A stretch of DNA of 64,000 nucleotides from Armatimonadota bacterium (GTDB lineage Bacteria > Armatimonadota > SYMT01), in the NCBI GenBank assembly GCA_046292385.1, contig JBKBRF010000039.1, forward strand, positions 1-64,000, given 5' to 3'. The first letter of the stretch is position 1. Each line of letters opens with the position of its first letter. Below, in pieces: positions 1 to 64,000 of this stretch. Under the pieces are notes generated by a model. That model saw nothing but the letters and a program-made list of their open reading frames with translations, was not told the origin of the DNA and did not search any database. A program made the translations under genes and the position numbers.

Positions 1-253
1 CGCCGGAACGGAGCCGGCGGCGAAGAACCCGTGATGTCTTCGGCGCCGTCGGCTCCGTGGGGCTACGTACGGGAGCTACCCTCGAACTTTCCGCTTGACG
101 CGAAGCATAGAATCTCCAAATCCCGTCTCGGATGGGGCTCCCAGGTCACGGATCCCGTCAAGCGGCTCGGCAGCGGACGCGGCGAGCCGGAGATGATCCG
201 GATGGCGCTCTTGCGGGAACATGGAACGGAGAGCAGCGGGAGGAAGCGGTCTG

Positions 254-919
254 ATGAGATTCGTGCGGGAAGCGCTCTGGAACCTGTCGCGTGAGGAGGC
301 GGTGGCCCGCCAGCGAGAACTAGCGCCGCTCGTCTCGCTGGAAGATCGGCTGGAGCGGGTGGAGCTGGTCGCCGGCGTCGACCTGGCGCTGGCGCGGGGC
401 GCCGACATGGGACGGGGCGCCGTGGTGGTGTGGCGGCGGTCGGACGGCAAGGTGGTGGAAGAGGTGACGGTGGAGCTGCCGCTCACCATCCCGTACATTC
501 CGGGCCTGCTTGCCTTCCGGGAGGGGCCGCTGGTCGAAGCCGCCCTCGCTGCCCTCAAGTGCGAGCCGGACGTGCTCCTCTTCGACGGCCAGGGAATCGC
601 GCATCCTCGCGGCCTCGGCATCGCCGCGCACGTGGGGGTGCTGCTCGACCGCCCCTCGATCGGGATCGGCAAGAGCCGCCTCTACGGCCGCGCGGAGGAG
701 CCGGGGCCGAACCCGGGCGACCGCACCCCGCTCCTAGCACCGGACGGGCGCCGGATCGGGACGCTGCTCCGCACCCGCAAGGGCACGAAGCCGCTCTACG
801 TCTCCCCAGGGAACCACGTCTCCCCGGAAACGGCGGCAGAGATCGTGATGCAGTGCGTGCGCGGCCACCGCCTCCCGGAGCCGGTGCACCTGGCGGACCG
901 ACTCAGCAAGGCGAAGTAA
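254..919 (+). CDS. nfi: Endonuclease V (deoxyinosine 3' endonuclease)
   Basis: Motifs AGVD, PYIPGLLAFRE, FDGQGIAHPRGLGIAAH, GIGKSRL, KPLYVSPG, RLPEP. ATG at 254 preferred over 221. Confidence 0.95.
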   Translation: MRFVREALWNLSREEAVARQRELAPLVSLEDRLERVELVAGVDLALARGADMGRGAVVVWRRSDGKVVEEVTVELPLTIPYIPGLLAFREGPLVEAALAALKCEPDVLLFDGQGIAHPRGLGIAAHVGVLLDRPSIGIGKSRLYGRAEEPGPNPGDRTPLLAPDGRRIGTLLRTRKGTKPLYVSPGNHVSPETAAEIVMQCVRGHRLPEPVHLADRLSKAK

Positions 920-928
920 TGGTGCTAC

Positions 929-1780
929 TCAGTCGTCCAGCAGGAGCAGCTCGTAGACCTGTTTGCCGGGGATCTGGAAGCTGCGGCGGGGTTTCCAGGT
1001 GGCGGCGTCCAGCTCCACCACGCCGCAGGGGACGCGGTAGCGGGAGAAGAGGCGGGAGAAGAGCGGCGGCTTGATCTTGTTCTCGCTGATGCCGACGAAG
1101 GCGCTTCCGCCGTGGAACTGCAGGCCGCGGACGAAGCCGTGAAGCCGGCAGAGGGTCTGCTTCACGAAGCCGCCGGGCGGCAGGACGGAGACCTCCGAGG
1201 AGAACGACTCGCACCAGTAGAGCCGGCCCTCGTGCCAGAGCAGGCTGTGCGGCTGGGAGAGCGGCTCGTACTTCACGTCGAATGTCTTCCGCTCCCAGTC
1301 GAGGCGCAGGATCTTGCCGGCGCGCTGCCACGCCTCGGAGCGGTTCTTCTTATTCCGCGGGCCGGGCGTCAGCGTGAAGACGCAGAGCAGCAGCTCTCCG
1401 TTTGCCTCGATCAGGCAGTTCGGGTGGCAGACGTCCGCTTCGGAGGGGACGATCTGCATCACGTCGCGCACCGTCAGGTCGTCGTTCAGCCGCACCACGC
1501 GGTTGCCGCGGCTGGCGACCAGAAAGTAGCCGTCCGCTACGCGTCGCAGATCGTGGCAGCCGTCGAAGCGGGTCTCCGCGCGCTTCTCCACCTTCCAGGT
1601 GCCGGGCTCCAGGCGGGAGACGTCCCCGTGGTGCTCCACGAAGTAGAAGCCGTCCGGGCCGCGGGTGATGCCGTGTGTCGGCTGGTCGTAGAGGCGGCGG
1701 AGGGCGCCGGAGCCGGTGTCGAGGAGGTAGATCCCGCCGTCGCCGGTGGTGCTGTGGTTGGTTACGAGTAGACGCGGCAT
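929..1780 (-). CDS. Hypothetical beta-propeller protein (DUF4915/TIGR03032-like)
   Basis: Repeated blade-like segments; CHPNCL, PHSLLWHEGRLYWCES and GFVRGL..AFVGIS motifs. Co-oriented with the GT9 gene. Confidence 0.55.
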   Translation of the reverse strand: MPRLLVTNHSTTGDGGIYLLDTGSGALRRLYDQPTHGITRGPDGFYFVEHHGDVSRLEPGTWKVEKRAETRFDGCHDLRRVADGYFLVASRGNRVVRLNDDLTVRDVMQIVPSEADVCHPNCLIEANGELLLCVFTLTPGPRNKKNRSEAWQRAGKILRLDWERKTFDVKYEPLSQPHSLLWHEGRLYWCESFSSEVSVLPPGGFVKQTLCRLHGFVRGLQFHGGSAFVGISENKIKPPLFSRLFSRYRVPCGVVELDAATWKPRRSFQIPGKQVYELLLLDD

Positions 1781-1787
1781 GCAGGGC

Positions 1788-2729
1788 TCAGGCGACTTCG
1801 ACGATGCCGGCCGGGTCCGCGGCGGCGGGGCGGCCGGCGGAGAGCTCCGCCAGCGCGGCGCGGACCTGCTCCACCACCAGCGACGGCGGCAGGCGGCGCA
1901 TGCAGGAGTGGTGATCGCACGGCTCCCGCGCCCAGCAGGGGCCGCACTCGATCGGGGTGTAGAGGTTGCGGTTCCAGGAATAGCCGCTGATGGCGGGGTG
2001 CTCCGCGGCTCCGTAGAGCACCACGGAAGGCAGCCGCATCGCCGCCGCCAGGTGCATCAAGCCGCCGACGTGCGTGACGAGCAGGTCGCAGCGGGTCATC
2101 AGGCCGGCGGTGTTGCGGTAGCCGAGGTCGCGGTAGTCGCGCGCGCCCGGGATGAGCGGGCCATCTTTCTGCGTGCCCAGGTGCAGCACGGTGGGGAACT
2201 CCCGCACCAGCAGCGCTCCCAGCTCCGCCCACTGGTCGCCCGGGTACAGCTTGTTCGGCAGGTGCACGGAGGCTTTCCCGTGCGGTACGATCGCGATCCG
2301 CGGCCGCGGCAGCCGCTCCAGCTCTCGCTCCCGGTACGCCAGCTCCCGCTCGGTCAGGTAGAGACGCGGCTGCCGGGGCCGGCGCTTCATGGTGACCGGA
2401 ACGTGGTCGTAGATGTCGTCGATCAGGTGACCTCGCACCTGCAGGTAGCGCGCTTCCGGCGGGCGGTGCGTGGCGTGGATGTACGCCTCCACCCGCTCCG
2501 GGTCGCGCTTCCGCAGCTTGTGGACGTCCAGCACTTCCTCCACGTGCGGATTCCGGTGGAAGAGCTCCGGGTGGCGCGCCGCGAGGAAAAAGCGGACTTC
2601 CGGATGCTCCGCCTTCACTCCCTCCAGCACCGCGGAGAGCATCAGGTGATCTCCGAAGCCGGAGGGCGGGCGCAGCCGCACCACGTTGGGGCCGTCCGGA
2701 GCGGGCCGTTTTCGGAACCAGGAGAGCAT
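1788..2729 (-). CDS. Glycosyltransferase family 9 (heptosyltransferase-like)
   Basis: GFGDHLM, ELFHRNPHVEEV, GGLMHLAAA..PSVVLYG and C-terminal C..C..C..CM motifs. Confidence 0.85.
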   Translation of the reverse strand: MLSWFRKRPAPDGPNVVRLRPPSGFGDHLMLSAVLEGVKAEHPEVRFFLAARHPELFHRNPHVEEVLDVHKLRKRDPERVEAYIHATHRPPEARYLQVRGHLIDDIYDHVPVTMKRRPRQPRLYLTERELAYRERELERLPRPRIAIVPHGKASVHLPNKLYPGDQWAELGALLVREFPTVLHLGTQKDGPLIPGARDYRDLGYRNTAGLMTRCDLLVTHVGGLMHLAAAMRLPSVVLYGAAEHPAISGYSWNRNLYTPIECGPCWAREPCDHHSCMRRLPPSLVVEQVRAALAELSAGRPAAADPAGIVEVA

Positions 2730-3149
2730 CGTTCGGGAGGGTCTTCGCTAGCCGGCCGCGCGCGCTCCGCGGGCGAGGGAGGGGAGGCGGTGTGCCGCGC
2801 GGCGCGATGCCGGTCCGCGCCTGGGCGCGCGGAGAGACCGGGCGTTCGGGAGAAAGCACATCATTATAAACATAATCCCGGGGTCTCCGCCTTCCCGGGC
2901 GAGCCGTCCTGGTGCCGCGGCGGGGAGCCTCCGCTCGGCGTGGAGATGGCGCCCCCACGGGTGGGGCGCGGGGCCGAAGGATTAGTCGGTGCCTGCAAGG
3001 TGGAAGAGTAACCCCGGGCCGCCGCTCCGCTCCGGGAGGAGCATCCATGTAGTGGTCGGCTAACGCGGACGATAAAACACAGAGGGACACGGGGTTATCC
3101 CGAGGCGATCCCGGCGCCCGCCGGCGTCCGCGTGTCCAGGTACCGCATT

Positions 3150-6083
3150 ATGGCGATTCAGCAACCGGCGGACTGGAGCGAGTTCTCCGGTCTCAACCGT
3201 GCCTATCTTCTCGATCTCTACGAAGCGTATCGAACCCAGCCCGAGTCGGTAGATCCGGAGCTGCGAACCTTCTTCGATCGCTCCGGTCCACCCCCGGAAA
3301 ACGGAGCCGCCGTTGGGGCCGCGCAGTACCCCTCCGAAACACCGCTCCCGCGCGGCGTAACGGCCGGCACCGCGCTCCAGGTGGCGGGGGCGGTAGCGCT
3401 GGCGACCGCCATCCGCACCCACGGGCATCGCGCCGCCCAGCTCGACCCGCTCGGCAGCCCGCCCCCGGGCGATGCCTCGCTCCGGCCGGAGACGCACCTG
3501 ATTCGGGAGGAAGACCTGGCGTCGCTGCCGGCTTCCATCATCGGGGGACCGGTGGCGGAGCGGGCCGGCAACGCGCTAGCGGCGATCCGCTACCTCCGCA
3601 AGATCTACCAGCGCTCCACCGGCTACGAGTTCGAGCACGTCTCCGACGCGGACGAGCGCGCGTGGCTGCGGGACGCGGTGGAATCGGGGCGTTTCCGGCC
3701 GCCGCTCGACCCGATCGACGAGCGGAAGCTGCTGGAGCAGCTCACCGAGGTGGGGGCGTTCGAGCGATTTCTGCACAGCGCCTTCCCGGGGCAGACTCGC
3801 TTCTCCCTGGAAGGACTCGGGATGATGGTCCCGATGCTTGACGAGCTGGTCGGCGCCGCCGCAGAGGCAGGTACCCGCTGCGTGATGCTCGGCATGGCGC
3901 ACCGCGGCCGCCTCAACGTGCTCGCCCACGTGCTGAACAAGCCGTACGAGCAGGTGATCGCGGAGTTCATGGGCCGCTACACCCGCTCCCGCAGCGCGCC
4001 GGGCGGCGCGGTGGACGACGGCTGGACCGGCGACGTGAAGTATCACCTCGGCGCCCGGCGGGCCTATCGCGGCGGGCGCGAGGTGGAGATGTCGGTCATG
4101 CTGATCCCCAACCCGAGTCACCTGGAGTGGGTGAACCCGGTGGTGCTGGGGATGGACCGGGCGGCGGACGAGCGGCGCGACTCGCCGGGGTCGGCGCGCC
4201 AGGACGAGCTGGCGTCGATGTCGGTGCTGATCCACGGCGACGCCTCCTTCCCCGGGCAGGGCATCGTGGCAGAGACGCTCAACCTCTCCCGCCTGCCCGG
4301 CTACCGGGTCGGCGGGGCGATCCACCTGATCGCGAACAACCAGCTCGGCTTCACCACCAATCCCAGCTCCGGCCGCTCCACCCTCTACGCGAGCGACCTT
4401 GCCAAGGGCTTCGAGATCCCGGTGATCCACGTAAATGCGGACGACGTGGAGGCGTGCATCGCCGCCGCGCGGCTGGCGCACGAGTACCGGCACATCTTCC
4501 GGAAGGACGTGCTGATCGACCTGATCGGCTACCGCCGCTGGGGCCACAACGAAGGGGACGAGCCGAGCTACACCCAGCCGAAGCTCTACGCGAGCATCGC
4601 GAAGCAGCCCACGGTCCGGGAGCGGTGGGCGGGCGACATGGTCCGCCGCGGCCTGGTCACCCGGGAAGAGACCGAGGAGATGCTGCGGTCCGCCATCGCC
4701 CATCTCCAGCAGATCAAGACAGAGCTGCAGGCGCAGGCGCCTCCGGAGGAGTCGGCCAACGGCCGCATTACTGCTGGGCTGGAGGCCGGCGGGGCACGGG
4801 GCGGCCTGGGACGCGCCGGCGCCGCGGAGCGGATGGAGACGGAGGTCCCGCTGGAGCGGCTCGCGCGGCTGAACGAGGAGCTGTACCGGATCCCGGAAGG
4901 CTTCCACCTGCACTCCAAGCTGGAGCGGCCGTTCGCTCGCCGGCGGGCCGTCTTCGCCCCGGAGGAAGGGGAAGAGGCGCCGGCAATCGAGTGGGCGCAC
5001 GCGGAGGCGCTGGCGTTTGCCTCGATCCTGGAAGACGGCACCCCGATCCGGTTCAGCGGGCAGGACGTGGCGCGGGGGACCTTCTCCCATCGTCACGCCG
5101 TGCTCTTCGACTCCGGGACCGGCACCGCCTACACTCCGCTTCAGAGCCTCAGCACGGCCCGGGCTGCCTTCGAGATCTGGAACAGCCCGCTCTCCGAGCA
5201 GGCGACCCTGGCGTTCGAGTTCGGCTACAGCATCCAGGCCCCGGAAGCGCTGACGCTGTGGGAGGCGCAGTACGGCGACTTCGTCAACGTGCCGCAGGCG
5301 GTGATCGACCAGTTCATCGTCTCCGCGCGCTCCAAGTGGGAGCAGTACTCCGGCCTGGTGATGCTGCTGCCGCACGGCTACGAAGGGCAGGGCCCGGAGC
5401 ATTCCAGCGCGCGGCCGGAGCGGTTCCTGCAGATGGCGGCGGAAGACAACCTTCGCATTGCCAACTGCACCACCGCCGCGCAGTACTTCCACATCCTGCG
5501 CCGCCAGATGTGCCTGCTCAGCCGCGACCCGCGCCCGCTGATCCTGCTCACTCCCAAGAGCCTGCTGCGGAACCCGCTGGCGGCCTCGCGGCCGGAGGAG
5601 CTGGCGGAGGGGCGGTTCCGGCCGGTGCTGGAGGACGTGCGGGCGATGCGGCACCGCGAAAAGGTGCGGCGCCTGCTCTTCTGCAGCGGCAAAGTCTACT
5701 ATGACATGGTGGCGGCCAGGCAGACGGTCGATCCGGAGATCGCGGACGCCATCGCCGTGGCGCGAGTGGAGGAGCTCTATCCCTTCCCGGCGGAAGACGT
5801 GGCGAGCCGGGTGGGCGCCTACCCGAGCCTGGAGGAAGTGGTGTGGCTCCAGGAGGAGCCGCGCAACATGGGGGCGTGGACCTTCGTGGCCCCGCGCCTG
5901 CGAGACATCATCGCGGGTCGATATCCGCTGCGGTATATCGGACGGACCCGTCGGGCCAGCCCCGCCGAAGGCTCGCACCAGTGGCACGTGCGCGAACAGG
6001 CGCGATTGGTGGCGGCGGCCCTGCAGTTCGAGCGCGCACCGGAGGATGAGCCGTTGATGCCGGAGGTTCAGCATGCCCGCTGA
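3150..6083 (+). CDS. sucA: 2-oxoglutarate dehydrogenase E1 component
   Basis: [64 protein letters not shown]. Start is ATG 3150 or GTG 3132. Confidence 0.97.
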
Positions 6084-7302
6084 GGTGAGAGTGCCGACGC
6101 TGGGAGAATCGGTCGTGGAAGCCACCATCGCCCGCTGGCACAAGCGGGAGGGAGACCGCGTGGACGCGGGCGACCCGTTGGTGGAGTTGGAGACCGATAA
6201 AGTCAACACGGAGCTGTCCGCGGACCGCCCCGGGGTGCTGCGCAGCATCCTGAAGGGGGAAGGCGATATCGTGCGGCCGGGCGACGTGGTGGCCGCGATC
6301 GAAGAGGGCGCGGGCGGCGCGGCCCCGGAGACCGCGGCGCCGGAAAGCGCCGCTCCCGCCGAGGCGCCGGCTCCCGCCGCCGAGGAGGACGTGCGCGCCT
6401 CGCCGCTGGCGCATCGGCTGGCCGAAGACCTGGGGGTCGATCTCGCTCGCGTCCCCGCCACCGGTCCGGGCGGGCGGGTCACCCGGGAAGACGTGGAGAC
6501 GTTCGCCCAGCGCAGCCCGGCGCCGTCCCCACAGCCCCAGGCTCCTGCGGTCCCGGCGCCGCTCGCCGCCGCGCCGCGGGTGGAGACCCCCTCTACGGAG
6601 ACCCGCGGCGAGACGCGCCAGCGCCTCTCCCGCCGCCGCCTCACCATCGCCCGGCGCTTGGTGGAAGCCCAGCAGACCGCCGCGATGCTGACCACCTTCA
6701 ACGAGGTGGATCTCTCCGCGGTGATGGCTATCCGGCAGCGCCGGAAAGAGAGCTTCAAGGAGCAGCACGGGGTCGGCCTCGGCTTCATGTCGTTCTTCAC
6801 CAAGGCGGCGGTCGGCGCGCTGAAGGCGTTCCCGGAGATCAACTCCGAGCTGCAGGGCGAGGAGCTGGTCCGGAAGCACTACTACGACATCGGCATCGCG
6901 ATCGGCGCGGAAGAGGGGCTGGTGGTGCCGGTGCTGCGCAACGCGGACCGGTTGAGCTTCGCCGAGATCGAACGGGAGATCGCCGCGCTCGCGAAGAAGG
7001 CGAAGGAGCGCACCCTGACCCTGGACGATCTGAAGGGCGGCACCTTCACCATCACCAACGGCGGCGTCTTCGGCTCCCTGCTCTCCACGCCGATCCTCAA
7101 TCCGCCGCAGGTCGGCATTCTGGGCATGCACAAGATCCAGGAGCGGCCGGTGGTGGAGAACGGCGAGGTGGTGGTGCGCCCGATGATGTACCTGGCCCTG
7201 AGCTACGACCATCGCGTGGTGGATGGTCGCGAGGCGGTGCAGTTCCTGGTGCGGATCAAAGAGCTGATCGAGGAGCCGGAGCGGCTGCTGCTGGAAGGAT
7301 AG
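6073..7302 (+). CDS. sucB: Dihydrolipoamide succinyltransferase (E2)
   Basis: Lipoyl domain ELETDKV, E3-binding domain, catalytic [10 protein letters not shown]. Overlaps the end of sucA. Confidence 0.97.
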
Positions 7303-7310
7303 CCCGCGGG

Positions 7311-7440
7311 AGGCAGTGTGCTTCGGCGCGCAACCCCCTTCCCTGAAGCGGAAGGGAGAGTAGGCTGGCTCCGCACCGATAGCTCCCCTCTCCTCGCAGG
7401 AGAGGGGTCGGGGGTGAGGCCGCGCCGAAGCACACTGCCT
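7311..7440. repeat. Palindromic MITE/REP-like element with a 20-bp perfect terminal inverted repeat
   Basis: AGGCAGTGTGCTTCGGCGCG (7311-7330) is the exact reverse complement of 7421-7440. Internal CCCCTCTCCT-CGC-AGGAGAGGGG hairpin. Confidence 0.75.
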
Positions 7441-7540
7441 TCCGCTGGTTTGCCCCCTTGAGCCCGCGGGAAGCACCGGTAGGTCTGCTCCGGGCGCGAT
7501 AGACGGTCCGCCGCGGCGCGCGACCCGGAACCCTTTGCCT

Positions 7541-9163
7541 ATGCGGTCGGCCTCACTCCCGGCTCTCCTCCTGGTCTCCCTCGCGCTGCCCGCCGCGAGC
7601 GCGGCGGAGCGGAAGGCGCAGCCGGTCCCCGCCGCCGGGCTGCCGGAGGCGACCTCCGTGCTGCGCGCCAGCCGGGAGTATGTGGTCGGTGCGACGGCGG
7701 AGACACGGCACGCGGGTTGGACCGAGACGCTCGCCTACGCCACGCTGCCGCAGGAGCTGCCGGTGCGGTGGCACGTCGACCCCGGCGGCGAAGCGGTGCT
7801 GCTCGGCCGCGACGCCTGGCGGCCGGACGCGGAGTGGCGGGAGCTGCGGCGGTGGGGCAGGGGTACCGGGTCCGACGAGCGCGGCGCCGACGTGGTCTCC
7901 CTGGACCGGCCGATGGCGCTGCGCCTCCGCGCGCGGGCCCCGAAGTTCCCCCGCAGCGGCATCGCGCGTGTGAGCGTGAGGGCGCGGCGCCACACCGTTG
8001 CCGTGCTCCGGGGCACCGCCGGGGAGCGCCGTCGGCCGGTGATCCTGGCCGAGGGGTACGACCCGCTCAACCAGCAGGATTGGAACGACGTGGGCTGGGC
8101 CGAAGACGCAACCCTGGCCCGGATCATCGCGGAGGGGGAGCAGAAGCACGGCCTCGATACGTGGCTCCTCGACTGGGGTGATGCCGGCGCGCCGCTGGAG
8201 CAGCAGGCAGGAGACTTCGCCGAGATCGCGGAGGCGGTGCGCGGCTGGAACTACGGCCGCCGGGAGACGGTGGCGATCGGCGTGAGCATGGGCGCCGTCA
8301 GCCTCCGCTTCGCCCTCGCCTCTGCCGCGGACCGGGGTGACGACCTGGGCGTGCAGAAGTACCTGAGCATCAACGGCCCGCACCGCGGCGCGTGGGTGAA
8401 CCGGAAGCTGCTGGAGACGCTGCGGAAGCAGGCGGGCGACACCGATGAGGACCAGCCCGAAGGTGACGATGACGGCGAATTCTGGCTGCTGCGCGCGATC
8501 GACAGCCCGGCGGCGCGCCAGCTGCTGATCGGCGGGGCGGACCACGAGCGGTTCTACTCCGAGCTGCGCAAGCGGGGCAAAGACGGCTACCATCCCCGCA
8601 TCCCCCGGGTGGCGTTCAGCAACGGAACCCTCGTCCGGGAGGGGAACGAGTTGGCGGAGTGGGTCGAGGGCGGCGGGGACGTGGTCCACCGGATCTCCGT
8701 GCGCCCGCTGTGGCTTCCCCTCTGGCTCACCTACAAGAAGACCCGGCGCGAGTTCGAGTACGGCGGCTACCCGGGCGAGCTGCTGCCCGCCTCCCTGCGG
8801 AGGCCGGTGCGCGACCACAAGCGGCTGCTCGGCATTTTCCGGTTCGACTTCCGCGCGCGGTGGGAGGCGATCCCGACCTTCATCCCCACGCACAGCGCGC
8901 TCGACTTCCCGCCGGACCTCACGATTACGGACGGCCGGCACCGGTACACCAATTGGAAGCGGTCGCCGTTCCCCGGCCTCTACGTCTCCCAGGGACGCAA
9001 CCTGGCGCACGACGCCACGGAGGCCGACTGGATCGACCCCCGCACCGGCAGGCGCGCTCCGGCGGGCGCCAACGCGATCCTCCACGAGGTGCTGGAGGCA
9101 TTCCGCCAGCCCGCGGCCCGGACTCCTATGGGAATCCGGCCGGCCTCGAGCGCTCGCCATTAG
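7541..9163 (+). CDS. Secreted alpha/beta-hydrolase-fold protein (esterase/lipase-like)
   Basis: Signal peptide ending ASA-A, AEGYDP segment, nucleophile elbow GVSMG, GPHRGA. Confidence 0.65.
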   Translation: MRSASLPALLLVSLALPAASAAERKAQPVPAAGLPEATSVLRASREYVVGATAETRHAGWTETLAYATLPQELPVRWHVDPGGEAVLLGRDAWRPDAEWRELRRWGRGTGSDERGADVVSLDRPMALRLRARAPKFPRSGIARVSVRARRHTVAVLRGTAGERRRPVILAEGYDPLNQQDWNDVGWAEDATLARIIAEGEQKHGLDTWLLDWGDAGAPLEQQAGDFAEIAEAVRGWNYGRRETVAIGVSMGAVSLRFALASAADRGDDLGVQKYLSINGPHRGAWVNRKLLETLRKQAGDTDEDQPEGDDDGEFWLLRAIDSPAARQLLIGGADHERFYSELRKRGKDGYHPRIPRVAFSNGTLVREGNELAEWVEGGGDVVHRISVRPLWLPLWLTYKKTRREFEYGGYPGELLPASLRRPVRDHKRLLGIFRFDFRARWEAIPTFIPTHSALDFPPDLTITDGRHRYTNWKRSPFPGLYVSQGRNLAHDATEADWIDPRTGRRAPAGANAILHEVLEAFRQPAARTPMGIRPASSARH

Positions 9164-9194
9164 ATTCTTCGATAGTCCGGCTGCGTAGCTCCGC

Positions 9195-10763
9195 ATGAAG
9201 GAAAATGAGACGCAGCAACTGAGCAGACGCCGCGTTGCCGCTTCACCTCCCGTCCGGTCCGGACCCCGACCTGCAGCCCCGATGTCTCCTCCGCTCCGTC
9301 GCCCTTCTACGCCTGCCCGTCCGCTCGCCAGGAGCGTGACGCTGGTGTCCGGTCTGCTCCTGGGCGCCAGCCTCGCCGTCGCGCCGGCAAGCTACGCCCA
9401 GGCTCCCGCGGAGATGCCGGCTCCGATGCCGGCTCCGGCGGAAGGCGCTCCGCCCGCTCCGGCCGCCCCCACCTCGCCGGAAGTGGAGCAGCGGCTGCGA
9501 GAGCTGGAGGAGACGGTCCGGCGGCAGAGCGAGCTGATCAAGAGGCTGGAGCAGACGGTGGAGGAGCTGCGGAAGCCCGCCCCGCCCTCCCCGCCGCCCG
9601 CCGAGCCGCCGAAGCCCGCCCGGGCAGACGGCTTCACCGTGCCGGGTCGCGAGGACGGGACGCGGCTGCGCCTGCGCGGGCTGCTCCACACCGACGCGCG
9701 GATCTTCCCTTCGGAGGGAGGGCGAACCGGCAGCGAGTCGTTCCTGAGCCGCCGGATCCGGACGATCTTTTCCGGACAGGTCGACCGCTGGGCCGAGTTC
9801 CAGATTCAACCGATCTTCGATGAGAACCGGCTCTCCGTGCTGGATGCCTACGTCGACGTGCGCCGGACGCCGGAGCTGCAGCTCCGGGCGGGGCTCTTCA
9901 AGACCCCGTTCAGCCTGGAGCGGCTGCAGTCCGCCTCGGACCTGCTATTCATCGAGCGCTCGATTGCCCAGAACCTGGCCCCGAACCGCGACACCGGATT
10001 CATGGTCCACGGAGACACGCTCAAGGGACGCTTCTCCTACGCGGCGGCGGTGCTGAACGGGGCGCCGGACGGCGGCAACGTCTACGGCGACCCGGGGCGG
10101 GACAAAGACTTCGCCGGGCGGATCTTCGCGCGGCCGTTCCTGGACCAGAAGGGCAGCTTTCTGGAAGGGCTGGGAGTGGGACTCGCCGCGACCTACGGCC
10201 ATCGCGACGAGCCGTTCGCCGTCACCTACCGCACCGACGCGCGCGAGCCGTTCTTCGTCTACCAGCCCGGCACGACCTACGACGGCACGGTCCGCCGCCT
10301 GGCGCCGCAGTTCTACCACTACTACCGCCAGCTCGGCCTGATGGGGGAGGCGTACCTCAACCGGGAGACGGTCGGCCGCAACGGAGTCGTCCGCGCCTTC
10401 AACAACCGCGGCTGGTTCCTGCAAGGCTCCTACGTGCTGACCGGCGAGAACGCCGGCTTCCGCAGCGTGGTGCCGCGCAGGCCGTTCGACCCCTCCCGCG
10501 GCCAGTGGGGCGCGCTGGAGGTGGCGCTCCGCTACTCGGACCTCCGGATCGATCCGGACGCCTTCCGCCTCGGCTTCGCCGACCCGCTGACCTCCGCGCG
10601 CCGGGCCACCTCCTGGACCTTCGGCCTCAACTGGTATCTCACCACCGCGCTCAAGCTCCAGGTCAACTACGAGCGCACCCACTTCAACGGCCCGATCCTG
10701 TTCCGCACCGGCCCCCACGACCGAGAAGAGCTGATCCTCACCCGCCTGCAGCTCTCATACTGA
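9195..10763 (+). CDS. OprO/OprP-family anion/phosphate-selective porin
   Basis: Signal peptide and coiled coil, then RAGLFKTPFSLERLQS, YVLTGE, GALEVALRYS, FGLNWY and a C-terminal aromatic strand. Start may be ATG 9282. Confidence 0.85.
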   Translation: MKENETQQLSRRRVAASPPVRSGPRPAAPMSPPLRRPSTPARPLARSVTLVSGLLLGASLAVAPASYAQAPAEMPAPMPAPAEGAPPAPAAPTSPEVEQRLRELEETVRRQSELIKRLEQTVEELRKPAPPSPPPAEPPKPARADGFTVPGREDGTRLRLRGLLHTDARIFPSEGGRTGSESFLSRRIRTIFSGQVDRWAEFQIQPIFDENRLSVLDAYVDVRRTPELQLRAGLFKTPFSLERLQSASDLLFIERSIAQNLAPNRDTGFMVHGDTLKGRFSYAAAVLNGAPDGGNVYGDPGRDKDFAGRIFARPFLDQKGSFLEGLGVGLAATYGHRDEPFAVTYRTDAREPFFVYQPGTTYDGTVRRLAPQFYHYYRQLGLMGEAYLNRETVGRNGVVRAFNNRGWFLQGSYVLTGENAGFRSVVPRRPFDPSRGQWGALEVALRYSDLRIDPDAFRLGFADPLTSARRATSWTFGLNWYLTTALKLQVNYERTHFNGPILFRTGPHDREELILTRLQLSY

Positions 10764-10797
10764 GCCCCGCTCTACGGGCAGAAGCGTCACCGGGGGC

Positions 10798-10827
10798 TTT
10801 ACAGGCAGGGCCCCGGTGCGCTACAAT
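10798..10827 (+). promoter_or_regulatory. Sigma70-type promoter of tRNA-Val
   Basis: TTTACA-N18-TACAAT about 40 nt upstream of the tRNA. Confidence 0.6.
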
Positions 10828-10868
10828 CAAGCGCGCGAGGCGGTGTGCCCCGCGCTTTCAACTGAAGA

Positions 10869-10940
10869 GGGCGGTTAGCTCAGGGGTAGAGCGCTTCGTT
10901 GACACCGAAGAGGTCATTGGTTCAAATCCATTACCGCCCA
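10869..10940 (+). tRNA. tRNA-Val(GAC)
   Basis: Acceptor GGGCGGT/ACCGCCC, D arm GCTC/GAGC, anticodon arm CTTCG-TTGACAC-CGAAG, T loop TTCAAAT. CCA does not directly follow the discriminator. Confidence 0.95.
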
Positions 10941-10947
10941 TACCAGG

Positions 10948-10975
10948 CACCCATCCCACGCGGGATGGGTGTTTT
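10948..10975 (+). terminator. Rho-independent terminator after tRNA-Val
   Basis: CACCCATCCC-ACGC-GGGATGGGTG followed by TTTT. Confidence 0.85.
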
Positions 10976-11234
10976 CGGTTTTCTGGTTTGGCATCCCGCC
11001 TGGGTCACGGTTGACGAGGCGGTTCGCCAGCGGGCGTCCGTTCCTATTGGCGGCACTCGTGAGGATTGGCGCTGTGCAGAAGGTGCTTCGATGTTAGGCG
11101 GGATAAATTAAGAGTAGGCGCAAGCTCGCTCGGCAGCCCCCGAAGAACTCAGCATCGAGCACGTTCGAGCTTCGATCCTTCGTTAGCGCCACCCCCGCTC
11201 CCGAACCGTCTGCACACATCCCAGGAGTACACCG

Positions 11235-12350
11235 ATGGCATTCGCGGATTCCGTCCGAACCCTCAGTAACCAGATCGCCGAACGACGTGCGCACGTGGCC
11301 ACCGAGGAAGCCACGAAGCAGGCCCTCATCCTCCCGTTCATCGCTCTTCTGGGCTTTGACATCTACAATCCCGCTGAAGTGATCCCGGAGTATCGGGCAG
11401 GTTGGGCAAAGCAGACAGAGAAGATCGATTACGCCCTGCTCATCGCCAAGAAGCTCGCGGTCTTCATCGAGGCCAAGGGCCCCAACGAGGTGCTTGCCAA
11501 CTACGACCCGCAACTCGCCAAGTACTTCAACTCCACCCCCGATGTGAAGTTCGCGATCATCACCAACGGCGTCCAGTTCCGCTTCTTCACCGACCTCCAG
11601 GAGCGGAACATCCTCGACAAGAAGCCGTTCTTCGAGTTCGACTTCGAGGATTTTACCGACGCCGATATCGCCACCCTGGAGCGGTTCCGGAAAGAAGTCT
11701 TCAACGCGGAGGCTCTGGTCGGCTATGCGGAGGATCTGGTTTTCCTGTCGGCGCTGAAGTCTCAGTTCAAGACACTGCTCCGGGATCCGTCCGATGACCT
11801 GATCCGCTTCGCCGTGGGTACTGCGAACCTGGTCGAGGGCCGCATCACGCAGAAGGTGGTCGACCGCTTCCGGCCCCTGGTGAAGGAGTCGATCTCCGGC
11901 GCCATTCTGGAGATCGTGGGGCAGAGCTTTGCGCCGGCCATGACGATGGTGGAGCCGATCGTCGAGCCACCAGCAGTGGCTGAGGAGGATCTGGGACCGC
12001 GGGTAATTACCACCGAAGAGGAAATGGCGGCGTACCAGCTCATCGCGGAGATGCTGGCCGACCAGGTTCCGGATCCGGGGCAGCTCCGCTATCAGGATAC
12101 GCAGCGGTATTTTTCGCTGCTCTACGCAAAGACCACCGGATGGTTCGTGCGCTTCGTGGTGCAGGGCAAGGACAACAAAAAGATGCTCGGCTTCCGCCTG
12201 CCCGTGGAGCGCGTGCGGGAGTTGGCACCCGGTGTAGAGGTCGACGAGCCTCCGACCTGGATCGGCGCCAGCCGGGTCTACTTCCGCGAGGTGGAGGATC
12301 TGCGAGCCCTGGCGCCGGTATTCGCCGCAGCAGTCCGCGAGGTTCTTTAA
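11235..12350 (+). CDS. Stand-alone HsdR N-terminal (type I restriction endonuclease-like) domain protein
   Basis: TEEATKQALILPFI..LGFDIYNP.EV.PEY, KIDYA, FIEAK, QLAKYF, AIITNG, and a C-terminal ITTEEE region. Confidence 0.85.
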   Translation: MAFADSVRTLSNQIAERRAHVATEEATKQALILPFIALLGFDIYNPAEVIPEYRAGWAKQTEKIDYALLIAKKLAVFIEAKGPNEVLANYDPQLAKYFNSTPDVKFAIITNGVQFRFFTDLQERNILDKKPFFEFDFEDFTDADIATLERFRKEVFNAEALVGYAEDLVFLSALKSQFKTLLRDPSDDLIRFAVGTANLVEGRITQKVVDRFRPLVKESISGAILEIVGQSFAPAMTMVEPIVEPPAVAEEDLGPRVITTEEEMAAYQLIAEMLADQVPDPGQLRYQDTQRYFSLLYAKTTGWFVRFVVQGKDNKKMLGFRLPVERVRELAPGVEVDEPPTWIGASRVYFREVEDLRALAPVFAAAVREVL

Positions 12351-12370
12351 CCCGCGTCAGGATCCGGTCT

Positions 12371-12425
12371 CGCCGATCGTTCCAAGCATCCAACCCAAGC
12401 GGATGTGTGCTTGGAACGATCGGCG
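12371..12425. terminator. Hairpin between convergent genes (probable bidirectional terminator)
   Basis: Perfect 18-bp inverted repeat CGCCGATCGTTCCAAGCA / TGCTTGGAACGATCGGCG. Confidence 0.6.
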
Positions 12426-12427
12426 CC

Positions 12428-13093
12428 CTACTTCCAGAGTGGCTCTTCCGGGAAGTGCGGCCAGAGCAGGGCGACGATCGGCGCGGTGACGAGCCCCAGC
12501 AGCAGCCCCAGCCCCAGCGCCACGAGGGGAATGTTCGTCATCAGGGCGCTCGGGACGCGGACCAGCGTGTCGAGCACGCCGAAGAAGGGGCGGACTGCCC
12601 ACGGAATGTCGGCCGGCGCGGCGCGGAGGAAGTGCGCGTAGGAGCCGAGCGGGAGCGCCAGGATGCCGGCGATCAGCCCGTACGTGACGCCGGCCTGGAG
12701 GAGCGGCCCCAGGGTGGCGCGGGGGCCCTGCTGCTGCACGTCGTCCGGCAGCCGCACGTTCCAGACGAAGCGCCACACGAAGCCGCCGATCAGCGCGCAG
12801 AGCAGGATCGTCTCCGGCAGCCCCAGGTTGAAGATCACGTTGTCGAGCGAGGGGGCGGGGGGCGAGGGCTGCTTGTCGATCCGCTGCGGCAGGTAGGCGG
12901 TCAGCCCCAGGGCGCGGATCAGCAGCGAGAGGCCGGCGAGGGTGAGCGTGCCGAGGAGGCCGTTCACGACCAGCACAATGCCGACGTACGGAAACCGCCG
13001 CCGTTTGCGCGTCGGCCGGTTGCGGGCCGCGCCGGGGGCGGCGCCTCCGTCCGGGATGTGGCGGTACTCTCCGAGCCTGGGCTTGCGGGTCAC
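12428..13093 (-). CDS. Hypothetical membrane protein (about 4 TM)
   Basis: Basic N-terminus followed by four hydrophobic segments; coding-like codon usage. Confidence 0.7.
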   Translation of the reverse strand: MTRKPRLGEYRHIPDGGAAPGAARNRPTRKRRRFPYVGIVLVVNGLLGTLTLAGLSLLIRALGLTAYLPQRIDKQPSPPAPSLDNVIFNLGLPETILLCALIGGFVWRFVWNVRLPDDVQQQGPRATLGPLLQAGVTYGLIAGILALPLGSYAHFLRAAPADIPWAVRPFFGVLDTLVRVPSALMTNIPLVALGLGLLLGLVTAPIVALLWPHFPEEPLWK

Positions 13094-13267
13094 GGGGGGT
13101 TGCCTAGGGTGCTCAGTAGAACGGTTCGCCCTTCAGGGGTGGTTGTTCCTGTGTGGTGGGGCTCGCCTGACCGTAGCGGCAATCTCACCGGGGTTTCATC
13201 CCGAGTCCTTGCACCAGGCCGTGGGCCGGAGTGGCAGTTTACGGCGCACCCCCGCTGACGCGGGGGT

Positions 13268-13377
13268 GAGAGCAAGCTCTCGCACTCCACAGGCCGGACC
13301 GGGTGGGATTTCCCTTGCGTCGGAAGGGAGACGGCTTCGGTGAAGTCTGTGGAGTGCGGCAGCTTGCTGCCGCTTTG
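13268..13377. repeat. Inverted pair of REP-like palindromes (TGGAGTGC type)
   Basis: GAGAGCAAGCTCTCGCACTCCACA faces TGTGGAGTGCGGCAGCTTGCTGCCGCTTT. Confidence 0.6.
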
Positions 13378-13563
13378 CGGAGCCGTCCGCCCCAGCAGAG
13401 TGCTTTCGCAGATGCCAGCGGAGCGGTTTCCGACTCGGCGAAGAAAGCGGCGGCGGGTGTCACACGCTGTAAAGTGACGCCGCTGGCGGCGCAGGCGAGC
13501 TGAAGCGCAGCCCGGCGTCCAGGAGAGGCGGAAACCCTCGGCCACCCGCGGATTTCCATCCCA

Positions 13564-14165
13564 GTCACCCTGAAAGAAGTGAACGGTCTACGTCGCCCCA
13601 TTCGCGCCGGAGCGGGAGCCTCGCGCGCAGAAGGGCACCGGCGGCAGAGTCCGCCTCACCCGTCTGCGTGCCCCGGGCCAGCACGGCTGCCGAGATTCTT
13701 CACTGCGTTCTCAAGAAACTCCCGCCGCGAGCCGGCCCCATCGGAGCGGCGTCAACCCAGCGTGAGCACAGCTCCGCCCCCGGTGGTCATCCTGAACGCA
13801 GGGGAGGATCTACGTCACTCAACTCTTGGGGGGCACAATGAGCCCCCACGTTCGGGAGCGCCCCGTCGGGCCGCGTCCTCGTCACGCGGATGCGTGCTCC
13901 GGACCAACACGGCTGCCGAGATTCTTCACTGCGTTCAGAATGACAAATTCGGTGAAAGGCACCTTGATTGGAGTGGAGGACCGTGCTCGGTGGGGCGACC
14001 CTCCCGTTTCTTCAGGGGTGGCCGGCCTGCGCCGTGCCTGCGGCTCAGAATGACAAATCTGGTGAAAGGTACCTTGTTCGGAGTGGAGGACGGTGATCGA
14101 TGGGCGACCCTCCCGTTTCTTCGGGCGGTGGACGGCCGTGGGCCGTGCCTGCGGCTCAGGATGAC
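13564..14165 (+). repeat. Composite palindromic repeat, copy A (GTCATCCTGA...AGATTCTTCACTGCGTTCAGAATGAC), with a tandem ~110-bp tail unit x2
   Basis: Homologous to 20729-21108 and, inverted, to 42184-42454. Shared TCCGGACCAACACGGCTGCCGAGATTCTTCACTGCGTTCAGAATGAC. Confidence 0.9.
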
Positions 14166-14434
14166 CGGGGTGCAGAACGGTAGGGCCGCCCATCCTCACC
14201 GGCAAAGACTACGCAGCTTCCCGGGTGCCGTACGATCCGGAGCAAGACTGCTTCCACGCGCCGACGCAGGCGGTGTGGCACGCCGCGTGGACTGCGGGCC
14301 TGGTGGCGCTGTGCTGCTTCCTGGGGCAGCCCGTGCCGCCGGAGCTGGCGAGCCAGTGGCACTGGTTTTCGGAGGGGCACTGGCCCTGCGGGTGGGTGGG
14401 GGACTTCCCGCAGGGCACTCTGCTGGTCTACTGA
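14165..14434 (+). pseudogene. 3' remnant of a gene ending GHWPCGWVGDFPQGTLLVY (immunity-protein-like C-terminus)
   Basis: Coding-like frame that is blocked by a TGA inside the repeat end at 14162-14164. No convincing start or RBS. Confidence 0.45.
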
Positions 14435-14451
14435 GGCCCGCAGAAGGCGGC

Positions 14452-15474
14452 CTACGGTACCGGCTGCTCCGTGTTGCTGGGGGAGCCGTCGTTGATGCGC
14501 GGCCAGCCGTTCTCCCAGTGGATGCGGTCGATCAGCAGCATCCGCGGGTTGCGTCCGCCGACCCGACCGCGCTGCCAGGCGTGGTAGACGAAGTAGTCGT
14601 GCCCGTTCGGGCCTTTCACCACGCTGCCGTGGCCCGGGCCGAGCCAGTTCTCATCTCGGCGCAGCACCGTCTCGCGCCGCTTGACGAACGGACCGAGCGG
14701 GGAGGTGGAGCGCGCCACGCCGACCGCGTAGCTCTCGTTCCAGAAGGCGTTACCGCTGTAGAAGAGGTAATAGTAGCGGCCCCGGCGCACCACCCAGGGT
14801 CCTTCCACCAGGTCGCCTTCCCACTCCAGGTCGTTCGTCAGCACCTCGCGCTTCGGACCGACCAGCGAGAGGCCGTCCGGCGCCAGCTCCTGCACGAAGA
14901 CGGGGGTCCGCTCCTTCGGGCGCAGGTCGTTCCCGTCTAGCTTCCAGTAGAGATAGCGTCGGCCGTCGCGGTCCTGGAAGAAGTGGGAGTCGATCATCCC
15001 CACGCGCTCGTCTCGCACCAGCGGGGCGCCGCGGTCGGTCCACGGTCCCACGGGCATGGGAGCGCTGGCGGCGCCGACGCAGAGGCGGCCGGTCTGGTCG
15101 CGCGCGGTGTAGTAGGCCACGTAGCCGCGGCCCACGCGGTGGACCTCCGGCGCCCAGTAGTCGCTTCGGGTCCAGGTCGGCCGCTGCCCCTTCGGGAAGA
15201 TGAAGCCCTTCGGAGTCCAGTTCAGCAGGTCGCGCGAGTGGAGGATCGGGAAGGCGTCCGCCCGATTGCCGGAGGTGTGGTACAGGTAGTAGCCGTCCCG
15301 CGTCCGCATTACTGCCGGGTCCGGGCAGTTGTCGTCGGAGACCGGGTTCTGGTAGACCGCTCCCGGGGCGGAGATGGCCTGGGGAGCTAGCAGGGCCGCC
15401 AGGGTGGCGGCGCGCACTACGGGCCGGGTGGTGGTCGCTCGCTGGCGCCGGGATCGTTCGTTCGCTCTCGACAC
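14452..15474 (-). CDS. Secreted glycoside hydrolase family 43
   Basis: YQNPV..CPDP, YWAPEV, MIDSHFFQD, LVEGP, GPGHGS motifs. Start uncertain (GTG 15474 or 15417). Confidence 0.9.
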   Translation of the reverse strand: MSRANERSRRQRATTTRPVVRAATLAALLAPQAISAPGAVYQNPVSDDNCPDPAVMRTRDGYYLYHTSGNRADAFPILHSRDLLNWTPKGFIFPKGQRPTWTRSDYWAPEVHRVGRGYVAYYTARDQTGRLCVGAASAPMPVGPWTDRGAPLVRDERVGMIDSHFFQDRDGRRYLYWKLDGNDLRPKERTPVFVQELAPDGLSLVGPKREVLTNDLEWEGDLVEGPWVVRRGRYYYLFYSGNAFWNESYAVGVARSTSPLGPFVKRRETVLRRDENWLGPGHGSVVKGPNGHDYFVYHAWQRGRVGGRNPRMLLIDRIHWENGWPRINDGSPSNTEQPVP

Positions 15475-15710
15475 TACAGGGTTCCGCTTCCTAACTCGTG
15501 GTTCTGCGGTCGGCGGACCGCTTGCTTTAGATAGATGGTCGGCTGGCGGCGGACTGCCGTTCACCCCGGGGAGTTAGTTGCATCTTAGCGGAAAAGCGTG
15601 CGCTCGACGGCGGGCAAGGTCCCCGGAGCCCGGCTGCAAGGAGATCGGGCGGCCGATTCACAAACGTCATGCCGTGCGCCGCTCCCGTCCCCGCGGCACC
15701 CGGAACCGCC

Positions 15711-16277
15711 ATGATCACTTGCACCCTCCGCCTCTCTGCCGTGCTCCTCGCCGCCGCTCTGCTGGCGGTCGCGAGCGCTGCCGCTCCGGCGAAGAAGCCG
15801 CAGCCGAAGAAGCCCGCGGCGAAGCCGGCAACCCCAAAACCGGCGCCGGCCGTCAAACCCGCGCCGAAGCCGGTGGAGGCGATCACGCCGGCATCTCTCG
15901 GCGCGACGCTGAAGTCGCTCGGCTTCGAGCCGGTAGCGCAGGCGCCGTACCAGCGTCTGCAGGTGGAGGAGGACGGCTACACCTACGCCATTGACCTCGG
16001 CTTCAGCAAGAGCGGGGAGTGGCTGGTCTGCATGGCCCACCTCGCCTCGATCCCGGACCTCACCGCCCTGCGCGCGGCGCCGCTGCTGAACCTGCTCGCG
16101 ACGAACGACCGCCTCCTCGGGATGTCGTTCAGCTACGAGCGCACCAACGGGCGAATCATGTTGAATGCTGCCCTCCTCGCGCGGGGTCTCGACCCGGAAC
16201 GCCTGAAGCGGACGATTGAGGAGCTGCGGCAGACGGTCCGCGACACCGACGGGCTCTGGAACCCGGAGGCGTGGTAA
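15711..16277 (+). CDS. Secreted hypothetical protein with a YbjN/T3S-chaperone-like fold
   Basis: Signal peptide, K/P/A-rich linker, LLNLLATN and C-terminal LWNPEAW. Confidence 0.6.
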   Translation: MITCTLRLSAVLLAAALLAVASAAAPAKKPQPKKPAAKPATPKPAPAVKPAPKPVEAITPASLGATLKSLGFEPVAQAPYQRLQVEEDGYTYAIDLGFSKSGEWLVCMAHLASIPDLTALRAAPLLNLLATNDRLLGMSFSYERTNGRIMLNAALLARGLDPERLKRTIEELRQTVRDTDGLWNPEAW

Positions 16278-16287
16278 CGGCCTTCGA

Positions 16288-16355
16288 GGGATGAAGGATG
16301 AGGGATGAATCCAGACCACCGGTGAGCGGGAGGTCCTGTTCTTGCTCCTGCTCGG
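16288..16355 (+). repeat. GGGATGA heptamer array plus a conserved flank shared with 44091-44185
   Basis: GGGATGAATCCAGACCA..GTGAGCGGGAGGTC..CTTGCTCCTGCTC is present at both loci. Confidence 0.8.
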
Positions 16356-16436
16356 CACCTGGGGCGGAGAGTCGCGCTCGTTGGTTTGGGCGATTCCGCT
16401 TGGGGAGGACCCCCGCTTCCGGAAGCACCGTGGCCG

Positions 16437-16907
16437 CTACCACTCCAGGCGGAGCTCGCCGTCGAGGGCCTGGGCGGAGCGCAGGGGCGGGAGCTCCACG
16501 CCGAGGGGGCCGAGGAGCTCTCGAAGCTCGATCTCCGGGTTGCCTCCCGGGCCGAGGCGCAGGCCGGGGCGGGTGGGGAGCGCCTGGCGAATGGCGGCGT
16601 GGACGAACGGCAGCGGGACCGGCAGGATGCCGGCGGCCCGGACCCCGGTGACCTCGATCAGGAGCGCCCCGGAGGGGGAGATGACCGGTCGTGCCTCCAC
16701 CGTCCCGAGAGAGTGCCGGAACGAGGCGACGCCGGGTCGAAGGCGCTGGAGCTCCAGCGGCGTGCCGGGCGGGAGGAGCGCCTGCACGGCCGTCTCGGAG
16801 AGGCGCAGCGCGGCCCGCTCTACCCGCAGGCGCAGCGTGCGCTCCGCCGCCGCGGCGGGGTCGACCTCGCCCTGAAAGCTCTCCAGCATCAGCGCTCGCG
16901 CGCTCAT
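16437..16907 (-). CDS. Hypothetical protein
   Basis: ATG 16907 overlaps the upstream stop (ATGA); translation starts MSARALMLESF. Confidence 0.65.
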   Translation of the reverse strand: MSARALMLESFQGEVDPAAAAERTLRLRVERAALRLSETAVQALLPPGTPLELQRLRPGVASFRHSLGTVEARPVISPSGALLIEVTGVRAAGILPVPLPFVHAAIRQALPTRPGLRLGPGGNPEIELRELLGPLGVELPPLRSAQALDGELRLEW

Positions 16908-17218
16908 GCGCCGCCGCCGACCAGCCGGATCCCCTCCGGCGTCAACTCGATGCGGACGGCTCCGAGCTGGAGATCGAGGCTCATCCGCTTCCCGTCTTTG
17001 CTGCCCGTCACCTGGAGCCGCCCGTCGCCCACCTCCGCGGACGGGGCGGGCTCCCCTGCCGGCGCGAAGCCGGCCAGCAGCGTGTTGAGCGCCTCCGGCG
17101 AGATGGAGAGGTCCAGCCGCGTCACGCGGAGGTCCGCGCCCTCGCGCCGGGTCAGGGCCTCCACCCCCTCCGAGCTGATCTCGATCGCCGCGTCGTTGAT
17201 CCGGATTCCGTCCGCCAC
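16904..17218 (-). CDS. Hypothetical protein
   Basis: GTG 17218 with a GGAG RBS; VADGIRINDAAIEIS. Translationally coupled to the next gene. Confidence 0.65.
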   Translation of the reverse strand: MADGIRINDAAIEISSEGVEALTRREGADLRVTRLDLSISPEALNTLLAGFAPAGEPAPSAEVGDGRLQVTGSKDGKRMSLDLQLGAVRIELTPEGIRLVGGGA

Positions 17219-17275
17219 TGGCTGCTTCTCCCGGGCTAGAGCGCCCCTGAGGCAAGCATACCATGCGGCTGTTCG

Positions 17276-17325
17276 GGGACAGAGGGACAGAGGGACAGAG
17301 GGACAGAGGGACAGAGGGACAGAGG
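17276..17325 (+). repeat. Octamer tandem repeat (GGGACAGA)x6
   Basis: Directly visible perfect array; a degenerate version lies at 51536-51575. Confidence 0.95.
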
Positions 17326-17480
17326 GGGCCGGGCGGTTGAAACCGCGGCAACCACGGCAGGAAGATCTATCCCCCGGATGGGGGACCGCCTGCGGGGAGT
17401 GCGTAGGCCCGGTTTGGGCGTCCGGAGGAGGCTTGGCCGCAGGCCGTAAAGCGAGGTATTTCAATGCCTCGCGGCCCGGC
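17326..17480. repeat. REP-like element (GGCCGGGCGGTTGAAACCGC...)
   Basis: Its left end matches the reverse complement of 50202-50234 (TGCCGTTGTTGCTGCGGTTTCAACCGCCCGGCC). Confidence 0.65.
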
Positions 17481-17557
17481 GGACGCCTGGCCGAGCTCGG
17501 CTTTCTTGCAAGCCTTCAACATTCCCACGCGGCCGCCCTCAGGGCCCGGCGTAGACG

Positions 17558-17592
17558 AAAAGAGACGGGGCGCTCGTAAACGCTCCCGTCTC
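17558..17592 (-). terminator. Terminator of the sir-cysH operon
   Basis: GAGACGGG stem followed by a T tract on the minus strand. Confidence 0.65.
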
Positions 17593-17615
17593 TCCGCACT
17601 CGTTCTCGTCTTGCG

Positions 17616-18446
17616 TTAGCTGGTCTGGAGGTGGACCAGGTGGTTGCCCGAGCGGTCTCCATCCTTGCCGAGGATCGCGTCGACTTCGTGCTCGAAGCCG
17701 CCGGTCTCGATGGAGCAGTGCATCCCGCACTCCTTCGGCGCGTTCTCTTCCCACCACCAGCGTCCGCTGCGGGGGTGCGCGCCTTCCGGCACCGGGCGGG
17801 TGCACGGGGCGCAGCTAATGCTGCTGTAGCCCTTGGAGTAGAGCGGGTGGGTGGGGACGTCGTACTCCTTGATGTAGTTCCAGACGTCCTCTTCGGTCCA
17901 GTCCGCCAGCGGGCTCAGCTTCACCACGCCGCCGTGGTCGTGATCGATCTCGATCTTCTTGATGTTGGCGCGCGTCGCCCACTGGTCGCGGCGGAGGCCG
18001 GTGGCCCAGCAGTCGACCGTCTTCAGCGCCCGGTTCAGCGGCAGGATCTTGCGCACGTGGCAGCAGAGGAGCCGCTTCTCGATCGCCTGGTAGAAGAGGT
18101 TGACGCCGTGCTTCTTCACCATGTTCTCCACGCCGGCGGCGTCCGGGAAGAGCACCTCGATCTGCATGCCGTACCGCTTGCGGAACGCCTCGATGATCTC
18201 GAACTGCTCTTGCGGCAGGCGGCCGGTGTCGATGGTGATCACCCGCACCTTCGGGTTGAGCTGGTGCGCCATGTCGATCAGCACCGCCCCGTCCGCCTGG
18301 AAGCTGGTGATGATGGCGAACCGGTCCTCGCCGAAGCGGTTCATCGCCCACTCCAGCACCTCTTCCGGCTCTCGGGCTTCGTACTCGACCGCCAGCTCGC
18401 CGGCTTCCAGGTCGTCCAGTAGTTCGCGCTCGTTCTCCGCGATCAT
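17616..18446 (-). CDS. cysH: APS/PAPS reductase, [4Fe-4S] APS type
   Basis: IDTGRLP, CC..RK, TGLRRDQ, GYSSISCAPCT, KECGMH. The CC and CxxC pair indicates the Fe-S APS reductase subtype. Confidence 0.93.
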   Translation of the reverse strand: MIAENERELLDDLEAGELAVEYEAREPEEVLEWAMNRFGEDRFAIITSFQADGAVLIDMAHQLNPKVRVITIDTGRLPQEQFEIIEAFRKRYGMQIEVLFPDAAGVENMVKKHGVNLFYQAIEKRLLCCHVRKILPLNRALKTVDCWATGLRRDQWATRANIKKIEIDHDHGGVVKLSPLADWTEEDVWNYIKEYDVPTHPLYSKGYSSISCAPCTRPVPEGAHPRSGRWWWEENAPKECGMHCSIETGGFEHEVDAILGKDGDRSGNHLVHLQTS

Positions 18447-18525
18447 CGGTCTAGTCTCCGTGATACCGCGACGGATCCGGAACGGGGCAGTCACTCCGCT
18501 TCCGTGGTCGGATCACGCCGGCAGG

Positions 18526-20202
18526 TCAAGCTTGTGCGGCGGCCGGCTCTCCGGCGGCGATCGAAAGGATCTCTTCGTCCGGCAGGCGGCGCAGGAACTC
18601 CGGCAGCCCTTCCGCTTCCTCGCGGCGGTCCACCCACGCCCCGATCAGCCGCTCCACGTAGCCGTTCACCAGCGCGCTCGGCACGCGGCGGAGCAGGGGA
18701 CGTCCGATCTCCGCCCCGGGGCCGAGCTTGCCGCGGACGATGATGTCGTACGAGGTGATCTTCCCGGTCTCGGAGTTGCGCGTGGTCCCCTGGAACCCCA
18801 GGTCGCCCACCCAGTGCTGGCCGCACGCGTGGGGGCAGCCGTCCAGGTAGATCCGCAGGTCGGAGATCTGGTCGCCGAAGCGGTTCTCCAGGTGGGTCAC
18901 GATCTCCACCAGCTTCGGCTTGGTGGGACCCACCGCGAAATTGCACTGCGGGTCGCCGGTGCAGCCGATGCTGGTGCCGCGGACCGGGTTCACGTCGCTC
19001 GGGAAGCCGAGCGCGGCCACCTGGCGGATCACCGAGTCGACTTCCGCCTCCGGCACGTGGGTCAGGATGAAGTTCTGCTCCCGGGTGATGCGGAAGTCGG
19101 CGGCGCCGGAGGAGATCCCCTCCAGCAGGTCCGCCACCTGACACATCTGCTCGCCGGTCATCAGCCCCGGGAAGACCGGGAAGCCGACGTAGCGGAGGTC
19201 GGTGCGGCCGTCCGCGCCCGGCTTCTGCACCCGCACGCCCATGTGGCTGTTGCGCTGCGCCGGCTGCGGGTTCTCCTCCAGGTCCTCCAGCTTGCGGCCG
19301 AGGTGCGCCTCCAGCCGCTCCCGGATCACCTCGGGGCCGTCATCGTCGACCATGAACTTGAAGCGCGCCTTCGCCCGCGACATCCGGTAGCGGAGGTCCG
19401 CCCGCCAGACGTCGGTCAGCCCCCGCGCCACCTCCAGGCCTTCTTCCTTCGGCACGAAGACGCCGAGGTTCTTCCCGATGCGCGGCACGCTGGAGAGCCC
19501 GCCGCCGATCCAGAACGCGTAGCCCTCGCGGCCGCCCTGGAGGGTGCCGACCAGCGCGATGTCGTGGATCTCCGGCGCGTTGCAGTGCGAGGGGCAGCAG
19601 GAGACGGTGTACTTGTGCTTCCGCGGCAGGTTGCCGTACTCCCGGTTGCCGTAGAAGAACGCCGCGATCTCCCGGACCGTGGGGGTGGGGTCGAACCGCT
19701 CGTCCGGATCGATCCCCGCCACCGGGCAGCCGGTCACGTTCCGCAGGTTATCGCCGCAGCCGCCGGCGGTGGTGAGGCCCGCTTCCGCCAACTCCGCGAA
19801 GATGCTGGGAATGGCGGAGAGCCGGATGAAGTGGATCTGCACGCACTGGCGCGTGGTCAGCTCGCCGGAGTTCTGGCCGTACTTCTGGCTGATGTTGCCG
19901 ATGGTGCGGAGCTGCGCGGGGGTGAGGATCCCGTTCGGGATCTTCACGCGCATCATGAAGTAGCCGACCTTCGGCTTGTCGTGGTAGAGGCCGTACCACT
20001 GGAGCCGGAGGATATCTTCCTCCGGGATGTCCTCGTACGCCATCTCGATGAAGCGGGGGACATCGTTCAGCACGTCGTACGGGTGCTTGTCCGCCTTGAT
20101 CCGCTCCACGGAGTTGCGCCGCAGCACCTCTTCCTGGGTGAGCGGTCGCTCCCGCTTGCGGGCGGCGATGCGGTCCGCCATCGAACTGCCTTCGGTGCTC
20201 AT
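18526..20202 (-). CDS. sir: Ferredoxin-dependent sulfite/nitrite reductase (siroheme)
   Basis: LQWYGLY, FMMRVKIPNG, TTRQ, RNVTGCP, LPRKHK, CTG..C, GCPHACGQH. Adjacent to cysH, so sulfite is favoured. Confidence 0.88.
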   Translation of the reverse strand: MSTEGSSMADRIAARKRERPLTQEEVLRRNSVERIKADKHPYDVLNDVPRFIEMAYEDIPEEDILRLQWYGLYHDKPKVGYFMMRVKIPNGILTPAQLRTIGNISQKYGQNSGELTTRQCVQIHFIRLSAIPSIFAELAEAGLTTAGGCGDNLRNVTGCPVAGIDPDERFDPTPTVREIAAFFYGNREYGNLPRKHKYTVSCCPSHCNAPEIHDIALVGTLQGGREGYAFWIGGGLSSVPRIGKNLGVFVPKEEGLEVARGLTDVWRADLRYRMSRAKARFKFMVDDDGPEVIRERLEAHLGRKLEDLEENPQPAQRNSHMGVRVQKPGADGRTDLRYVGFPVFPGLMTGEQMCQVADLLEGISSGAADFRITREQNFILTHVPEAEVDSVIRQVAALGFPSDVNPVRGTSIGCTGDPQCNFAVGPTKPKLVEIVTHLENRFGDQISDLRIYLDGCPHACGQHWVGDLGFQGTTRNSETGKITSYDIIVRGKLGPGAEIGRPLLRRVPSALVNGYVERLIGAWVDRREEAEGLPEFLRRLPDEEILSIAAGEPAAAQA

Positions 20203-20247
20203 CTACTTCCTGGCTCTACGCGTCTGCCGGCTGGCTGGCAGCCCGGC

Positions 20248-20272
20248 ATACTTGACTAAATCAGTCGGCTTT
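20248..20272. promoter_or_regulatory. Rrf2-family (IscR type-1-like) operator
   Basis: ATACTTGACTAAATCAGTCGGCTTT matches the recalled consensus ATASYYGACTRwwwYAGTCRRSTAT at 24 of 25 positions. Confidence 0.7.
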
Positions 20273-20289
20273 TGTAGCTTTCCCGGGAT

Positions 20290-20318
20290 AGATTATCTCC
20301 GCGCCGCCCGCCTGTCAA
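20290..20318 (-). promoter_or_regulatory. Sigma70 promoter of sir-cysH
   Basis: Minus strand TTGACA (20318-20313), N17, TAATCT (20295-20290). Confidence 0.75.
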
Positions 20319-20537
20319 GCGTAAGCCGCAACCCACGCGCTGGTGTATCTCCAATCCGAAACGGTGTTCGAGGAAGGTAAAGATCGCGCGGAGGAGTGGG
20401 AGTGCCTGTACGGTGGTTCGGAATTCATCCCTCATCCCTAGCCTTCATCCCTCCCGCTTCATCCCTCTGACTGCCTTCCAATCCGAAGAACCGGCTGGTA
20501 GAATGGTCGTGATCGCGACCTTCCGGTCGCGCCGCCC

Positions 20538-20610
20538 GCCCCCGTAGCTCAGGGGATAGAGCAGTTGCCTTCTAAGCAATTGGCCGCAGGTTCGAATCCT
20601 GCCGGGGGCG
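20538..20610 (+). tRNA. tRNA-Arg(TCT)
   Basis: Acceptor GCCCCCG/CGGGGGC, anticodon arm GTTGC-CTTCTAA-GCAAT, T arm GCAGG-TTCGAAT-CCTGC. No encoded CCA. Upstream TGG-TAGAAT extended -10. Confidence 0.95.
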
Positions 20611-20728
20611 TCTTCCACCTCGTGCCGGTCCCAGGGAGCGGCACGCCTCACCGCCCCGAGCGATTAGCCGCCGTCCGGCTCTCGCGAAGAGGCGGGAAAC
20701 GCTCGGCCCCGCTCGATTCTCCACCCCC

Positions 20729-21108
20729 GTCATCCTGAAGGAAAGGATCTACGTCGCGCCATCCACACCGGAGCGGGAGGCCTGGCGTGCGGACGGTACC
20801 CGGCGGAATAGCCCTCATCAGGCGGCTGGGGTGTCCCGGCCCAGTCCGGCTGCCGAGATCCTTCAGTTTCGTTCTCAAGAGAAGCCCGCCGGCAGCAGGC
20901 CCCCAACGGACCGGCGTCAGCCCAGCGTGTGCACGGCTCCGCCCCCGGGGGTCATCCTGACCGGAGGGAAGGATCTACGTCACTCAAGCCTCCGGGAGCA
21001 CGACGAGCCCTGCGTTCGGGAGCGCCCTGCCAGGCCGATCCCTCGTCACGGGAATGCGTGCTCCGGACCAACACGGCTGCCGAGATTCTTCACTGCGTTC
21101 AGAATGAC
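20729..21108 (+). repeat. Composite palindromic repeat, copy B
   Basis: Colinear with 13564-13944; two GTCATCCTGA...GGATCTACG...GAGAT(T/C)CTTCA modules. Confidence 0.9.
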
Positions 21109-21319
21109 AGATGCGCGGAGCGGTGCCTCGATCGAAGTGCCGAATGGATATCGATGGCGCGACCATCCGCTTCTCCCCCCCCCAGGGGGGCGGCCTTCCG
21201 TCATGCGGCATCGCGCGGTTTCCGTAACGGTTCTCGGACACCCACCGTTACCAAAGGTGTCGTCCAGAAGGGTGTGGAACGTGGACGTGCTTCCATTCAG
21301 CAGCTCCGGAGACCCGCGC

Positions 21320-21772
21320 ATGGACTCGATGACCTCTCGAGCGAGCAACTCGCCTCCCGAAGTGGTTCGATGGTCCCGGCGCTTCTACGGACTGCTGCTG
21401 TTTCTGTGGCTGATCGCCGCTCCGGGGCTGGCGGCACTCGCGATGGCGGCCGAACCGCAGCCCTGGGACTCGTTTAGCGCCGGCGGACTGCCGCCCGACC
21501 CGGCAATCAGCCAGGCGCTCGATGGTTTTCGAGAGCAGCACCAGGCGCGAGTCACGCAGATGGCCGGTCTGGCATTCGGAATTGGTTTTCTCTTCTCGGT
21601 TCCGGTGCTGGTGGCGCTGCTGCTCCCGCCCACCCCGGGGACCTGGGTCTACCACATCCTCGTCATCTGCCTGGGGCTCAGCGGCTGCACGCTGCCGCTC
21701 GCGGTGATCCTGCTCATCTACTGGTTCAAGCCGGAGACCCAAGCGTACTTCGGCCGGCAGACCGCGGCTTGA
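21320..21772 (+). CDS. Small hypothetical membrane protein
   Basis: 3-4 hydrophobic helices; C-terminal WFKPETQAYFG; GGAG upstream of ATG 21320. Confidence 0.7.
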   Translation: MDSMTSRASNSPPEVVRWSRRFYGLLLFLWLIAAPGLAALAMAAEPQPWDSFSAGGLPPDPAISQALDGFREQHQARVTQMAGLAFGIGFLFSVPVLVALLLPPTPGTWVYHILVICLGLSGCTLPLAVILLIYWFKPETQAYFGRQTAA

Positions 21773-22056
21773 GCGCGAATTGGCGGCGATGGGGAGTGCC
21801 GCGGCGCCGCGATGTGCGGCGACATGCTGCCTGGGGTAGCCTCCCGACGCCGGGCTCTCGGTGGTCTCATCCTGGTAATGTGGACGCAGGAGTCGGAGCG
21901 CCGTCGATTCGTCGTATCGTTCGGCCCAAGGACCCACCCGGCGTTCGACGGGGTACACTTCTCCTGCGCGGGCGCTGAGGCCCGCTCCTTTTCCGGCGTG
22001 CCGTGTCCCCGGCGCGGCCCGAGGCGCCGGGATCTCTCTGTCAGGCTGACTCCACG

Positions 22057-23772
22057 ATGAGCAACACTCCGCAGCTCAACAAGTACTCCTCCCGCATCAC
22101 CCAGCCCGCCTCGCAGGGCGCGAGCCAGGCGATGCTGATCGCGACCGGCCTCTCGCCCGCAGATCTGAACAAGCCGCAGGTCGGGATTGGCGCTGTCTGG
22201 TACGAGGGCAACCCGTGCAACATGCACCTCGCCGACCTGGCGAACCACGTCGACCGCGGCGTGGAGGCGGCGGGCGGCGTGGGGATGCGGTTCCACACGG
22301 TCGGCGTCTCGGACGGCATCTCGATGGGCACGGAGGGGATGTCGTACTCGCTCCAGTCGCGCGACCTGATCGCCGACTCGATCGAGACGATCATGGGCGC
22401 GCAGTGGTACGACGGCCTGATCGCCATTCCCGGCTGCGACAAGAACATGCCGGGGACGGTGATCGCGATGGGGCGCCTCAACCGGCCGTCGATCATGGTC
22501 TACGGCGGCACCATCCGCGCCGGCTGCGCCAAGATCCGCGGCACCGAAGAGAAGCTCGACGTCGTCTCCGCGTTCCAGTCGTACGGCCAGAGCCTGGCAG
22601 GAGCGATCTCGGAGGAAGAGCGGCGGCTGATCGTCGGCAAGAGCTGTCCCGGACAGGGCGCCTGCGGCGGGATGTACACCGCCAACACGATGTCGTCGTT
22701 CATCGAGTGCATGGGGCTCTCGCTCCCGTACTCCGCCTCGCTGCCCGCGGACGATGCGGGCAAGATCGAGGAGTGCGTGCGGGCAGGCGCGGCGATGCTG
22801 AAGCTGCTGGAGCTCGACCTGAAGCCGCGCGACCTCGTGACGCGGCAGTCGTTCATCAACGCGATGCGGCTCACCATCGTCCTCGGCGGCAGCACCAACG
22901 CGGTGCTCCACTCGATCGCGATGGCCCGCGCGTTCGACCTCGACATCACGATCGAGGACTGGCAGCGGGTGAGCGACGAGACGCCGCTCCTGGCCGACTT
23001 CCGCCCCTCCGGCAAGTTCGTGATGGAAGACCTGCACCGCTACGGCGGCCTGCCGGCGGTGATCGCGATGCTGATCGAGCGGGGCCTCATCGACGGCGGC
23101 CAGATGACGATCACCGGCAAGACGCTGGCGGAGAACGTCCGCGACCTGCCGAAGCTGGAGCCGTTCGGCGACGGCCCGGGCCGGCAGCCGATCGTCCACG
23201 GCTGGGACAACCCGATCAAGAAGGACGGCCACATCCGGATCCTGCGCGGCAACCTGGCACCGGAGGGCGCGGTCGCCAAGATCACCGGCAAGGAAGGCCT
23301 CAGCTTCTCCGGCCCCGCGCGCGTCTTCGACTCCGAAGAGGACATGCTGCGCGGGCTGGAGCAGAAGCGGATTCACAAGGGCGACGTGATCATCATCCGC
23401 TACGAGGGCCCCAAGGGTGGCCCCGGCATGCCGGAGATGCTCACCCCCACCAGCGCCCTCGCCGGCTACGGAATCCTGAACGACGTGGCGCTGATCACCG
23501 ACGGTCGCTTCAGCGGCGGCAGCCACGGGTTCATCATCGGTCACGTCACGCCGGAGGCGATCGAGGGTGGACCGATTGGGCTGGTGCAGGACGGTGATAC
23601 GGTGGTCATCGACGCGGTGAACAACTCGATTGACGTGCAGGTGCCGGACGAAGAGCTGCAGGCTCGCCGGTCCGCGTGGCAGAAGCCGCCGTACAAGGCG
23701 ACCCGCGGCGCGCTCCACAAGTACCTCAAGCTGGTGAAGAGCGCTTCCGAGGGCTGCGTCACCGACGAGTAA
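22057..23772 (+). CDS. ilvD: Dihydroxy-acid dehydratase
   Basis: [60 protein letters not shown]. Confidence 0.97.
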
Positions 23773-23863
23773 GCCTTCAGCAGGTAGCAGGCACCGTTTC
23801 GAGGGGTGCCGGGAGCGCCGGGTCGACCGGGTTTCCGGCACCCCTGTTTCGTAGCGCGGCATC

Positions 23864-24796
23864 TCAACCGGGGAAGCGGCCCGCGGTTCCGGAGATCGCC
23901 CGCTCCTGGGCGGCGCGGAACCGGTCCGCTTCGGTGTGGAGCACCAGCAGCCCACCCGTGCCGGAAAGCTCGCTCGCGATGCACAGGCTCAGGTGGAGGA
24001 GCCGCGAGCCGGTGAGCACGTGCACCCGCCGCAGCGAGTCTCGCCGGGCGAGGAACCAGGCGGTCCAGTCCTCCGAGACGGACGCCGCCGCGCTCACTGC
24101 TTCGGTCGTGTCGATGAACAGCTCCGCCGGCTGCCGGCACTCCGCCACCCGCGCCTGCAGCTCGTCCAGCGGGATCGGGCCCAGCTCGCCGGTGTCGTGC
24201 CCCGAGATCGAGACCCCGACGGCGCTCGGTCCCAGCTCGCGGAAGTGGAAGGAGCAGCTCGGGCCGGCGATGCGGACGGAGCCGTCCTCCAGCACCTCCC
24301 GTCGGCAGCGGGAGGGCTCCTCCTCCGCCACCCGCTGGGACGGCAGCTTTACAAAGCCCGGCACCGCGCGGCCAATTGCTTCCTCGAACTGCTCCAGGTC
24401 GGTGTAGATCGTCATCAGCCCGCCGGTGTGGGAGAAGTGCTTCACCAGGGAGACGGTCAGCTCCAGCCCCTTCGAGCCGACCAGCAGACTCACCCGCTTC
24501 AGCGAGCCGCGGTTTTCCACGAACCACGCGGTCCAGGCATCCGAAACCTTTGGGTCGACCCGCGTCGCCTGGCGGGTATCGACGAACAGCTCGATCGGCG
24601 CCCGGAAGCGGTCGACGGCGCCCTGTAGCTCCGCAAACGGGGCAGACCCGAACCGGCCGGTGTCGTGCCCGTACACCGTCAGGAGCACCACCCCCGGCCG
24701 CAGCCGCGTGAAGACCAGCGAGCAGTCGCCCTCCCGCAGCCGCACCGACCCGTCCCGCAGCGTCTCCCGCTCAATCGTCGCGTCCACGTCTCGCAC
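23864..24796 (-). CDS. Hypothetical protein with two tandem copies of a STAS/SpoIIAA-like domain
   Basis: Internal duplication of DGSVR..GHDTG..ELF(V/I)DT..VS..WTAWF..R.SL.RV..L.GS. Confidence 0.7.
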   Translation of the reverse strand: MRDVDATIERETLRDGSVRLREGDCSLVFTRLRPGVVLLTVYGHDTGRFGSAPFAELQGAVDRFRAPIELFVDTRQATRVDPKVSDAWTAWFVENRGSLKRVSLLVGSKGLELTVSLVKHFSHTGGLMTIYTDLEQFEEAIGRAVPGFVKLPSQRVAEEEPSRCRREVLEDGSVRIAGPSCSFHFRELGPSAVGVSISGHDTGELGPIPLDELQARVAECRQPAELFIDTTEAVSAAASVSEDWTAWFLARRDSLRRVHVLTGSRLLHLSLCIASELSGTGGLLVLHTEADRFRAAQERAISGTAGRFPG

Positions 24797-24799
24797 TCC

Positions 24800-25399
24800 T
24801 CACTCTGCCCGTTTGAACGCGTGGATCAGGAAGTCCGAGATGAACGCCGCCAGGCGCTCCTCGCTGAAGCGCTCCCCCTCGAACTGCCGCCACATGGAAA
24901 AGATGAAGCCCGGCCCCAGCAGCACCCGCGCCGCCAGCTCCGGGTCGACCGCCCGGAGCTCACCGTCGTCCGCCGCCCGCTGGAAGAGCTGCTCCAGCCG
25001 CGCCACCGTCTCCCGGAAAAGCGTGCCGAGTCCCAGCTCCTCCACGTGGCCGTCCAGGAGGCAGCGGTCGACCACCCGCATCGGCAGCGGCTGGTGCCAG
25101 AGCAGGCGGAGGTGCCCGCGCGCGAACGCCGCCAGCCGCTCCGACGCCGTACCGAGCCCGGAGATCGTCTCCTCCGCCATGCGGATGAAGAGGCCGAGGC
25201 CGCCTTCCACGACCGCCGCATAGAGGGCGCGTTTGTCCTTCCAGTAGTAGAACGGCAGCCCGCGATTGACCCCCGCCAGCTCGGTGATCTCCACGATGGC
25301 GGTGCCGTCGTATCCCTTCTCCGCGAAGAGCTGCTCCGCCGCCCGGAAGATCCGCTCCCGCGCACTCGCCACCCCCTCCGGTGTCACCGTCCGCGCCAT
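24800..25399 (-). CDS. TetR/AcrR-family transcriptional regulator
   Basis: RERIFRAAEQLFAEKGYDGT..EITELAGVNRG..YYWKDKRALY HTH. Confidence 0.92.
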   Translation of the reverse strand: MARTVTPEGVASARERIFRAAEQLFAEKGYDGTAIVEITELAGVNRGLPFYYWKDKRALYAAVVEGGLGLFIRMAEETISGLGTASERLAAFARGHLRLLWHQPLPMRVVDRCLLDGHVEELGLGTLFRETVARLEQLFQRAADDGELRAVDPELAARVLLGPGFIFSMWRQFEGERFSEERLAAFISDFLIHAFKRAE

Positions 25400-25438
25400 T
25401 CCACGTCCCCCACCGTATGCTACCGCCTGAACAGGATT

Positions 25439-25458
25439 AATTAATCACTTGATTAATT
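25439..25458. promoter_or_regulatory. Probable TetR operator
   Basis: Perfect AT-rich palindrome AATTAATCA-CT-TGATTAATT 40 nt upstream of tetR. Confidence 0.7.
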
Positions 25459-25610
25459 GCCGTGGTTCAAAGAGCCGGATTTCGGGAGGGCGGGAGGGCG
25501 GGAGGGGAAGGGTGGCTGACTGTACGGCGAGATCACGATCGCCGTGTCGAATTGGGGCGGCTGCGGGGCCGGATTCCCGCGGGTCAACCGTCTTCCGGGG
25601 AGCGGGTGAA

Positions 25611-26012
25611 ATGCAAGCGTGGACGCCGTTCGTGCACGTGCCGGGTCGGGTGGTCGACCCGGATGGGGTAGAAGGCACGCTCTGGCAGAACAACCGCTAC
25701 CAGGTGGTGCTGCGCCGCCGGGAGGTCTCGCTGTTCGGCCCCTGCGTACACCTGACGATCCGCAGCCTGGACGGCGAGCCGCGTCACGACTGGCGCGACT
25801 TCCAGCGGATCAAGAACGAGCTGGTCGGGCCGGAGACGGAGGGGGTGGAGCTTTACCCCGCCGAGAGCCGCCTGGTCGACACCGCCAACCACTACCACCT
25901 CTGGGTCTTCCCCGAGTACCGCTTCCCGTTCGGCATGACCGCGCGAGACGTCTCCTCCGGCACCCCCGGCGTCAGCCAGCGTGACCTGCTGGAGCCGGAA
26001 GATAACGAGTAG
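25611..26012 (+). CDS. Conserved hypothetical protein (HDWRDFQRIKNELVG..ELYPAESRLVD.AN.YHLW family)
   Basis: Protein-like composition; from recall this motif set is frequent in phages. Confidence 0.7.
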   Translation: MQAWTPFVHVPGRVVDPDGVEGTLWQNNRYQVVLRRREVSLFGPCVHLTIRSLDGEPRHDWRDFQRIKNELVGPETEGVELYPAESRLVDTANHYHLWVFPEYRFPFGMTARDVSSGTPGVSQRDLLEPEDNE

Positions 26013-26035
26013 ACACGAAGTACTGCCGGGTTCCC

Positions 26036-26059
26036 GCCTCGGACTGAAGTCGAGGCTAC
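26036..26059 (-). repeat. GTAG-type REP palindrome
   Basis: Minus strand GTAGCCTCGACTTCAGTCCGAGGC. Confidence 0.55.
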
Positions 26060-26235
26060 AGATAGCGAAGCCCGCCTGCGCGGGCTCAGAACCGCCGGAC
26101 CAAGATCCTTGCGTGGACCAGGTGACATCCCTAGCTTCCGGCGCGGCGCCGCAGCAAGCCTACAGACTCAGGCTCGATCGGCTGTCCCATCCCCACTATC
26201 CCCGTTCCCACCTCTCCCCATCCCCTGAAAGACCC

Positions 26236-26787
26236 TCAGAGCCCCAGCTCTTCGTGGATCTCTTGGAGCGCCGCGATGCAGGTGGCGATGTGCTCGTCGA
26301 CCTCCACGCCCAGGAGCGCGGCGCCTTCGGTGATGTCTTCGCGGCGGACCGCCCGCGCGAACGCCTTGTCTTTCATCTTCTTGCGGACCGACTTTACGTC
26401 AACCTCGGAGAGGCTCCGGGAGGGGCGGACGTAGGCGACGGCGGTGATGAAGCCGGAGAGCTCGTCGACGGCGAAGAGCGCCTTCTTCAGCGGGGTGTCG
26501 CGCGGGATCTCGTTCCACTCCGCGTGGGAGAGGATCGCCTCCACGACCTCCTCGTCCACGCCGCGCTTCCGCAAGATCTTCGCGCCTTCCTGGGTGTGCG
26601 CGGGCGGCTCCGGCCAGCGCTCGTAGTCGAAGTCGTGCAGCAGGCCGGTCAGCGCCCACTTCTGCTCGTCCTCGCCCAGCTTGCGGGCATAGGCGCGCAG
26701 GGAGGCTTCCACGGCGTAGGCGTGCTTCCTCAGGCTCTCGCTCTCGGTGTACTCGTGCAGCAGGGACAGCGCTTCGTCTCGGGTCAT
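26236..26787 (-). CDS. HD-domain (HDIG-type) metal-dependent phosphohydrolase
   Basis: SLRKHAYAVE, GLLHDFDYE, AILSHA, LFAVDELSGFI. Confidence 0.9.
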   Translation of the reverse strand: MTRDEALSLLHEYTESESLRKHAYAVEASLRAYARKLGEDEQKWALTGLLHDFDYERWPEPPAHTQEGAKILRKRGVDEEVVEAILSHAEWNEIPRDTPLKKALFAVDELSGFITAVAYVRPSRSLSEVDVKSVRKKMKDKAFARAVRREDITEGAALLGVEVDEHIATCIAALQEIHEELGL

Positions 26788-26891
26788 GGAGAACAGTCCT
26801 CGGAGGGGCGACGGGGCCAGGGAGGGGCTCGGCCCTTCGGGGCGGCGTTGGGCTACAATGAGGAGACGCCGCGGAGCCGAGACCCGACGCC

Positions 26892-27278
26892 ATGCCCCAT
26901 TTCGAAAAGCACTTCACCGTCGAGGAGGCAAACGCCCTCCTGCCGGAGCTGCGCACGCTGCTCCAGGAGATCAAGGAAGCCCGGGATCACCTGGTGGTCG
27001 ACTCCGAAGCGGCGATGCCGGTGCTCCGGATGGCGGAGATGAACGGCGGCGGGAAGGAAGGCAACGCCTACCTGAGCTCGCTCCAGCAGCTTAATGCCCG
27101 GCTGCAGGCGGTGGCGGAGCTGGGAGTGCAGGTCAAAGAGGTGGACCGCGGCCTCGTCGACTTCCCCGCCTGGCGAGACGGCCGCGAGGTCTTCCTCTGC
27201 TGGCACCTCGGCGAGGAGACGGTCGACTACTGGCACGAGTTGGAAGCCGGCTACCGCGGAAGACAACCGATCGGCTAG
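26892..27278 (+). CDS. DUF2203 family protein
   Basis: FTVEEANALLP and GLVDFP..GREVFLCWHLGE..YWH..AGY.GRQP. Confidence 0.9.
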   Translation: MPHFEKHFTVEEANALLPELRTLLQEIKEARDHLVVDSEAAMPVLRMAEMNGGGKEGNAYLSSLQQLNARLQAVAELGVQVKEVDRGLVDFPAWRDGREVFLCWHLGEETVDYWHELEAGYRGRQPIG

Positions 27279-27423
27279 CGCCGATCGAGGGTCTAGGGGC
27301 CAGGGTCTAGGGTATAGGCGCGAACCCTCTCCCGAAGCAACTCAATCTCGTCGCGAGACGCTCCCTGTCTACCGATATGGTGTTCCCCTACACCCTAAAC
27401 CCTATCCCCTAACCCCTGGACAA

Positions 27424-27747
27424 ATGCCTTTCATCCACGTAGCCGACCGCTTCCAGTTCCGCCCGGAGAAGCTGAACAAGATCAACCTGTTCGACGCGCC
27501 GCAGATGTTCCTGGACGTCTACTGCCTGGAGCCGGGGCAGGAGCAGAAGCCGCACGAGCATGCCGGGGCGGCGAAGTTCTACTACGTGCTCCAGGGCGAG
27601 GGGACGTTTTTGGTCGACGGCGAGGAGCGCGTCCTCGGTCCCGGCCACGCGGTCTTCGCGCCGGAAGGGGAGCCGCACGGCGTGCGGAACGACTCCGCGG
27701 AGCGGCTGACGCTGCTGGTCGGCATGGCCCCGAACCCGAACGCCTGA
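27424..27747 (+). CDS. Cupin domain protein
   Basis: PGQEQKPHEH..YYVLQGEG and GEPHGVRN. Confidence 0.9.
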   Translation: MPFIHVADRFQFRPEKLNKINLFDAPQMFLDVYCLEPGQEQKPHEHAGAAKFYYVLQGEGTFLVDGEERVLGPGHAVFAPEGEPHGVRNDSAERLTLLVGMAPNPNA

Positions 27748-27768
27748 AGCGCCCGGACCTCACTCGAG

Positions 27769-28119
27769 ATGATCACCTTCTATTACAAGTCGACCTGAAC
27801 CACGTGCCGGAACGCCAGGAGTTTCCTGCGCGAGCAAGGGGTGGAGCTGACGGAGCGGGACATGTCGAAGTCGCCGCTCTACGAGGACGAGGTGCGGGCG
27901 CTCGTCGGCGACCGCGATTACCTCCCGTTCCTCAACCCGCGGAACGAGCTGTACCGGGAGCGGGGAATGAGGCAGAGCCCGCCGTCCCGGGAGGAGGCGC
28001 TGCGGCTGATGGCGGAGCACCCGAACCTGATCCGCCGCCCGCTCCTGGTGAAGGGGGCGGAGGTGGTCTACGGATTCGACGAGGCAGCGTACCGGCGCCT
28101 GATCACAGAGGAGGCCTGA
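27769..28119 (+). CDS. ArsC/Spx-family redox protein, probable selenoprotein (UxxC)
   Basis: ATG 27769 gives MITFYYKST-TGA(27796)-TTCRNARSFL, in frame with ORF 27841-28119 (HPNLIRRPLL..VYGFD). SECIS-like hairpin at 27813-27832. Confidence 0.85.
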
Positions 28120-28120
28120 C

Positions 28121-28681
28121 GTGGCGGAAGCGGCAGCCCGGCTGCGTGAGATCACGCTGGACGAAGCGGCGCGCCTGGACCCCGACACCGAAGCCGGCGA
28201 GGTGGTGGAAGGAGTGTGGGCTCCGGTGACACGCAACAGCTACCGCCACGGCGAGGTGGTGGGGAACGCGACCTTTCTGCTCACCGGCTGGGCACGCACT
28301 CACTCCGGGTGGCGCGTAGCCGCCGGCGATCCGGGCACCAGGCTCGGCGAAGAACCAGCGACGCTCCTCGGACCGGACGTAGCGGTCTATCGGGAGGAGC
28401 GGCGGCCCTCCGGCCGTGGCCGCGCGGGATGGCTCGATGGAGCGCCGGAGGTGGCGGTGGAGATCCTGGGCGACACGCAGTCAATGACGGCGCTGCTGCA
28501 GAAGGGACAGCGGTACCTGGGGGCGGGCGCGCTGCTCGTCTGGGTGCTCGATCCGGAGGCGGAGCGGGTGGTGGAGCTCTCCCCGCCCAACCAGCTCCGG
28601 ATCCTGGGACCGGAAGAGACTTTAGAGGCGGAAGAGGTGCTGCCGGACTTCTCGTGCCGCGTAGCGGAGCTGTTTGTCTGA
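28121..28681 (+). CDS. Uma2/DUF820-family PD-(D/E)XK endonuclease-like protein
   Basis: EVVEG..H, GPDVA, APEVAVEI, K..Y..AG..LVWVLDP, VLPDF. Confidence 0.88.
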   Translation: MAEAAARLREITLDEAARLDPDTEAGEVVEGVWAPVTRNSYRHGEVVGNATFLLTGWARTHSGWRVAAGDPGTRLGEEPATLLGPDVAVYREERRPSGRGRAGWLDGAPEVAVEILGDTQSMTALLQKGQRYLGAGALLVWVLDPEAERVVELSPPNQLRILGPEETLEAEEVLPDFSCRVAELFV

Positions 28682-30225
28682 TGGGTTCATCGCTTTCCCC
28701 GGAGGAGCGCGCGCTCCTCGCCCCGTACGTGACGTCGCTCGACTCGCCGGTCTTCGTGCTGAAGAACCTGCCGGAAGAGGTGGTCGCCGTCCTCTTCGCC
28801 TACTACTCCCGCAGCCTGCACGACCTCCGCGCCAACCTGCTGCGGCTGCTGCAGGACCAGGACCTGGCGGTAGCGCCCGCCGCCGCGGAGGCGGACGACG
28901 AGGAAGCGCTCGCCGTCGCGCGGCAGAAGGCGAAGGAGTTCCACGAGAAGTGGGTGGTCGGCTACGGCCACGCCTCCGTCGCGGAGCATGCCGTCGCGCA
29001 CGTGGCGATCGAGGAGGTCTCGATCGTCGCCAGCAAGGTGATCGAGGACGCCCGGCTGGCCGCGTACACGGAGAAGTCGACCCGCTATGTCCCGTTCCCG
29101 CGGGCCTACTACCCCGCGCCGGAGCTGGAGGGGCAGGCGGCATCCGTCTACCGGGAGTGCATGGAGCACCTGTTCGACGTCTACGAGACGCTCCTGCCGC
29201 AGGTGACGGAGCGGGTGATGGAGACGGCCGACCGGAGCGAGTTCAAGACGGAGCGCGGCTTCCGGAACTCGTGCCAGGCGCAGGCGTGTGACGCGCTGCG
29301 CTACCTGCTGCCGGCTGCCACGCACACCAACATCGGCCTTACGGCGAACGCCCGCACGCTGGAGCACCTGATCTCCAAGATGCTCTCCCACCCGCTGGCG
29401 GAGGTGCAGGAAGCCGGGGAGCGGATCCGCGTGGAGGCGACCAAGGTGATCCCCACGCTGATCAAGTACGCCCGCCGCAGCGACTACCGCGCCGAGACGC
29501 CGGTGGCGATGGAAGCGCTCGCCGCGGAGCTGCTGCCGCCACAGCCGCGCCGGGAGTCGCAGAAGAGCGTGGAGCTGGTGCAGTCGCCCACGGAGGCCGA
29601 AGCGCGTCTCGCCGCGGCGATCCTGTACGAGTTCACCGGGGAGTCGTACGCGGAGGTGTGGGAGCGGGTGCAGGCCCTCGACCGCGCGGCGCACGAGCGG
29701 GTGATCGAGGAGTACCTCCGCCGCCGCCGCACCTACGGCGACGCGAAGCACGGCTACACCGACCCGCCGCTCCGCTCGCTGGAGCATCTCTACTTCACCT
29801 GCGACATCCTGGTCGACTACGGCGCGTTCCGGGATATCCAACGGCACCGGATGGCCACGCAGACCACGCAGCGGCTGACCTGCGAGCACGGGTACGACGT
29901 GCCGGAGCTGCTGGAGCGGTATGGCTTTGCGGACCAGTTCCACCAGGCGATGACCAGCGCGGCGGAGGCGTTTGAGCAGCTGGCGGCGGCCCACCCGGAC
30001 GAGGCGCAGTACCTGGTCCCGCTCGCCTACCGCAAGCGGGTGCTCTTCACCTGGAACCTGCGGGAGCTGCACCACTTCATCAGCCTCCGCTCCGCGCGCC
30101 AGGGGCACCCGTCGTACCGCCGTATCGCGCAGGAGGTCTACCGGGAGCTGGAGCGGGCGCACCCGTTCCTGGCGCGCTTCATCCGCGTCGACATGGACGA
30201 GTACGACATGACCCGGCCCGGATAG
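28681..30225 (+). CDS. thyX: FAD-dependent thymidylate synthase, long two-domain form
   Basis: GYGHASVAEH, EKSTRY, LRYLLP, RDIQRHR, NLRELHHFISLRS. TGATG coupling to the Uma2 gene. Confidence 0.9.
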   Translation: MGSSLSPEERALLAPYVTSLDSPVFVLKNLPEEVVAVLFAYYSRSLHDLRANLLRLLQDQDLAVAPAAAEADDEEALAVARQKAKEFHEKWVVGYGHASVAEHAVAHVAIEEVSIVASKVIEDARLAAYTEKSTRYVPFPRAYYPAPELEGQAASVYRECMEHLFDVYETLLPQVTERVMETADRSEFKTERGFRNSCQAQACDALRYLLPAATHTNIGLTANARTLEHLISKMLSHPLAEVQEAGERIRVEATKVIPTLIKYARRSDYRAETPVAMEALAAELLPPQPRRESQKSVELVQSPTEAEARLAAAILYEFTGESYAEVWERVQALDRAAHERVIEEYLRRRRTYGDAKHGYTDPPLRSLEHLYFTCDILVDYGAFRDIQRHRMATQTTQRLTCEHGYDVPELLERYGFADQFHQAMTSAAEAFEQLAAAHPDEAQYLVPLAYRKRVLFTWNLRELHHFISLRSARQGHPSYRRIAQEVYRELERAHPFLARFIRVDMDEYDMTRPG

Positions 30226-30239
30226 GAGAAGCAGCCCCA

Positions 30240-30647
30240 ATGAGCACCGAAGCCCCGCTCGCGATCATCGCGGACGACAACCTGATGTTCGCCATGATGG
30301 CGGAGCCGGCCCTCAAGCGCTGCGGCTACCGCACCCGCACTCTCTCCGGCGGCCCCGGATCAGCCGCCCGGATCGCCGCGGAGGCGCCGGAGCTGGTGCT
30401 GGTGAATCTCGCCTCCACCCGCTACCCCGGCGCCGACCTGATCCGCGACCTTCGCGCCGAGCCGGCGACCGCGGAGACGCCGGTGATCGGCTACGCCGGC
30501 CACGTGGAGCGCGACCTCCTGCAGGCCGGCCGCGACGCCGGCGCCACCCTGGTAGTTCCCAACTCCGCCATCTCCCGCGCCCTGCCCGAAGTCCTGGAGA
30601 AGCTCCAGCGCCGCCTCGCCGGAGAACCTGTCTCGGAAGAGGACTGA
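30240..30647 (+). CDS. Stand-alone atypical receiver (REC) domain protein
   Basis: IIADDN..PELVLVNL..PVIGY..AGA; the phospho-acceptor Asp position carries Asn. Confidence 0.8.
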   Translation: MSTEAPLAIIADDNLMFAMMAEPALKRCGYRTRTLSGGPGSAARIAAEAPELVLVNLASTRYPGADLIRDLRAEPATAETPVIGYAGHVERDLLQAGRDAGATLVVPNSAISRALPEVLEKLQRRLAGEPVSEED

Positions 30648-30734
30648 TCAGCCTCCGTGCTATCGGCGGGGTGTCCACGCCCTCCGAGTCTCTTCCAAAG
30701 CCCGCCGGAGCGGAGCGTAGGCGGGCATACTGTG

Positions 30735-30926
30735 GCCACCCCAGAGGGGGTGGCAGCTCGACGGCTCCCGGACCAGCCCGTGAACACAGCCTCGGTCTAG
30801 CGCAGCTATACCGGGCGCGGGTGGGGCGGATCGGGAAGCACGCCTGGAGCAGCCCGCTAGCGGAGGCGAAGCCGGAGCGTGAAAGGGCAGCGGAAGGCCC
30901 TGCTCGCGGGAGGGCTGGTCCGGGAG
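30735..30926. repeat. Structured intergenic element, copy 1 (partner at 57731-57925)
   Basis: Small hairpin, 15-bp perfect closing stem, and a 43-nt core matching copy 2 at 42 of 43 positions. Confidence 0.75.
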
Positions 30927-31003
30927 ACAAGGGCTGGGGGGACGTCCGTTACGGTAGGGCATCGCTCTAAACGTAGACGAGTGCGGCGAGCGGATCCATT
31001 GAG

Positions 31004-31714
31004 CTACGGCTCCACGAAAGGCCGCCAGACCCCATCCACTCCCATCACCTCGCACGGACGGAAGCGCGCTTTGTAGGCGAGGCTGCCGCAGCCCTCTACG
31101 TAGAAGCCGAAGTAGGCCCACGGCTTCTCCAGCCGGCGCGCCAGCTCGAGCGTCTGGAGCATGCAGAAGGTGCCCAGGCTCCGCCGCGCCAGGTCGGGAT
31201 CGTGATAGTGGTAGACCCCGGAGACGACGTTCGGCGTCAGCTCCGTGATGACGATGGCGCGGAGCCGGTCCTCCTCCCACAGCGAGATCTCCACTGCGGG
31301 CAGCGGGTTCTCCACGAAGCTGAAGGCATACTCCTCCGCGTCGCGGTCGTGCGGGCGCCACCCGTGCGTCTCCGCGCGGGCTTCGTGGTAGCGGTTGAAG
31401 AGCTCCAGGCGCGCGTCGTCGACCACCGGCCGTCCCAGGCGCACCGTCAGGTCGGCGTTTGCCTTCCAGGCGCGACGCTGGCTGCGGTCCGGGGAGAAGG
31501 CCGCCACCGGGATGCGGATCGGGCGGCAGGCGGTGCAGGCTGCGCAGACCGGGCGGAAGAGGAGCGGCCCGAACTTGCGGCAGCCGCGGTTCATCGCGTC
31601 TTCGTACTCCTGCGGGGTGAGGATCGGCGTGTAGGAGTACTCGAGGGTGGCGGACTGCTCCGGCAGGTAGGCGCACGGCTCCGGACCGGTCTTGAACTGC
31701 TGCAACACGAGCAT
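31004..31714 (-). CDS. ate: Arginyl-tRNA-protein transferase family (bacterial Ate/Bpt)
   Basis: PCAYLP, RPVC..C.AC, SQRR, SGVYHYHDPD..RSLGT, YFGFYVEGC.SL.YK. Confidence 0.9.
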   Translation of the reverse strand: MLVLQQFKTGPEPCAYLPEQSATLEYSYTPILTPQEYEDAMNRGCRKFGPLLFRPVCAACTACRPIRIPVAAFSPDRSQRRAWKANADLTVRLGRPVVDDARLELFNRYHEARAETHGWRPHDRDAEEYAFSFVENPLPAVEISLWEEDRLRAIVITELTPNVVSGVYHYHDPDLARRSLGTFCMLQTLELARRLEKPWAYFGFYVEGCGSLAYKARFRPCEVMGVDGVWRPFVEP

Positions 31715-31836
31715 GGCGGCAGGGCTAGCTCCTCTCTACTCTGGTATACGCGCGGTGCAGGCGGAATTCTGCGCGGGAGCGAAGAACGATCCATGGGACC
31801 GTGGGGTCCACCCATCACAAAGCGGAGTAGCTACGC

Positions 31837-32559
31837 ATGGATAGACGAAACCTGTTGGTCGCCGGACTGGCGCTGGGCGCCCCGGCCCTCGGAATCGCCG
31901 CGCGGCCGGCGGCGGCGCAGGAGTTCCTTTCGGACGACGAAGACTGGCCGATGATCCCCGCCCCGAAGGGCGCGATCGTGCTCTTCGACGGCGCGAGCCT
32001 CGACAAGTGGGTCGCGCGCAACGGCGGCGGGCGCGCCGGCTGGAAGGTGGAGAACGGCTACGCGGAGGTGGCGCCGGGCACCGGAGACATCCACACCCGC
32101 GATACCTTTACCGACTACCAGCTCCACCTGGAGTTCTGGCTGCCGCTAATGGCCGACGCGCAGGGTCAGGCCCGCTCCAACAGCGGCGTCTACAACCAGG
32201 GCCGCATTGAGGTGCAGGTCCTCGACTCCTACGGGCAGCCGCCGCGGGACAATGAAGCGGGCGGCATCTACAAGGTCGCCGTGCCGCTGCGGAACGCTTC
32301 CAAGAAGCCGGCGCACTGGCAGGCGTACGATATCGCCTACCGGGCGCCGCGCCTCGTCGACGGGAAGCAGACCGAGAAGGGCCGCATCACCGTCTTCCAC
32401 AACGGCCAGCTCATCCACAACAACGTGGAGTTCGACGCGCAGGTCACCACCGCCGGCCTCCCGACGGACGACCTCTCGAAGCCCGGCCCGCTCCTGCTGC
32501 AGGACCACGGCAACAAGATCCGCTTCCGCAACATCTGGATCGTGCCGGCAGGGAAGTAG
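31837..32559 (+). CDS. DUF1080 (3-keto-disaccharide hydrolase) protein, Tat-exported
   Basis: MDRRNLL Tat signal; LFDG, DYQLHLEF, NSGVY, EVQVLDS, LQDHG..FRNIW. Confidence 0.9.
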   Translation: MDRRNLLVAGLALGAPALGIAARPAAAQEFLSDDEDWPMIPAPKGAIVLFDGASLDKWVARNGGGRAGWKVENGYAEVAPGTGDIHTRDTFTDYQLHLEFWLPLMADAQGQARSNSGVYNQGRIEVQVLDSYGQPPRDNEAGGIYKVAVPLRNASKKPAHWQAYDIAYRAPRLVDGKQTEKGRITVFHNGQLIHNNVEFDAQVTTAGLPTDDLSKPGPLLLQDHGNKIRFRNIWIVPAGK

Positions 32560-32568
32560 CGGAGCTCT

Positions 32569-32688
32569 TAACCGCCAAGAACGCCAAGAGCACAAAGAAA
32601 AAAACCAGAACGGGGACCGCTTGGGACGATCCTACCCGGCGGTTCCCGTTCTGTTCTGGCTTGGCTATCTTGGCGCTCTTGGCGGTTA
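32569..32688. repeat. Long imperfect inverted repeat (TAACCGCCAAGA...TCTTGGCGGTTA)
   Basis: Complementary arms built of CGCCAAGA units, between convergent genes. Confidence 0.7.
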
Positions 32689-32693
32689 GCTCC

Positions 32694-33569
32694 CTACGCC
32701 AGGACCGGCTCCGCGGCGGCTTCCTGGTCCCACAGCATGAGCTGCTTGCGGATCGCTTCCACCGTCTCCGGCGGCGTGGAGAGGCCGGAGGCGATGCCCA
32801 CCTCTTCCACCCCCTCGAACTTCGTGCGGTCGAGGCTGTCGACCGTCTCCACGTGGATCGTGTTGGCGTTATACTTCTGGCAGAGGTGCTTCAGCTCGAT
32901 CGTGTTGGCGCTGGTGGAGCTGCCGACCACGACCATCACGTCGACCCGCTGCGCCAGCTCCACGGCGTCCATCTGGCGATTGCGGACGGGGCGGCAGATC
33001 GTGTTGATCACCTGCACCTCTTTCGCCATGCAGAGCAGCTCGTTCACGATCGGCGCGCACAACTCGAACGAATGCGTGGTCTGGAAGATGACGCCGATCT
33101 TCCGCAGGAGTCGCTTGTCCAGGCTCAGCTCCCGCAGCTCGTCCACGCTGTCGATCACGATGGCGGGGCTCTGCAGGTTGCCCATGATGCCCTTGATCTC
33201 GGCGTGATTCCGGTCGCCGATGATGAACACGGTGCAGCCGCGGCGCTCCAGCTCCAGGGCGGCGTCCTGCGCCTGGGTGACGATGGGGCAGGTGGCATCG
33301 ACGATGTTGAGGCCGCGGTCGTGCGCTTCCAGGATCCGGAGCTGCGGCATGCCGTGGGCGCGGATCACCATCGTGCCGCCCTTCACGTCGTCCAGGTCGT
33401 CCACCTTCCGCAGCCCGAGCTGCTCCAGCTCCGAGGTGACGGTGCGGTTGTGGACCACGTCGCCCAGGATCGAGACGTGGTTCTGCTCGGCGAGCGCCTG
33501 GCGGGTCATGTTGATTGCCCGCTTCACACCGAAGCAGAAGCCGACTTCCTTAGCGAGGAAAACCTTCAT
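32694..33569 (-). CDS. ispH: 4-hydroxy-3-methylbut-2-enyl diphosphate reductase
   Basis: GFCFGVKRA, VHN, IRAHG, DATCP, HAEI, QTT, NTIC, SANT. Confidence 0.95.
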   Translation of the reverse strand: MKVFLAKEVGFCFGVKRAINMTRQALAEQNHVSILGDVVHNRTVTSELEQLGLRKVDDLDDVKGGTMVIRAHGMPQLRILEAHDRGLNIVDATCPIVTQAQDAALELERRGCTVFIIGDRNHAEIKGIMGNLQSPAIVIDSVDELRELSLDKRLLRKIGVIFQTTHSFELCAPIVNELLCMAKEVQVINTICRPVRNRQMDAVELAQRVDVMVVVGSSTSANTIELKHLCQKYNANTIHVETVDSLDRTKFEGVEEVGIASGLSTPPETVEAIRKQLMLWDQEAAAEPVLA

Positions 33570-33597
33570 GGTGTCCGTGCCTCATCCTCTCTCGGAG

Positions 33598-34617
33598 CTA
33601 GATGGAAGCCCCGCGCAGCTTCGGCGGGGGAGGGGCGTAGCCGTGCTCGCAGAACCAGGAGACGGCGCGCTCCAGCGCCCCCTCCACCGGGGACCGCGGC
33701 AGGCCCAGCTCCCGGACCGCCTTGCTGCCGTCGAAAAACATGCGCTTGCGGGCCATCAGGACGCCCTCTACCGGCACGCCCGGCTCCCGGCGGAGCAGCG
33801 TGCCCATGAAGAGCTCGTTCACGCGCGCGATCCCCAGCGCCGCCCCGTACGGCATTTTAGCACGGGGTGCGGGCAGGCCGGTCAGCGCGGAGAGCGTCTC
33901 CAGGATCTCCTGGAGCGTCATGTTCCGGTTGCCCAGGATGTACTTCTCACCCACCCGACCCTTCTCCGCCGCGAGGAGGTGTCCCTCCGCCACGTCGTCC
34001 ACGTCGATCAGGTTCAGCCCGGTATCGAGGTAGAGCGGCATCTGCCGGTTCAGGAAGCGGGTGATGATCTTGCCGGTCTCGGTCGGCTTGATGTCGTTCG
34101 GCCCGATCGGCGTGCTGGGATTGACGATCACCACCGGCACCCCGCGCGCGGCCGCCTTCTCCGCCTCACGCTCCGCCAGAAACTTCGAGCGCTTGTAGTG
34201 GCCGACCACTTCTTCCAGCTTCACCGGCGTCGTCTCGGTGCCGGGGGTGCCGTCTTTCGGGATCCCGAGGGCGCCGACGCTGCTGCAGTAGACGATCCGC
34301 CGGCAGCCGGCCCGCTCCGCCGCCTCCAACAGGATGCGGGTGCCGTCGACGTTGTTCCTGTAGAGCTCCTGGGGATCCTTACACCAGAGACGGTAGTCCG
34401 CCGCCACGTGGAAGACAGTGTGGCACCCCTTCACGGCAGCGGAGAGGGACGACGCGTCCTGGAGGTCTCCCACCACGCGCTCCACCGGTAGCCCATCCAG
34501 GTTTCCCGGGGGGCTTGTCTTCCGCGCCAGGCAGCGCACCTGCTCGCCGCGGTCGAGCAGCTTGCGGACGAGCCGACTCCCCACAAACCCGGTGCCGCCG
34601 GTTACGAATACAGACAT
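33598..34617 (-). CDS. hpnA: Hopanoid-associated NAD-dependent epimerase/dehydratase
   Basis: VTGGTGFVG, FHVAADYRLW, YKRSK, VNPSTPIGP.D.KPT.TG; located in the shc cluster. Confidence 0.9.
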   Translation of the reverse strand: MSVFVTGGTGFVGSRLVRKLLDRGEQVRCLARKTSPPGNLDGLPVERVVGDLQDASSLSAAVKGCHTVFHVAADYRLWCKDPQELYRNNVDGTRILLEAAERAGCRRIVYCSSVGALGIPKDGTPGTETTPVKLEEVVGHYKRSKFLAEREAEKAAARGVPVVIVNPSTPIGPNDIKPTETGKIITRFLNRQMPLYLDTGLNLIDVDDVAEGHLLAAEKGRVGEKYILGNRNMTLQEILETLSALTGLPAPRAKMPYGAALGIARVNELFMGTLLRREPGVPVEGVLMARKRMFFDGSKAVRELGLPRSPVEGALERAVSWFCEHGYAPPPPKLRGASI

Positions 34618-34623
34618 TTCTTA

Positions 34624-34722
34624 AAGTCAAAAGGCTAAAGGCAAAAGGCTAAAGTGGGAACCACGCTCTTCGGATGCGGAGGTTCGGAACTTTAGCCTTT
34701 TGCCTTTTCACTTTAGCCTTTA
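34624..34722. repeat. Inverted heptamer arrays (AAAGGCT/AGCCTTT) inside the hpn operon
   Basis: Perfect 19-bp inverted repeat 34637-34655 / 34689-34707. Confidence 0.85.
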
Positions 34723-35721
34723 CCCAAGGAAGTTCCAGGCGGCGAGGCGGACGAGCTCTTTGGGGCTCTTGCCGGCGGCGCGGACGGCGGAGGCCTCGAA
34801 GCCGGAGTGCATCTTGCAGTTGCGGCAGCGCACGTCTTTGCGGCTCTCCCAGTACTCCCAGTTCACGCCGTTCCAGAACTCGTCCCACGTCTCGTAGTAC
34901 TTCTGGCCGATCAGGTAGCAGGGGCCCTTCCATCCCATCGGCGTGTAGGTGACGGTGCTCCAGGGGGAGCAGGGGAGCTCCCGCAGGCCGGCGGCGAACT
35001 CCAGGAACATCGGGGTCGACTGCAGGCGGTACTTCTGGCTGAGGTCCAGCACCCGCCGGAACTTCTCCTCGGTCTCCCGCCGCTCCAGGAACATGTCCCG
35101 ATCCACCGACTCGTACTCGTAGCCGGGGGAGATGAGCATCCCGTCGATGCCGATGTCGGCGAGCTGCTTCGCGAGCTCCTCCACCTCGTCGATGTCGGTC
35201 TCTTTGAACACGGTGGTGTTCGTCACCATGTGGTAGCCGAGCTTCTTGCCGAGCCGGATCATCTCGATCGCCTTGTCGAAGACGCCTTCGCGGTCGCAGA
35301 CGTAGTCGTGCGTCTTCTTCAGGCCGTCCAGGTGGACGTTGATCGAGATCCGCTTGTGCGGCGGCACCACTCCGAAGAGCTTGGTATCGAGCAGGAGCGC
35401 GTTGGTGCAGAGGTAGATGTGGCGCTTGCGCGCGATGATCCCCTCCATCAGCTCCTTCAGCTGGGGGTAGACGGTCGGCTCCCCGCCGCAGATGGAGACG
35501 GTGGGGGCGCCGCTCTCCTCCACCGCCTGGAGGCACTTCTCCACCGGGATGCGGTCTCGCAGCTTGCCGGTGTGGCGCTCCGTGGTGCAGCCGAGGCAGG
35601 CGAGATTGCAGGTGTAGAGCGGCTCCAGCATCAGCACCAGGGGGTACCGCTTGCTCCCCTTCAGGCCCTGCCGGACCTGGTGCTGGATCGTATCCGTGGT
35701 GATGTGAAGCGGGAATCGCAT
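34720..35721 (-). CDS. hpnH: Adenosyl-hopene transferase (radical SAM)
   Basis: YPLVLMLEPL.TCNLACLGC, GGEP, YLCTNA, PCYL, C.NC.MHSGFEAS. Confidence 0.93.
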   Translation of the reverse strand: MRFPLHITTDTIQHQVRQGLKGSKRYPLVLMLEPLYTCNLACLGCTTERHTGKLRDRIPVEKCLQAVEESGAPTVSICGGEPTVYPQLKELMEGIIARKRHIYLCTNALLLDTKLFGVVPPHKRISINVHLDGLKKTHDYVCDREGVFDKAIEMIRLGKKLGYHMVTNTTVFKETDIDEVEELAKQLADIGIDGMLISPGYEYESVDRDMFLERRETEEKFRRVLDLSQKYRLQSTPMFLEFAAGLRELPCSPWSTVTYTPMGWKGPCYLIGQKYYETWDEFWNGVNWEYWESRKDVRCRNCKMHSGFEASAVRAAGKSPKELVRLAAWNFLG

Positions 35722-35752
35722 CCGGCGCCTGTTCCTAAACTGCGGCTCCAGG

Positions 35753-37723
35753 TCAGGCCTGGAGTAGCTCGAGCTGCCGCGCGTACATTCCCAGCGCGAA
35801 CACGGGGAAGTAGCGGCTGTAGTAGTGATACTTCAAGTAGAAGACTTTGGGAAAGCCGGTACCGGTAAAGTACGGCTCGTCCCATGATCCGTCGGCTTCC
35901 TGCGTGCGAACCAGGTAGTCGACTCCGCGCTGCACGCACTCGCTCGTCACGTCGCCGGTCGCCATCAGGCCCATCAGCGCCCACGCGGTCTGCGAGGCGG
36001 TGCTGGGGCCGGTGCCGCGCAGGCTCGGATCGTCGTAGGTGGCGCAGGTCTCGCCCCAGCCGCCGTCCTCGTTCTGCCGGGAGCGCAGCCACGCGGCGCC
36101 CGCCTGGATGTACGGCTGGCTCATCTCCTCGCCGACGGCCGAGAGGCCCTTGAGGACCTGCCACGTGCCGTAAAGGTAGTTCACGCCCCAGCGGCCGAAC
36201 CAGGCGCCGTCCGGCTCCTGCTCTTTGCGCAGGAACGCGATTGCCTTCGCGACTCTCGGGTCGCCGGTGTCGTACCCGTAGCGCCCGAGCATCTCCAGCA
36301 CGCGCCCGGTGATGTCGGCGGTGCTCGGATCGAGCATCGCGTTGTGGTCCGAGAACGGGATCTCGGTGAAGATCATCCGGTTGTTGTCCACGTCGAACGC
36401 GGCCCAACCGCCGTCGCTGCCCTGCATCGCCCAGGTCCACTCGATCGCCTGGCGGCAGATCTCGCCCTTCTCCGCTTCCTCTTCGCTGGGCAGCCGGATC
36501 CCGGCCAGCGCCATCAGCACGGCGGCGGTATCGTCGATGTCCGGATAGAACTCGTTTGCGTACTCGAAGGCCCAGGCCGCCACGGGGGCGTCCGGGCGCT
36601 TGACCGCCCAGTCGCCCTTCTCTCGCACCCGCTTCTCCAGCAGCCACTTCCCGGCCTCCACCAGGGCGGGGTCATCCGGCGGCACGCCCGCGGCGGAGAG
36701 CGACAGGGCGCAGAGCGCCGTGTCCCACACCGGGGAGACGCACGGCTGCAGGCGGAGGGTATCGTTCTCCTCGATCTCGAACGCCTCGATCTCTCGCCAC
36801 TGGCCTCGCACTTCCGGATGGTCGTCCGGGTAGCCGAGGCAGCGCATCGCCATCAGCGCGTTCACGATCGGCGGGAAGATGGCGCCGAGGCCGCCGCTCT
36901 TGCGGAAGCGCGCCACCATCCAGCGCTCGCACTCCTGGATCGCCTTCTTGCGCCACGGGAGGACCTTGACGCCCTCGAAGAAGTGCATCGTCCGGTCGAT
37001 CGCCAGGAAGAAGTTGCGCCAGCAGATCGGCTTCCGGCGGTTCCAGGGGAGGCGGAGGTGCTTGCCGTGGCGCTCCCCGACGAAGAGCTCGTCGATATGG
37101 ACCGGCAGCGGGCAGTGCGGCCGGTAAGCGGAGAGGATGGCAAGCGGGACGATGATGGTCCGGGACCAGGACGAGAGCTCGTAGAGGTTCAGGTAGAACC
37201 AGTTGGGAAGGAGGATCAGCTCCGGCGGGACCACCGGCGTTCCGTCCCAATCGTACTGCCCGAAGATCGAGAGGTAGATCTTGGTGAACGTGTTGCAGGC
37301 GGTAACGCCCCCGTGCTCCCGGATCACCTCGCGCGCGCGTACCATCTCCGGATGGTTGGCGGGAAACCCGGCGAGACGGAGCACCAGGTAGGCCTTGACG
37401 GAGGAGCTCACCTCCACCGGCCCCCCCGGGTAGAGGCTCCAGGCGCCTTCCGGCCGCCGCGACTGGTAGATGTAGGCCGCCAGTTTCCGGAGACGATCGT
37501 CGTCCAGGCAGCCCATGAAGTAGCGGAGGAGGGCGTACTCCGACTCCAGAATCGTGTCGCCTTCCAGCTCGCCCACCCAGTGGCCATCCGGCTTCTGCAG
37601 GTCGAGCAGACTCGTCTTGCCGGCTTCTAGCGTCTGGAGGACAGCGGTGGTGAGCGACGAAGACTCAGTGGCGGCAGCCGCGCGCACGGCAGGTGGCTCG
37701 ACTTGAAATTGGGTCCTTCTCAT
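35753..37723 (-). CDS. shc: Squalene-hopene cyclase
   Basis: QW repeats (Q.PDG.W, QNEDGGW), catalytic YPDIDDTA, SPVWDT, GRWGVNY, GTGFP. Confidence 0.97.
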   Translation of the reverse strand: MRRTQFQVEPPAVRAAAATESSSLTTAVLQTLEAGKTSLLDLQKPDGHWVGELEGDTILESEYALLRYFMGCLDDDRLRKLAAYIYQSRRPEGAWSLYPGGPVEVSSSVKAYLVLRLAGFPANHPEMVRAREVIREHGGVTACNTFTKIYLSIFGQYDWDGTPVVPPELILLPNWFYLNLYELSSWSRTIIVPLAILSAYRPHCPLPVHIDELFVGERHGKHLRLPWNRRKPICWRNFFLAIDRTMHFFEGVKVLPWRKKAIQECERWMVARFRKSGGLGAIFPPIVNALMAMRCLGYPDDHPEVRGQWREIEAFEIEENDTLRLQPCVSPVWDTALCALSLSAAGVPPDDPALVEAGKWLLEKRVREKGDWAVKRPDAPVAAWAFEYANEFYPDIDDTAAVLMALAGIRLPSEEEAEKGEICRQAIEWTWAMQGSDGGWAAFDVDNNRMIFTEIPFSDHNAMLDPSTADITGRVLEMLGRYGYDTGDPRVAKAIAFLRKEQEPDGAWFGRWGVNYLYGTWQVLKGLSAVGEEMSQPYIQAGAAWLRSRQNEDGGWGETCATYDDPSLRGTGPSTASQTAWALMGLMATGDVTSECVQRGVDYLVRTQEADGSWDEPYFTGTGFPKVFYLKYHYYSRYFPVFALGMYARQLELLQA

Positions 37724-38116
37724 TCCGTCTCAGGAGTCGTCGGGCCGTTTTGGTAAAGCTGGGACTGCGATAACCGCTGCTGCGAGCGTAGGGAATCCGC
37801 TGTCGAGAGCGAACCTGATGCCGGTGCGGGCCGGGAGCGGGGACTCAGCTCGTGGGGCGGAAGTACCATGCTCCGCGGCTAAATTGACCGCCCAGGGGAT
37901 GCTTCCCTTTTAGTCTAGGGAGCAACGGCTGCTTCCGCAGGTTGAGAAACTCTTGACAGGGTATCACAAGCCTGTACCAACGGCAACACAGCCTGCCCGC
38001 GGTAAGCCCGCAAGCGGAGCGGCACGCCGTGCCCGTATTGCCCCTGCCGCGGGCGGGACAAACCCCGCCCGGCTGCCTGCCGTCTCAGCATGTCGGCTGC
38101 GGGTGGCGTTCTTCCC

Positions 38117-40132
38117 ATGAATCCTGCACTGCTTGCGCTGAATATCGCGGTCTGGGCCGCCGTGCTGGTCTACACCCTCCGGCTCGCGCCGCCGCTGGCC
38201 CGCCGCTGGAATCTCTGGGCGGTCCTCGCCTCGGTGGCGGCGGCGGCCGCGCTTTCGTTCGCCAGCTACCGCCACACGGCGAGGCGTCAGGTGGCGGAAG
38301 CGGCCCAGCGCCACTACATCGCCGGAATCGACGAGCGCCAGCGGGGGAACCTGGCCGAGGCGCAGCGGCACTTCGAGCGCTCTCTCGCGCTGCAGCCGGG
38401 GCACCCGCAGGCGCAGCGGGAGCTGGCGGAGGTGCGGGAGCAGCGGCCGGTGCAGCCGCGCGAGCAGCAGCGGGCGGCGGAGATCGCCGTGCCGCCCGCG
38501 CCGGCCGGCTCCGGCGCGGGAGCCAACGCCCCGCCGCAGCCCGCGCCGCAGCCGGCCCGCGGCACGCCCGGAAGCAAGCCGGAGCCGGTCCCCCACAAGC
38601 AGAGCCCCTTCGAGATCGTCCACTACGCGCTCGATACGGAGATCGTGCCGGCGGAGCACCGGCTCGCCGCCACCGCCACGATCCGCGTCCGCTCCCGGGG
38701 CGGTACCGTGCCGGTGCTCGACTTCAGCCTCGGCCCGGAGTTCCAGCCCCAGGCGGTGACGGTCGACGGCGCCGCGGCCCGGTTCCGGAAGGTGAACGAC
38801 CTCCTGGCGGTCACCCCCGCGCGCGCCCTGGAGCCGGGGCGGGAGGCGGTGGTGACGGTCCGCTATGGGCGCAAAGGGGAGCGCGCCGCCATTGCCGGCG
38901 GGCTGGGGCTGATCGGGGAGAAGGGCGTCTACTTCCTCTCCGAGTCCCGGTGGTATCCCGCCACCGGCGAGCTCGACTTCCGCGCGCCGGTACGGGTGCG
39001 GGCGCGGGTGCCGAGCGGCTACTCCGTCGTCTCGGTCGGCACCCTCAAGTCGCGCCGGCCGGAGGGGAAGTCGGTCCTCTACCACTGGGAGACCGACCGC
39101 CTCGCCTCCATGGTTTCGCTGGCGGCGGCCCGCTACGAGCGCCGGGAGACGCTTGCCGCCGCGCCCGTGGCCGGCGGCAAGCCGGTGCCGGTGACCTGCT
39201 ACACCTTCCCGGAGCATGCCGACCGCGCCCCCGCCTTCCTGAAAGAGGCCGCCTCGATCGTCCGCTACTACGAGCGGCTGCTCGGCCCGTATCCGTACGA
39301 GAAGCTGGCGGTGGTGGAGATCCCGCGCTTCCCCGGCGGCTACGGCACCACGTCGTTCGTGATGCTGGTCGACCACAGCTTCCGGATGCGGCGCCTCGAC
39401 CGGGAGTTCCTGGCGCACGAGATTGCGCACCAGTGGTGGGGGAACTCGGTCTTCCCGCAGGGCCTGGGAGCGGCCTGGCTCACGGAGGCGTTCTCCAACT
39501 ACTGCGCCTGGATGTACGCCGCCTCCGCCGCGGGCAACCCGCGTGTCCTCACCAGGCGGTTGGGGCTGGCCGCGAGCACTTTCTTCCGAGAGAGCGCCGC
39601 GGAGGGGGAGCAGGCGATCCGGGAGACCGACCCGTACCAGCCGGTCGGCGCGAAGGAAGCCGTGCTCTACGAGAAGGGCGCCGTGGTGCTGCATACGCTG
39701 CGCCATGAGATCGGGGACGCCGCCTTCTTCCGCACCCTCCGCGCCTTCGCGGACGACCACCGCTTCGGCCGGGCGAAGATCGACGACTTCCAGCGGGTGG
39801 CGGAGCAGCAGAGCGGGCAGGAGCTCGACTGGTTCTTCGAGCAGTGGCTCGGCCGCACCGGCGGCATGCAGCTCCACTACCGCTTCGAGACGGTGCAGGA
39901 CGCGTCGCACCGGCACCAGCTGCTCCTGACCGTCACCCAGGAAGAGCCCGCCTACCGGGCGAAGCTGGACCTCGTGCTCCAGGTAGGCAACGAGACGAGC
40001 CGGCACACCGTGCAGCTCGGCGGCCCCCGCAGCGAGCTCCGCATTCCGGTCCGCGGCAAGGTCCTGAGCGTCCTCTTCGACCCTGACCACGATTACCTGA
40101 TGCACCCCCCGCGCTGGCAGGTACCGGACTAA
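38117..40132 (+). CDS. M1-family Zn aminopeptidase with an N-terminal membrane anchor and TPR
   Basis: HEIAHQWWG..WLTE, YEKGA..L..LR; two TM helices, a TPR and a Pro-rich linker at the N-terminus. Confidence 0.88.
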   Translation: MNPALLALNIAVWAAVLVYTLRLAPPLARRWNLWAVLASVAAAAALSFASYRHTARRQVAEAAQRHYIAGIDERQRGNLAEAQRHFERSLALQPGHPQAQRELAEVREQRPVQPREQQRAAEIAVPPAPAGSGAGANAPPQPAPQPARGTPGSKPEPVPHKQSPFEIVHYALDTEIVPAEHRLAATATIRVRSRGGTVPVLDFSLGPEFQPQAVTVDGAAARFRKVNDLLAVTPARALEPGREAVVTVRYGRKGERAAIAGGLGLIGEKGVYFLSESRWYPATGELDFRAPVRVRARVPSGYSVVSVGTLKSRRPEGKSVLYHWETDRLASMVSLAAARYERRETLAAAPVAGGKPVPVTCYTFPEHADRAPAFLKEAASIVRYYERLLGPYPYEKLAVVEIPRFPGGYGTTSFVMLVDHSFRMRRLDREFLAHEIAHQWWGNSVFPQGLGAAWLTEAFSNYCAWMYAASAAGNPRVLTRRLGLAASTFFRESAAEGEQAIRETDPYQPVGAKEAVLYEKGAVVLHTLRHEIGDAAFFRTLRAFADDHRFGRAKIDDFQRVAEQQSGQELDWFFEQWLGRTGGMQLHYRFETVQDASHRHQLLLTVTQEEPAYRAKLDLVLQVGNETSRHTVQLGGPRSELRIPVRGKVLSVLFDPDHDYLMHPPRWQVPD

Positions 40133-40143
40133 CGCCCGGTTAG

Positions 40144-40655
40144 TGGGGGAGTGGGAGAGTGGTTCTAAAGGCTAAAGGCAGAAGGCTAAAGGCTAAAGGC
40201 AGAAGGCTAAAGGCTAAAGCCGAACCCTCAGCACACGGGAGATCCTGCTCCTACTCTGGCTCCTGCTCTCTGGCGACCGGGTGTTTCCGGCACGTCTTCG
40301 TAGGGATGAGCGATGAGGGATGAAGCGGGCTTTTCCGGAACTGAGTGGGCGCACGGGAGAGTGGGGGAGTGGGAGAGCCGCTCCCTCGCGGCGGTTAGCA
40401 GGTTCCAGGTTTGCAGGTTCCAGGTTCCGAACCCCACCCATCGGGGAGCTAAACCTGCGACGTGCCAACTTGCTAACCTGCAACTGACCTCTCCCGCTCG
40501 CCCTTGCCACCTCCACCCCGCATCGACTTCACCCCGCAAGACGGGCCGATCCCTGCTTTCACCAGGGGTGATCACTTCCTGGATGCACCACTAAACTCAA
40601 GCTATCGGGCACGGGTTCGGAACTTGCAACCTGCAACCTGCAAACCTGTAACCTA
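40144..40655. repeat. Cluster of short tandem repeats (AAAGGCT, GGGATGA, AGGTT(C/G)CA / TGCAACC, GGGAGAGT)
   Basis: Several arrays directly visible, for example 40166-40219, 40399-40433 and 40614-40653. Confidence 0.85.
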
Positions 40656-40838
40656 TGCGGCATCCACTCCAGCGCGTTGCAAGTTGCGGCAAACGGGAAG
40701 CGCCCGTCCGCTCCTTCGTCGAGCGGGCGGGGGCTTCCCGTTTGAGCGGTGCCGGCGCCGGGTATGACCCGCTGAACTCCGGCGGGCGCCGCGGCAGGCG
40801 GGACGCGGTCTGCGCCCCGGAGCAAGCGGGTTAGCTCC

Positions 40839-42095
40839 GTGCGGCTGGTGGCGAGACCGATTCCCTGGGCACGCTGGATCTTCTACGGCGTGCTCGCCCT
40901 GGTTGCGCTCTGGCTCGCGTGGGCCGCGCGCGCCATCTGGTTCCCGGTTGGGGTGGCGCTGGCGATCGCGATGGTGCTCGACCCGACGGTCGACCGCCTG
41001 GAGAACCGCGGGGCGCCGCGGGGGCTGGCGACTACCATCGTCTTCCTCTTCTTCATCGCCGGCGCGGTGGTGACGATCCTGGTCCTCTCACCGGCGGTCA
41101 GCCAGCAGGCGGGGGAGATCGCGGAGCGTTTGGGCCAGGCGTTTCCAAACCCGGAGAAGCCGGACCTGGTGCCGGCGACCCGCAGCCTCGCCTACCGCCT
41201 GGATGCTCACCCCGTGCTGCGGGACGCGCTGATCGATACGGCGCGAGCGGTGACGGTTCGCGTATCCGGGCTGCTGGAGCGCAGCTCGGAGTGGTTCCTG
41301 CTCTGGGCGCCGAACCTGATGTGGTTCCTGGTGGTGCCGGTGCTGGCGTTCTACATCTTGAACGACTTCCACCGCATCTACGCCAAGGGCATGCTGGTGA
41401 TCCCGCCGCGGCACCGCTCCTTCGCCCAGACCGTCGTCGCGGAGGTGACGGCGGTGCTGGGGAGCTATCTGCGCGGCCTCGCGCTGGTCTGCGCTCTGCT
41501 GGGCGTAGCGGTGGCGATCATGCTCTATGCGCTCGGCAACCCGTACTGGGGCCTGATGGGCCTCGTGGCGGGCCTGCTCTATGCGATCCCGGTCATCGGC
41601 TCGATCGTGACACTGGCGCTGATCGTCGCCTCCACCCTGATGAACGGCAGTCCCACGCAGGCGGCGATCGCGGGCGGACTCTTCGTGGTGCTCTACCTGG
41701 GGGTCTTCGACCAGGTCGTAACGCCAAAGGTACTGGGCAAGCAGGTGGGCCTGCACCCGACGCTCACGATCATTGCCTTCCTGATCGGTTACGAGGTCTG
41801 GGGCATCACCGGCATGCTCGTGGCGGTGCCGCTGGCCGCGAGCGCGCAGCGGGTGGTGGTCCACCTCGTCCCCAAGCTCCGCTCCGAGCTGGAGCTTCGG
41901 CCTCTGGAAGAGCTGCAGCGCGCGGAGGACGAAACGCGCGAGGAGCACCTCCGCGCGGAAGACGAGGTGCAGGACGACCACTACTACCTGCACTCGGTCG
42001 TGGAGAACGTGGAAGGCGAGACCGATGGCGCCGAGACACGGAGCGAATCCCCGTCCAGCGGCGAGGCGACCCAGCCCCAGCGCCACGCGGCTTGA
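40839..42095 (+). CDS. AI-2E (PerM/UPF0118) family transporter
   Basis: LDP.V..LE, FYIL.D, YLRG, IPVIG, PKVLG..VGLHP, G..GML.AVP. Confidence 0.92.
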   Translation: MRLVARPIPWARWIFYGVLALVALWLAWAARAIWFPVGVALAIAMVLDPTVDRLENRGAPRGLATTIVFLFFIAGAVVTILVLSPAVSQQAGEIAERLGQAFPNPEKPDLVPATRSLAYRLDAHPVLRDALIDTARAVTVRVSGLLERSSEWFLLWAPNLMWFLVVPVLAFYILNDFHRIYAKGMLVIPPRHRSFAQTVVAEVTAVLGSYLRGLALVCALLGVAVAIMLYALGNPYWGLMGLVAGLLYAIPVIGSIVTLALIVASTLMNGSPTQAAIAGGLFVVLYLGVFDQVVTPKVLGKQVGLHPTLTIIAFLIGYEVWGITGMLVAVPLAASAQRVVVHLVPKLRSELELRPLEELQRAEDETREEHLRAEDEVQDDHYYLHSVVENVEGETDGAETRSESPSSGEATQPQRHAA

Positions 42096-42183
42096 CGTGG
42101 ATGCAGAGGCACGCTATCCCCACACGGGGTTTGGCGGGGGTCGAGATCCCATCGGCCGAGGTAGGTTCCGGCCTTACGAAATA

Positions 42184-42454
42184 GTCATTCGGAGCCTCTG
42201 GCACGGCCGAGGGCCGACCACCGCCCGAAGAAACGGGATGGTCGCCCCACCGATCACCGTCCTCCCCTGCGATCAAGGCACCTTTCACCGAATTTGTCAT
42301 TCTGAACGCAGTGAAGAATCTCGGCAGCCGTGTTGGTCCGGAGTACGCACCGGGGTGACGAGGCATCAGCCTGTCGAGGCGCTCCCGAACGAAGGGGCTC
42401 ATCGTTCCCCCGGAGAACCGAGTTACGTAGATCCTTCACTGCGTTCAGGATGAC
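42184..42454 (-). repeat. Composite palindromic repeat, copy C (inverted)
   Basis: Its reverse complement matches 13786-14055, including the AAATTCGGTGAAAGG tail unit. Confidence 0.9.
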
Positions 42455-42571
42455 TGGGGCGGGAGGGCGAGAACGGCCGCATTCCTATCACCGGTGCTAT
42501 CTGGACGTTCGCGGCTGAAGTCGCTGCGGCAGACGCATACGATGCGGCCGGCTGCAAACACGGGATGCCAG

Positions 42572-42964
42572 TTACCGCCAGCCCCGCTCCCGCTGCTCCT
42601 CGACGGCCCTACTGATGCACTCCGTGAAGTGGTCGCACACACGCAGAGGACCGGGCTCGCCTTCGACGTAGTGGTAAACGGGCGGGTCGTCGCCTTCCGA
42701 GGCGCGAATGAAGTCGAATTCCCAGCCGCCGTGCATGGCGAAGACCACGGCATCTTCCGGCAGGGTCCAGCCGTGCCGCTCCGCCAGGAGGGCGGCGTCC
42801 TCGCGCACGTCGATCTCGGTCGGGTATAGGAACGTGTCCCCGAGGTAGAGCGGACCCGCCGCCTTGCCCATCACGGCGAGAAAGCCGCGGTAGGCAGGGG
42901 GGAGCCGGAGGCCCAGCACCGCCTCGACCCGGGCAATCTCCTCCGCCGAGCAGCCGGCTACCAC
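42572..42964 (-). CDS. SMI1/KNR4 (SUKH) family immunity protein
   Basis: GCSAEEIARVE..LG..LP..Y..FL..MG and DDPPVY..FTE. The 5' end is uncertain. Confidence 0.8.
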   Translation of the reverse strand: MVAGCSAEEIARVEAVLGLRLPPAYRGFLAVMGKAAGPLYLGDTFLYPTEIDVREDAALLAERHGWTLPEDAVVFAMHGGWEFDFIRASEGDDPPVYHYVEGEPGPLRVCDHFTECISRAVEEQRERGWR

Positions 42965-43069
42965 GTGGGGATGCGGTGCACGCCGGTCTTCCAGGCGGGT
43001 CTTCAGGTCGCGCCAGAACCACTCCTCCTCCGGGACCGCGTACCGCCGACCGCGGCGCTCGGTCCCTCT

Positions 43070-44083
43070 TCAGGTCGCAAACATCAGCCGAAGGTACTCA
43101 ACCGTCTTCCGGTGCTGCTCCCACTCGTACTCGGCGAGCTCTTCCGGCGACTCTCGCTCGAAGGGGGTGCGCCAGTCTTCGTCCATCGGGCGCAGGTGGT
43201 TCCAGACGATCTGCAGCGGGCGCATCGCCTGCCTGGCGTCGCGGCCGCCGAGGTGGTCCCACCAGCCCGGCTCGAAGATCGGGATCAGGCGGGCGTTGAG
43301 CGCCGCCATCTCGATGTTGCGGGTGATCGGCCAGGCCTGCGCGTCGAACAGCTCGAAGAGCGCGGGGAACGGGATCACCCCCTCGCCCATGGCGCAGCGG
43401 ACCAGGCGGTAGCCGTTCGGGGCGTGGTGGATCCGGTAGTCCTTCAGGTGCGCGTGGCGCAGGTAGGGGGCAAGCCGGCGGGCGAACTCGAGCGGCTCTT
43501 CCATCACCGAGAGCGGGTTGCCGGTATCGAGGGTCACCCCCAGGTACTCGCTCTCGAAGAGCTGGCAGAGCGCAAGGAGGTCGGCCGAGTCGGCGTCCTG
43601 GTGGTTCTCCACCGCGATGGCGATCCCCAGCCGCTCCGCCTCCGGCAGCACGCGTCCCAGGTCCCGGGCGCACCGCTCCATGTAGGCGCTCCACCCGCCT
43701 TCCACCGCGCGCCGGTCCCCGCAGAGGACGCGGCTGAGCATGCACCGGAGCGTCGGCGCGCCCAGCTCCGCGGCGATCCGCAGCTCAGTCAGGAGGTCGC
43801 CGTCCGGAACGCAGCCGCCCGCCACGACGAACCGGATGCCTCGCTCCTCCGCGTACCCCCGCAGCGCGTGCAGCGCCGGGGCGGAGGTGTCTCCCAGCAG
43901 ACGCGGCGGCAGCTCCACCCAGGAGAGCCGGTCCTCGGCGGCGCGGTCGATCACTTCGCGCGCCGTCAGCGGCCGGCAGTTGGCGCGCGGCGTCTCCGCC
44001 CAGGCGAGCCCACAGGCGTAGGTGAGCCCGTAAACGCAAAGCCCAACCGGCAGACGGTCCGAAGGATGGGAGGGGAGTGCCAT
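43070..44083 (-). CDS. Sugar-phosphate isomerase/epimerase (xylose isomerase-like TIM barrel)
   Basis: IAVENHQD, LDTGN, HAHLKD, GEGVI. Confidence 0.88.
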   Translation of the reverse strand: MALPSHPSDRLPVGLCVYGLTYACGLAWAETPRANCRPLTAREVIDRAAEDRLSWVELPPRLLGDTSAPALHALRGYAEERGIRFVVAGGCVPDGDLLTELRIAAELGAPTLRCMLSRVLCGDRRAVEGGWSAYMERCARDLGRVLPEAERLGIAIAVENHQDADSADLLALCQLFESEYLGVTLDTGNPLSVMEEPLEFARRLAPYLRHAHLKDYRIHHAPNGYRLVRCAMGEGVIPFPALFELFDAQAWPITRNIEMAALNARLIPIFEPGWWDHLGGRDARQAMRPLQIVWNHLRPMDEDWRTPFERESPEELAEYEWEQHRKTVEYLRLMFAT

Positions 44084-44369
44084 GTCTTGAGGGATGAGGG
44101 ATGAGGGATGAGGGATGAATCCAGACCAGCCGTGAGCGGGAGGTCGTGCTCCTGCTCTTACTCTTGCTCCTGCTCGCTGGCGACCTCCGGCTCTCCGGCG
44201 GGTTCTCGGAAGTTCGCCCCAGGCCGACCGAAAGCGGTGCGGAGAAAACTCCGCGGGTTGGTTCCGCCGGGGGCCAACCCCCGGCGATCCATGAGTACCC
44301 GGCGTATGAGTGACACAGCACCCGCACGGCGAATCCGCGAGCACAGACCTACACGCTACCCCCTAAACG

Positions 44370-44660
44370 CTACCCCCTATCCAGGCTGTCCCGCAGGATC
44401 TCCTCTACCTCCGCGATGCGGGACGCGGCGACGTCCGGGTTGCCGAGGACGCGGGGAGAGGTGAGGCGGGCGCCGCAGTCCGGGCAGGTGACGCCGCCGG
44501 CGACCGACTGCGTAAGGGCGGAGTGGACCTGCAGATCGCAGTCGTTGCAGGGGACCCACGCCACCTGCTTCACGTAGATGCTGCCGGGCGGCACCACGTC
44601 TTCGTCTACCGGCTCCGGGTCGTGTCCCCAGCGGGTCTGACGCGTGTATTCGTTGCGCAT
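44370..44660 (-). CDS. Small Zn-ribbon protein (CxxC...CxxC), paralog 1
   Basis: PPGSIYVKQVAWVPCNDC..VH..TQ..G.TCPDCG..L. Confidence 0.7.
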   Translation of the reverse strand: MRNEYTRQTRWGHDPEPVDEDVVPPGSIYVKQVAWVPCNDCDLQVHSALTQSVAGGVTCPDCGARLTSPRVLGNPDVAASRIAEVEEILRDSLDRG

Positions 44661-44781
44661 CTTCTTATCTGTTTCAGGTTGCCAGGTTGCGAGTTGATGC
44701 GGGTCCGGGCAGGCGGAGGCGGCCCGTCGCAGCACTCCATCTCCAGAGCTTTAGCCTTTAGCCTTCTGCCTTTAACCTGCG

Positions 44782-45054
44782 CTAGAGCTGTTCGGAGAGC
44801 TCGTCTTCCTCGCGGAGCACGCGGCGGGTCCACTCCTCCGGCTCTTCCGGCGGGGGAAGCAGCGACTCGCCGCAGCGGGGGCAGACGATTCCCTGGTAGA
44901 TGAACTGGGTCACCGGTACGTGGACCTGAATCCCGCAGGCGTCGCACGGGGCCCACGTCATCTGCTTGACGAACGGGGAGTTCGGCGGGTAGTCGTCCGG
45001 ATCGATCCGCTCCGGATCGGCTGCCCACGCGGTAAGGAGCTCTTCGTCTTCCAT
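44782..45054 (-). CDS. Small Zn-ribbon protein (CxxC...CxxC), paralog 2
   Basis: PPNSPFVKQMTWAPCDAC..VH..TQ..G.VCPRCG..L. Confidence 0.75.
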   Translation of the reverse strand: MEDEELLTAWAADPERIDPDDYPPNSPFVKQMTWAPCDACGIQVHVPVTQFIYQGIVCPRCGESLLPPPEEPEEWTRRVLREEDELSEQL

Positions 45055-45498
45055 CGTCAACTACACTTCCGCCGGTTTCGGCACTGGAGCCTGCCGGGCA
45101 GTTCTGCTGAGGGGCGTGTTGGAGGCATGGTATCGCGTTCCAGTCCGCGCCGCGCCGCGAGCGAGCGCGGCATCGTCCGGCAAAGAAGGACGCGCCGCTC
45201 GACTTTCCCCGCCAACCCTGCCTAAAATAGGGCCGGGCGGGAATTCCAATCTGCTGAAAGATCATGGTAGGCCCGCAGGCTGGGTGAGCAGGCGCCCGGC
45301 GCGCGATATAAGTGAACGATGCGTGTCCGGACAGGCGGAGTCCCCGCCGTTGCTGCCCGGCTCCACTGCCTTCGAGATGCGGGATCTGTCTCCGCTGTGT
45401 CCCATCCCTCCCCGGTGCCGACACTAATCAGGAGGGGTTCCGGTTCGCGAGAGGCGCGGACCTGCGCCCGCGCCGTTCTTTGCAGGAGATGAAGTGCT

Positions 45499-47385
45499 AT
45501 GACCGACCTCTCGGTCGTGACTGACGGCATCCGTGAACAGGAGCTCCTGGAGGAGCTCGAGTCAGTCGCAATTCGCTTCGCCGGCGACTCCGGCGACGGG
45601 ATGCAGCTTACCGGCACCCAGTTCACCAATACTTCCGCCGTGCTCGGCAACGACGTGAGCACGCTTCCGGACTTCCCCGCCGAGATCCGCGCCCCCGCCG
45701 GCACGCTGGCCGGCGTCTCCGGCTTCCAGGTGAATATCGCCAGCAGCGACATTCACACCCCGGGCGACTCCCCCCAGGTGCTGGTGGCGATGAACCCCGC
45801 CGCGCTGAAGGCGAACCTGGCCGACGTGGAGCCGGGCGGCACCATCATCGTGAACAAAGACGAGTTCACCAGCGGCAACCTGAAGAAGGCCGGCTACGCC
45901 GTGAGCCCGCTGGAAGACGAGAGCCTGAAGGGCTTCCGCGTCATCGAGGTGCCGCTCACCACGATGAACCGCAACGCGCTGGACGGCATCGAGGGCCTCG
46001 GCAACAAAGAGAAGGACCGCTGCAAGAACTTCTTCGCGCTCGGTCTCACCTTCTGGATGTACGACCGCAGCCTGGAGACCACCCTCCAGTGGATCACCGA
46101 TAAGTTCGGCCGCAAGCCGGAGGTGGCCGAGGCGAATACGCGGGCGTTGAAGGCGGGGTACAACTACGGCGAGACGACCGAGGTCTTCCGCACCCGCTAC
46201 CGCATCGCCAAGTTCGACAGCCCGCCCGGCATCTACCGCAAGATCACCGGCAACGAGGCGGCAGCGCTCGGCTTCGTCACCGCCGCGCACCAGGCCGGAA
46301 TGCCGCTCTTCTACGGCAGCTACCCGATCACGCCGGCTTCGGACATCCTGCACCAGTTGGCGGCGATGAAGAACTACGACGTCCGCACCTTCCAGGCGGA
46401 AGACGAGATCGCGGCGATCGGCGCCACGCTCGGCGCGGCGTTCGGCGGGGCGTTCGCGCTCACCGGCACCAGCGGCCCCGGCATCTGTCTCAAGAGCGAG
46501 GCGATGAACCTGGCGGTGGTGATGGAGCTGCCGCTGGTGATCGCCGACGTGCAGCGCGGCGGCCCGAGTACCGGCTTGCCGACCAAGACGGAGCAGTCCG
46601 ACCTCCTGCAGGTGCTCTTCGGCCGCAACGGCGAGAGCCCGATGCCGGTGGTGGCGCCGTGCTCGCCTTCCGACTGTTTCACCATGGCGATCGAGGCGTT
46701 CCGGCTGGCGACCCGCGCGATGACGCCGCTGGTCTACCTCTCGGACGGCTACCTGGCGAACAGCTCCGAGCCGTGGCGCATCCCGGACCCGGCCGACCTG
46801 CCGGCGATCGAGGTGGAGCACCGCACGGATGCGGAGCATTTCGCGCCGTACCTGCGCGACGAGGTGACGCTCGGCCGGCCGTGGGCGCTGCCGGGCACGC
46901 CGGGCCTGGAGCACCGCATCGGCGGCCTGGAGAAGCGGGACGTGACCGGCAACGTGTCGTACACCCCGTTCGACCACGACCACATGGTGCGGCTCCGCGC
47001 GGAGAAGGTCCAGCGGCTGCAGAACGCCATCCCGGACCAGCCGGTCTTCGGCCCGGAAGAAGGCGATCTGCTGGTGCTGGGCTGGGGGAGCACCTACGGC
47101 GCCCTGCGCTCGGCGGTCGCCGCCGCGCACCAGAAGGGCTACGCGGTGGCTCACGCCCACGTGCGCTACCTGAACCCGTTCCCGCGCAACCTCGCCACGC
47201 TGCTTACCCGTTACCAGAAGGTACTGGTGGCGGAGCTGAACCTGGGCCAGCTCGCCCTGTTGATCAACGGCCGCTTCGGCATGAAGTGCGAGCAGCTCAA
47301 TAAGGTCGAGGGCCAGCCGTTCAAGATCAGCGAAGTGCTCCGCAAGATCGAGGAGCTGCTTCCCGGCGGCCCGTCCGCGCAGTAA
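45499..47385 (+). CDS. korA: 2-oxoacid:ferredoxin oxidoreductase alpha subunit
   Basis: [45 protein letters not shown]. Confidence 0.93.
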
Positions 47386-47428
47386 GGTGTCGGGGGAGCG
47401 GCGCTCCCCCACCTGTTGGAGAGTATTG

Positions 47429-48517
47429 ATGAGCGAACAGGCAACCCCCGCGCCGAAGCTGACGCGGAAGGACTTTACCTCGGACCAGGAAGTGCGCTGG
47501 TGCCCGGGATGCGGGGACTACTCGATCCTGGCGGGCATGCAGCGGTTCCTGCCGGAGCTGGGCATCCCGCGGGAGAAGATCGTCTTCATCTCCGGCATCG
47601 GCTGCTCGAGCCGCTTCCCGTACTACATGAACACGTACGGGATGCACACCATCCACGGCCGCGCCCCCACGCTGGCGACCGGCCTCAACCTGACCAACCC
47701 GGAGCTGCAGATCTGGGTGGTGACGGGCGACGGCGACGGCCTCTCCATCGGCGGCAACCACCTGGTGCACTGCCTCCGCCGCAACGTGAACCTGAACATC
47801 CTGCTGTTCAACAACCGGATCTACGGGCTCACCAAGGGGCAGTACTCGCCGACCTCCCTGCCGGGCCACAAGACCAAGTCGTCCCCCATGGGCTCGGTGG
47901 AGCAGTCGTTCAACCCGATCAGCATGGCGCTCGGCGCGGAAGGCACCTTCATCGCGCGGACGGTCGACATCTTCGCCAAGCACATGCAGGAGACGCTGAA
48001 GGCGGCCGCGGAGCACCGGGGCACCTCGTTCGTCGAGATCTACCAGAACTGCATCATCTTCAACCACCAGGCGTGGGAGCACGTGACCGACGGTGAGAAC
48101 CGCGACGAGAACGTGCTCTACCTGGAGCATGGCAAGCCGATGGTGTTCGGGAAGAACCGCGACCGGGGCATCCGCCTGAACGGCCTCACGCCGGAGGTGG
48201 TCCAGCTCGGCGACGGTATCACCGAGGACGACCTGCTGGTGCACGACGCCCACTCCGACGACCCGACCCTGGCGTGGATGCTGAGCCGGATGGGCCCGCC
48301 GCACTTCCCGGTGCCGGTCGGCATCTTCCGGAGCGTGCAGAAGCCGACCTTCGCCGACCTGGTGCTGGCGCAGAACGCCGCCGCCCGGGAGAAGCGGGGG
48401 CCGGGCGACCTGCTGAAGACCTTTATGGACGCCGACACCTGGGAAGTGAAGGCGGAGGAGCCCGCAGCGGTGCCGGTGGGCGCCAACGGCGCCTCCCGGA
48501 ACGGCAGCTCGCACTGA
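47429..48517 (+). CDS. korB: 2-oxoacid:ferredoxin oxidoreductase beta subunit
   Basis: WCPGCGD, SGIGCSSR, HGR, GDGD..IGGNH, NN.IYGLTKGQ.SPT. Confidence 0.93.
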   Translation: MSEQATPAPKLTRKDFTSDQEVRWCPGCGDYSILAGMQRFLPELGIPREKIVFISGIGCSSRFPYYMNTYGMHTIHGRAPTLATGLNLTNPELQIWVVTGDGDGLSIGGNHLVHCLRRNVNLNILLFNNRIYGLTKGQYSPTSLPGHKTKSSPMGSVEQSFNPISMALGAEGTFIARTVDIFAKHMQETLKAAAEHRGTSFVEIYQNCIIFNHQAWEHVTDGENRDENVLYLEHGKPMVFGKNRDRGIRLNGLTPEVVQLGDGITEDDLLVHDAHSDDPTLAWMLSRMGPPHFPVPVGIFRSVQKPTFADLVLAQNAAAREKRGPGDLLKTFMDADTWEVKAEEPAAVPVGANGASRNGSSH

Positions 48518-48613
48518 TCGATCGGCAGCCCGGGAGCTCTCGCGCGCCCGCGCGGGGGTTCCCGGGCTTTGCCGCACCTCTTTCCTCCTCTCCTCGGTCC
48601 GGGAGACTCCCCC

Positions 48614-49012
48614 ATGCCTCTTTGCAAGACCAAGGGCCAGATCGAAGCCGAGATCAGCGACGCGATGGTGAAGCTCCAGCGGGAGCGCACCGGCCGCGGC
48701 CCCACCCAGGCGCACACCTACGTCATCCACGACATGGTGATCGTGCGGATGCAGGAAGTGCTCACCCCCGCGGAGCGCCAGCTCATCGGCAACCCTCACG
48801 GCCAGAGCCTGATCAAGCAGTTCCACCAGCAGATGCACGAGATCGCGCGCCGGGACCTGGAGGCGATCATCGTGGCGCACACCGGCTGCCGCGTGAACAG
48901 CATCCACAACGACGTGAGCACCAAGACGGGGGAGCAGATCTCGATTTTCGTGCTGGATCAGGATCTGGAGGCGTTGATTCCGCGGCGGCATGAGCATGCC
49001 GCCCGGCGGTAG
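48614..49012 (+). CDS. DUF2294 family protein
   Basis: TKGQIEAEIS..GRGP..LTPAE..DVSTKTGE. Confidence 0.88.
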   Translation: MPLCKTKGQIEAEISDAMVKLQRERTGRGPTQAHTYVIHDMVIVRMQEVLTPAERQLIGNPHGQSLIKQFHQQMHEIARRDLEAIIVAHTGCRVNSIHNDVSTKTGEQISIFVLDQDLEALIPRRHEHAARR

Positions 49013-49429
49013 TCCCTGAGCTTGAGCTGGCTCGCCGTGCGTAGTGTGGCGCGAGGTGGATGCGCGCCTTCCCAGTAGGTTCTGCCGCTCGGCGGCAAGC
49101 AGCGTCGATCTCGTGTGTCCGCCCCCGCGCCCTAGTCGGCCGATTCAGCCCTCCCGCGACGTGTGCCCTCCGCGGCCTTTTCACGCCCTTCGGGCTAGCA
49201 GGCCGCTGCAGGAGTGCGCTTCGGTTCGCTCTTCCCGCGCCATTGCGTTCTACTGCCACATTGGCCGGGTTCACGGGCTGAATCGGCCGCCGTCGAGCGA
49301 CTGCCCCCGGCGCCCGGGGGCAGTCACAATTGCCGTCCTCCGGTGCAGCCTGCGGCTGCCCCTCCGGACGCCTCAGGAAGGGCGCACCATCGGCGTTTAG
49401 CAGAACCACACGCGAAGGAAGTTGGTCCT

Positions 49430-50074
49430 GTGGCGGAACTCTTCAAGACCATCGGCTCCACCGTGCTTCGGGTGCGGTGCGACGACCATCTCTTGCGGCA
49501 GGCACAGGGCGTTCTGGACTCGGCCGCGACGTTTGCGCATACGGAGAACGGTCTTTCTCCTGGTGTCACGATCCAGTTCGGGTGGTCGTTGTTGATGCTG
49601 TGGCCCGACGGAGACCTGCTTGCGATCTGCGAGCCGGATTTCGATGGCGATGCGCTGCGTGCGTTTCGGGATGACGTGAGCTGTACTCTGGAGGTCGTCA
49701 CTCTCCAGACCCAATTCCTCCGGCAGCTTGGGATTGAGGCGGGGTCGCTGCGCTTCGATGAAAAGGTTGTATTCAAGCGAGGCGCCTTGTCAGAGTGTCG
49801 GATCTATGCCGAGAGACAAGCCTCGGCTCCCGGGGATTCCGGCTGGTACGTCGGGCCGGCCGATGACACCACTCCTCCGACTACCGAGGCCCTGACAGCG
49901 TGCCGCGTCTACGAGTTGCTCCGGCTCCGCCCCTCACTGCTTCCGGCTCTGGCGCTCCCGGAAGGCTTTCTGGTGGTGTTCAACGGTGATGCGGTGGAAG
50001 CCGTTCTCGATCCTGGAAATGAGAACCGTTGGCCGGGAGACGCCGGAATGTGGCAGAGCGCCCCCTTTTCCTGA
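49430..50074 (+). CDS. Imm33/DUF2185-like immunity protein
   Basis: TIQFGW..EPDF, GDSGWY, LALPEGF; lower GC and atypical codon usage. Confidence 0.65.
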   Translation: MAELFKTIGSTVLRVRCDDHLLRQAQGVLDSAATFAHTENGLSPGVTIQFGWSLLMLWPDGDLLAICEPDFDGDALRAFRDDVSCTLEVVTLQTQFLRQLGIEAGSLRFDEKVVFKRGALSECRIYAERQASAPGDSGWYVGPADDTTPPTTEALTACRVYELLRLRPSLLPALALPEGFLVVFNGDAVEAVLDPGNENRWPGDAGMWQSAPFS

Positions 50075-50264
50075 AGCACCCGGCCCGGAATGGGGTCAAA
50101 TAGGACGCTCAACGGGTCGCAGTGCTCGCGGCATCGCCGACCCTTACATGGTCATCCAAACGACCGACCAGGCCCTATCGAGTCCCCGAAGGGGGACTTT
50201 GTGCCGTTGTTGCTGCGGTTTCAACCGCCCGGCCGTGAATCAAGATCCTCAAGGAGTACCCCGC

Positions 50265-51536
50265 GTGAATTCCTGGAAAGCCTCCGCCCTTGCCGCGCTC
50301 GGCGTCACCGGACTGGTGGCCGGCGCCGTCGCCCGCCAGCCGGTGGCCGCGGTCGCGCAGAGCGCGCCGAGCTGGCTGTCCGACTTCGAAGCAGCCCGCG
50401 CGCAGGCGCGGCAGTCCGGTAAGCCGATCTTCCTCGTCTTCCGGTGAGAGCGTTGAACGTCTTGCAAGACGCTTGACTCACAGGTGGTGAGTCCTCAAGA
50501 CCCCGAGCTCTCCAAACTGCTCACCGAATTCGTTCCCGCGCGCGTCGTCAACTTCAAGGGCGTCGACCTGAACCGCTTCCAGTTCGACTACGACCTGACG
50601 TTCGCGGTGCTGATGATGAACGCCGACGGGGTGACCTACTCCCGCTTCGGCACGCAGAACGCCGACCACTCGCCGGAGCTGATGTCGATCGCCGGGCTGA
50701 AACAGGCGATGAAGGACGTGCTGGCGGTGCACCGGTCCGGCACGACAGCCGCACCGCCCGCGAAGCAGGCGCCGCTCACGATCGCGGACATCCCCGCGTT
50801 CGCCCGCACGAAGCAGGCGAGCGAGGCGTGCTACCACTGCCACTACGCCAATAACGCCCGGATCGACACGCTGAAGCTGGAGGGCAAGTTCCGTAAGGAG
50901 ATGCTGTTCCAGTACCCGCATCCGGAGAACGTCGGCCTCACGCTCGACCCGGACCGGAACAACGTGGTGAAGGCGGTCCTTCCCGGCTCCCCCGCGGAGA
51001 CTGCGGGGCTCAGGGCGGGCGACCGGATCGCTCGGGCTAATGGCGCGCGGGTCATCACGGGGGCGGACCTTCAGTTCGCGCTGAATCCGGTCCCGGACCC
51101 GGGCTCGATTACGCTGGAGGTGACCCGCGGCGAGCAGAAGCTGCCAGCCGCGAAGCTGGAGCTGCCGCGCGGCTGGCGGCGCACTGACATCAGCTGGCGC
51201 GCCTCCCAGGGCGGGATTTCGCCGACGATGGGCTTCTGGGGCCGGCCGCTGACCGACGAGCAGAAGCGCCCGCACGGCATCGCGCCGGACCGCCTGGCGA
51301 TCGAGGCGAACTTCATGTTCCCCGGCCCGGTCTGGGAGAAGTCGCGCGGCGGGCTGCAGAACGGCGACCTCGTGGTGGAGGTGAACGGGAAGTCGCTCCC
51401 GAGCATGACGATGCGCCAGTTCCACACCTACTTCCGTCTGAACCACGAGGTGGGGGAGACCGTCACGGTGCAGGTGCTCCGCGGCGGGAAGAAGGTTGAC
51501 CTGCGGGTCCCCTGCATCGAGGCGCCGGAAGAGTAG
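50265..51536 (+). CDS. Secreted thioredoxin-like/CxxCH/PDZ protein, probable double selenoprotein (U-x-x-U-x-x-C)
   Basis: AAGGAG RBS and GTG 50265; signal peptide; KPIFLVFR-TGA-ER-TGA-TSCKTLDSQVV joins ORFs 49986-50447 and 50484-51536 in frame; FQFDYDLTF, CYHCH, two PDZ domains. Confidence 0.8.
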
Positions 51537-51602
51537 ACGGAGAGACAGAGCGACAGAGGGACGGAGGGACGGAGAGAGTCGGCGACACCGCGTCGGTGTG
51601 CT

Positions 51603-52814
51603 TCACTCTCTCCGCCCCTCGGCAAGGCCTGCCCCGATGATCAGCTCGATCAGTCGCGCGATGTCCCTGGCGGTCATCCGCGGGTACATTGGGAGGTAGA
51701 CCAGGCGGCGCAGCAGTGCCGCCGCTCGAGCGGGATGCAACTCGGGACGGTCCGCCGGTGCCGGTACTTCGATCAGGCTGGAGGCTCCCCGGGTGGCGTC
51801 GAAGCCGTGTTTCCGGAGGAGGTGGACCAGCGCATCGGGTTCATCCGACTCGATCGGCAGCAGCCACGGAGCGCGGTGCCCGGCCTGCGATCCGGGGAAG
51901 CTGACCTCCGGAAGCGCGGCCCGGACCTCCCGCGTAAACCGCTCCCTTTCCTGGATCCGAAGGTGAGCGCCGGACCGGATGCGGCGGTCGAGCAGCCGGA
52001 GCAGCGGGGCGCAGGGTCGCCGGCGGAGGCGGGCCACCAGATCGGGACCGGAGAAGCCCCGCACTGCCTCACGGAGGAGACGATCGTAATCGATCTTTGC
52101 TGCCCGGCAGGCCGCGGTGAAGAGGGAGAAGCGCCGCGGCTCGGCGAGGCCCTTCAGCACGGCGAAGCGTGCGATCCGCGCGAGATACGCGCGCCGTGAC
52201 TGGAGCGGGTAACCACTCTGGAGGGCGATCACCCGCTTTCGCAGCTCCCCATCTCGGAACCGGAGCAGGGCTCCACCCAGGGCAGTCGACGGCTTGATCG
52301 GGCCGAAGCTGAACATGCTGACATCGGCTTCCGGGTGCCCGCGGTAGCCCGAGCCGTCGTACGCCTGGGCGCAGTCTTCCAGCAGCAGCAGCGAGTGTCT
52401 GCGCGCAGCTTCCGCGACGGCATCCAGCGGCTCGCGGCAGCCGAAGAGCGGCGCGGCCAGAACTGCCCGGGTGCAGGGTGTCACCGCCCGATCGATGGCG
52501 GCGGCCTCGATGGAGAGGGTGGCCGGATCGAGGTCGAGCGGCACCGGCACGAGCCCATGCCATTCCATCAGGCGTACCATGTTCGGGATGGTGAGCGCCG
52601 ACGTGAGCACTTCGCTGCCGGTCGGGAGGGCGAGCGCCTGGAGCGTGAGGTCGAAGCCGCTGCGGACCGACAGGCACGCGACGGCATCTCCCGCCGGCGA
52701 CCAGCGCGCCTCCAGCCGCTCCCGGACCTCCGGCTCACCGCCGGGCAGGACGGAGTAGCCGGTTGCCGCGAGAAGGTCGGTCCACTCGATGTCGAGGGAG
52801 GCGCGGGGGATCAA
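51603..52814 (-). CDS. DegT/DnrJ/EryC1/StrS-family PLP aminotransferase
   Basis: EDCAQA, MFSFGPIK..TA.GGA, YLP.YP. Confidence 0.85.
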   Translation of the reverse strand: MIPRASLDIEWTDLLAATGYSVLPGGEPEVRERLEARWSPAGDAVACLSVRSGFDLTLQALALPTGSEVLTSALTIPNMVRLMEWHGLVPVPLDLDPATLSIEAAAIDRAVTPCTRAVLAAPLFGCREPLDAVAEAARRHSLLLLEDCAQAYDGSGYRGHPEADVSMFSFGPIKPSTALGGALLRFRDGELRKRVIALQSGYPLQSRRAYLARIARFAVLKGLAEPRRFSLFTAACRAAKIDYDRLLREAVRGFSGPDLVARLRRRPCAPLLRLLDRRIRSGAHLRIQERERFTREVRAALPEVSFPGSQAGHRAPWLLPIESDEPDALVHLLRKHGFDATRGASSLIEVPAPADRPELHPARAAALLRRLVYLPMYPRMTARDIARLIELIIGAGLAEGRRE

Positions 52815-52897
52815 CGGTCACTCCGCCGGCCGCAGAATCCGGGCGGCCGGTTAGCCGTTCGCGAGCACCGGCGGAGCGACCTGTTTCCGCGGCAGGC

Positions 52898-55800
52898 TTA
52901 TCCCCAGGCCAGTCCCTCCTCTCGGAGGCGGTGGTAGGGGTGCGCGGTCTGGAGCCACTGGCGGTAGACCTCCGCCGTGAGGCCGAGCATGCGGCCGCGG
53001 CGGCCTTCCCGCTCCGTCTCCTCCAGCCGGAGCAGCCCCACGGCGTTCAGCTTCTCCACCGCGGCGCGGAAGACGTAGGGTCGCAGGCTCGGGTCGTCCT
53101 GTGCCGCCGACTGCAGGAGGTCGTCTTCCCACCGCGTCTCGCCGCGCGGGCACTGCTCGGCGAAGAAGGAGATCAGCAGTCGCTCGGGCGCCTCGAGCTG
53201 GCCCCAGACGTGGTCCAGGTGCGCGCCCGCCGCGGCGATGACGGGTCCACTCTCCGCCTCCACGTCGTCCCGCGTCACGTTCCGCTTCCGGAGCCGGTTC
53301 AGCCGCTCCACCAGGTGGAAGCCGAACATCTGCGTGAAGTAGGGGTGCGCGCCGGCCAGCTCCAGCACCGCCTGCAGCGCCTCTTCGTCGTAGGTGACGC
53401 CCGCGGAGCGGACCGGCTCCTCCACCAGCGCCACGGCATCCTGCGGGCGGAGGAAGTCGACGTTCAGGAAGACGCCGATGTTGAACAGGAAGGTGACGTA
53501 GTTCGCCGCGAACTGCCGCAGGATGTGCGTGCCGGAGAAGAGGAACTCGATCCCCTCCGAGTGCTGCATCAGGTGCCGCAGGTAGTCGAAGGCGCGGGAG
53601 TCGAAGGTCCCCTTCATCACGCGCTGGGCGAGCACTTCGAACTCGTCCAGCATCAAGAGCACGCGCCCGCCGCCCAGCTTCCGCCGCACCTCCGGCAGAA
53701 TGACCGTCTCGAACTGGTAGTCGGGCGGGCTCTGGCTGAACTCCGCGAAGCCCGGGAGCTCCACGTTGACCCCGCGCTCCGCCAGCGCGTCTTTCATCCG
53801 CCACGCCAGCCACCAGACGAAGCCGGGGAGGTCGGTGGCGGTGAGGCCCTGGAGGTCGATGAAGAGCGGGGTCAGGTCGCCCGTGAGGCGGTACTGGAGC
53901 TGCTTCAGCGCGGAGGTCTTACCGCTCCGGCGCTCGCCGATCAGGATCAGGATCGTCCGCTGCGCCGGACGGATTAGCCGCTCCCGGACGTTCTGGATGA
54001 TGTCTTCCCGCCCGACGAAGACCGGCGCGCCGCTTTCCAGCGGGGTGCCGACCACATACGGGTTCGGAATTCGCCGGAAGCCGTCGGTGGGGGCGGCGCC
54101 GACCAGCCGTGCCGGGAGCAACGGCGTGCGGCAGTTGCCGCAGAGCCCCGGCAGCGCCTCCGCCTGCGCGCCGAGGACATTCTCGCACTCGGGGCAGAGG
54201 TAGGTCTCTCCGCGGCGCAGCCACTCCGTCTCCTGCGCGGCGGGGGTGCGGGCGTACTCTTCCAGCAGCTCGTCGTAGCGCGCCGCGGCGGCGACCGCTG
54301 CCAGGCGCAGCGCGCGCTCGCGGGCGGAGGGATCGACGCCGGGGAAGGTGACGCGGGACGCGCCTTCGCCGCGGACTGCCCGCTCGATCTGGAGCGCGCA
54401 CCACTCGACGCCGCGCGACTGCACCGTCCGGTCGGCTGCTTGCGAGGCTGCCTGCAGTGCGGGGAGGTCGCCCGCGAGCTGCCGGACGGCGCGGTCCCAC
54501 TCGGCGGGAAGCGGCATGCGGCGGCCCAGCTCGTCCGCCGGTACCAGGCTGGGCGGGAGGGGGATCACGCCCTCCACCGTGTGCAGGTAGCCGAACGCGA
54601 GCCCGAGAAACAGGGCGTCGGACGCGTCCCGCAGGCGCGTGCGGGAGACGAGGCCGGCGGCGTACCAGGGGAGGTCGGCCCGGCTGAAGGCGGTGCCGAC
54701 CTCCCGCAGCGCGGGTCCCTCGAACGCCTCCGCAAGCTGGATGAAGGCGGGGCAGCGTGCCAGGGAGAAGCCGGGATGCTCCGCCAGCGCGGTGAGATAC
54801 TGCGGAGCCCGGGAGCCGGCGAGGCGGATCGAGCGCTCGGCGCCGGCCCCCTCCACCACCAGCGCCAGCGCCTTCGGCACTTCGTTCGCCTTGGCGTCGC
54901 TGAAGAAGACGAGCTCATACTCCGAGGCCATCCCCGCGGGGCGCGCGTGCGGTGGCTCCAGGCCGGGGAGCGCGGCGGCGCCGTTCACCAGCGTCCGCAG
55001 CCGGTACTCCAGCTCCATCGGGTCCCGGTACTGCTCCGCCAGCCGCTGGAAGGCGCTCGCGGAGAGCCAGCCGCGCAGGCGGTCCTCCAGGCGCCGGAAG
55101 AGGTCCAGGTCGATCCGCTGCAGCAGCTCGCCGGCCGCGCGCTCCGGCCCCGCCGCGGGGGCCGCCGAGCCGGCGGCGAGCCACGCGGGCGCCGCGGCGT
55201 CCCGCTCGGCCGGCGCGGCGTCGAGGAGCGACCGTCCCGGCATGGCGAGCAGGCCGTCCTCGCGGCGGACCAGCCACTCCACCCAGCCCTTCCGCAGCTC
55301 CCGGAGCGCGTCCCGCTCGTCTTCCGGGCGGCAGAACGGCAGCCGCCAGCCGCTGTGCGCCACGAACGGCGTCTCCCGGCCCGGCAGCCGCAGCAGGCCG
55401 AGCGCGAGGCGTCCCTCTTCTTCCTCTCGCCGCAGCCATTCCAGCAGCGACGATTCCTGGTCCGCCCAGGCGGAGGAGAACGCCCCCAGCCGGGAGGCGA
55501 CCGCCCTGGCGCGCTCGCCCCAGATGCGGAGCGGCGCCTCCACGCTCGCCCGCAGCTCGCGGAGGAACGGGAGCGACTCCATCCGCAGCGTGTGCGCCAC
55601 GGAAGCGGCGGCGACGCGCTCGTAGTCTTTCGCCAGCGCCCGCAGCGCCGTTCCCCGCCACGGGATCAGGAACGGGTCCCGCCGGGCGGCACCGACCGCC
55701 GTGATGAGCCGCAGCCGGGAGGCGGCGATCGCGTCCCGCGCCGCCTGCCACTCGCCCGCGGGGTCGCTCACGGTGCGCAGCTCCGCGGCCGCTTCCAGGA

Positions 55801-57121
55801 GGACGCGGCCGGTGCGGTCGAGGCTCTGCTCCTCCCGCTCCATCCACTCCGCAGAGCGGCGGCGCAGCTCGTCCAGCGCCTGCTCCGTCAGCTCGCGGGT
55901 GCGGTCGGCCGCCGGGCCCTTCCCCGGGCGCCCGGAAGCCGGAGGAGTGCCGACCGCCTCCCGCAGCGCCTCCTCCAGCTCCGCGTCCATGCCCTGCCAC
56001 TGGGAGACCGGCGCGCGGTGGATCCACGGCAGGCGCGTGCGCACCGGGCGCAGCACCCCCTCGCCGCTGCCGTCGCGCGCGGCGGCGAGCTGCCCGGTGA
56101 CCCGCTCCGCCAGCGCCTGGGGATCGGTGAGCGGGACGCTCCCATGCAGCTCCTGCAGGTGCGGCGGGTGCTCGCCGTGCAGCCAGGAGGCGACCGATCG
56201 CCGCACCAGGTTGCGGTAGACCGCGCGGACCAGCCGCTCCTCCGGATACTCCACCCACTCCGTGCCGAAGGTGCCGAAGCGCTGCGGGTTGCCGTCCGGA
56301 TCGACCGGCGCCACCGCCCCCTCGCGGCTCTCCCGCTCCCGCGCCCAGGTGCCGGCGTCCGCCCCGCAGGCGGTGAGCAGGTAGATCGAGGCGCGGTCCT
56401 GCTGCTCGGAGAGCGGGATCAGGTTCCCCTCGGCGTCGAGCGAGGTGAGCAGCGATACCCGCTGGAACGGCGCTTCCCGGGTGGAGTACGGCTCTTCGCC
56501 GGAAAGGTGCGCGGAGTAGAGGGTCCGCGGGTCGGCGTAGTAGTGAAGCTCCGTTAGCGCCGCGAAGGCGTTGCGTCCGGCGTCCGCCTCCGTGTGCGGC
56601 GGGACCAGCAGGATCGCCCGGCTCTCGACCGGTGTCTGCCCGGCACTCTGGCGCAGCAGGTAGCCGAGGTCCGCCGCGACCGCTCCCCCGGTGCCGCCTC
56701 CGGCCCCCGCCACCACGAAGACCCGCCGGGACGCCGCTCCCGCGGTGTCGGCAAGCCACTGGCCCAGGCGGCTCGCCACGAGGTCCCGGTTCTCCGGCAG
56801 CAGGAAGAGGAAGCGGCCCAGCATCCGCGAGCCGCGCGCGCCCTGCTCTACGTTCCCGGCGCCCCGGAGCACGTCTCGCTCCACCCATTCCGCGTGGAAC
56901 CGCTCCGGCGCCCGGTAGGCCGCGTCGAGGAGCGCCGCCGTGGCGGTGAGCACTACCGTCTCCCCGCCGGACGCCTCCGCGGCGGTGCGGTCGGTATCGA
57001 GCAGCAGGAAGCGGACCTCGCCGCCGCCCGCCTCCAGCGCCGCCGCGCCGAGCCGCTCCCGCAGCCGCCGGGCGACTTCGACTCCGACACCGCCCACGCC
57101 GATGACGAGGGTCTCACTCAT
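52898..57121 (-). CDS. Tubulin/FtsZ-like GTPase, helical region, Zn ribbon and STAND-type P-loop NTPase fusion (1407 aa)
   Basis: N-terminal IGVGGVG and GGGTGG; CPEC..CGNC; NPYVVG.P..FVGRE, Walker A GERRSGKT, Walker B LLMLDEFE, LAGAHPY; winged-helix-like C-terminus. Confidence 0.8.
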   Translation of the reverse strand: MSETLVIGVGGVGVEVARRLRERLGAAALEAGGGEVRFLLLDTDRTAAEASGGETVVLTATAALLDAAYRAPERFHAEWVERDVLRGAGNVEQGARGSRMLGRFLFLLPENRDLVASRLGQWLADTAGAASRRVFVVAGAGGGTGGAVAADLGYLLRQSAGQTPVESRAILLVPPHTEADAGRNAFAALTELHYYADPRTLYSAHLSGEEPYSTREAPFQRVSLLTSLDAEGNLIPLSEQQDRASIYLLTACGADAGTWARERESREGAVAPVDPDGNPQRFGTFGTEWVEYPEERLVRAVYRNLVRRSVASWLHGEHPPHLQELHGSVPLTDPQALAERVTGQLAAARDGSGEGVLRPVRTRLPWIHRAPVSQWQGMDAELEEALREAVGTPPASGRPGKGPAADRTRELTEQALDELRRRSAEWMEREEQSLDRTGRVLLEAAAELRTVSDPAGEWQAARDAIAASRLRLITAVGAARRDPFLIPWRGTALRALAKDYERVAAASVAHTLRMESLPFLRELRASVEAPLRIWGERARAVASRLGAFSSAWADQESSLLEWLRREEEEGRLALGLLRLPGRETPFVAHSGWRLPFCRPEDERDALRELRKGWVEWLVRREDGLLAMPGRSLLDAAPAERDAAAPAWLAAGSAAPAAGPERAAGELLQRIDLDLFRRLEDRLRGWLSASAFQRLAEQYRDPMELEYRLRTLVNGAAALPGLEPPHARPAGMASEYELVFFSDAKANEVPKALALVVEGAGAERSIRLAGSRAPQYLTALAEHPGFSLARCPAFIQLAEAFEGPALREVGTAFSRADLPWYAAGLVSRTRLRDASDALFLGLAFGYLHTVEGVIPLPPSLVPADELGRRMPLPAEWDRAVRQLAGDLPALQAASQAADRTVQSRGVEWCALQIERAVRGEGASRVTFPGVDPSARERALRLAAVAAAARYDELLEEYARTPAAQETEWLRRGETYLCPECENVLGAQAEALPGLCGNCRTPLLPARLVGAAPTDGFRRIPNPYVVGTPLESGAPVFVGREDIIQNVRERLIRPAQRTILILIGERRSGKTSALKQLQYRLTGDLTPLFIDLQGLTATDLPGFVWWLAWRMKDALAERGVNVELPGFAEFSQSPPDYQFETVILPEVRRKLGGGRVLLMLDEFEVLAQRVMKGTFDSRAFDYLRHLMQHSEGIEFLFSGTHILRQFAANYVTFLFNIGVFLNVDFLRPQDAVALVEEPVRSAGVTYDEEALQAVLELAGAHPYFTQMFGFHLVERLNRLRKRNVTRDDVEAESGPVIAAAGAHLDHVWGQLEAPERLLISFFAEQCPRGETRWEDDLLQSAAQDDPSLRPYVFRAAVEKLNAVGLLRLEETEREGRRGRMLGLTAEVYRQWLQTAHPYHRLREEGLAWG

Positions 57122-57440
57122 GGCCGGTCCTCCGCAGTCCCGCGCCGCGCGGGAGGGTCACCACCGCCAGTACCAGGAGCACCGCCCCGACGGCGATCTC
57201 CGCGATCCGGAGCGTCGACGCCAGCCCCGGATCCGCGACGTAGCGCGGCCACCAGAAGCCGTTCACGTAGGCGACCCACACCGCGAAGCCGGCGAGCTTA
57301 CCCGCGCGCGTCGCCCAGAAGAGCTGCGTGGAGCGCGGCTTCAGAAGCTCCAGCCCGAGCCGGAACACCGCGAAATCTGCCAGGAGCGCGAGCGGGATCG
57401 AGGCGGCGAGCCAGCCCCATCCCTCCGAGGAAATGTTCAT
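57114..57440 (-). CDS. Small 3-TM membrane protein overlapping the start of the tubulin-like gene
   Basis: GGAGG RBS and ATG 57440 (MNISSEGWGW); three hydrophobic helices; 8-nt overlap. Confidence 0.7.
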   Translation of the reverse strand: MNISSEGWGWLAASIPLALLADFAVFRLGLELLKPRSTQLFWATRAGKLAGFAVWVAYVNGFWWPRYVADPGLASTLRIAEIAVGAVLLVLAVVTLPRGAGLRRTGHE

Positions 57441-57730
57441 CCAGGTACCTCCCGCCGGCGGGCGACCGGCCTGGAGAAGCGGCAAGTAGCTGTTCGACCG
57501 GCCCCTGTGAGCCATTGTTCCGCGCCTCCCGGTTGACCTGCAACCGCCCACCCGAACCTTCCTGGAGCCGGTCACGGCTCTCGAGACGCTGCGGCGCTGG
57601 GCAGGCTCGCTTGCTACCTGCGCTCAGCGCCTCACGCTCGATCGTCGCCAGTCGCGTCGACTCCTCGTCGGGAGCAGGCCTTGGGTGCCTGGAGGCTCCG
57701 CCGGAGGCGGGGCTGGAGGGCACCATTTGT

Positions 57731-57925
57731 GAAGACCCCTGGCGAGGGGTCTTCGCTTGAGCCGGACGGAGCGGCCCGTGAATCGCAGCAACGGGACAGC
57801 CGCCGTCTTCGGACGCGGGGCGCAGCCGAGCGAGGCGCACGCCCGCAGCGCCCGCTAGCGGAGGCGCAGCCGGAGCGTGAAAGGGCAGCGGAGGGCCAAA
57901 CACGCGGGAGGGCCGCTCCGTCCGG
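57731..57925. repeat. Structured intergenic element, copy 2
   Basis: 10-bp hairpin, 16-bp perfect closing stem and the core shared with 30852-30894. Confidence 0.75.
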
Positions 57926-58101
57926 TGAGGGCGCGGGGTGGAACCCCGGTGAGATGGTGCTCTCGTCAAGAAAAGCTCTCCTGCCCCAGAAAGTGCTGTC
58001 GCGCGGTGATGGCCGGAACTCTCTGACCGGCGCGCGCTCTTAAGAATCGGGCTCCCCGGGGACCCCGAGACCGGCGGCGCCCGCCGCCAGGAGAAGAGCC
58101 G

Positions 58102-59388
58102 ATGCTTCGAAGACTCTGCGCCGCGCTGCTCGTCGGTCTGCTCGCCGCGGCCTCCGCGGAAGCCCTCCAGAAGAGCGAGTGGCTGCCCGCGACCGCCTAC
58201 GCGATCCCCAAGGAAACCGCGCCGGAGGGGGAGGGCTACTTCTCCATCATCGAAGGCAAGAACCGGCGGCTCTACATCGGCACGCACGCGGACGGCGTCA
58301 ACTCCTGGCTGGTCGAGTTCGATCCACGGACCGGAAAGATGGAGAAGGTGGTCGACGCCCACCAGGCGATCGGCACGACCGCCCGGGGCTTCGCGGCACA
58401 GTCGAAGATCCACACGCGCAACAACGTCGGCGCGAGCGGCAAGATCTACTTCGGCACCAAGCAGGGCTACCCGAAGCCGGGCGAGAAGTGGACCGACTAC
58501 CCCGGCGGCTACCCGATGGTCTACGACCCGGCGACCCGGACCACGCGCGTCTACCCGATCCCGGTGCCGCACCAGGGGATCAGCAGCATCACCCCGGACG
58601 AGGCGCGCGGGGTCGCCTACATCTCCACCTGCTCTGACCGCCGTCCCGACCCGCTGGAGAGCGCGCATTTCCTGGTGCTCGACCTGAAGACCGGCAAGTA
58701 CCGCGACCTGCTCGACACGCACCACATCTACGCGTTCATCGTGGTCGACCACCGCGGGCGCGCCTACCATCCGATCGCCGGCGGCGACGTCGCCCGGTAC
58801 GACCCCTCCACCGGCAAGCTGGAGCGCCTGAAGCAGACGATCGATGGGCAGCCGCCCACGCCGGAGTCGCACCTCGCCGACGCGGAGAGCCATCCGATTA
58901 ACTGGGACATCTCGCCGGACGGCAAGACGCTCTACTCCGTGCCCATGAGCACGAACCAGCTCTACGCCTACTCCCTGGAGGGGAACGGCGACACCCTGCG
59001 CGGCCGCAGCCTGGGCGAGCTGATCCCGGGCGTGAAGGACACCGACTGCCGCGCCATGTGTGTTGGTCCCACGGGAGAGGTGTGGGTGGCGCTGACGCGG
59101 CCCGGCCCTTCCGGCATCCGCCAGCACCACCTGGTCAGCTACCGCCGCGGCGACAAGGTCCCGCGGGATCACGGCCCGGTCTCGATCCGAAACAAGGACT
59201 ACACGGAGCTGACCGACGCCTCCGGCAAGCCGCTCCCGTACCACGGCGGCGTCTTCACCACGCCCGAAGGGATCCTGACCACGCGCCACGTCATCCTGGG
59301 CGTGTGCCAGGGGCGGGATAAGTCGGTCTACGCCCTCGCGCTCCAGCCGTACACTCTCCTCCGCGTCGCACCCGGAGAGTTGAAGTAG
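58102..59388 (+). CDS. Secreted beta-propeller hypothetical protein
   Basis: Signal peptide; repeated (F/Y)DP.TG blades; GYFSIIEG..LYIGT, QSKIHT, IYFGTKQG. Confidence 0.75.
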   Translation: MLRRLCAALLVGLLAAASAEALQKSEWLPATAYAIPKETAPEGEGYFSIIEGKNRRLYIGTHADGVNSWLVEFDPRTGKMEKVVDAHQAIGTTARGFAAQSKIHTRNNVGASGKIYFGTKQGYPKPGEKWTDYPGGYPMVYDPATRTTRVYPIPVPHQGISSITPDEARGVAYISTCSDRRPDPLESAHFLVLDLKTGKYRDLLDTHHIYAFIVVDHRGRAYHPIAGGDVARYDPSTGKLERLKQTIDGQPPTPESHLADAESHPINWDISPDGKTLYSVPMSTNQLYAYSLEGNGDTLRGRSLGELIPGVKDTDCRAMCVGPTGEVWVALTRPGPSGIRQHHLVSYRRGDKVPRDHGPVSIRNKDYTELTDASGKPLPYHGGVFTTPEGILTTRHVILGVCQGRDKSVYALALQPYTLLRVAPGELK

Positions 59389-59993
59389 CCAAATCCAGAC
59401 CTCGCTCTAGATTTGATCCAGCCCGCCCTGGCCCGATGGAAACCTCGGCTCTATATCGAGTGACAGCCAAAGCGGCGCGCCAGCGCCTGCTTCCAGTCTA
59501 CGCCGACAACCACTATGAGAGTTTTCGCCTGGCGCAAAGTGTAGCATCCGGGAAGTACTCACCTCTTTGCTAAAGCAGGAATCAGCGCGAGAGGGAGGCC
59601 GAGCAAGCTCGTCACTCCGCAAAGGGACGAGAGGCCTGCCGCTCCGACGGCAGCCATCCGGGACGGAGCGTCCGCTCGACTCAAGGGCGTAGCCGGGCGG
59701 TACTGCCGGAGTGACGCGCTTGCGCGGCCCTTCTTGCGGGGTGAAGTCGACTCCATCCGGCGTGCTCGGCTCGACGAAAGCGCGTGACAGCACCGCCTCG
59801 CGCCCCCTCGGGAGCCTCAGAGCCTGTCACTACTTGCAGGATGCACCACTCCGGCGGATGCTGCTGCCTGTCGTCGAGGTGCTCCCTTCGAGATGCCTTG
59901 CTGGCGGCACCGCACCTTATGGTGCACCCGGGAAGTGCTGATCCGCTTTGCCGCTCCGGGGTGGAGAGGTAGACTCCGCAGAGAACTAACTGG

Positions 59994-60251
59994 ATGCCAA
60001 CCCTCGACCCTATCCACGCGCATCGGCATTCCAGTCTGCACCGAACGGCGGTATTGGCCAGTGATTGGTGCGGGTGCTTCTACTGCTGCCGAATCTTCTC
60101 TCCGGTCGCAATCGAGGAATGGACCGATGAGGGCGAGACGGCGATTTGCCCCTGGTGCGGCATCGATTCTGTCATCGGGTCAGAGTCCGGCTGCCCGATC
60201 ACCGAAGCATTCCTCAATGAGATGAAGGACTACTGGTTCTCTCCGGATTGA
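59994..60251 (+). CDS. Small Cys-rich hypothetical protein (CGCFYC...CP.CGIDSVIG)
   Basis: Zn-finger-like motif set with C-terminal FL.EM..YWF; lower GC. Confidence 0.75.
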   Translation: MPTLDPIHAHRHSSLHRTAVLASDWCGCFYCCRIFSPVAIEEWTDEGETAICPWCGIDSVIGSESGCPITEAFLNEMKDYWFSPD

Positions 60252-60277
60252 GCTCGCGCCCGAAGTAACGCTCTGTT

Positions 60278-61540
60278 TTAGCTGTTCCGCGGGGTGGGGC
60301 AGGCGAGGGCGGGGCCGGCGCTGCCGGTGGCGGCGTCGGAGAGGTCTTCCAGCACCTTGAGCAGGTCGTCGGTGCCGACTCCCAGCCGCATCGCCACGGA
60401 GGAGAGCGTCTCCATGCTGGTGTTGCGGTCGAGCCACCCGATCGAGTGGGGGGCCGCCTCCCAGGTGCGCTGCTGCGCGTCGAGGTCGGCGCGCGCCGAT
60501 TCGTAGGCGGCGGCGGCCTGAAGCGCGCGGTAGCGGACCCCGTCCAGGTCAACCAGCTTCACCTTGCCGGCCACCTCTTCCATCGGCACCGCGCGGAACG
60601 TGTCGCCCTCGACCGTCACCATGTGGCCGGTCCGCTCCGGATCGAGAATGAAGCGCGTGGCGCCCTGGCCCAGCTTGGCGGCGTAGGAGCGGTCGAAGCC
60701 GGTCGGCTCCGCGCAGCGCAGGAAGTAGCCGAGGTTGCTGGTGCGTACCGCCACCGGCGAGCTTTCGGCGCAGGCTCGCTCGAGGCGCTCCGCCAGGGCA
60801 TCGGAGATGCCGCCGAGGCGGCCGTACCGCGTGAGGTGGCCGTCGCCGAAGTGCGCCGATTCGGCGACGAGCACCACGCCCCAGTTCAGGCCGGAGGCGG
60901 CGCGGGTGCGGACCAGCTCCGCCAGCTCGCCGACGTCGATCGATCCCTCTTCGGGGATCAGCACGCGGGTGCAGCCGGCGGCGAGCCCCGCCTCCAGCGC
61001 CAGGTGCCCGGCGTAGCGGCCCATGATCTCCACCACGAACCAGTGGCCGGAGGCCTCCGCGTCGAGCTTGATCGCGGTGAGCATGCGCGCGGCTTCGTGG
61101 ACCGCGGTGTCGTAACCGAAGCTCTGCTCCACGCCCGCGATGTCGTTGTCGATCGTCTTCGGCACGTGGACCACCCGCAGGCCGGTCTGGCGAAGGCGAT
61201 CGGCGAGCTGCAGGGTGCCCTCACCGCCGATCGAGATCAGGCCGTCGATCCCCTCCCGCTGGAGGTGCCCGCAGATCCGGGCCAGGTCTTCGCCCCGGTC
61301 GTCGATCCGGTAGCGCGAGGTCCCGATGATGCTGCCGCCCAGGATATGGACGTCTTCCACCCGCTCCCGCGTGAGGTGGACGAAGCGTCCGTCGACCAGC
61401 CCCTTCGCGCCGTTCAGGAAGCCCATCACCCGCACGCCGGCGTTGTCCGCCTCCTGCACGATCCCCTTGATGACGGCGTTGATCCCGGCGGCCGGACCGC
61501 CCGCCACGAACACCCCGATCTTGTCGAACCCACCCGGCAT
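60278..61540 (-). CDS. pfkA: 6-phosphofructokinase with a C-terminal extension
   Basis: GGPAAGINA, GGSIIGTSR, IGGEGT, PKTIDND, VEIMGR, LGY..R. Confidence 0.9.
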   Translation of the reverse strand: MPGGFDKIGVFVAGGPAAGINAVIKGIVQEADNAGVRVMGFLNGAKGLVDGRFVHLTRERVEDVHILGGSIIGTSRYRIDDRGEDLARICGHLQREGIDGLISIGGEGTLQLADRLRQTGLRVVHVPKTIDNDIAGVEQSFGYDTAVHEAARMLTAIKLDAEASGHWFVVEIMGRYAGHLALEAGLAAGCTRVLIPEEGSIDVGELAELVRTRAASGLNWGVVLVAESAHFGDGHLTRYGRLGGISDALAERLERACAESSPVAVRTSNLGYFLRCAEPTGFDRSYAAKLGQGATRFILDPERTGHMVTVEGDTFRAVPMEEVAGKVKLVDLDGVRYRALQAAAAYESARADLDAQQRTWEAAPHSIGWLDRNTSMETLSSVAMRLGVGTDDLLKVLEDLSDAATGSAGPALACPTPRNS

Positions 61541-61774
61541 GCCTTCGCTCTCCCGTGCTCCGTCGCTCAGTCCCAACCTGCTCGGACAAACGCGAGACTG
61601 ACGACCCGCTCTTTACGTAGTGTAAGGCGGAGGTTCCGCGCCCGGCGGAACCCAACTTGCAATTCGTCCAGCTATACTTCTTTCGCTCTGGAGTGGGAGA
61701 GCCGCTCCCGTGAGCAGCTTCTCAAGCTCGCCCTCTCGCCCACTCTCCCACTCGTAGATTCACGGAGCCGCCTC

Positions 61775-62677
61775 ATGTCGTGGATAACCCCGCGGAGACT
61801 CGCCGCCGGCGCGGTGCTCTCCGCGCTGCTCGTGTCGCCGGTCCTCGCCGCCGCGCAGGAGAAAGCCCCAGCTCCTTCGCGGCCATCTTACCGCATCCCG
61901 TACCGGATCACCGACACCAAGCACCTGCTGGTGCGGGCTCGGGTGAACGGGAAGGGGCCGTTCCACTTCATCGTCGACACCGGCGCGCCGGCCATCTTCA
62001 TCACCAAGGAGGCGGCGAAGCGGTGCGGGCTCGCCGCCGGCCCGGACGGCTGGGGCGAGATCGCGGCGCTCGACGTGGAGGGCGGCCTCCGCGCGGAGAA
62101 GGTGCTGGCCCGGGCGGAAGACCTCTACCAGTTCCGCGGCATGAACTCCATGGGCCTGGCCGGCATGCGGATCGACGGGGTGTTCGGCTACCACTTCCTT
62201 GCTCGCTACCGGATGGAGATCGATCCGGACCAGCCGACGATGCGCTGGACGGAGGTCGGCTACCAGCCGCAGCCGCTCCCCTCGCTGGAGGAGCTTTCCC
62301 CGGACAAGCCGATCGACGTGCCGGAAGAGCTGAAGGGAATGGAGGGCCTCACCCAGATCGCCGCGGCACTGCTGGGGAAGCGGCCGGAGCCGAAGGTGGT
62401 GGCCCGCGGCTTCCTGGGCCTGGAGCTGGCTGGAATGGCCGCGCCGGCGCTGGTGCGGGCCACGCTTCCGGACTCGCCCGCGCGGAAGGCGGGGCTCCTG
62501 CGAGGCGACCGCATCCAGGCGGTGACGGTGGGCGGGAAGGCGCGGCGCGTGACGAAGGGGCAGGAGGTCCACGCCGCCCTTTCCTCGCTCAAGGCCGGGC
62601 AGAAGGCGTACTTCACCCTCAGTCGCAAGGGCAAGACGTTGAAGGTGCCGGTTACCGCGGCCGGGGGAGGCTTCTGA
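61775..62677 (+). CDS. Secreted retropepsin-like aspartyl protease with PDZ domain, paralog 1
   Basis: Signal peptide, VNGKGPF.FIVDTGA, DGVFG, PDZ (FLGL..SPA.KAGL..GD.I). Confidence 0.85.
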   Translation: MSWITPRRLAAGAVLSALLVSPVLAAAQEKAPAPSRPSYRIPYRITDTKHLLVRARVNGKGPFHFIVDTGAPAIFITKEAAKRCGLAAGPDGWGEIAALDVEGGLRAEKVLARAEDLYQFRGMNSMGLAGMRIDGVFGYHFLARYRMEIDPDQPTMRWTEVGYQPQPLPSLEELSPDKPIDVPEELKGMEGLTQIAAALLGKRPEPKVVARGFLGLELAGMAAPALVRATLPDSPARKAGLLRGDRIQAVTVGGKARRVTKGQEVHAALSSLKAGQKAYFTLSRKGKTLKVPVTAAGGGF

Positions 62678-63528
62678 TGCACCGCGCGCTCACTCCGCTG
62701 CTCCTGGCCGGCGCGCTGGCAGCCGGATCCCCGGCCTGGTCCGCGCCGGCACCCGCCGCGCCGAAGACGGTCACCGTGCCGATGCGGATCATGCGGACCG
62801 GCCACTTTACGGTCGGCGTCCGGGTGAACGGCAAGGGCCCGTTCCGGCTGGTGATGGATACCGGCTCGCCCGTCACCTTCATCACCGCCCGCGCCGCCCA
62901 GAAGGTGGGGCTGCTCACCGCCGCCGCCGCGAAGAAGCCCGCCCTGCTGGGGATGCGCGGACAGTCGCAGGCCGCGTCGTTCAAGGTCGGTGCCTGCGAG
63001 GTGAAGGACCTCCCGATCCTGCTGCTCGACCACCCGGTGATCGACATGCTCTCCCAGGTCGAAGGGCCGATCGACGGCATCGTTGGCTTCTCGTTCTTCG
63101 CCCGCTTCCGGACGACGATCGACTACGAAGCGGCGCGGGTCACCTTCGCGCCCACTCGCTACGCGGGCGGCGACGTCGTCTCCGACCTGACCTCCACCAT
63201 CGGCTCTCGCCGTCCCACGGAGCGGCTGCTCACCCCGGCCGCGCAGTGGGGCCTGGAAGTGGAGGCGCTCCCCGCCCCCGCCGAGGGCGCGGAGGGGGAG
63301 CCGGCGCGGGGCGTGCGGATCAAGCGCGTCTACGAGGGCGGCGCCTCCGCCGCGGCGGGGCTGCGCGAGGGAGACGTGCTGCTGGAGATCGACGGCTCCT
63401 GGACCGACTCGGTCACCGACACCCTGGAAGCGGTCGCCCGCACCCGCGCCGGCACCCCGGTAGCGGTGCGCGTGCAGCGAGACGGCGAGGAGCTGAAGAT
63501 CAGCGTGCGCCCACGCGCGGGGCTTTGA
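62677..63528 (+). CDS. Secreted retropepsin-like aspartyl protease with PDZ domain, paralog 2
   Basis: TGATG coupling; VNGKGPF.LVMDTGS, DGIVG, PDZ (AAGLREGDVLLEIDG). Confidence 0.85.
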   Translation: MHRALTPLLLAGALAAGSPAWSAPAPAAPKTVTVPMRIMRTGHFTVGVRVNGKGPFRLVMDTGSPVTFITARAAQKVGLLTAAAAKKPALLGMRGQSQAASFKVGACEVKDLPILLLDHPVIDMLSQVEGPIDGIVGFSFFARFRTTIDYEAARVTFAPTRYAGGDVVSDLTSTIGSRRPTERLLTPAAQWGLEVEALPAPAEGAEGEPARGVRIKRVYEGGASAAAGLREGDVLLEIDGSWTDSVTDTLEAVARTRAGTPVAVRVQRDGEELKISVRPRAGL

Positions 63529-63667
63529 ACTGAGTGGGAGAGTGGGCGCAAGGGCGAGTGGGAGAAGTGGGGCGGAGTAGCGCTTCTCGGGTGGCGACAA
63601 GGGTCCTCACAGACCTACACGCTACACCCTAGACGCTACACCCTCGGGAGTATGAGAAGCGTTGACA

Positions 63668-64000
63668 GTGGATAAGCGGGAGCTTTCGTACGCGGTGGGG
63701 TGGGGCGTGGTCGTGATGCTGGCGACCTGCATCCCGCACCTGATCATGTGGTGGTACCTGCCGCTCGACGGCGTCTACCCGTGGGTGCTGCAGAACTCGG
63801 ACGATCACGGCGTCTACTACGCCTGGCTCAAGCAGGGGCGGGACGGGGCGGTCTTCTTCCGCAACATGTTCACGACGGAGCCGCAGTCCGGCGCCTACTT
63901 CCACTTCTATTACCTGGTCCTCGGCTGGGTATCGCGGCTCACCGGGCTCGACGTTCCCACCACCAACCAGCTCGGGCGGCTCGTCTTCGGCGTGGTCACG
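63668..64000 (+). CDS. Membrane protein, partial (possibly GT-C glycosyltransferase-like)
   Basis: Open frame from GTG 63668 to the window edge: TM helix, then NSDDHGVYYAWLKQG..FRNMFTTEP..YYLVLGW. Confidence 0.6.
   Translation, partial: MDKRELSYAVGWGVVVMLATCIPHLIMWWYLPLDGVYPWVLQNSDDHGVYYAWLKQGRDGAVFFRNMFTTEPQSGAYFHFYYLVLGWVSRLTGLDVPTTNQLGRLVFGVVT

Follow-up and report, generated by a model that had tools for sequence, protein, structure and literature searches.

Does this locus hold a short PDZ protein, as public gene calls would have it, or a single selenoprotein gene in which stop codons are recoded, and, in the latter case, how would one small stretch of mRNA direct selenocysteine (Sec) insertion twice? 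In the window, that is, the whole stretch of 64,000 nucleotides that was analysed, two open reading frames (49986-50447 and 50484-51536) occupy the same frame of the + strand. When TGA is translated as U, the junction between them reads ...IFLVFR-U-ER-U-TS-C-KTLDSQVV. Public gene calls contain only the 350-residue ORF 50484-51536, and similar 350-residue calls are found for most close relatives. The locus is one intact gene: the hidden gene with two in-frame TGA codons put forward in the original prediction was borne out and spans 423 codons (50265-51536). Judging from the comparison of homologous sequences, selenocysteine is very probably inserted at both UGA codons, which lie three codons apart. 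The elements of the gene are as follows.

50251 to 50256, + strand: Shine-Dalgarno-like AAGGAG, putative, read from the sequence 8 nt upstream of the GTG start
50265 to 51536, + strand: full coding sequence of a Trx7/PDZ selenoprotein, 423 codons with probable Sec61 and Sec64, GTG start at 50265, TAG stop at 51534-51536
50445 to 50447, + strand: in-frame TGA, UGA1, probable Sec61, position 1 of a redox triad, aligned with an invariant Cys
50454 to 50456, + strand: in-frame TGA, UGA2, probable Sec64, at the nucleophilic position of the canonical Trx motif, aligned with an invariant Cys
50463 to 50465, + strand: TGC, Cys67, position 3 of the triad by alignment, the resolving Cys of the canonical motif

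A scan for promoter and terminator consensus sequences gave no match. The neighbours in the window are unrelated (2-oxoacid:ferredoxin oxidoreductase subunits, an Imm33-like protein, a DegT-type aminotransferase and a tubulin-like/AAA protein), and over 83 loci of the family no neighbour is kept in more than 10.

The read-through protein belongs to the NCBIfam family NF041199, Trx7/PDZ (seleno)protein. It scores 414.7 bits for a cut-off of 300, with residues 36-416 on profile positions 2-389/390, and a six-frame search with the same profile gives 398.3 bits with two TGA codons within the match. The Trx7/PDZ family with an FRCxxCxxC motif, which had been named when the gene was first noticed, is real and corresponds to NF041199. 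The order of domains, Thioredoxin_7 at the N-terminus and then two PDZ domains, is that of the family.

50265 to 50357, + strand: probable Sec-type signal peptide read from the translation (K5, hydrophobic A6-A23, AVA before QS), with an uncertain exact cleavage site
50373 to 50624, + strand: Thioredoxin_7 domain, residues 37-120 (Pfam PF13899, E 9.2e-13), covering both TGA codons
50829 to 50843, + strand: C-x-H-C-H motif (CYHCH, residues 189-193), a putative metal or heme site
50922 to 51140, + strand: PDZ domain 1, about residues 220-292 (Pfam PDZ_6 and PDZ)
51351 to 51509, + strand: PDZ domain 2, about residues 363-415 (Pfam PDZ_2, best stretch 363-415)

The N-termini of the homologues are likewise basic and then hydrophobic, and the protein is probably exported. 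By sequence and by fold (solved-structure search and Foldseek against the PDB), the PDZ tandem resembles DegP, DegQ, and RseP; the same searches gave no informative match for the Trx part or for the C-x-H-C-H region. In the AF2 model (pLDDT 92.8, pTM 0.90), a strand at 23-28 lies ahead of a helix at 33-43 (alignment numbering), so that U64-x-x-C67 would occupy the position of the canonical Trx CxxC motif. Residues C157, H159, C160, and H161 (alignment numbering) are invariant in all 22 aligned sequences, the middle histidine included. As regards a heme function, cytochrome families gave no Pfam match at E <= 0.1 and no cytochrome fold is present among the Foldseek PDB matches. From these features, the protein would be a thioredoxin-fold/PDZ oxidoreductase.

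The correspondence between Cys and Sec was examined in the same alignment. The C/U-x-x-C/U-x-x-C triad is invariant (22/22), and both TGA codons of the window fall on invariant cysteines. Here, the triad and the C-x-H-C-H motif are taken together as the mark of the family, which is a reading of the alignment rather than the curators' definition. Retrieval of homologous loci gave 151 distinct forms, designated by the residues at the first two positions of the triad: 80 UU, 61 CU, 10 CC, and no UC, proportions that do not amount to a census, the loci having been retrieved with peptide patterns from the query's own clade (8-sequence clade alignment). The position of UGA2 is TGA in 141 of the 151 forms. 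That of UGA1 is TGA in 80, and never unless position 2 is also TGA. The motif search missed 21 loci, among which 11 Cys-poor forms and a few variants are devoid of parts of the triad; two UxxU relatives, L068 and L179, have no Cys at the third position. In an even sample of the phylum, UxxU is observed in 7 of 33 family matches. In view of this figure and of the 80 UU forms, the recoding layout is common within the family and cannot be called rare, as had been supposed.

These data bear on the possibility that no read-through occurs at all, the locus being a broken gene, or encoding a 350-residue PDZ protein from the GTG at 50484, or having its UGA codons decoded as something other than Sec. 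Such a view would agree with the public calls for the gene and for most of its close relatives. However, the truncated ORF would lose strand 1 and the entire active site of the Trx7 domain, the Pfam match to which runs across the TGA codons. Moreover, the upstream part, the frame, both TGA codons, and the SECIS element described below are kept across four phyla (Armatimonadota, Planctomycetota, Verrucomicrobiota, and Poribacteria), the SECIS is missing from all 10 Cys forms, and the Sec machinery of the genome is complete. Absence of read-through is hence hardly credible.

Indeed, selA, selB, selC, and selD, the presence of which was to be verified, are all found in the genome. The selA, selB, and selD products score 486.8, 367.5, and 362.3 bits, respectively, all above the cut-offs. 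The genes selA, selD, and tRNA-Sec(tca), the latter 99 nt long and adjoining selD, are clustered on contig C11, and selB lies on contig C16. The selD gene of this genome has one TGA of its own. When the genome was scanned for SECIS elements with AGGYK or AGUUG loops, three paralogues of the family, one TlpA-like gene with a W-U-G-A-C motif, and one doubtful low-complexity ORF were retrieved.

How are the two codons served? Two hairpins follow them, and their initial placement was confirmed; both are conserved features.

50458 to 50471, + strand: hairpin 1, CGUCU-UGCA-AGACG, whose loop lies on the Cys67 codon, a putative helper according to comparisons of spacer stability
50475 to 50493, + strand: hairpin 2, GACUCAC-AGGUG-GUGAGUC, encoding D-S-Q-V-V-S, the SECIS according to covariation and bSECIS criteria

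Hairpin 2 is a canonical SECIS. It begins 18 nt past UGA2 and 27 nt past UGA1, and its loop starts 25 and 34 nt after these codons, respectively. Folded alone, it reaches -9.1 kcal/mol (z -2.98), a stability equalled by 4 of 200 shuffles. The bSECIS model asks for a loop of 3-9 nt, a stem of 4-16 bp, a G at loop position 1 or 2, mostly as G[G|U], a distance of 16-37 nt from UGA to loop, and an MFE <= -7.5 kcal/mol, as quoted in PMC13188914. Hairpin 2 agrees with each of these values, having a 5-nt AGGUG loop with G-G at positions 2-3, 7 bp, and either distance, 25 or 34 nt, within range. With the register fixed, 6 or all 7 pairs of the hairpin can form in 77/80 UU and 58/61 CU forms, i.e. 135 of the 141 Sec forms, versus 0/10 CC forms. 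Over 77 Sec forms, 98.3% of the cells are paired versus 88.4% in shuffles, none of 500 shuffles reaching the observed value, and slid registers give 25-55% only. The strong covariation is illustrated by pair 35-45, which is AU in 27 cases, GC in 27, CG in 12, and UA in 9. An Rfam scan of 50300-50700 at E <= 10 returned two matches at chance level and no SECIS family. In every single-Sec relative, hairpin 2 is the SECIS, with the same geometry relative to UGA2 as in the window.

The case of hairpin 1 is different. The 18-nt spacer that contains it folds at -4.8 kcal/mol (z -2.28; 9 of 200 shuffles are as stable). The 56-nt stretch 50445-50500 is not exceptional (z -1.22; 24 of 200 shuffles), and its free MFE structure does not contain hairpin 1 but uses bases 50445-50454 for pairing instead, bases that would be covered by a ribosome positioned on UGA1. 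Within the window alone, both hairpins are only mildly unusual, and it is the comparative data that make the case for more than chance.

According to the original prediction, each Sec would have its own SECIS: hairpin 1 would bind SelB for UGA1 and hairpin 2 would do so for UGA2. Hairpin 1 passes the bSECIS values for its 4-nt loop and its 5-bp stem, and its loop, starting 15 nt after UGA1, has a geometry that is presumably close to that of E. coli fdhF. It is also essentially confined to forms with UGA1, as this arrangement would predict, and it carries a G at position 2 of the loop. However, this G is forced by the Cys codon and argues neither for nor against a SECIS, and the base that follows it in the spacer hairpins is C or U rather than G/U. 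In the window, three values depart from the model: the G is followed by C, the distance of 15 nt is just outside 16-37 nt, and -4.8 kcal/mol does not attain -7.5 kcal/mol. More generally, the spacer stems have 3-7 bp and about -3 to -9 kcal/mol. Their loops (UGCA, UGCAA, UGCAAA, UGUGC, etc.) have nothing in common with the AGGUK loop of hairpin 2, which is invariant and has to be recognised by the same SelB, and the UxxU relative L068 retains a spacer hairpin with an ACAA loop, devoid of G. Finally, hairpin 2, the sole SECIS of the single-Sec relatives, is in range of both UGA codons. The idea of one SECIS per UGA did not hold up well against these observations; it appears unlikely, and less likely than one SECIS used twice with the assistance of a helper hairpin.

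Comparison of the forms shows that hairpin 1 is under selection, that it is kept by synonymous codon choice, and that it is associated with UGA1. A spacer MFE of -3 kcal/mol or better is found in 74/80 UU, 18/61 CU, and 1/10 CC forms. When each spacer is compared with its synonymous recodings, 48 of 65 unique UU spacers rank among the 5% most stable, versus 6/50 for CU and 0/9 for CC; this test gives equal weights to all codons, so that GC-biased codon use is controlled only through the comparison with CU and CC. The window spacer itself is more stable than 98.4% of its recodings (p = 0.0156). Of the 74 stable UU spacers, 67 have the Cys codon at the middle of the loop, and in CU forms the loop is mostly shifted to the 5′ side (14/18). 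There are 37 distinct stem sequences, which show compensatory changes and share one position. Exceptions occur: 6 of the 80 UU spacers are weaker than -3 kcal/mol, and the loci L099 and L102 reach -3 kcal/mol or better, as do the 18 CU spacers. A hairpin at the UU position is present in 4 of these 18 and, according to their printed folds, in L099 and L102.

It might be imagined that the spacer hairpin has no role in recoding and is a by-product of residue preferences, of mRNA stability, or of lineage-specific codon use. UU forms favour D/A/S before Cys67 and S/G two positions after it, and the presence of hairpins in some CU forms would fit with this idea. However, it is the choice of synonymous codons that matters, and not the residues alone, and the 37 differing stems share one position. 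Moreover, identical peptides fold in UU but not in CU forms: LACKSL gives -3.6 and -6.6 kcal/mol in UU forms versus -2.3, 0, and 0 in CU forms, and KDCSSF gives -6.2 in UU versus -0.9 in CU. The number of independent evolutionary contrasts, eight, leaves this explanation some room. With a FastTree phylogeny of 148 proteins, in which the trait region was masked, 8 independent UU/CU pairs on supported branches were obtained. The hairpin differs in the expected direction in 5.7 of them and in the opposite direction in 0.2, with no difference in 2.1 (sign test, median p = 0.031). It should be borne in mind that this contrast rests on 8 pairs only and on a FastTree tree rather than a careful search. 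With the synonymous-coding criterion, the same pairs give a borderline result (median p = 0.0625). The first 87 forms, before addition of the metagenome loci, had offered 4 independent pairs, with no power (median p = 0.5). All in all, a hairpin foreign to recoding seems improbable.

Paralogues and selD genes give further points of comparison. Both UU paralogues of the host genome have the hairpin, with -4.8 kcal/mol in the window and -5.2 on C50. The spacer of the CU paralogue on C59 reaches -3.4 kcal/mol, yet it does not exceed its synonymous recodings in stability (p = 0.49). Single-UGA selD genes also display, in three lineages or more, that of the host genome among them, a codon-selected hairpin between the UGA and a SECIS of the AGGUG type located 24-25 nt away. 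The occurrence of both hairpins with a single UGA argues against the assignment of one SECIS to each UGA. This spacer hairpin is found in 8/21 Sec forms versus 0/10 Cys forms of selD, 6 of the 8 positives coming from one genus. Other selD genes of the phylum seem to have, as their sole SECIS, a small hairpin close to the UGA, with a GGC loop some 13 nt downstream of this codon. The corresponding SelB proteins may accept small proximal hairpins, which would favour two SECIS elements in the present gene as well. The selD parallel is thin and is only partly informative for the idea of a helper hairpin.

Considering all these data, the best explanation, to which roughly two chances in three may be given, is a two-Sec NF041199 gene with one SECIS for both UGA codons and an accessory hairpin 1 specific to the two-Sec form. 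In such a mechanism, both UGA codons, nine bases apart, would be decoded as Sec to yield U61-E-R-U64-T-S-C67, hairpin 2 recruiting SelB-GTP-Sec-tRNASec for each of them. Hairpin 1 would be an accessory element and not a second SECIS. Because it begins about 10 nt past UGA1, it could keep its structure ahead of a ribosome that has UGA1 in its A site. The folded hairpin would then bring the SECIS effectively nearer, slow down the ribosome, or both, before being melted as the ribosome advances three codons to UGA2. In the protein, the redox chemistry may involve a U61/U64 diselenide or a U64/C67 selenylsulfide.

A wider view can be proposed, for which the chances are about even. A small spacer hairpin without sequence specificity would be a general accessory module extending the reach of a single SECIS, in the present family as well as in selD of the host and of at least two other lineages. 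By folding just outside the ribosome, it would bring a SECIS located about 25-27 nt away into its working range, or would impose a pause while SelB reloads; two UGA codons nine bases apart could in this way make use of the same SECIS.

The family and its single-Sec form being already catalogued, the gene itself is in the first place an annotation fix, the annotated 350-residue fragments being devoid of the active site, here and in most close relatives. Beyond the catalogue stand the wide occurrence of the two-Sec UxxU form, in at least four phyla, the fact that one canonical SECIS apparently serves both of its codons, and the extra hairpin that tracks UGA1 and is maintained by codon choice. 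The function of bacterial SECIS elements is usually described as tightly distance-dependent. If the proposed mechanism is true, decoding of a second, more distant UGA would have evolved naturally and repeatedly, and the spacer hairpin would be new as an accessory element, of general use in bacterial Sec recoding. A CxxU site would then be converted into a UxxU diselenide site by one point mutation and a few synonymous changes. This could be of use in protein engineering, for diselenide sites, as well as to programs that look for selenoprotein genes, which halt at the first or at the second UGA.

Where does this gene stand among known systems? NF041199 corresponds to the 'putative secreted serine protease MucD' selenoprotein of the GOS survey (PMC2398784), and in the main texts of two further sources it appears as CxxU, specified as containing 1 Sec (PMC13188914), or simply as CxxU (PMC9312934). 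The gene of the window shares with the single-Sec members its HMM score, the domain order, the triad, the C-x-H-C-H motif, the Sec at triad position 2, and the SECIS. It differs from the CxxU members catalogued in these main texts by the additional Sec at triad position 1 (UxxU) and by the spacer hairpin. In the main-text passages covered by a literature search, neither a UxxU form of NF041199 nor a spacer hairpin was described. Other bacterial proteins with UxxU motifs or two Sec residues figure in the main text of the catalogue: a Prx-like thiol:disulfide oxidoreductase (UxxC/UxxU, 1-2 Sec), the NF041115 metal-binding protein (UxxU), an FmdB-family protein (UxxU), and a ferredoxin-thioredoxin reductase (CxU, 2 Sec) (PMC13188914). 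As described there, these proteins resemble that of the window in that a redox or metal site contains two Sec residues separated by a few codons, but they have other folds and belong to other families.

In eukaryotes, the many UGA codons of selenoprotein P are served by SECIS elements of the 3′-UTR and by the SBP2/eEFSec machinery. The resemblance is one of principle only: in both cases, the mRNA contains more than one Sec codon, and these codons outnumber its SECIS elements, but the machinery is entirely different and the eukaryotic elements reside in the 3′-UTR. Another comparison is with the canonical bacterial SECIS. The AGGUG/AGGUU loop of hairpin 2 resembles the apical loop of E. coli fdhF. 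Unlike a canonical element, however, that of the window would have to operate over both 25 and 34 nt in one round of translation, and the longer of these distances comes with an intervening hairpin.

On the forward strand of the window, two open reading frames interrupted by two TGA codons share one frame and would together encode a single protein. The frames, the TGAs and the two hairpins of the original prediction were all recovered, as follows:

49986-50447 and 50484-51536, forward strand: pair of ORFs in one frame, read from the sequence
50445 (TGA, hereafter UGA1, residue U61), 50454 (TGA, UGA2, U64) and 50463 (TGC, C67), forward strand: codons of the triad, in the motif FR-U-ER-U-TS-C
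50458-50471, forward strand: hairpin 1, in the spacer, CGUCU-UGCA-AGACG
50475-50493, forward strand: hairpin 2, the SECIS element, GACUCAC-AGGUG-GUGAGUC

A GTG start at 50265, with AAGGAG 8 nt upstream, opens a frame of 423 codons when TGA is read as U. In public gene calls, the annotated product is a 350-aa ORF starting past the second TGA, as in most close relatives, and one NCBI entry that already bears the name 'Trx7/PDZ domain-containing (seleno)protein' is likewise truncated (354 aa). The neighbouring genes are uninformative on function. Unrelated to the selenoprotein gene, the window also encodes an Imm33-like domain protein of 286 aa (49214-50074, forward strand) and, on the reverse strand (52898-57121), a protein of 1407 aa in which a tubulin-like domain (PF13809) at the N-terminus is combined with an AAA_22 domain. 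A compound inverted repeat (51571-51613, GGAGAGAGU ... ACUCUCUCC, inner hairpin ACACCG-CGU-CGGUGU) begins 35 nt past the stop codon and overlaps the end of a convergent DegT-type gene; it has no T run and was not called by a consensus terminator scan.

The read-through protein matches the NCBIfam family NF041199, 'Trx7/PDZ domain-containing (seleno)protein', with 414.7 bits for a cut-off of 300. Thus, the family is already known as a selenoprotein family, and the FRCxxCxxC thioredoxin_7/PDZ proteins named in the original prediction are real. The Thioredoxin_7 domain (residues 37-120) covers both TGAs and is accompanied by two PDZ domains. In a 22-sequence alignment both TGAs face an invariant Cys, and all 22 sequences share the triad and, downstream of it, C-x-H-C-H. 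A confident AlphaFold2 model built on this alignment (pLDDT 92.8, pTM 0.90) has a strand at 23-28 followed by a helix from residue 33 (alignment numbering), so that U64 and C67 would occupy the place of the thioredoxin CxxC site, with U61 at the strand end. PDB structure and sequence searches recognised only a DegP/DegQ/RseP-like PDZ tandem. A putative Sec-type signal peptide stands at the N-terminus, as in the homologues. Export and a thiol/selenol-disulfide oxidoreductase activity are probable for the protein, and its PDZ domains would bind the substrate. The third triad Cys is replaced in two UxxU loci, L068 (G236:C505; U-ER-U-GDN) and L179 (a metagenome contig; U-MP-U-RDS), which suggests that U61 and U64 can serve alone as a redox pair, as a diselenide. 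The C-x-H-C-H motif, of which the middle His is also invariant, could bind a metal or heme; no match of the protein to a cytochrome family was found in Pfam at E <= 0.1. In some Cys-poor relatives (L062, L063, L066, L069, L077-L080, L082 and L168), C-x-H-C-H is retained but the triad is reduced to its first Cys; this group may be a subfamily that is non-redox or acts differently.

The genome (7.04 Mb, 91 contigs; nearest named relatives, Armatimonadota MAGs) carries selA, selB, selC and selD. A cluster on contig C11 (G000:C11:87434-89894, reverse strand; loci L001 and L010) contains selA, selD and a 99-nt tRNA-Sec, the selC gene, and selB lies on contig C16. The C11 selD also encodes a selenoprotein: it has one in-frame TGA, an AGGUG-type SECIS about 25 nt downstream and a folded spacer in between. 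A second, shorter tRNA-SeC(tca) of 83 nt called by ARAGORN (G000:C77:16947-17029, forward strand) could be either spurious or another selC-like gene. On the minus strand of contig C6 (position 70466 on the reverse complement), an open frame of 501 codons, with a true start that probably lies further in, is likely to be one more selenoprotein without annotation: its C-terminal TlpA/redoxin-like part contains W-U-G-A-C, and a hairpin CGCGCGG-AGGCU-CCGCGCG lies 9 nt past the TGA. The same scan returned a doubtful low-complexity ORF on C30. Besides the window gene, which has two TGAs, NF041199 has two further members in this genome:

G000:C50:15281-16402, forward strand: paralogue L012 (of the pair L012/L013 as listed), two TGAs, FR-U-ER-U-PSC, with a spacer hairpin
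G000:C59:20602-21771, reverse strand: paralogue L013 (of the same pair), one TGA, RCVP-U-AAC, with a spacer no more stable than its own synonymous recodings

In an even sample of the phylum, 26 of 401 genomes had a match at E <= 1e-60; among the 33 matches listed, seven (from four genomes) had two TGAs, six had one and 20 had none. A further 160 loci came from pattern-based scans of genome and metagenome collections. Among 182 loci, a motif search recovered 151 distinct segments, 80 UxxUxxC, 61 CxxUxxC and 10 CxxCxxC, proportions that are not a census because retrieval was biased toward relatives of the query clade. Sec at the first triad position only was found in none of the 151. The 21 loci missed by the motif search, inspected separately, comprised two UxxU without the third Cys (L068 and L179), one UxxU at a contig start, two CxxU, two CxxC only, one CxxCxxxxC, 11 Cys-poor, one lacking the N-terminus and one lacking C-x-H-C-H. 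The double-Sec form, also found in MAGs labelled Planctomycetota, Verrucomicrobiota and Poribacteria as well as Armatimonadota, is common in the family, and not the rare layout initially supposed.

Folded in isolation, hairpin 1 reaches -4.8 kcal/mol (z-score -2.28) and hairpin 2 -9.1 kcal/mol (z-score -2.98). Judged from the window alone, both are only mildly unusual, and the case for them therefore rests on the relatives. Hairpin 2, in a fixed register beginning 18 nt past the second triad codon, has at least six of its seven pairs in 77/80 UxxU and 58/61 CxxU forms, and in 0/10 Cys forms. Across 77 Sec forms, 98.3% of cells are paired, versus 88.4% in column shuffles (none of 500 reaches the native value) and 25-55% in slid registers. 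The fifth pair is AU in 27, GC in 27, CG in 12 and UA in nine; both variable residues of the encoded D-x-Q-V/L-x-R covary, preserving pairing, and AGGUU and AGGUG account for nearly all loops. Four criteria define the bacterial SECIS model quoted in a recent review (PMC13188914), among them a UGA-to-loop distance of 16-37 nt and an MFE <= -7.5 kcal/mol. Hairpin 2 passes all four for UGA2 (25 nt) and for UGA1 (34 nt).

By the same model, hairpin 1 fails three criteria (a loop with G then C, 15 nt, and -4.8 against <= -7.5 kcal/mol). Despite this, comparison of the coding sequences indicates that it is not noise. For the spacer, the 18 nt that separate the second UGA from the SECIS, an MFE <= -3 kcal/mol is found in 74/80 UxxU, 18/61 CxxU and 1/10 Cys forms. 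When all synonymous recodings of each spacer were enumerated and the native one ranked by stability, it fell in the most stable 5% for 48 of 65 unique UxxU spacers, 6 of 50 CxxU and 0 of 9 Cys (p = 0.0156 for the window's own). Of the 74 stable UxxU spacers, 67 have the Cys codon at the centre of the loop, with 37 different stems; in 14 of the 18 folding CxxU spacers the hairpin is moved 5'. For the same peptide, codon choice gives -3.6 and -6.6 in UxxU versus -2.3, 0 and 0 in CxxU (LACKSL), or -6.2 versus -0.9 (KDCSSF). The switch between UxxU and CxxU occurs at least 15 times on a FastTree of 148 proteins in which the residues of the motif, the spacer and the SECIS were masked. Eight independent pairs on supported branches gave 5.7 concordant with the hairpin, 0.2 opposite and 2.1 without difference (sign test, median p = 0.031 by energy and 0.0625 by synonymous coding); a smaller set of 87 forms offered four independent pairs only and had no power. 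Phylogenetic support for the association of hairpin 1 with UGA1 is thus moderate, not overwhelming.

The favoured model is that one SECIS serves both UGAs, hairpin 1 acting as a helper for the distal one. Of the original prediction, two Sec codons in one gene are supported; a SECIS for each is less likely, since hairpin 1 departs from the SECIS model and hairpin 2 is in range of both UGAs. Against the favoured model, hairpin 1 could be a second, unconventional SECIS, as some selD genes of the phylum seem to carry a small proximal hairpin only: six TGA-bearing loci (L235, L237, L243, L245, L248 and L254) have no AGGUG hairpin, only GGUCC-GGC-GGACC about 13 nt past the UGA, so that SECIS type and spacing vary between lineages. 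This appears unlikely, because the AGGUK loop, invariant in all single-Sec relatives, has to be recognised by the same SelB, and because hairpin 1 loops share no sequence beyond the Cys codon; in L068, where that Cys is absent, the codon-selected spacer hairpin has the loop ACAA, without G. Moreover, single-UGA selD genes also place a codon-selected hairpin before an AGGUG-type SECIS 24-25 nt from the UGA (8/21 Sec and 0/10 Cys forms; the window's genome and at least two other lineages, six of the eight positives being from one genus). The geometry agrees with the one-SECIS model. With UGA1 in the A site, hairpin 1 would stay folded at the mRNA entrance, since it begins about 10 nt past UGA1. 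Nine bases on, at UGA2, it would necessarily be melted, leaving the 18-nt linear spacing to the SECIS of single-Sec forms. The helper would shorten the path to the SECIS, and/or pause the ribosome while a second SelB complex loads.

Neither the gene family nor Sec at the second triad position is new; the interest, moderate to good, comes from the recoding architecture and not from the gene itself. The UxxU form and its spacer hairpin were not found in the literature searched. The GOS survey (PMC2398784) describes the family as CxxU under the name 'putative secreted serine protease MucD', two reviews tabulate the family as CxxU (PMC13188914; PMC9312934), and the former, from 2026, gives it one Sec. 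These sources list the family as CxxU, whereas the window gene would be UxxU.

Follow-up and report, generated by a model that had tools for sequence, protein, structure and literature searches.

The window analysed here, a stretch of 64,000 nucleotides from a member of the Armatimonadota, contains a module of two genes in which a complete FtsZl1/Tubulin_2-type protein is joined to a predicted AAA+ ATPase with a winged helix, and in which a small membrane protein is encoded directly ahead of this fusion. The module is self-contained and is vertically inherited in one family of the phylum. We give a rough probability of 45% to the reading that it forms a tubulin-like assembly at the membrane which is switched by ATP and which serves a lineage-specific cytoskeletal or membrane-remodelling function of the housekeeping type. 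No description of a fusion between a tubulin-like GTPase and a STAND-type ATPase was found in the literature, in keeping with the preliminary description of this DNA, whose author did not know the fusion as a described system.

The anatomy of the two-gene unit is near certain (Table 1). Every motif quoted in the preliminary description is present in the translation of the 1407-aa protein, which carries a T1 loop IGVGGVG (residues 7-13), the T4 signature AGAGGGTGGA (residues 138-147, with GGTGG at 142-146), the zinc-ribbon sequence CPEC-x14-CGNC and, further towards the C-terminus, NPYVVG (residue 1020), FVGRE (1035) and GAHPY (1257, in the lid). The end of the small gene (stop TGA at 57114-57116) overlaps the start of the large gene (ATG at 57119-57121) as ATGAGTGA, which is the 8-nt overlap reported earlier, and each gene has its own Shine-Dalgarno sequence, GGAGGA 6 nt ahead of the large-gene ATG and GGGAGG ahead of the small-gene ATG at 57440. 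A scan for promoters and terminators returned no promoter-like site and two terminator-like sites versus 1.4 expected, both of them within the ORF.

Table 1. Features of the two-gene module, with positions in the window
Feature	Position	Strand	Basis or composition
Small membrane protein gene, 108 aa, about 3 TM	57114..57440	(-)	Sequence, Shine-Dalgarno, conserved position, hydropathy
1407-aa fusion ORF, ATG start	52898..57121	(-)	FtsZl1/Tubulin_2 body, zinc ribbon, STAND-like AAA+, winged helix
Tubulin/FtsZ-like GTPase domain, residues 5-310	56192..57109	(-)	PF13809 extent in Pfam
Long helical region, residues about 320-730	54932..56164	(-)	AF2 model; hhalign to stand-alone relatives
Beta/alpha segment, residues about 735-845	54587..54919	(-)	VIA alignment ends and DSSP order
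Zinc ribbon CxxC-x14-CxxC, C976/C979/C994/C997	54131..54196	(-)	Invariant Cys; stand-alone relatives
Predicted AAA+ core and helical lid, residues about 1015-1310	53192..54079	(-)	AAA_22, AF2, VIA
Walker A GERRSGKT, residues 1062-1069	53915-53938	(-)	Translation
Walker B LLMLDEFE, residues 1155-1162	53636-53659	(-)	Translation
Predicted C-terminal winged helix-turn-helix, residues about 1311-1385	52967..53191	(-)	DSSP pattern, structural alignments

The fusion is genuine. We found 29 further full-length homologues, each from independent assemblies, and the gene is present in all seven sampled genomes of its family (f1; the source genome and 6/6 others from five further genera), so that an assembly chimera, against which the preliminary description had advised a check, can be ruled out. 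These seven genomes are related and do not count as independent samples; in a sample of 394 further genomes of the phylum it is absent throughout. An assembled contig of the probable source run, which is not independent, spans 53303-57700 without a difference. Short contigs from soil metagenomes of two other studies bridge the junction of the small and large genes (57071-57459 and 56971-57287), and a further short soil-metagenome contig bridges the region of the zinc ribbon and linker (54027-54347); they lend minor support to the junctions being genuine. Apparent joints among the contigs had sides of just 20-26 letters and were taken as noise.

Within the family the fusion is 55-61% identical overall and 69-77% identical over residues 961-1407, compared with 62-69% for PFK and 76-81% for FtsZ in these genomes; by these identities the fusion changes at about the slow rate of the neighbouring PFK gene, which adjoins or is near the module in three genomes. 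The window holds metabolic genes, and near the locus there is neither a mobile element nor a defence gene. Over a distance of about 5 kb vWA and kinase genes are missing, as had been stated before. Conserved synteny with a DegT gene, earlier proposed for testing, has to be dropped, as no DegT homologue is found in seven related loci and the neighbours differ in each. A single-protein search of the genome contigs with the fusion returned only one locus. Canonical FtsZ is encoded elsewhere in the source genome, which rules out that the fusion replaces it and marks the fusion as an accessory system and not a part of the divisome.

The small membrane protein gene is a dedicated partner of the fusion gene. 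Its homologues (30-47% identity) lie directly upstream of the fusion in 8/8 unique loci with a 5' flank, so that both the synteny with this gene that had been proposed for testing and the notion of a membrane-linked two-gene unit hold across loci. The family comprises 15 clusters of 102-127 aa, several of which are on contigs equal in length to contigs that bear the fusion, and the source's own gene call (P0195) likewise gives 108 aa. In a Kyte-Doolittle plot with a 19-residue window the protein is strongly hydrophobic at about residues 8-33 and 72-102, and an aromatic-rich segment at about 47-65 stays below the threshold of 1.4, with a mean of about 0.9 by hand calculation. The earlier count of three transmembrane helices is thus plausible, with one helix weaker than the others. 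The predicted topology is N-out, C-in. Complex prediction for the small and large proteins gave a score of 0.37 (0.37, 0.30 and 0.38 in the runs) versus 0.00 for the best control, with a partner pLDDT of at least 72 and at least 74% of contacts shared between runs. In the calibration of such predictions, 116/157 solved complexes and 2/215 mismatches reach the mark; scores of 0.60 or under comprise 18/157 solved complexes plus both mismatches that passed. A score of this size, which is wrong in most cases where the contact was not already likely, gives weak support to a contact between the two proteins.

The N-terminal part was described earlier as tubulin/FtsZ-like, and both profile and model point the same way. 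Tubulin_2 (PF13809) is matched with an E of 9.9e-27 at 94.5 bits, where the cut-off is 27, as it is by 28/30 family members, while the match to PF00091 is weak (E 0.013). In the 30-member alignment the T1 and T4 residues G8, G10, G13, G142, G143 and G145 are nearly invariant. The AF2 model of this part (pLDDT 88.5) was aligned by VIA with CetZ, BtubA and tubulins at Z 26.7 to 24.0 over 313-338 residues (CetZ Z 26.7, 313/342 aligned, rmsd 5.4; BtubA Z 25.6), and with FtsZ at Z 22.5, and Foldseek gave FtsZ/CetZ matches with E of 6e-6 to 8e-5. An ordinary Rossmann dehydrogenase was considered and rejected, as the best SDR reached a Z of 7.9 versus 26.7 for CetZ. The model suggests that the N-terminal part carries the two-domain tubulin fold, with GTPase domain, core helix and activation domain. 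The long helical region, with helices at 372-716 of the AF2 model and a highly conserved loop LRLPGxETPYVxxSGW (about residues 576-592), is probably an insertion inside the predicted activation domain. It gave just weak helical-bundle matches in VIA (Z under 8), and a search of the ESM Atlas with residues 320-970 gave no usable match. In VIA, 16 chains of the tubulin superfamily align as far as model residues 785-875 with just 276-341 residues aligned, and the DSSP order of the model agrees with a tubulin fold that resumes after the helical insertion; residues about 735-845 appear to complete this fold (S8-H10-S9-S10 and the following helices). Candidate acidic residues of the T7 loop, taken from the alignment, are D255 (nearly invariant) and D274 (invariant). 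P0031 and P0032, which diverge most within the family, have degenerate T4 loops and an intact ATPase, so GTP-dependent polymerisation may be dispensable.

The first ~1000 residues of the fusion are a complete FtsZl1/Tubulin_2-type protein that ends in a four-cysteine zinc ribbon. Comparison by hhalign of the fusion family with stand-alone Tubulin_2 proteins of ~1000-1044 aa gave a probability of 100% (E 1.7e-58) over 840 columns, and the homology to stand-alone relatives, which reach ~1020-1080 aa, extends from end to end. The four cysteines are invariant in 30/30 aligned members, and a similar (G)YYCxxC...C...C motif forms the C-terminal end of 7/9 stand-alone relatives; judged by sequence, the FtsZl1 body ancestrally ended in this ribbon, which thus marks where the fusion took place. 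Its single match in a PDB search by sequence profile was weak, to a rubrerythrin zinc ribbon (E 0.46). The preliminary description had noted about 700 aa of helical-looking sequence and the ribbon. AF2 agrees with the helices, but a role as linker falls away, since hhalign and the relatives show a normal FtsZl1 body and end, and the novelty is therefore limited to the appended ATPase and winged helix.

In common with FtsZl1 as described by Makarova and Koonin 2010 (PMC2875224), the fusion has an FtsZ-like GTPase with T1 and T4, a long helical or coiled-coil region and an alpha-helical C-terminal part, together about 1000 aa, and it is likewise accompanied by transmembrane proteins encoded alongside and by a canonical FtsZ in the genome. 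It differs in the extra AAA+/wHTH module of ~400 aa behind the zinc ribbon, in the reduction to two genes, and in the lack of the vWA, kinase, GTPase or OmpA genes that are typical, though not universal, neighbours of FtsZl1; none of these was found in the flanks in the window or in the flanks of six related loci. Their sequence analysis did not detect T6-H7 or the polymerisation elements of the C-terminus in FtsZl1 and noted that filaments are perhaps not formed, and it missed the complete tubulin fold which our model suggests.

The closest relatives of the tubulin body by HMM are stand-alone Tubulin_2 proteins of ~1075-1082 aa from other Armatimonadota (loci L118, L119 and L121). Proteins P0049-P0052 are the nearest stand-alone relatives. 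Like the fusion module, the three operons have a gene for a 107-121-aa protein with 2-3 TM directly upstream on the same strand, and their tubulins share a C-terminal zinc ribbon of the same kind. Unlike the fusion, they are without the ATPase and have a trypsin-like peptidase directly downstream (3/3), HSP70-like proteins (3/3) and GrpE (1/3), whereas Pfam scans of the flanks of the fusion were negative for HSP70, GrpE, trypsin and GTPase genes. The fusion locus thus does not match the GTPase-centric tubulin/HSP70 systems of Kaur et al. 2020, in which DO-GTPase, GAP1 (for which Pfam has no model), tubulin and HSP70 genes share one neighbourhood. The HMM of the small membrane protein family of the fusion gave no match in these loci, and the hhalign probability between the two sets of small proteins was 0.3%, so that homology between them is not shown. 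The operons resemble the tubulin/HSP70 themes in parts of Kaur et al. 2020 (PMC7159879), where such contexts are read as conflict systems.

The C-terminal module is, on the predicted model, an AAA+ ATPase with a winged helix of the ATPase_2/nSTAND1/NLR kind. Pfam AAA_22 is matched at residues 1054-1203 (E 2.3e-7), and the model of ATPase plus winged helix has a pLDDT of 88.2. The Walker A and B residues G1062, E1063, R1064, R1065, G1067, K1068, T1069, D1159 and E1160 are invariant in 30/30, and their invariance together with that of the four cysteines is far beyond chance. The module carries the motifs NPYxxGxP, FxGRE and, in the lid, GxHPY, and is better conserved than any other part of the protein; over residues 961-1407 (zinc ribbon, ATPase and winged helix) our protein is 59-77% identical to family members. 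The best matches over the whole module in VIA are the archaeal ATPase_2 proteins PABY2304 (2qen; Z 23.0, 332/350 aligned) and SSO1545 (2fna; Z 20.7, 325 residues), which are stand-alone proteins of ~350 aa with a sequence identity to the fusion of only 14-15%; we know of no established function for either. These are accompanied by wheat G10 NLR (Z 19.7), WRR4A (18.4), CED-4 (14.9), Avs5 (14.8), MalT (14.2) and Avs3 (13.1), and by ORC2 (19.6), Cdc6/Orc1 on DNA (18.3) and the DNA-bound filaments of MuB and TnsC (about 15), while Foldseek gave Orc2 and Cdc6 as best matches (E 9.5e-12). The winged helix shows three helices and a beta hairpin in DSSP, the alignments to 2qen, Orc and Cdc6 reach model residues 432-443, and relatives have a MarR_2 or HTH_20 match at this position. 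The protein ends about 20 residues later with a short conserved tail that closes in W1406.

Thus AF2, Foldseek and VIA agree with the ATPase and winged-helix end described at the outset, and Pfam finds no C-terminal repeat, in line with the reported lack of a TPR, WD or LRR sensor. The label STAND needs qualification: the NOD architecture of AAA+ core, lid and winged helix is present in the model, but Pfam membership of nSTAND1 (PF20703) is borderline, being found in 8/30 family members at E up to 0.01 (best 3.5e-8), with P0003 at 26.2 bits versus a cut-off of 27.1, and not in the 1407-aa protein at E up to 1. Among in-phylum relatives of the ATPase module, 9/13 match nSTAND1. In common with nSTAND1 and STAND proteins, the fusion has a P-loop AAA+ core followed by a lid and a winged helix, with FxGRE ahead of Walker A and GxHPY in the lid; unlike STAND NTPases it has neither C-terminal repeats nor a classical effector, and its variable part is N-terminal, as in HEAT-repeat relatives of the ATPase module. 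Parts of Kaur et al. 2021 (PMC8195603) define nSTAND1 in counter-invader systems. The ParA-STAND grafts (bioRxiv 10.64898/2026.10.19.760177), which their authors regard as patchily distributed immune genes, have ParA as the grafted NTPase where the fusion has a tubulin, and they keep C-terminal repeats or TIR parts that the fusion is without.

The most likely mechanism is that the C-terminal module oligomerises when it binds ATP, as STAND and Orc-type AAA+ proteins do; this would gather several tubulin-like domains and so nucleate or gate GTP-dependent assembly, which the small protein would tether to the cytoplasmic membrane. Oligomerisation, polymerisation and tethering are all inferred. Among the possible roles, a cell-biological one specific to this lineage is somewhat favoured over defence, because the module is inherited vertically across the family and lies in a housekeeping context. 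Against this stand the classical TCAD9/HD-CE, vWA and Tubulin_2 cluster in the source genome, the definition of nSTAND1 in counter-invader systems, and the operons of the nearest stand-alone tubulins with their trypsin-like peptidase, HSP70-like and GrpE genes. These operons favour the rather unlikely alternative of a conflict or immune system. The STAND-like module would then sense an invader or stress and oligomerise, and the tubulin-like domain would be the effector, assembling at the membrane via the 3-TM protein so that, as in abortive infection, the membrane is disturbed, growth is arrested or a physical barrier is built. Parts of Kaur et al. 2020 (PMC7159879) assign homologues of tubulin to GTPase-centric conflict systems and name FtsZ/tubulin domains among rare effectors. 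STAND/NLR modules are among the best structural matches, and nSTAND1 is matched by the members and relatives counted above. Small transmembrane proteins are common as abortive-infection effectors. The fusion, however, has neither a repeat sensor nor an enzymatic effector, its alignment has no hypervariable block, and its best PADLOC 2.0 match (PDC-S01, E 0.021 over 40 residues) is not significant; in NCBIfam the best match was DS8_antiphage at E 0.14 and 9.8 bits versus a cut-off of 790. Defence genes are usually patchy and fast-evolving, whereas this module is in every sampled genome of the family, with PFK synteny, a PFK-like substitution rate and neighbours free of mobile elements. The possible role in defence named in the preliminary description is therefore kept as a possibility, but the gene is not a typical defence gene.

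It is very unlikely that the module is a DNA-linked machine, in which the Orc/Cdc6-like AAA+, with its C-terminal winged helix, would bind DNA for the tubulin-like part to move or to anchor at the membrane, comparable to TubZ-TubR partition in fused form or to a tether between nucleoid and membrane. Although the Orc2, Cdc6, MuB and TnsC matches, the MarR_2 or HTH_20 matches of relatives and the similarity of the N-terminus to TubZ and PhuZ (Z 19-22.6 in VIA) would fit, the Orc/Cdc6 alignments (Z 19.6 to 17.0) have a high rmsd of 7.7-9.2 A, the better matches are ATPases without assigned function and NLRs, and the gene is chromosomal and single-copy and not on plasmid- or phage-like contigs. 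In STAND modules, too, a winged helix is standard, and there it does not bind DNA. Just as doubtful is a dual-NTPase switch that forms no filament, with the tubulin-like domain as GTP-binding regulator, dimeriser or inert scaffold of a membrane-associated AAA+ protein; the whole two-domain fold in the predicted model (Z 24-27 over 313-338 residues), the conserved GTP-binding loops and the Tubulin_2 match in 28/30 members speak against it, while the degenerate T4 loops of P0031 and P0032, the stronger conservation of the ATPase and the polymerisation elements missed in FtsZl1 (PMC2875224) speak for it. Returning to an ATP-switched assembly at the membrane, a distinctly unlikely version would have the C-terminal module form a closed ring that templates the tubulin-like domains, as a self-contained prokaryotic counterpart of the gamma-tubulin ring complex, and nucleates multi-protofilament tubes or rings at the membrane via the 3-TM anchor. 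If true, this family would have a membrane cytoskeleton of a kind not seen before, licensed by ATP and driven by GTP, and STAND switches of the "immune type" would be able to act as housekeeping polymer nucleators.

The FtsZl1/Tubulin_2 proteins are widespread and, to our knowledge, have never been studied experimentally, and it is disputed whether they serve membrane remodelling or conflict. The fusion physically joins such a protein to a putative nucleotide-driven oligomerisation switch and is cut down to two genes, and so offers a compact system in which to test how the assembly of a divergent tubulin may be licensed. Its housekeeping-like rate and family-wide vertical conservation call into question the reading of every STAND or Tubulin_2 gene as immunity, and the predicted model suggests that FtsZl1 proteins retain a whole tubulin fold with a helical insertion of ~400 residues. 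The source genome has another Tubulin_2 protein, to which the fusion shows no significant BLASTP match (best E 0.26), and its gene sits in a classical cluster of TCAD9/HD-CE, vWA and Tubulin_2.

The large gene encodes a protein whose translation contains all of the motifs quoted in the preliminary description. Pfam places Tubulin_2 (PF13809) at residues 5-310 (E 9.9e-27, 94.5 bits against a cut-off of 27) and AAA_22 at residues 1054-1203 (E 2.3e-7), with weak matches to AAA_16 and ATPase_2. The TGA of the upstream ORF overlaps the ATG of the large gene, the overlap being 8 nt (ATGAGTGA); GGAGGA lies 5' of this ATG, and GGGAGG lies 5' of the ATG of the small gene. The source's own gene call for the small protein (P0195) is equally long. 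Two segments of the small protein are strongly hydrophobic and another, rich in aromatic residues, is less so, and the basic residues of its first loop and tail suggest three helices with the N-terminus outside and the C-terminus inside. The fusion ORF and the overlapping small ORF upstream of it are confirmed as they had been observed.

Features of the window and of related loci
Locus	Feature	Position	Strand	Remark
Window	Large (fusion) gene	52898-57121	-	1407 residues, ATG start
Window	Small membrane protein gene	57114-57440	-	108 aa, ATG at 57440
Window	ThyX-matching ORF	28216-30225	+	669 aa, two stretches matching ThyX (Thy1) model
Window	Hopanoid-type gene run	32694-37723	-	LytB/IspH, NAD-dependent epimerase, radical SAM with DUF3463, squalene-hopene cyclase
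Window	SUKH-1/SMI1-KNR4 protein	42572-42964	-	E 8.7e-14
Window	Imm33-like domain protein	49214-50074	+	E 4.5e-15
Window	PDZ protein	50484-51536
Window	Phosphofructokinase (PFK) gene	60278-61576	-
Window	Long ORF	60446-62677	+	Overlaps PFK gene
Window	Shorter ORF	61780-63528		Probably the real aspartyl-protease + PDZ gene
L116	TCAD9 + HD-CE protein	2018-5719		1233 aa
L116	vWA protein	5898-8189
L116	Tubulin_2	8189-11461		1090 aa
L116	Transposase	13656-15455		Beside the cluster
L116	Transposase	15695-17371		Beside the cluster
L118	Stand-alone Tubulin_2 operon	6737-12717		Tubulin_2 ~1075-1082 aa
L119	Stand-alone Tubulin_2 operon	4437-10371		Tubulin_2 ~1075-1082 aa
L121	Stand-alone Tubulin_2 operon	18-4410		Tubulin_2 ~1075-1082 aa
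L006	Split fusion copy	5992-10247		Frames of 615 and 820 aa that overlap

The AlphaFold2 model of residues 1-1000 is confident (pLDDT 88.5, pTM 0.78) and matches FtsZ and CetZ in Foldseek (E 6e-6 to 8e-5). When compared all-against-representatives with VIA, this model scores Z 26.7 against CetZ (313 of 342 residues aligned), 25.6 against BtubA, 25.3 to 24.0 against Asgard, eukaryotic and gamma tubulins, 22.6 against TubZ and 22.5 against FtsZ. An ordinary Rossmann dehydrogenase as the N-terminus is rejected, because the best such structure reaches a Z of 7.9 versus that of CetZ, and the N-terminal part is predicted to have the tubulin fold first proposed for it. Alignments with the tubulin superfamily end at model residues 785-875, with just 276-341 residues aligned, and the elements of the model follow in the order 282-291, 294-315, helices 372-716, 735-740, 750-760, 764-770, 775-781 and 791-811. 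The helical region of about 400 residues would be an insert in the activation domain, with residues ~735-845 completing the fold.

The profile of the fusion family aligns with that of stand-alone Tubulin_2 proteins of ~1000-1044 aa over 840 columns, covering approximately the first 920 residues (probability 100%, E 1.7e-58). Seven of nine such stand-alone proteins have as their C-terminal end a (G)YYCxxC...C...C zinc ribbon like that at residues 976-997 of the fusion. The first ~1000 residues are therefore a whole protein of the FtsZl1 type, as described in passages of Makarova and Koonin 2010 (PMC2875224), and the fusion point is just behind the ribbon.

Residues 961-1407 also give a confident AlphaFold2 model (pLDDT 88.2), in which an AAA+ core is followed by a helical lid and a winged helix. 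In structural comparison the archaeal ATPases PABY2304 (2qen, Z 23.0, 332 of 350 residues aligned) and SSO1545 (2fna, Z 20.7) score highest; below them are plant NLRs (Z 19.7 and 18.4), Orc/Cdc6 (Z 19.6 to 17.0, rmsd 7.7-9.2), MuB and TnsC (Z about 15), CED-4 (14.9), Avs5 (14.8), MalT (14.2) and Avs3 (13.1). Among 30 aligned family members, Pfam finds AAA_22 in 30, AAA_16 in 24, nSTAND1 in eight and ATPase_2 in three; the nSTAND1 model is not reached by the fusion protein of the window, and no repeat domain is present at its C-terminus. Within the phylum, relatives of the ATPase module share 28-38% identity. Of 13 scanned with Pfam, nine match nSTAND1; HEAT repeats occupy the N-terminus of nine of the 13, two have TPR repeats and two show no additional domain. 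Stand-alone versions of ~380 aa are numerous in metagenomes. Proteins of 700-1200 aa in which N-terminal HEAT repeats are fused to the same NPY-motif, nSTAND1-like ATPase and winged helix (loci L103-L111, L113 and L114) are frequent in another family of the phylum (f25; 11 of 15 genomes with matches).

A word-indexed search of 5.8 billion proteins (8000 candidates scored) yielded 32 matches to the fusion at E up to 1e-3. Twenty-six span the full length at 54-61% identity and carry both Pfam domains, three more are full-length at 39-44%, and the others are a 793-aa fragment, an unrelated 973-aa ATPase protein and the query itself. An assembly chimera is excluded, because the homologues stem from NCBI, JGI, ENA and Logan assemblies. 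A sample of 401 genomes from the phylum shows the full-length gene in the window's genome and in all six others of its family, which belong to five further genera (four copies intact, one cut by a contig end and one split by a TGA or frameshift). It was found in none of the 394 sampled genomes from other families, 20 of which match the ATPase part alone or the tubulin part alone. The split copy at L006 (G086:C108), with one TGA inside, is either a pseudogene or a sequencing error.

In all eight unique loci with 5' flank (the window, L001 = L084, L003, L004, L006, L007 = L087, L085 and L086), the gene immediately upstream and on the same strand encodes a homologue of the small protein (30-47% identity, 105-120 aa). 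The family of the small protein comprises only 15 clusters in a large database, several on contigs that match fusion-bearing contigs in size. The conserved unit is these two genes, and no other neighbour is kept. The suggested synteny with a DegT gene did not hold, as the related loci contain no DegT homologue; their neighbours include ABC transporters, DNA ligase, gamma-glutamyl transpeptidase, a histidine kinase, CrcB, acyl-CoA dehydrogenase and Uma2, among others. The PFK gene adjoins the module in two relatives and is 2.8 kb away in the window, which fits vertical descent.

In all 30 members the four zinc-ribbon cysteines and the Walker A and Walker B residues are invariant, and the glycines of T1 and T4 come close to invariance across the alignment. 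Identity to family members is 59-77% over residues 961-1407 versus 31-55% over residues 1-1000. Overall identity of the fusion in related genomes is 55-61%, compared with 62-69% for PFK and 76-81% for FtsZ in the same genomes, pointing to a housekeeping-like rate of evolution; short indel-rich loops aside, no block of the family alignment looks hypervariable. The two most divergent members of the alignment (A1), proteins P0031 and P0032, have degenerate T4 loops that have lost GGTGG (AGAGDDSATG, ASAADAEGGG) and keep all ATPase motifs; they are possible inactive-GTPase variants.

A tubulin-domain profile search matched 4706 of 1.84 billion representatives at E up to 1e-3. Of the 150 best matches, just two, the full-length representatives of the fusion family itself (1435 and 1325 aa), have the length needed to accommodate an ATPase behind an N-terminal tubulin domain. 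Twenty-four other matches scanned contained Tubulin_2 alone (13) or a kinase with Tubulin_2 (11), and none had an AAA domain; the outcome did not differ when residues 1-330 served as the query of a word-indexed search. Literature searches, together with passages of PMC9871819, PMC7159879, PMC8195603 and a 2026 ParA preprint, yielded no account of a tubulin-STAND fusion, though the architecture could appear in supplementary tables. The automatic name of one JGI record is 'tubulin-like protein/AAA domain-containing protein', so the fusion sits unremarked in databases.

The closest in-phylum stand-alone relatives of the tubulin body occur in three genomes of two other families. In all three loci a gene for a 107-121-aa protein with 2-3 TM segments lies directly upstream, a trypsin-like peptidase gene lies directly downstream and HSP70-like proteins are encoded nearby, with GrpE in one; two also have a ~450-aa 3-TM protein upstream. 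Tubulin and HSP70/GrpE themes are placed in GTPase-centric conflict systems in passages of Kaur et al. 2020 (PMC7159879). Position, size and a TM3-PR ending are common to the small TM proteins encoded in the fusion unit and in these operons; homology between the two groups is not demonstrable (hhalign probability 0.3%). In the fusion locus, an FtsZl1 system is pared down to two genes and has a STAND-like ATPase grafted onto it.

Canonical FtsZ is encoded on another contig of the same genome, as is a second, very divergent Tubulin_2 gene (contig C15, L116), which belongs to a classical ternary-type conflict cluster. The usual association of Tubulin_2 with vWA genes, mentioned in the preliminary description, is seen there. 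Metabolic genes are present in the 64-kb window (2-oxoglutarate dehydrogenase, sulfite reductase, IlvD, squalene-hopene cyclase, pyruvate:ferredoxin oxidoreductase and PFK), and a scan of it revealed no transposase or recognised defence gene near the locus.

The earlier interpretation, a membrane-linked system in which STAND oligomerisation controls a polymerising GTPase, possibly in defence, is supported in part. The analysis establishes the domain composition, the conserved nucleotide motifs and the dedicated, overlapping membrane partner, as well as vertical inheritance with slow evolution; the mechanism is a proposal. It is established that STAND and Orc-type AAA+ proteins oligomerise on ATP. 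The AAA+ module could do likewise and, if so, may gather the tubulin-like domains or act as a template for their GTP-dependent assembly, which the 3-TM protein might hold at the membrane. Complex prediction for residues 1-890 with the small protein gave weak support at a score of 0.37 (runs 0.37, 0.30 and 0.38) versus 0.00 for the best control, with a partner pLDDT of at least 72 and agreement between runs in at least 74% of contacts; in calibration 116 of 157 solved complexes and two of 215 mismatches attained the mark, and of these only 18 of the solved complexes, but both mismatches, did so at 0.60 or under.

The phyletic distribution, the evolutionary rate and the genomic context speak for a cell-biological function specific to the lineage, which we propose tentatively, at a probability of about 0.45. 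Both halves of the protein have affinities to predicted conflict systems, which makes an immune role a less probable but serious alternative. A DNA-linked role is a minor and quite improbable alternative, and a switch that does not polymerise faces similarly long odds. The fusion gives experiments a compact starting point for a tubulin family and for the way in which polymer assembly might be licensed by a STAND switch. To our knowledge, the FtsZl1-type family is unstudied.

Several other genes of the window deserve mention. Imm33-like and SUKH-1/SMI1-KNR4 domains are often those of immunity proteins of polymorphic toxin systems, and no toxin gene was noticed beside either gene here. For a flavin-dependent thymidylate synthase, the ThyX-matching ORF is of unusual length. 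The aspartyl-protease and PDZ gene is probably the shorter of two candidate ORFs, and another PDZ protein is encoded in the window.
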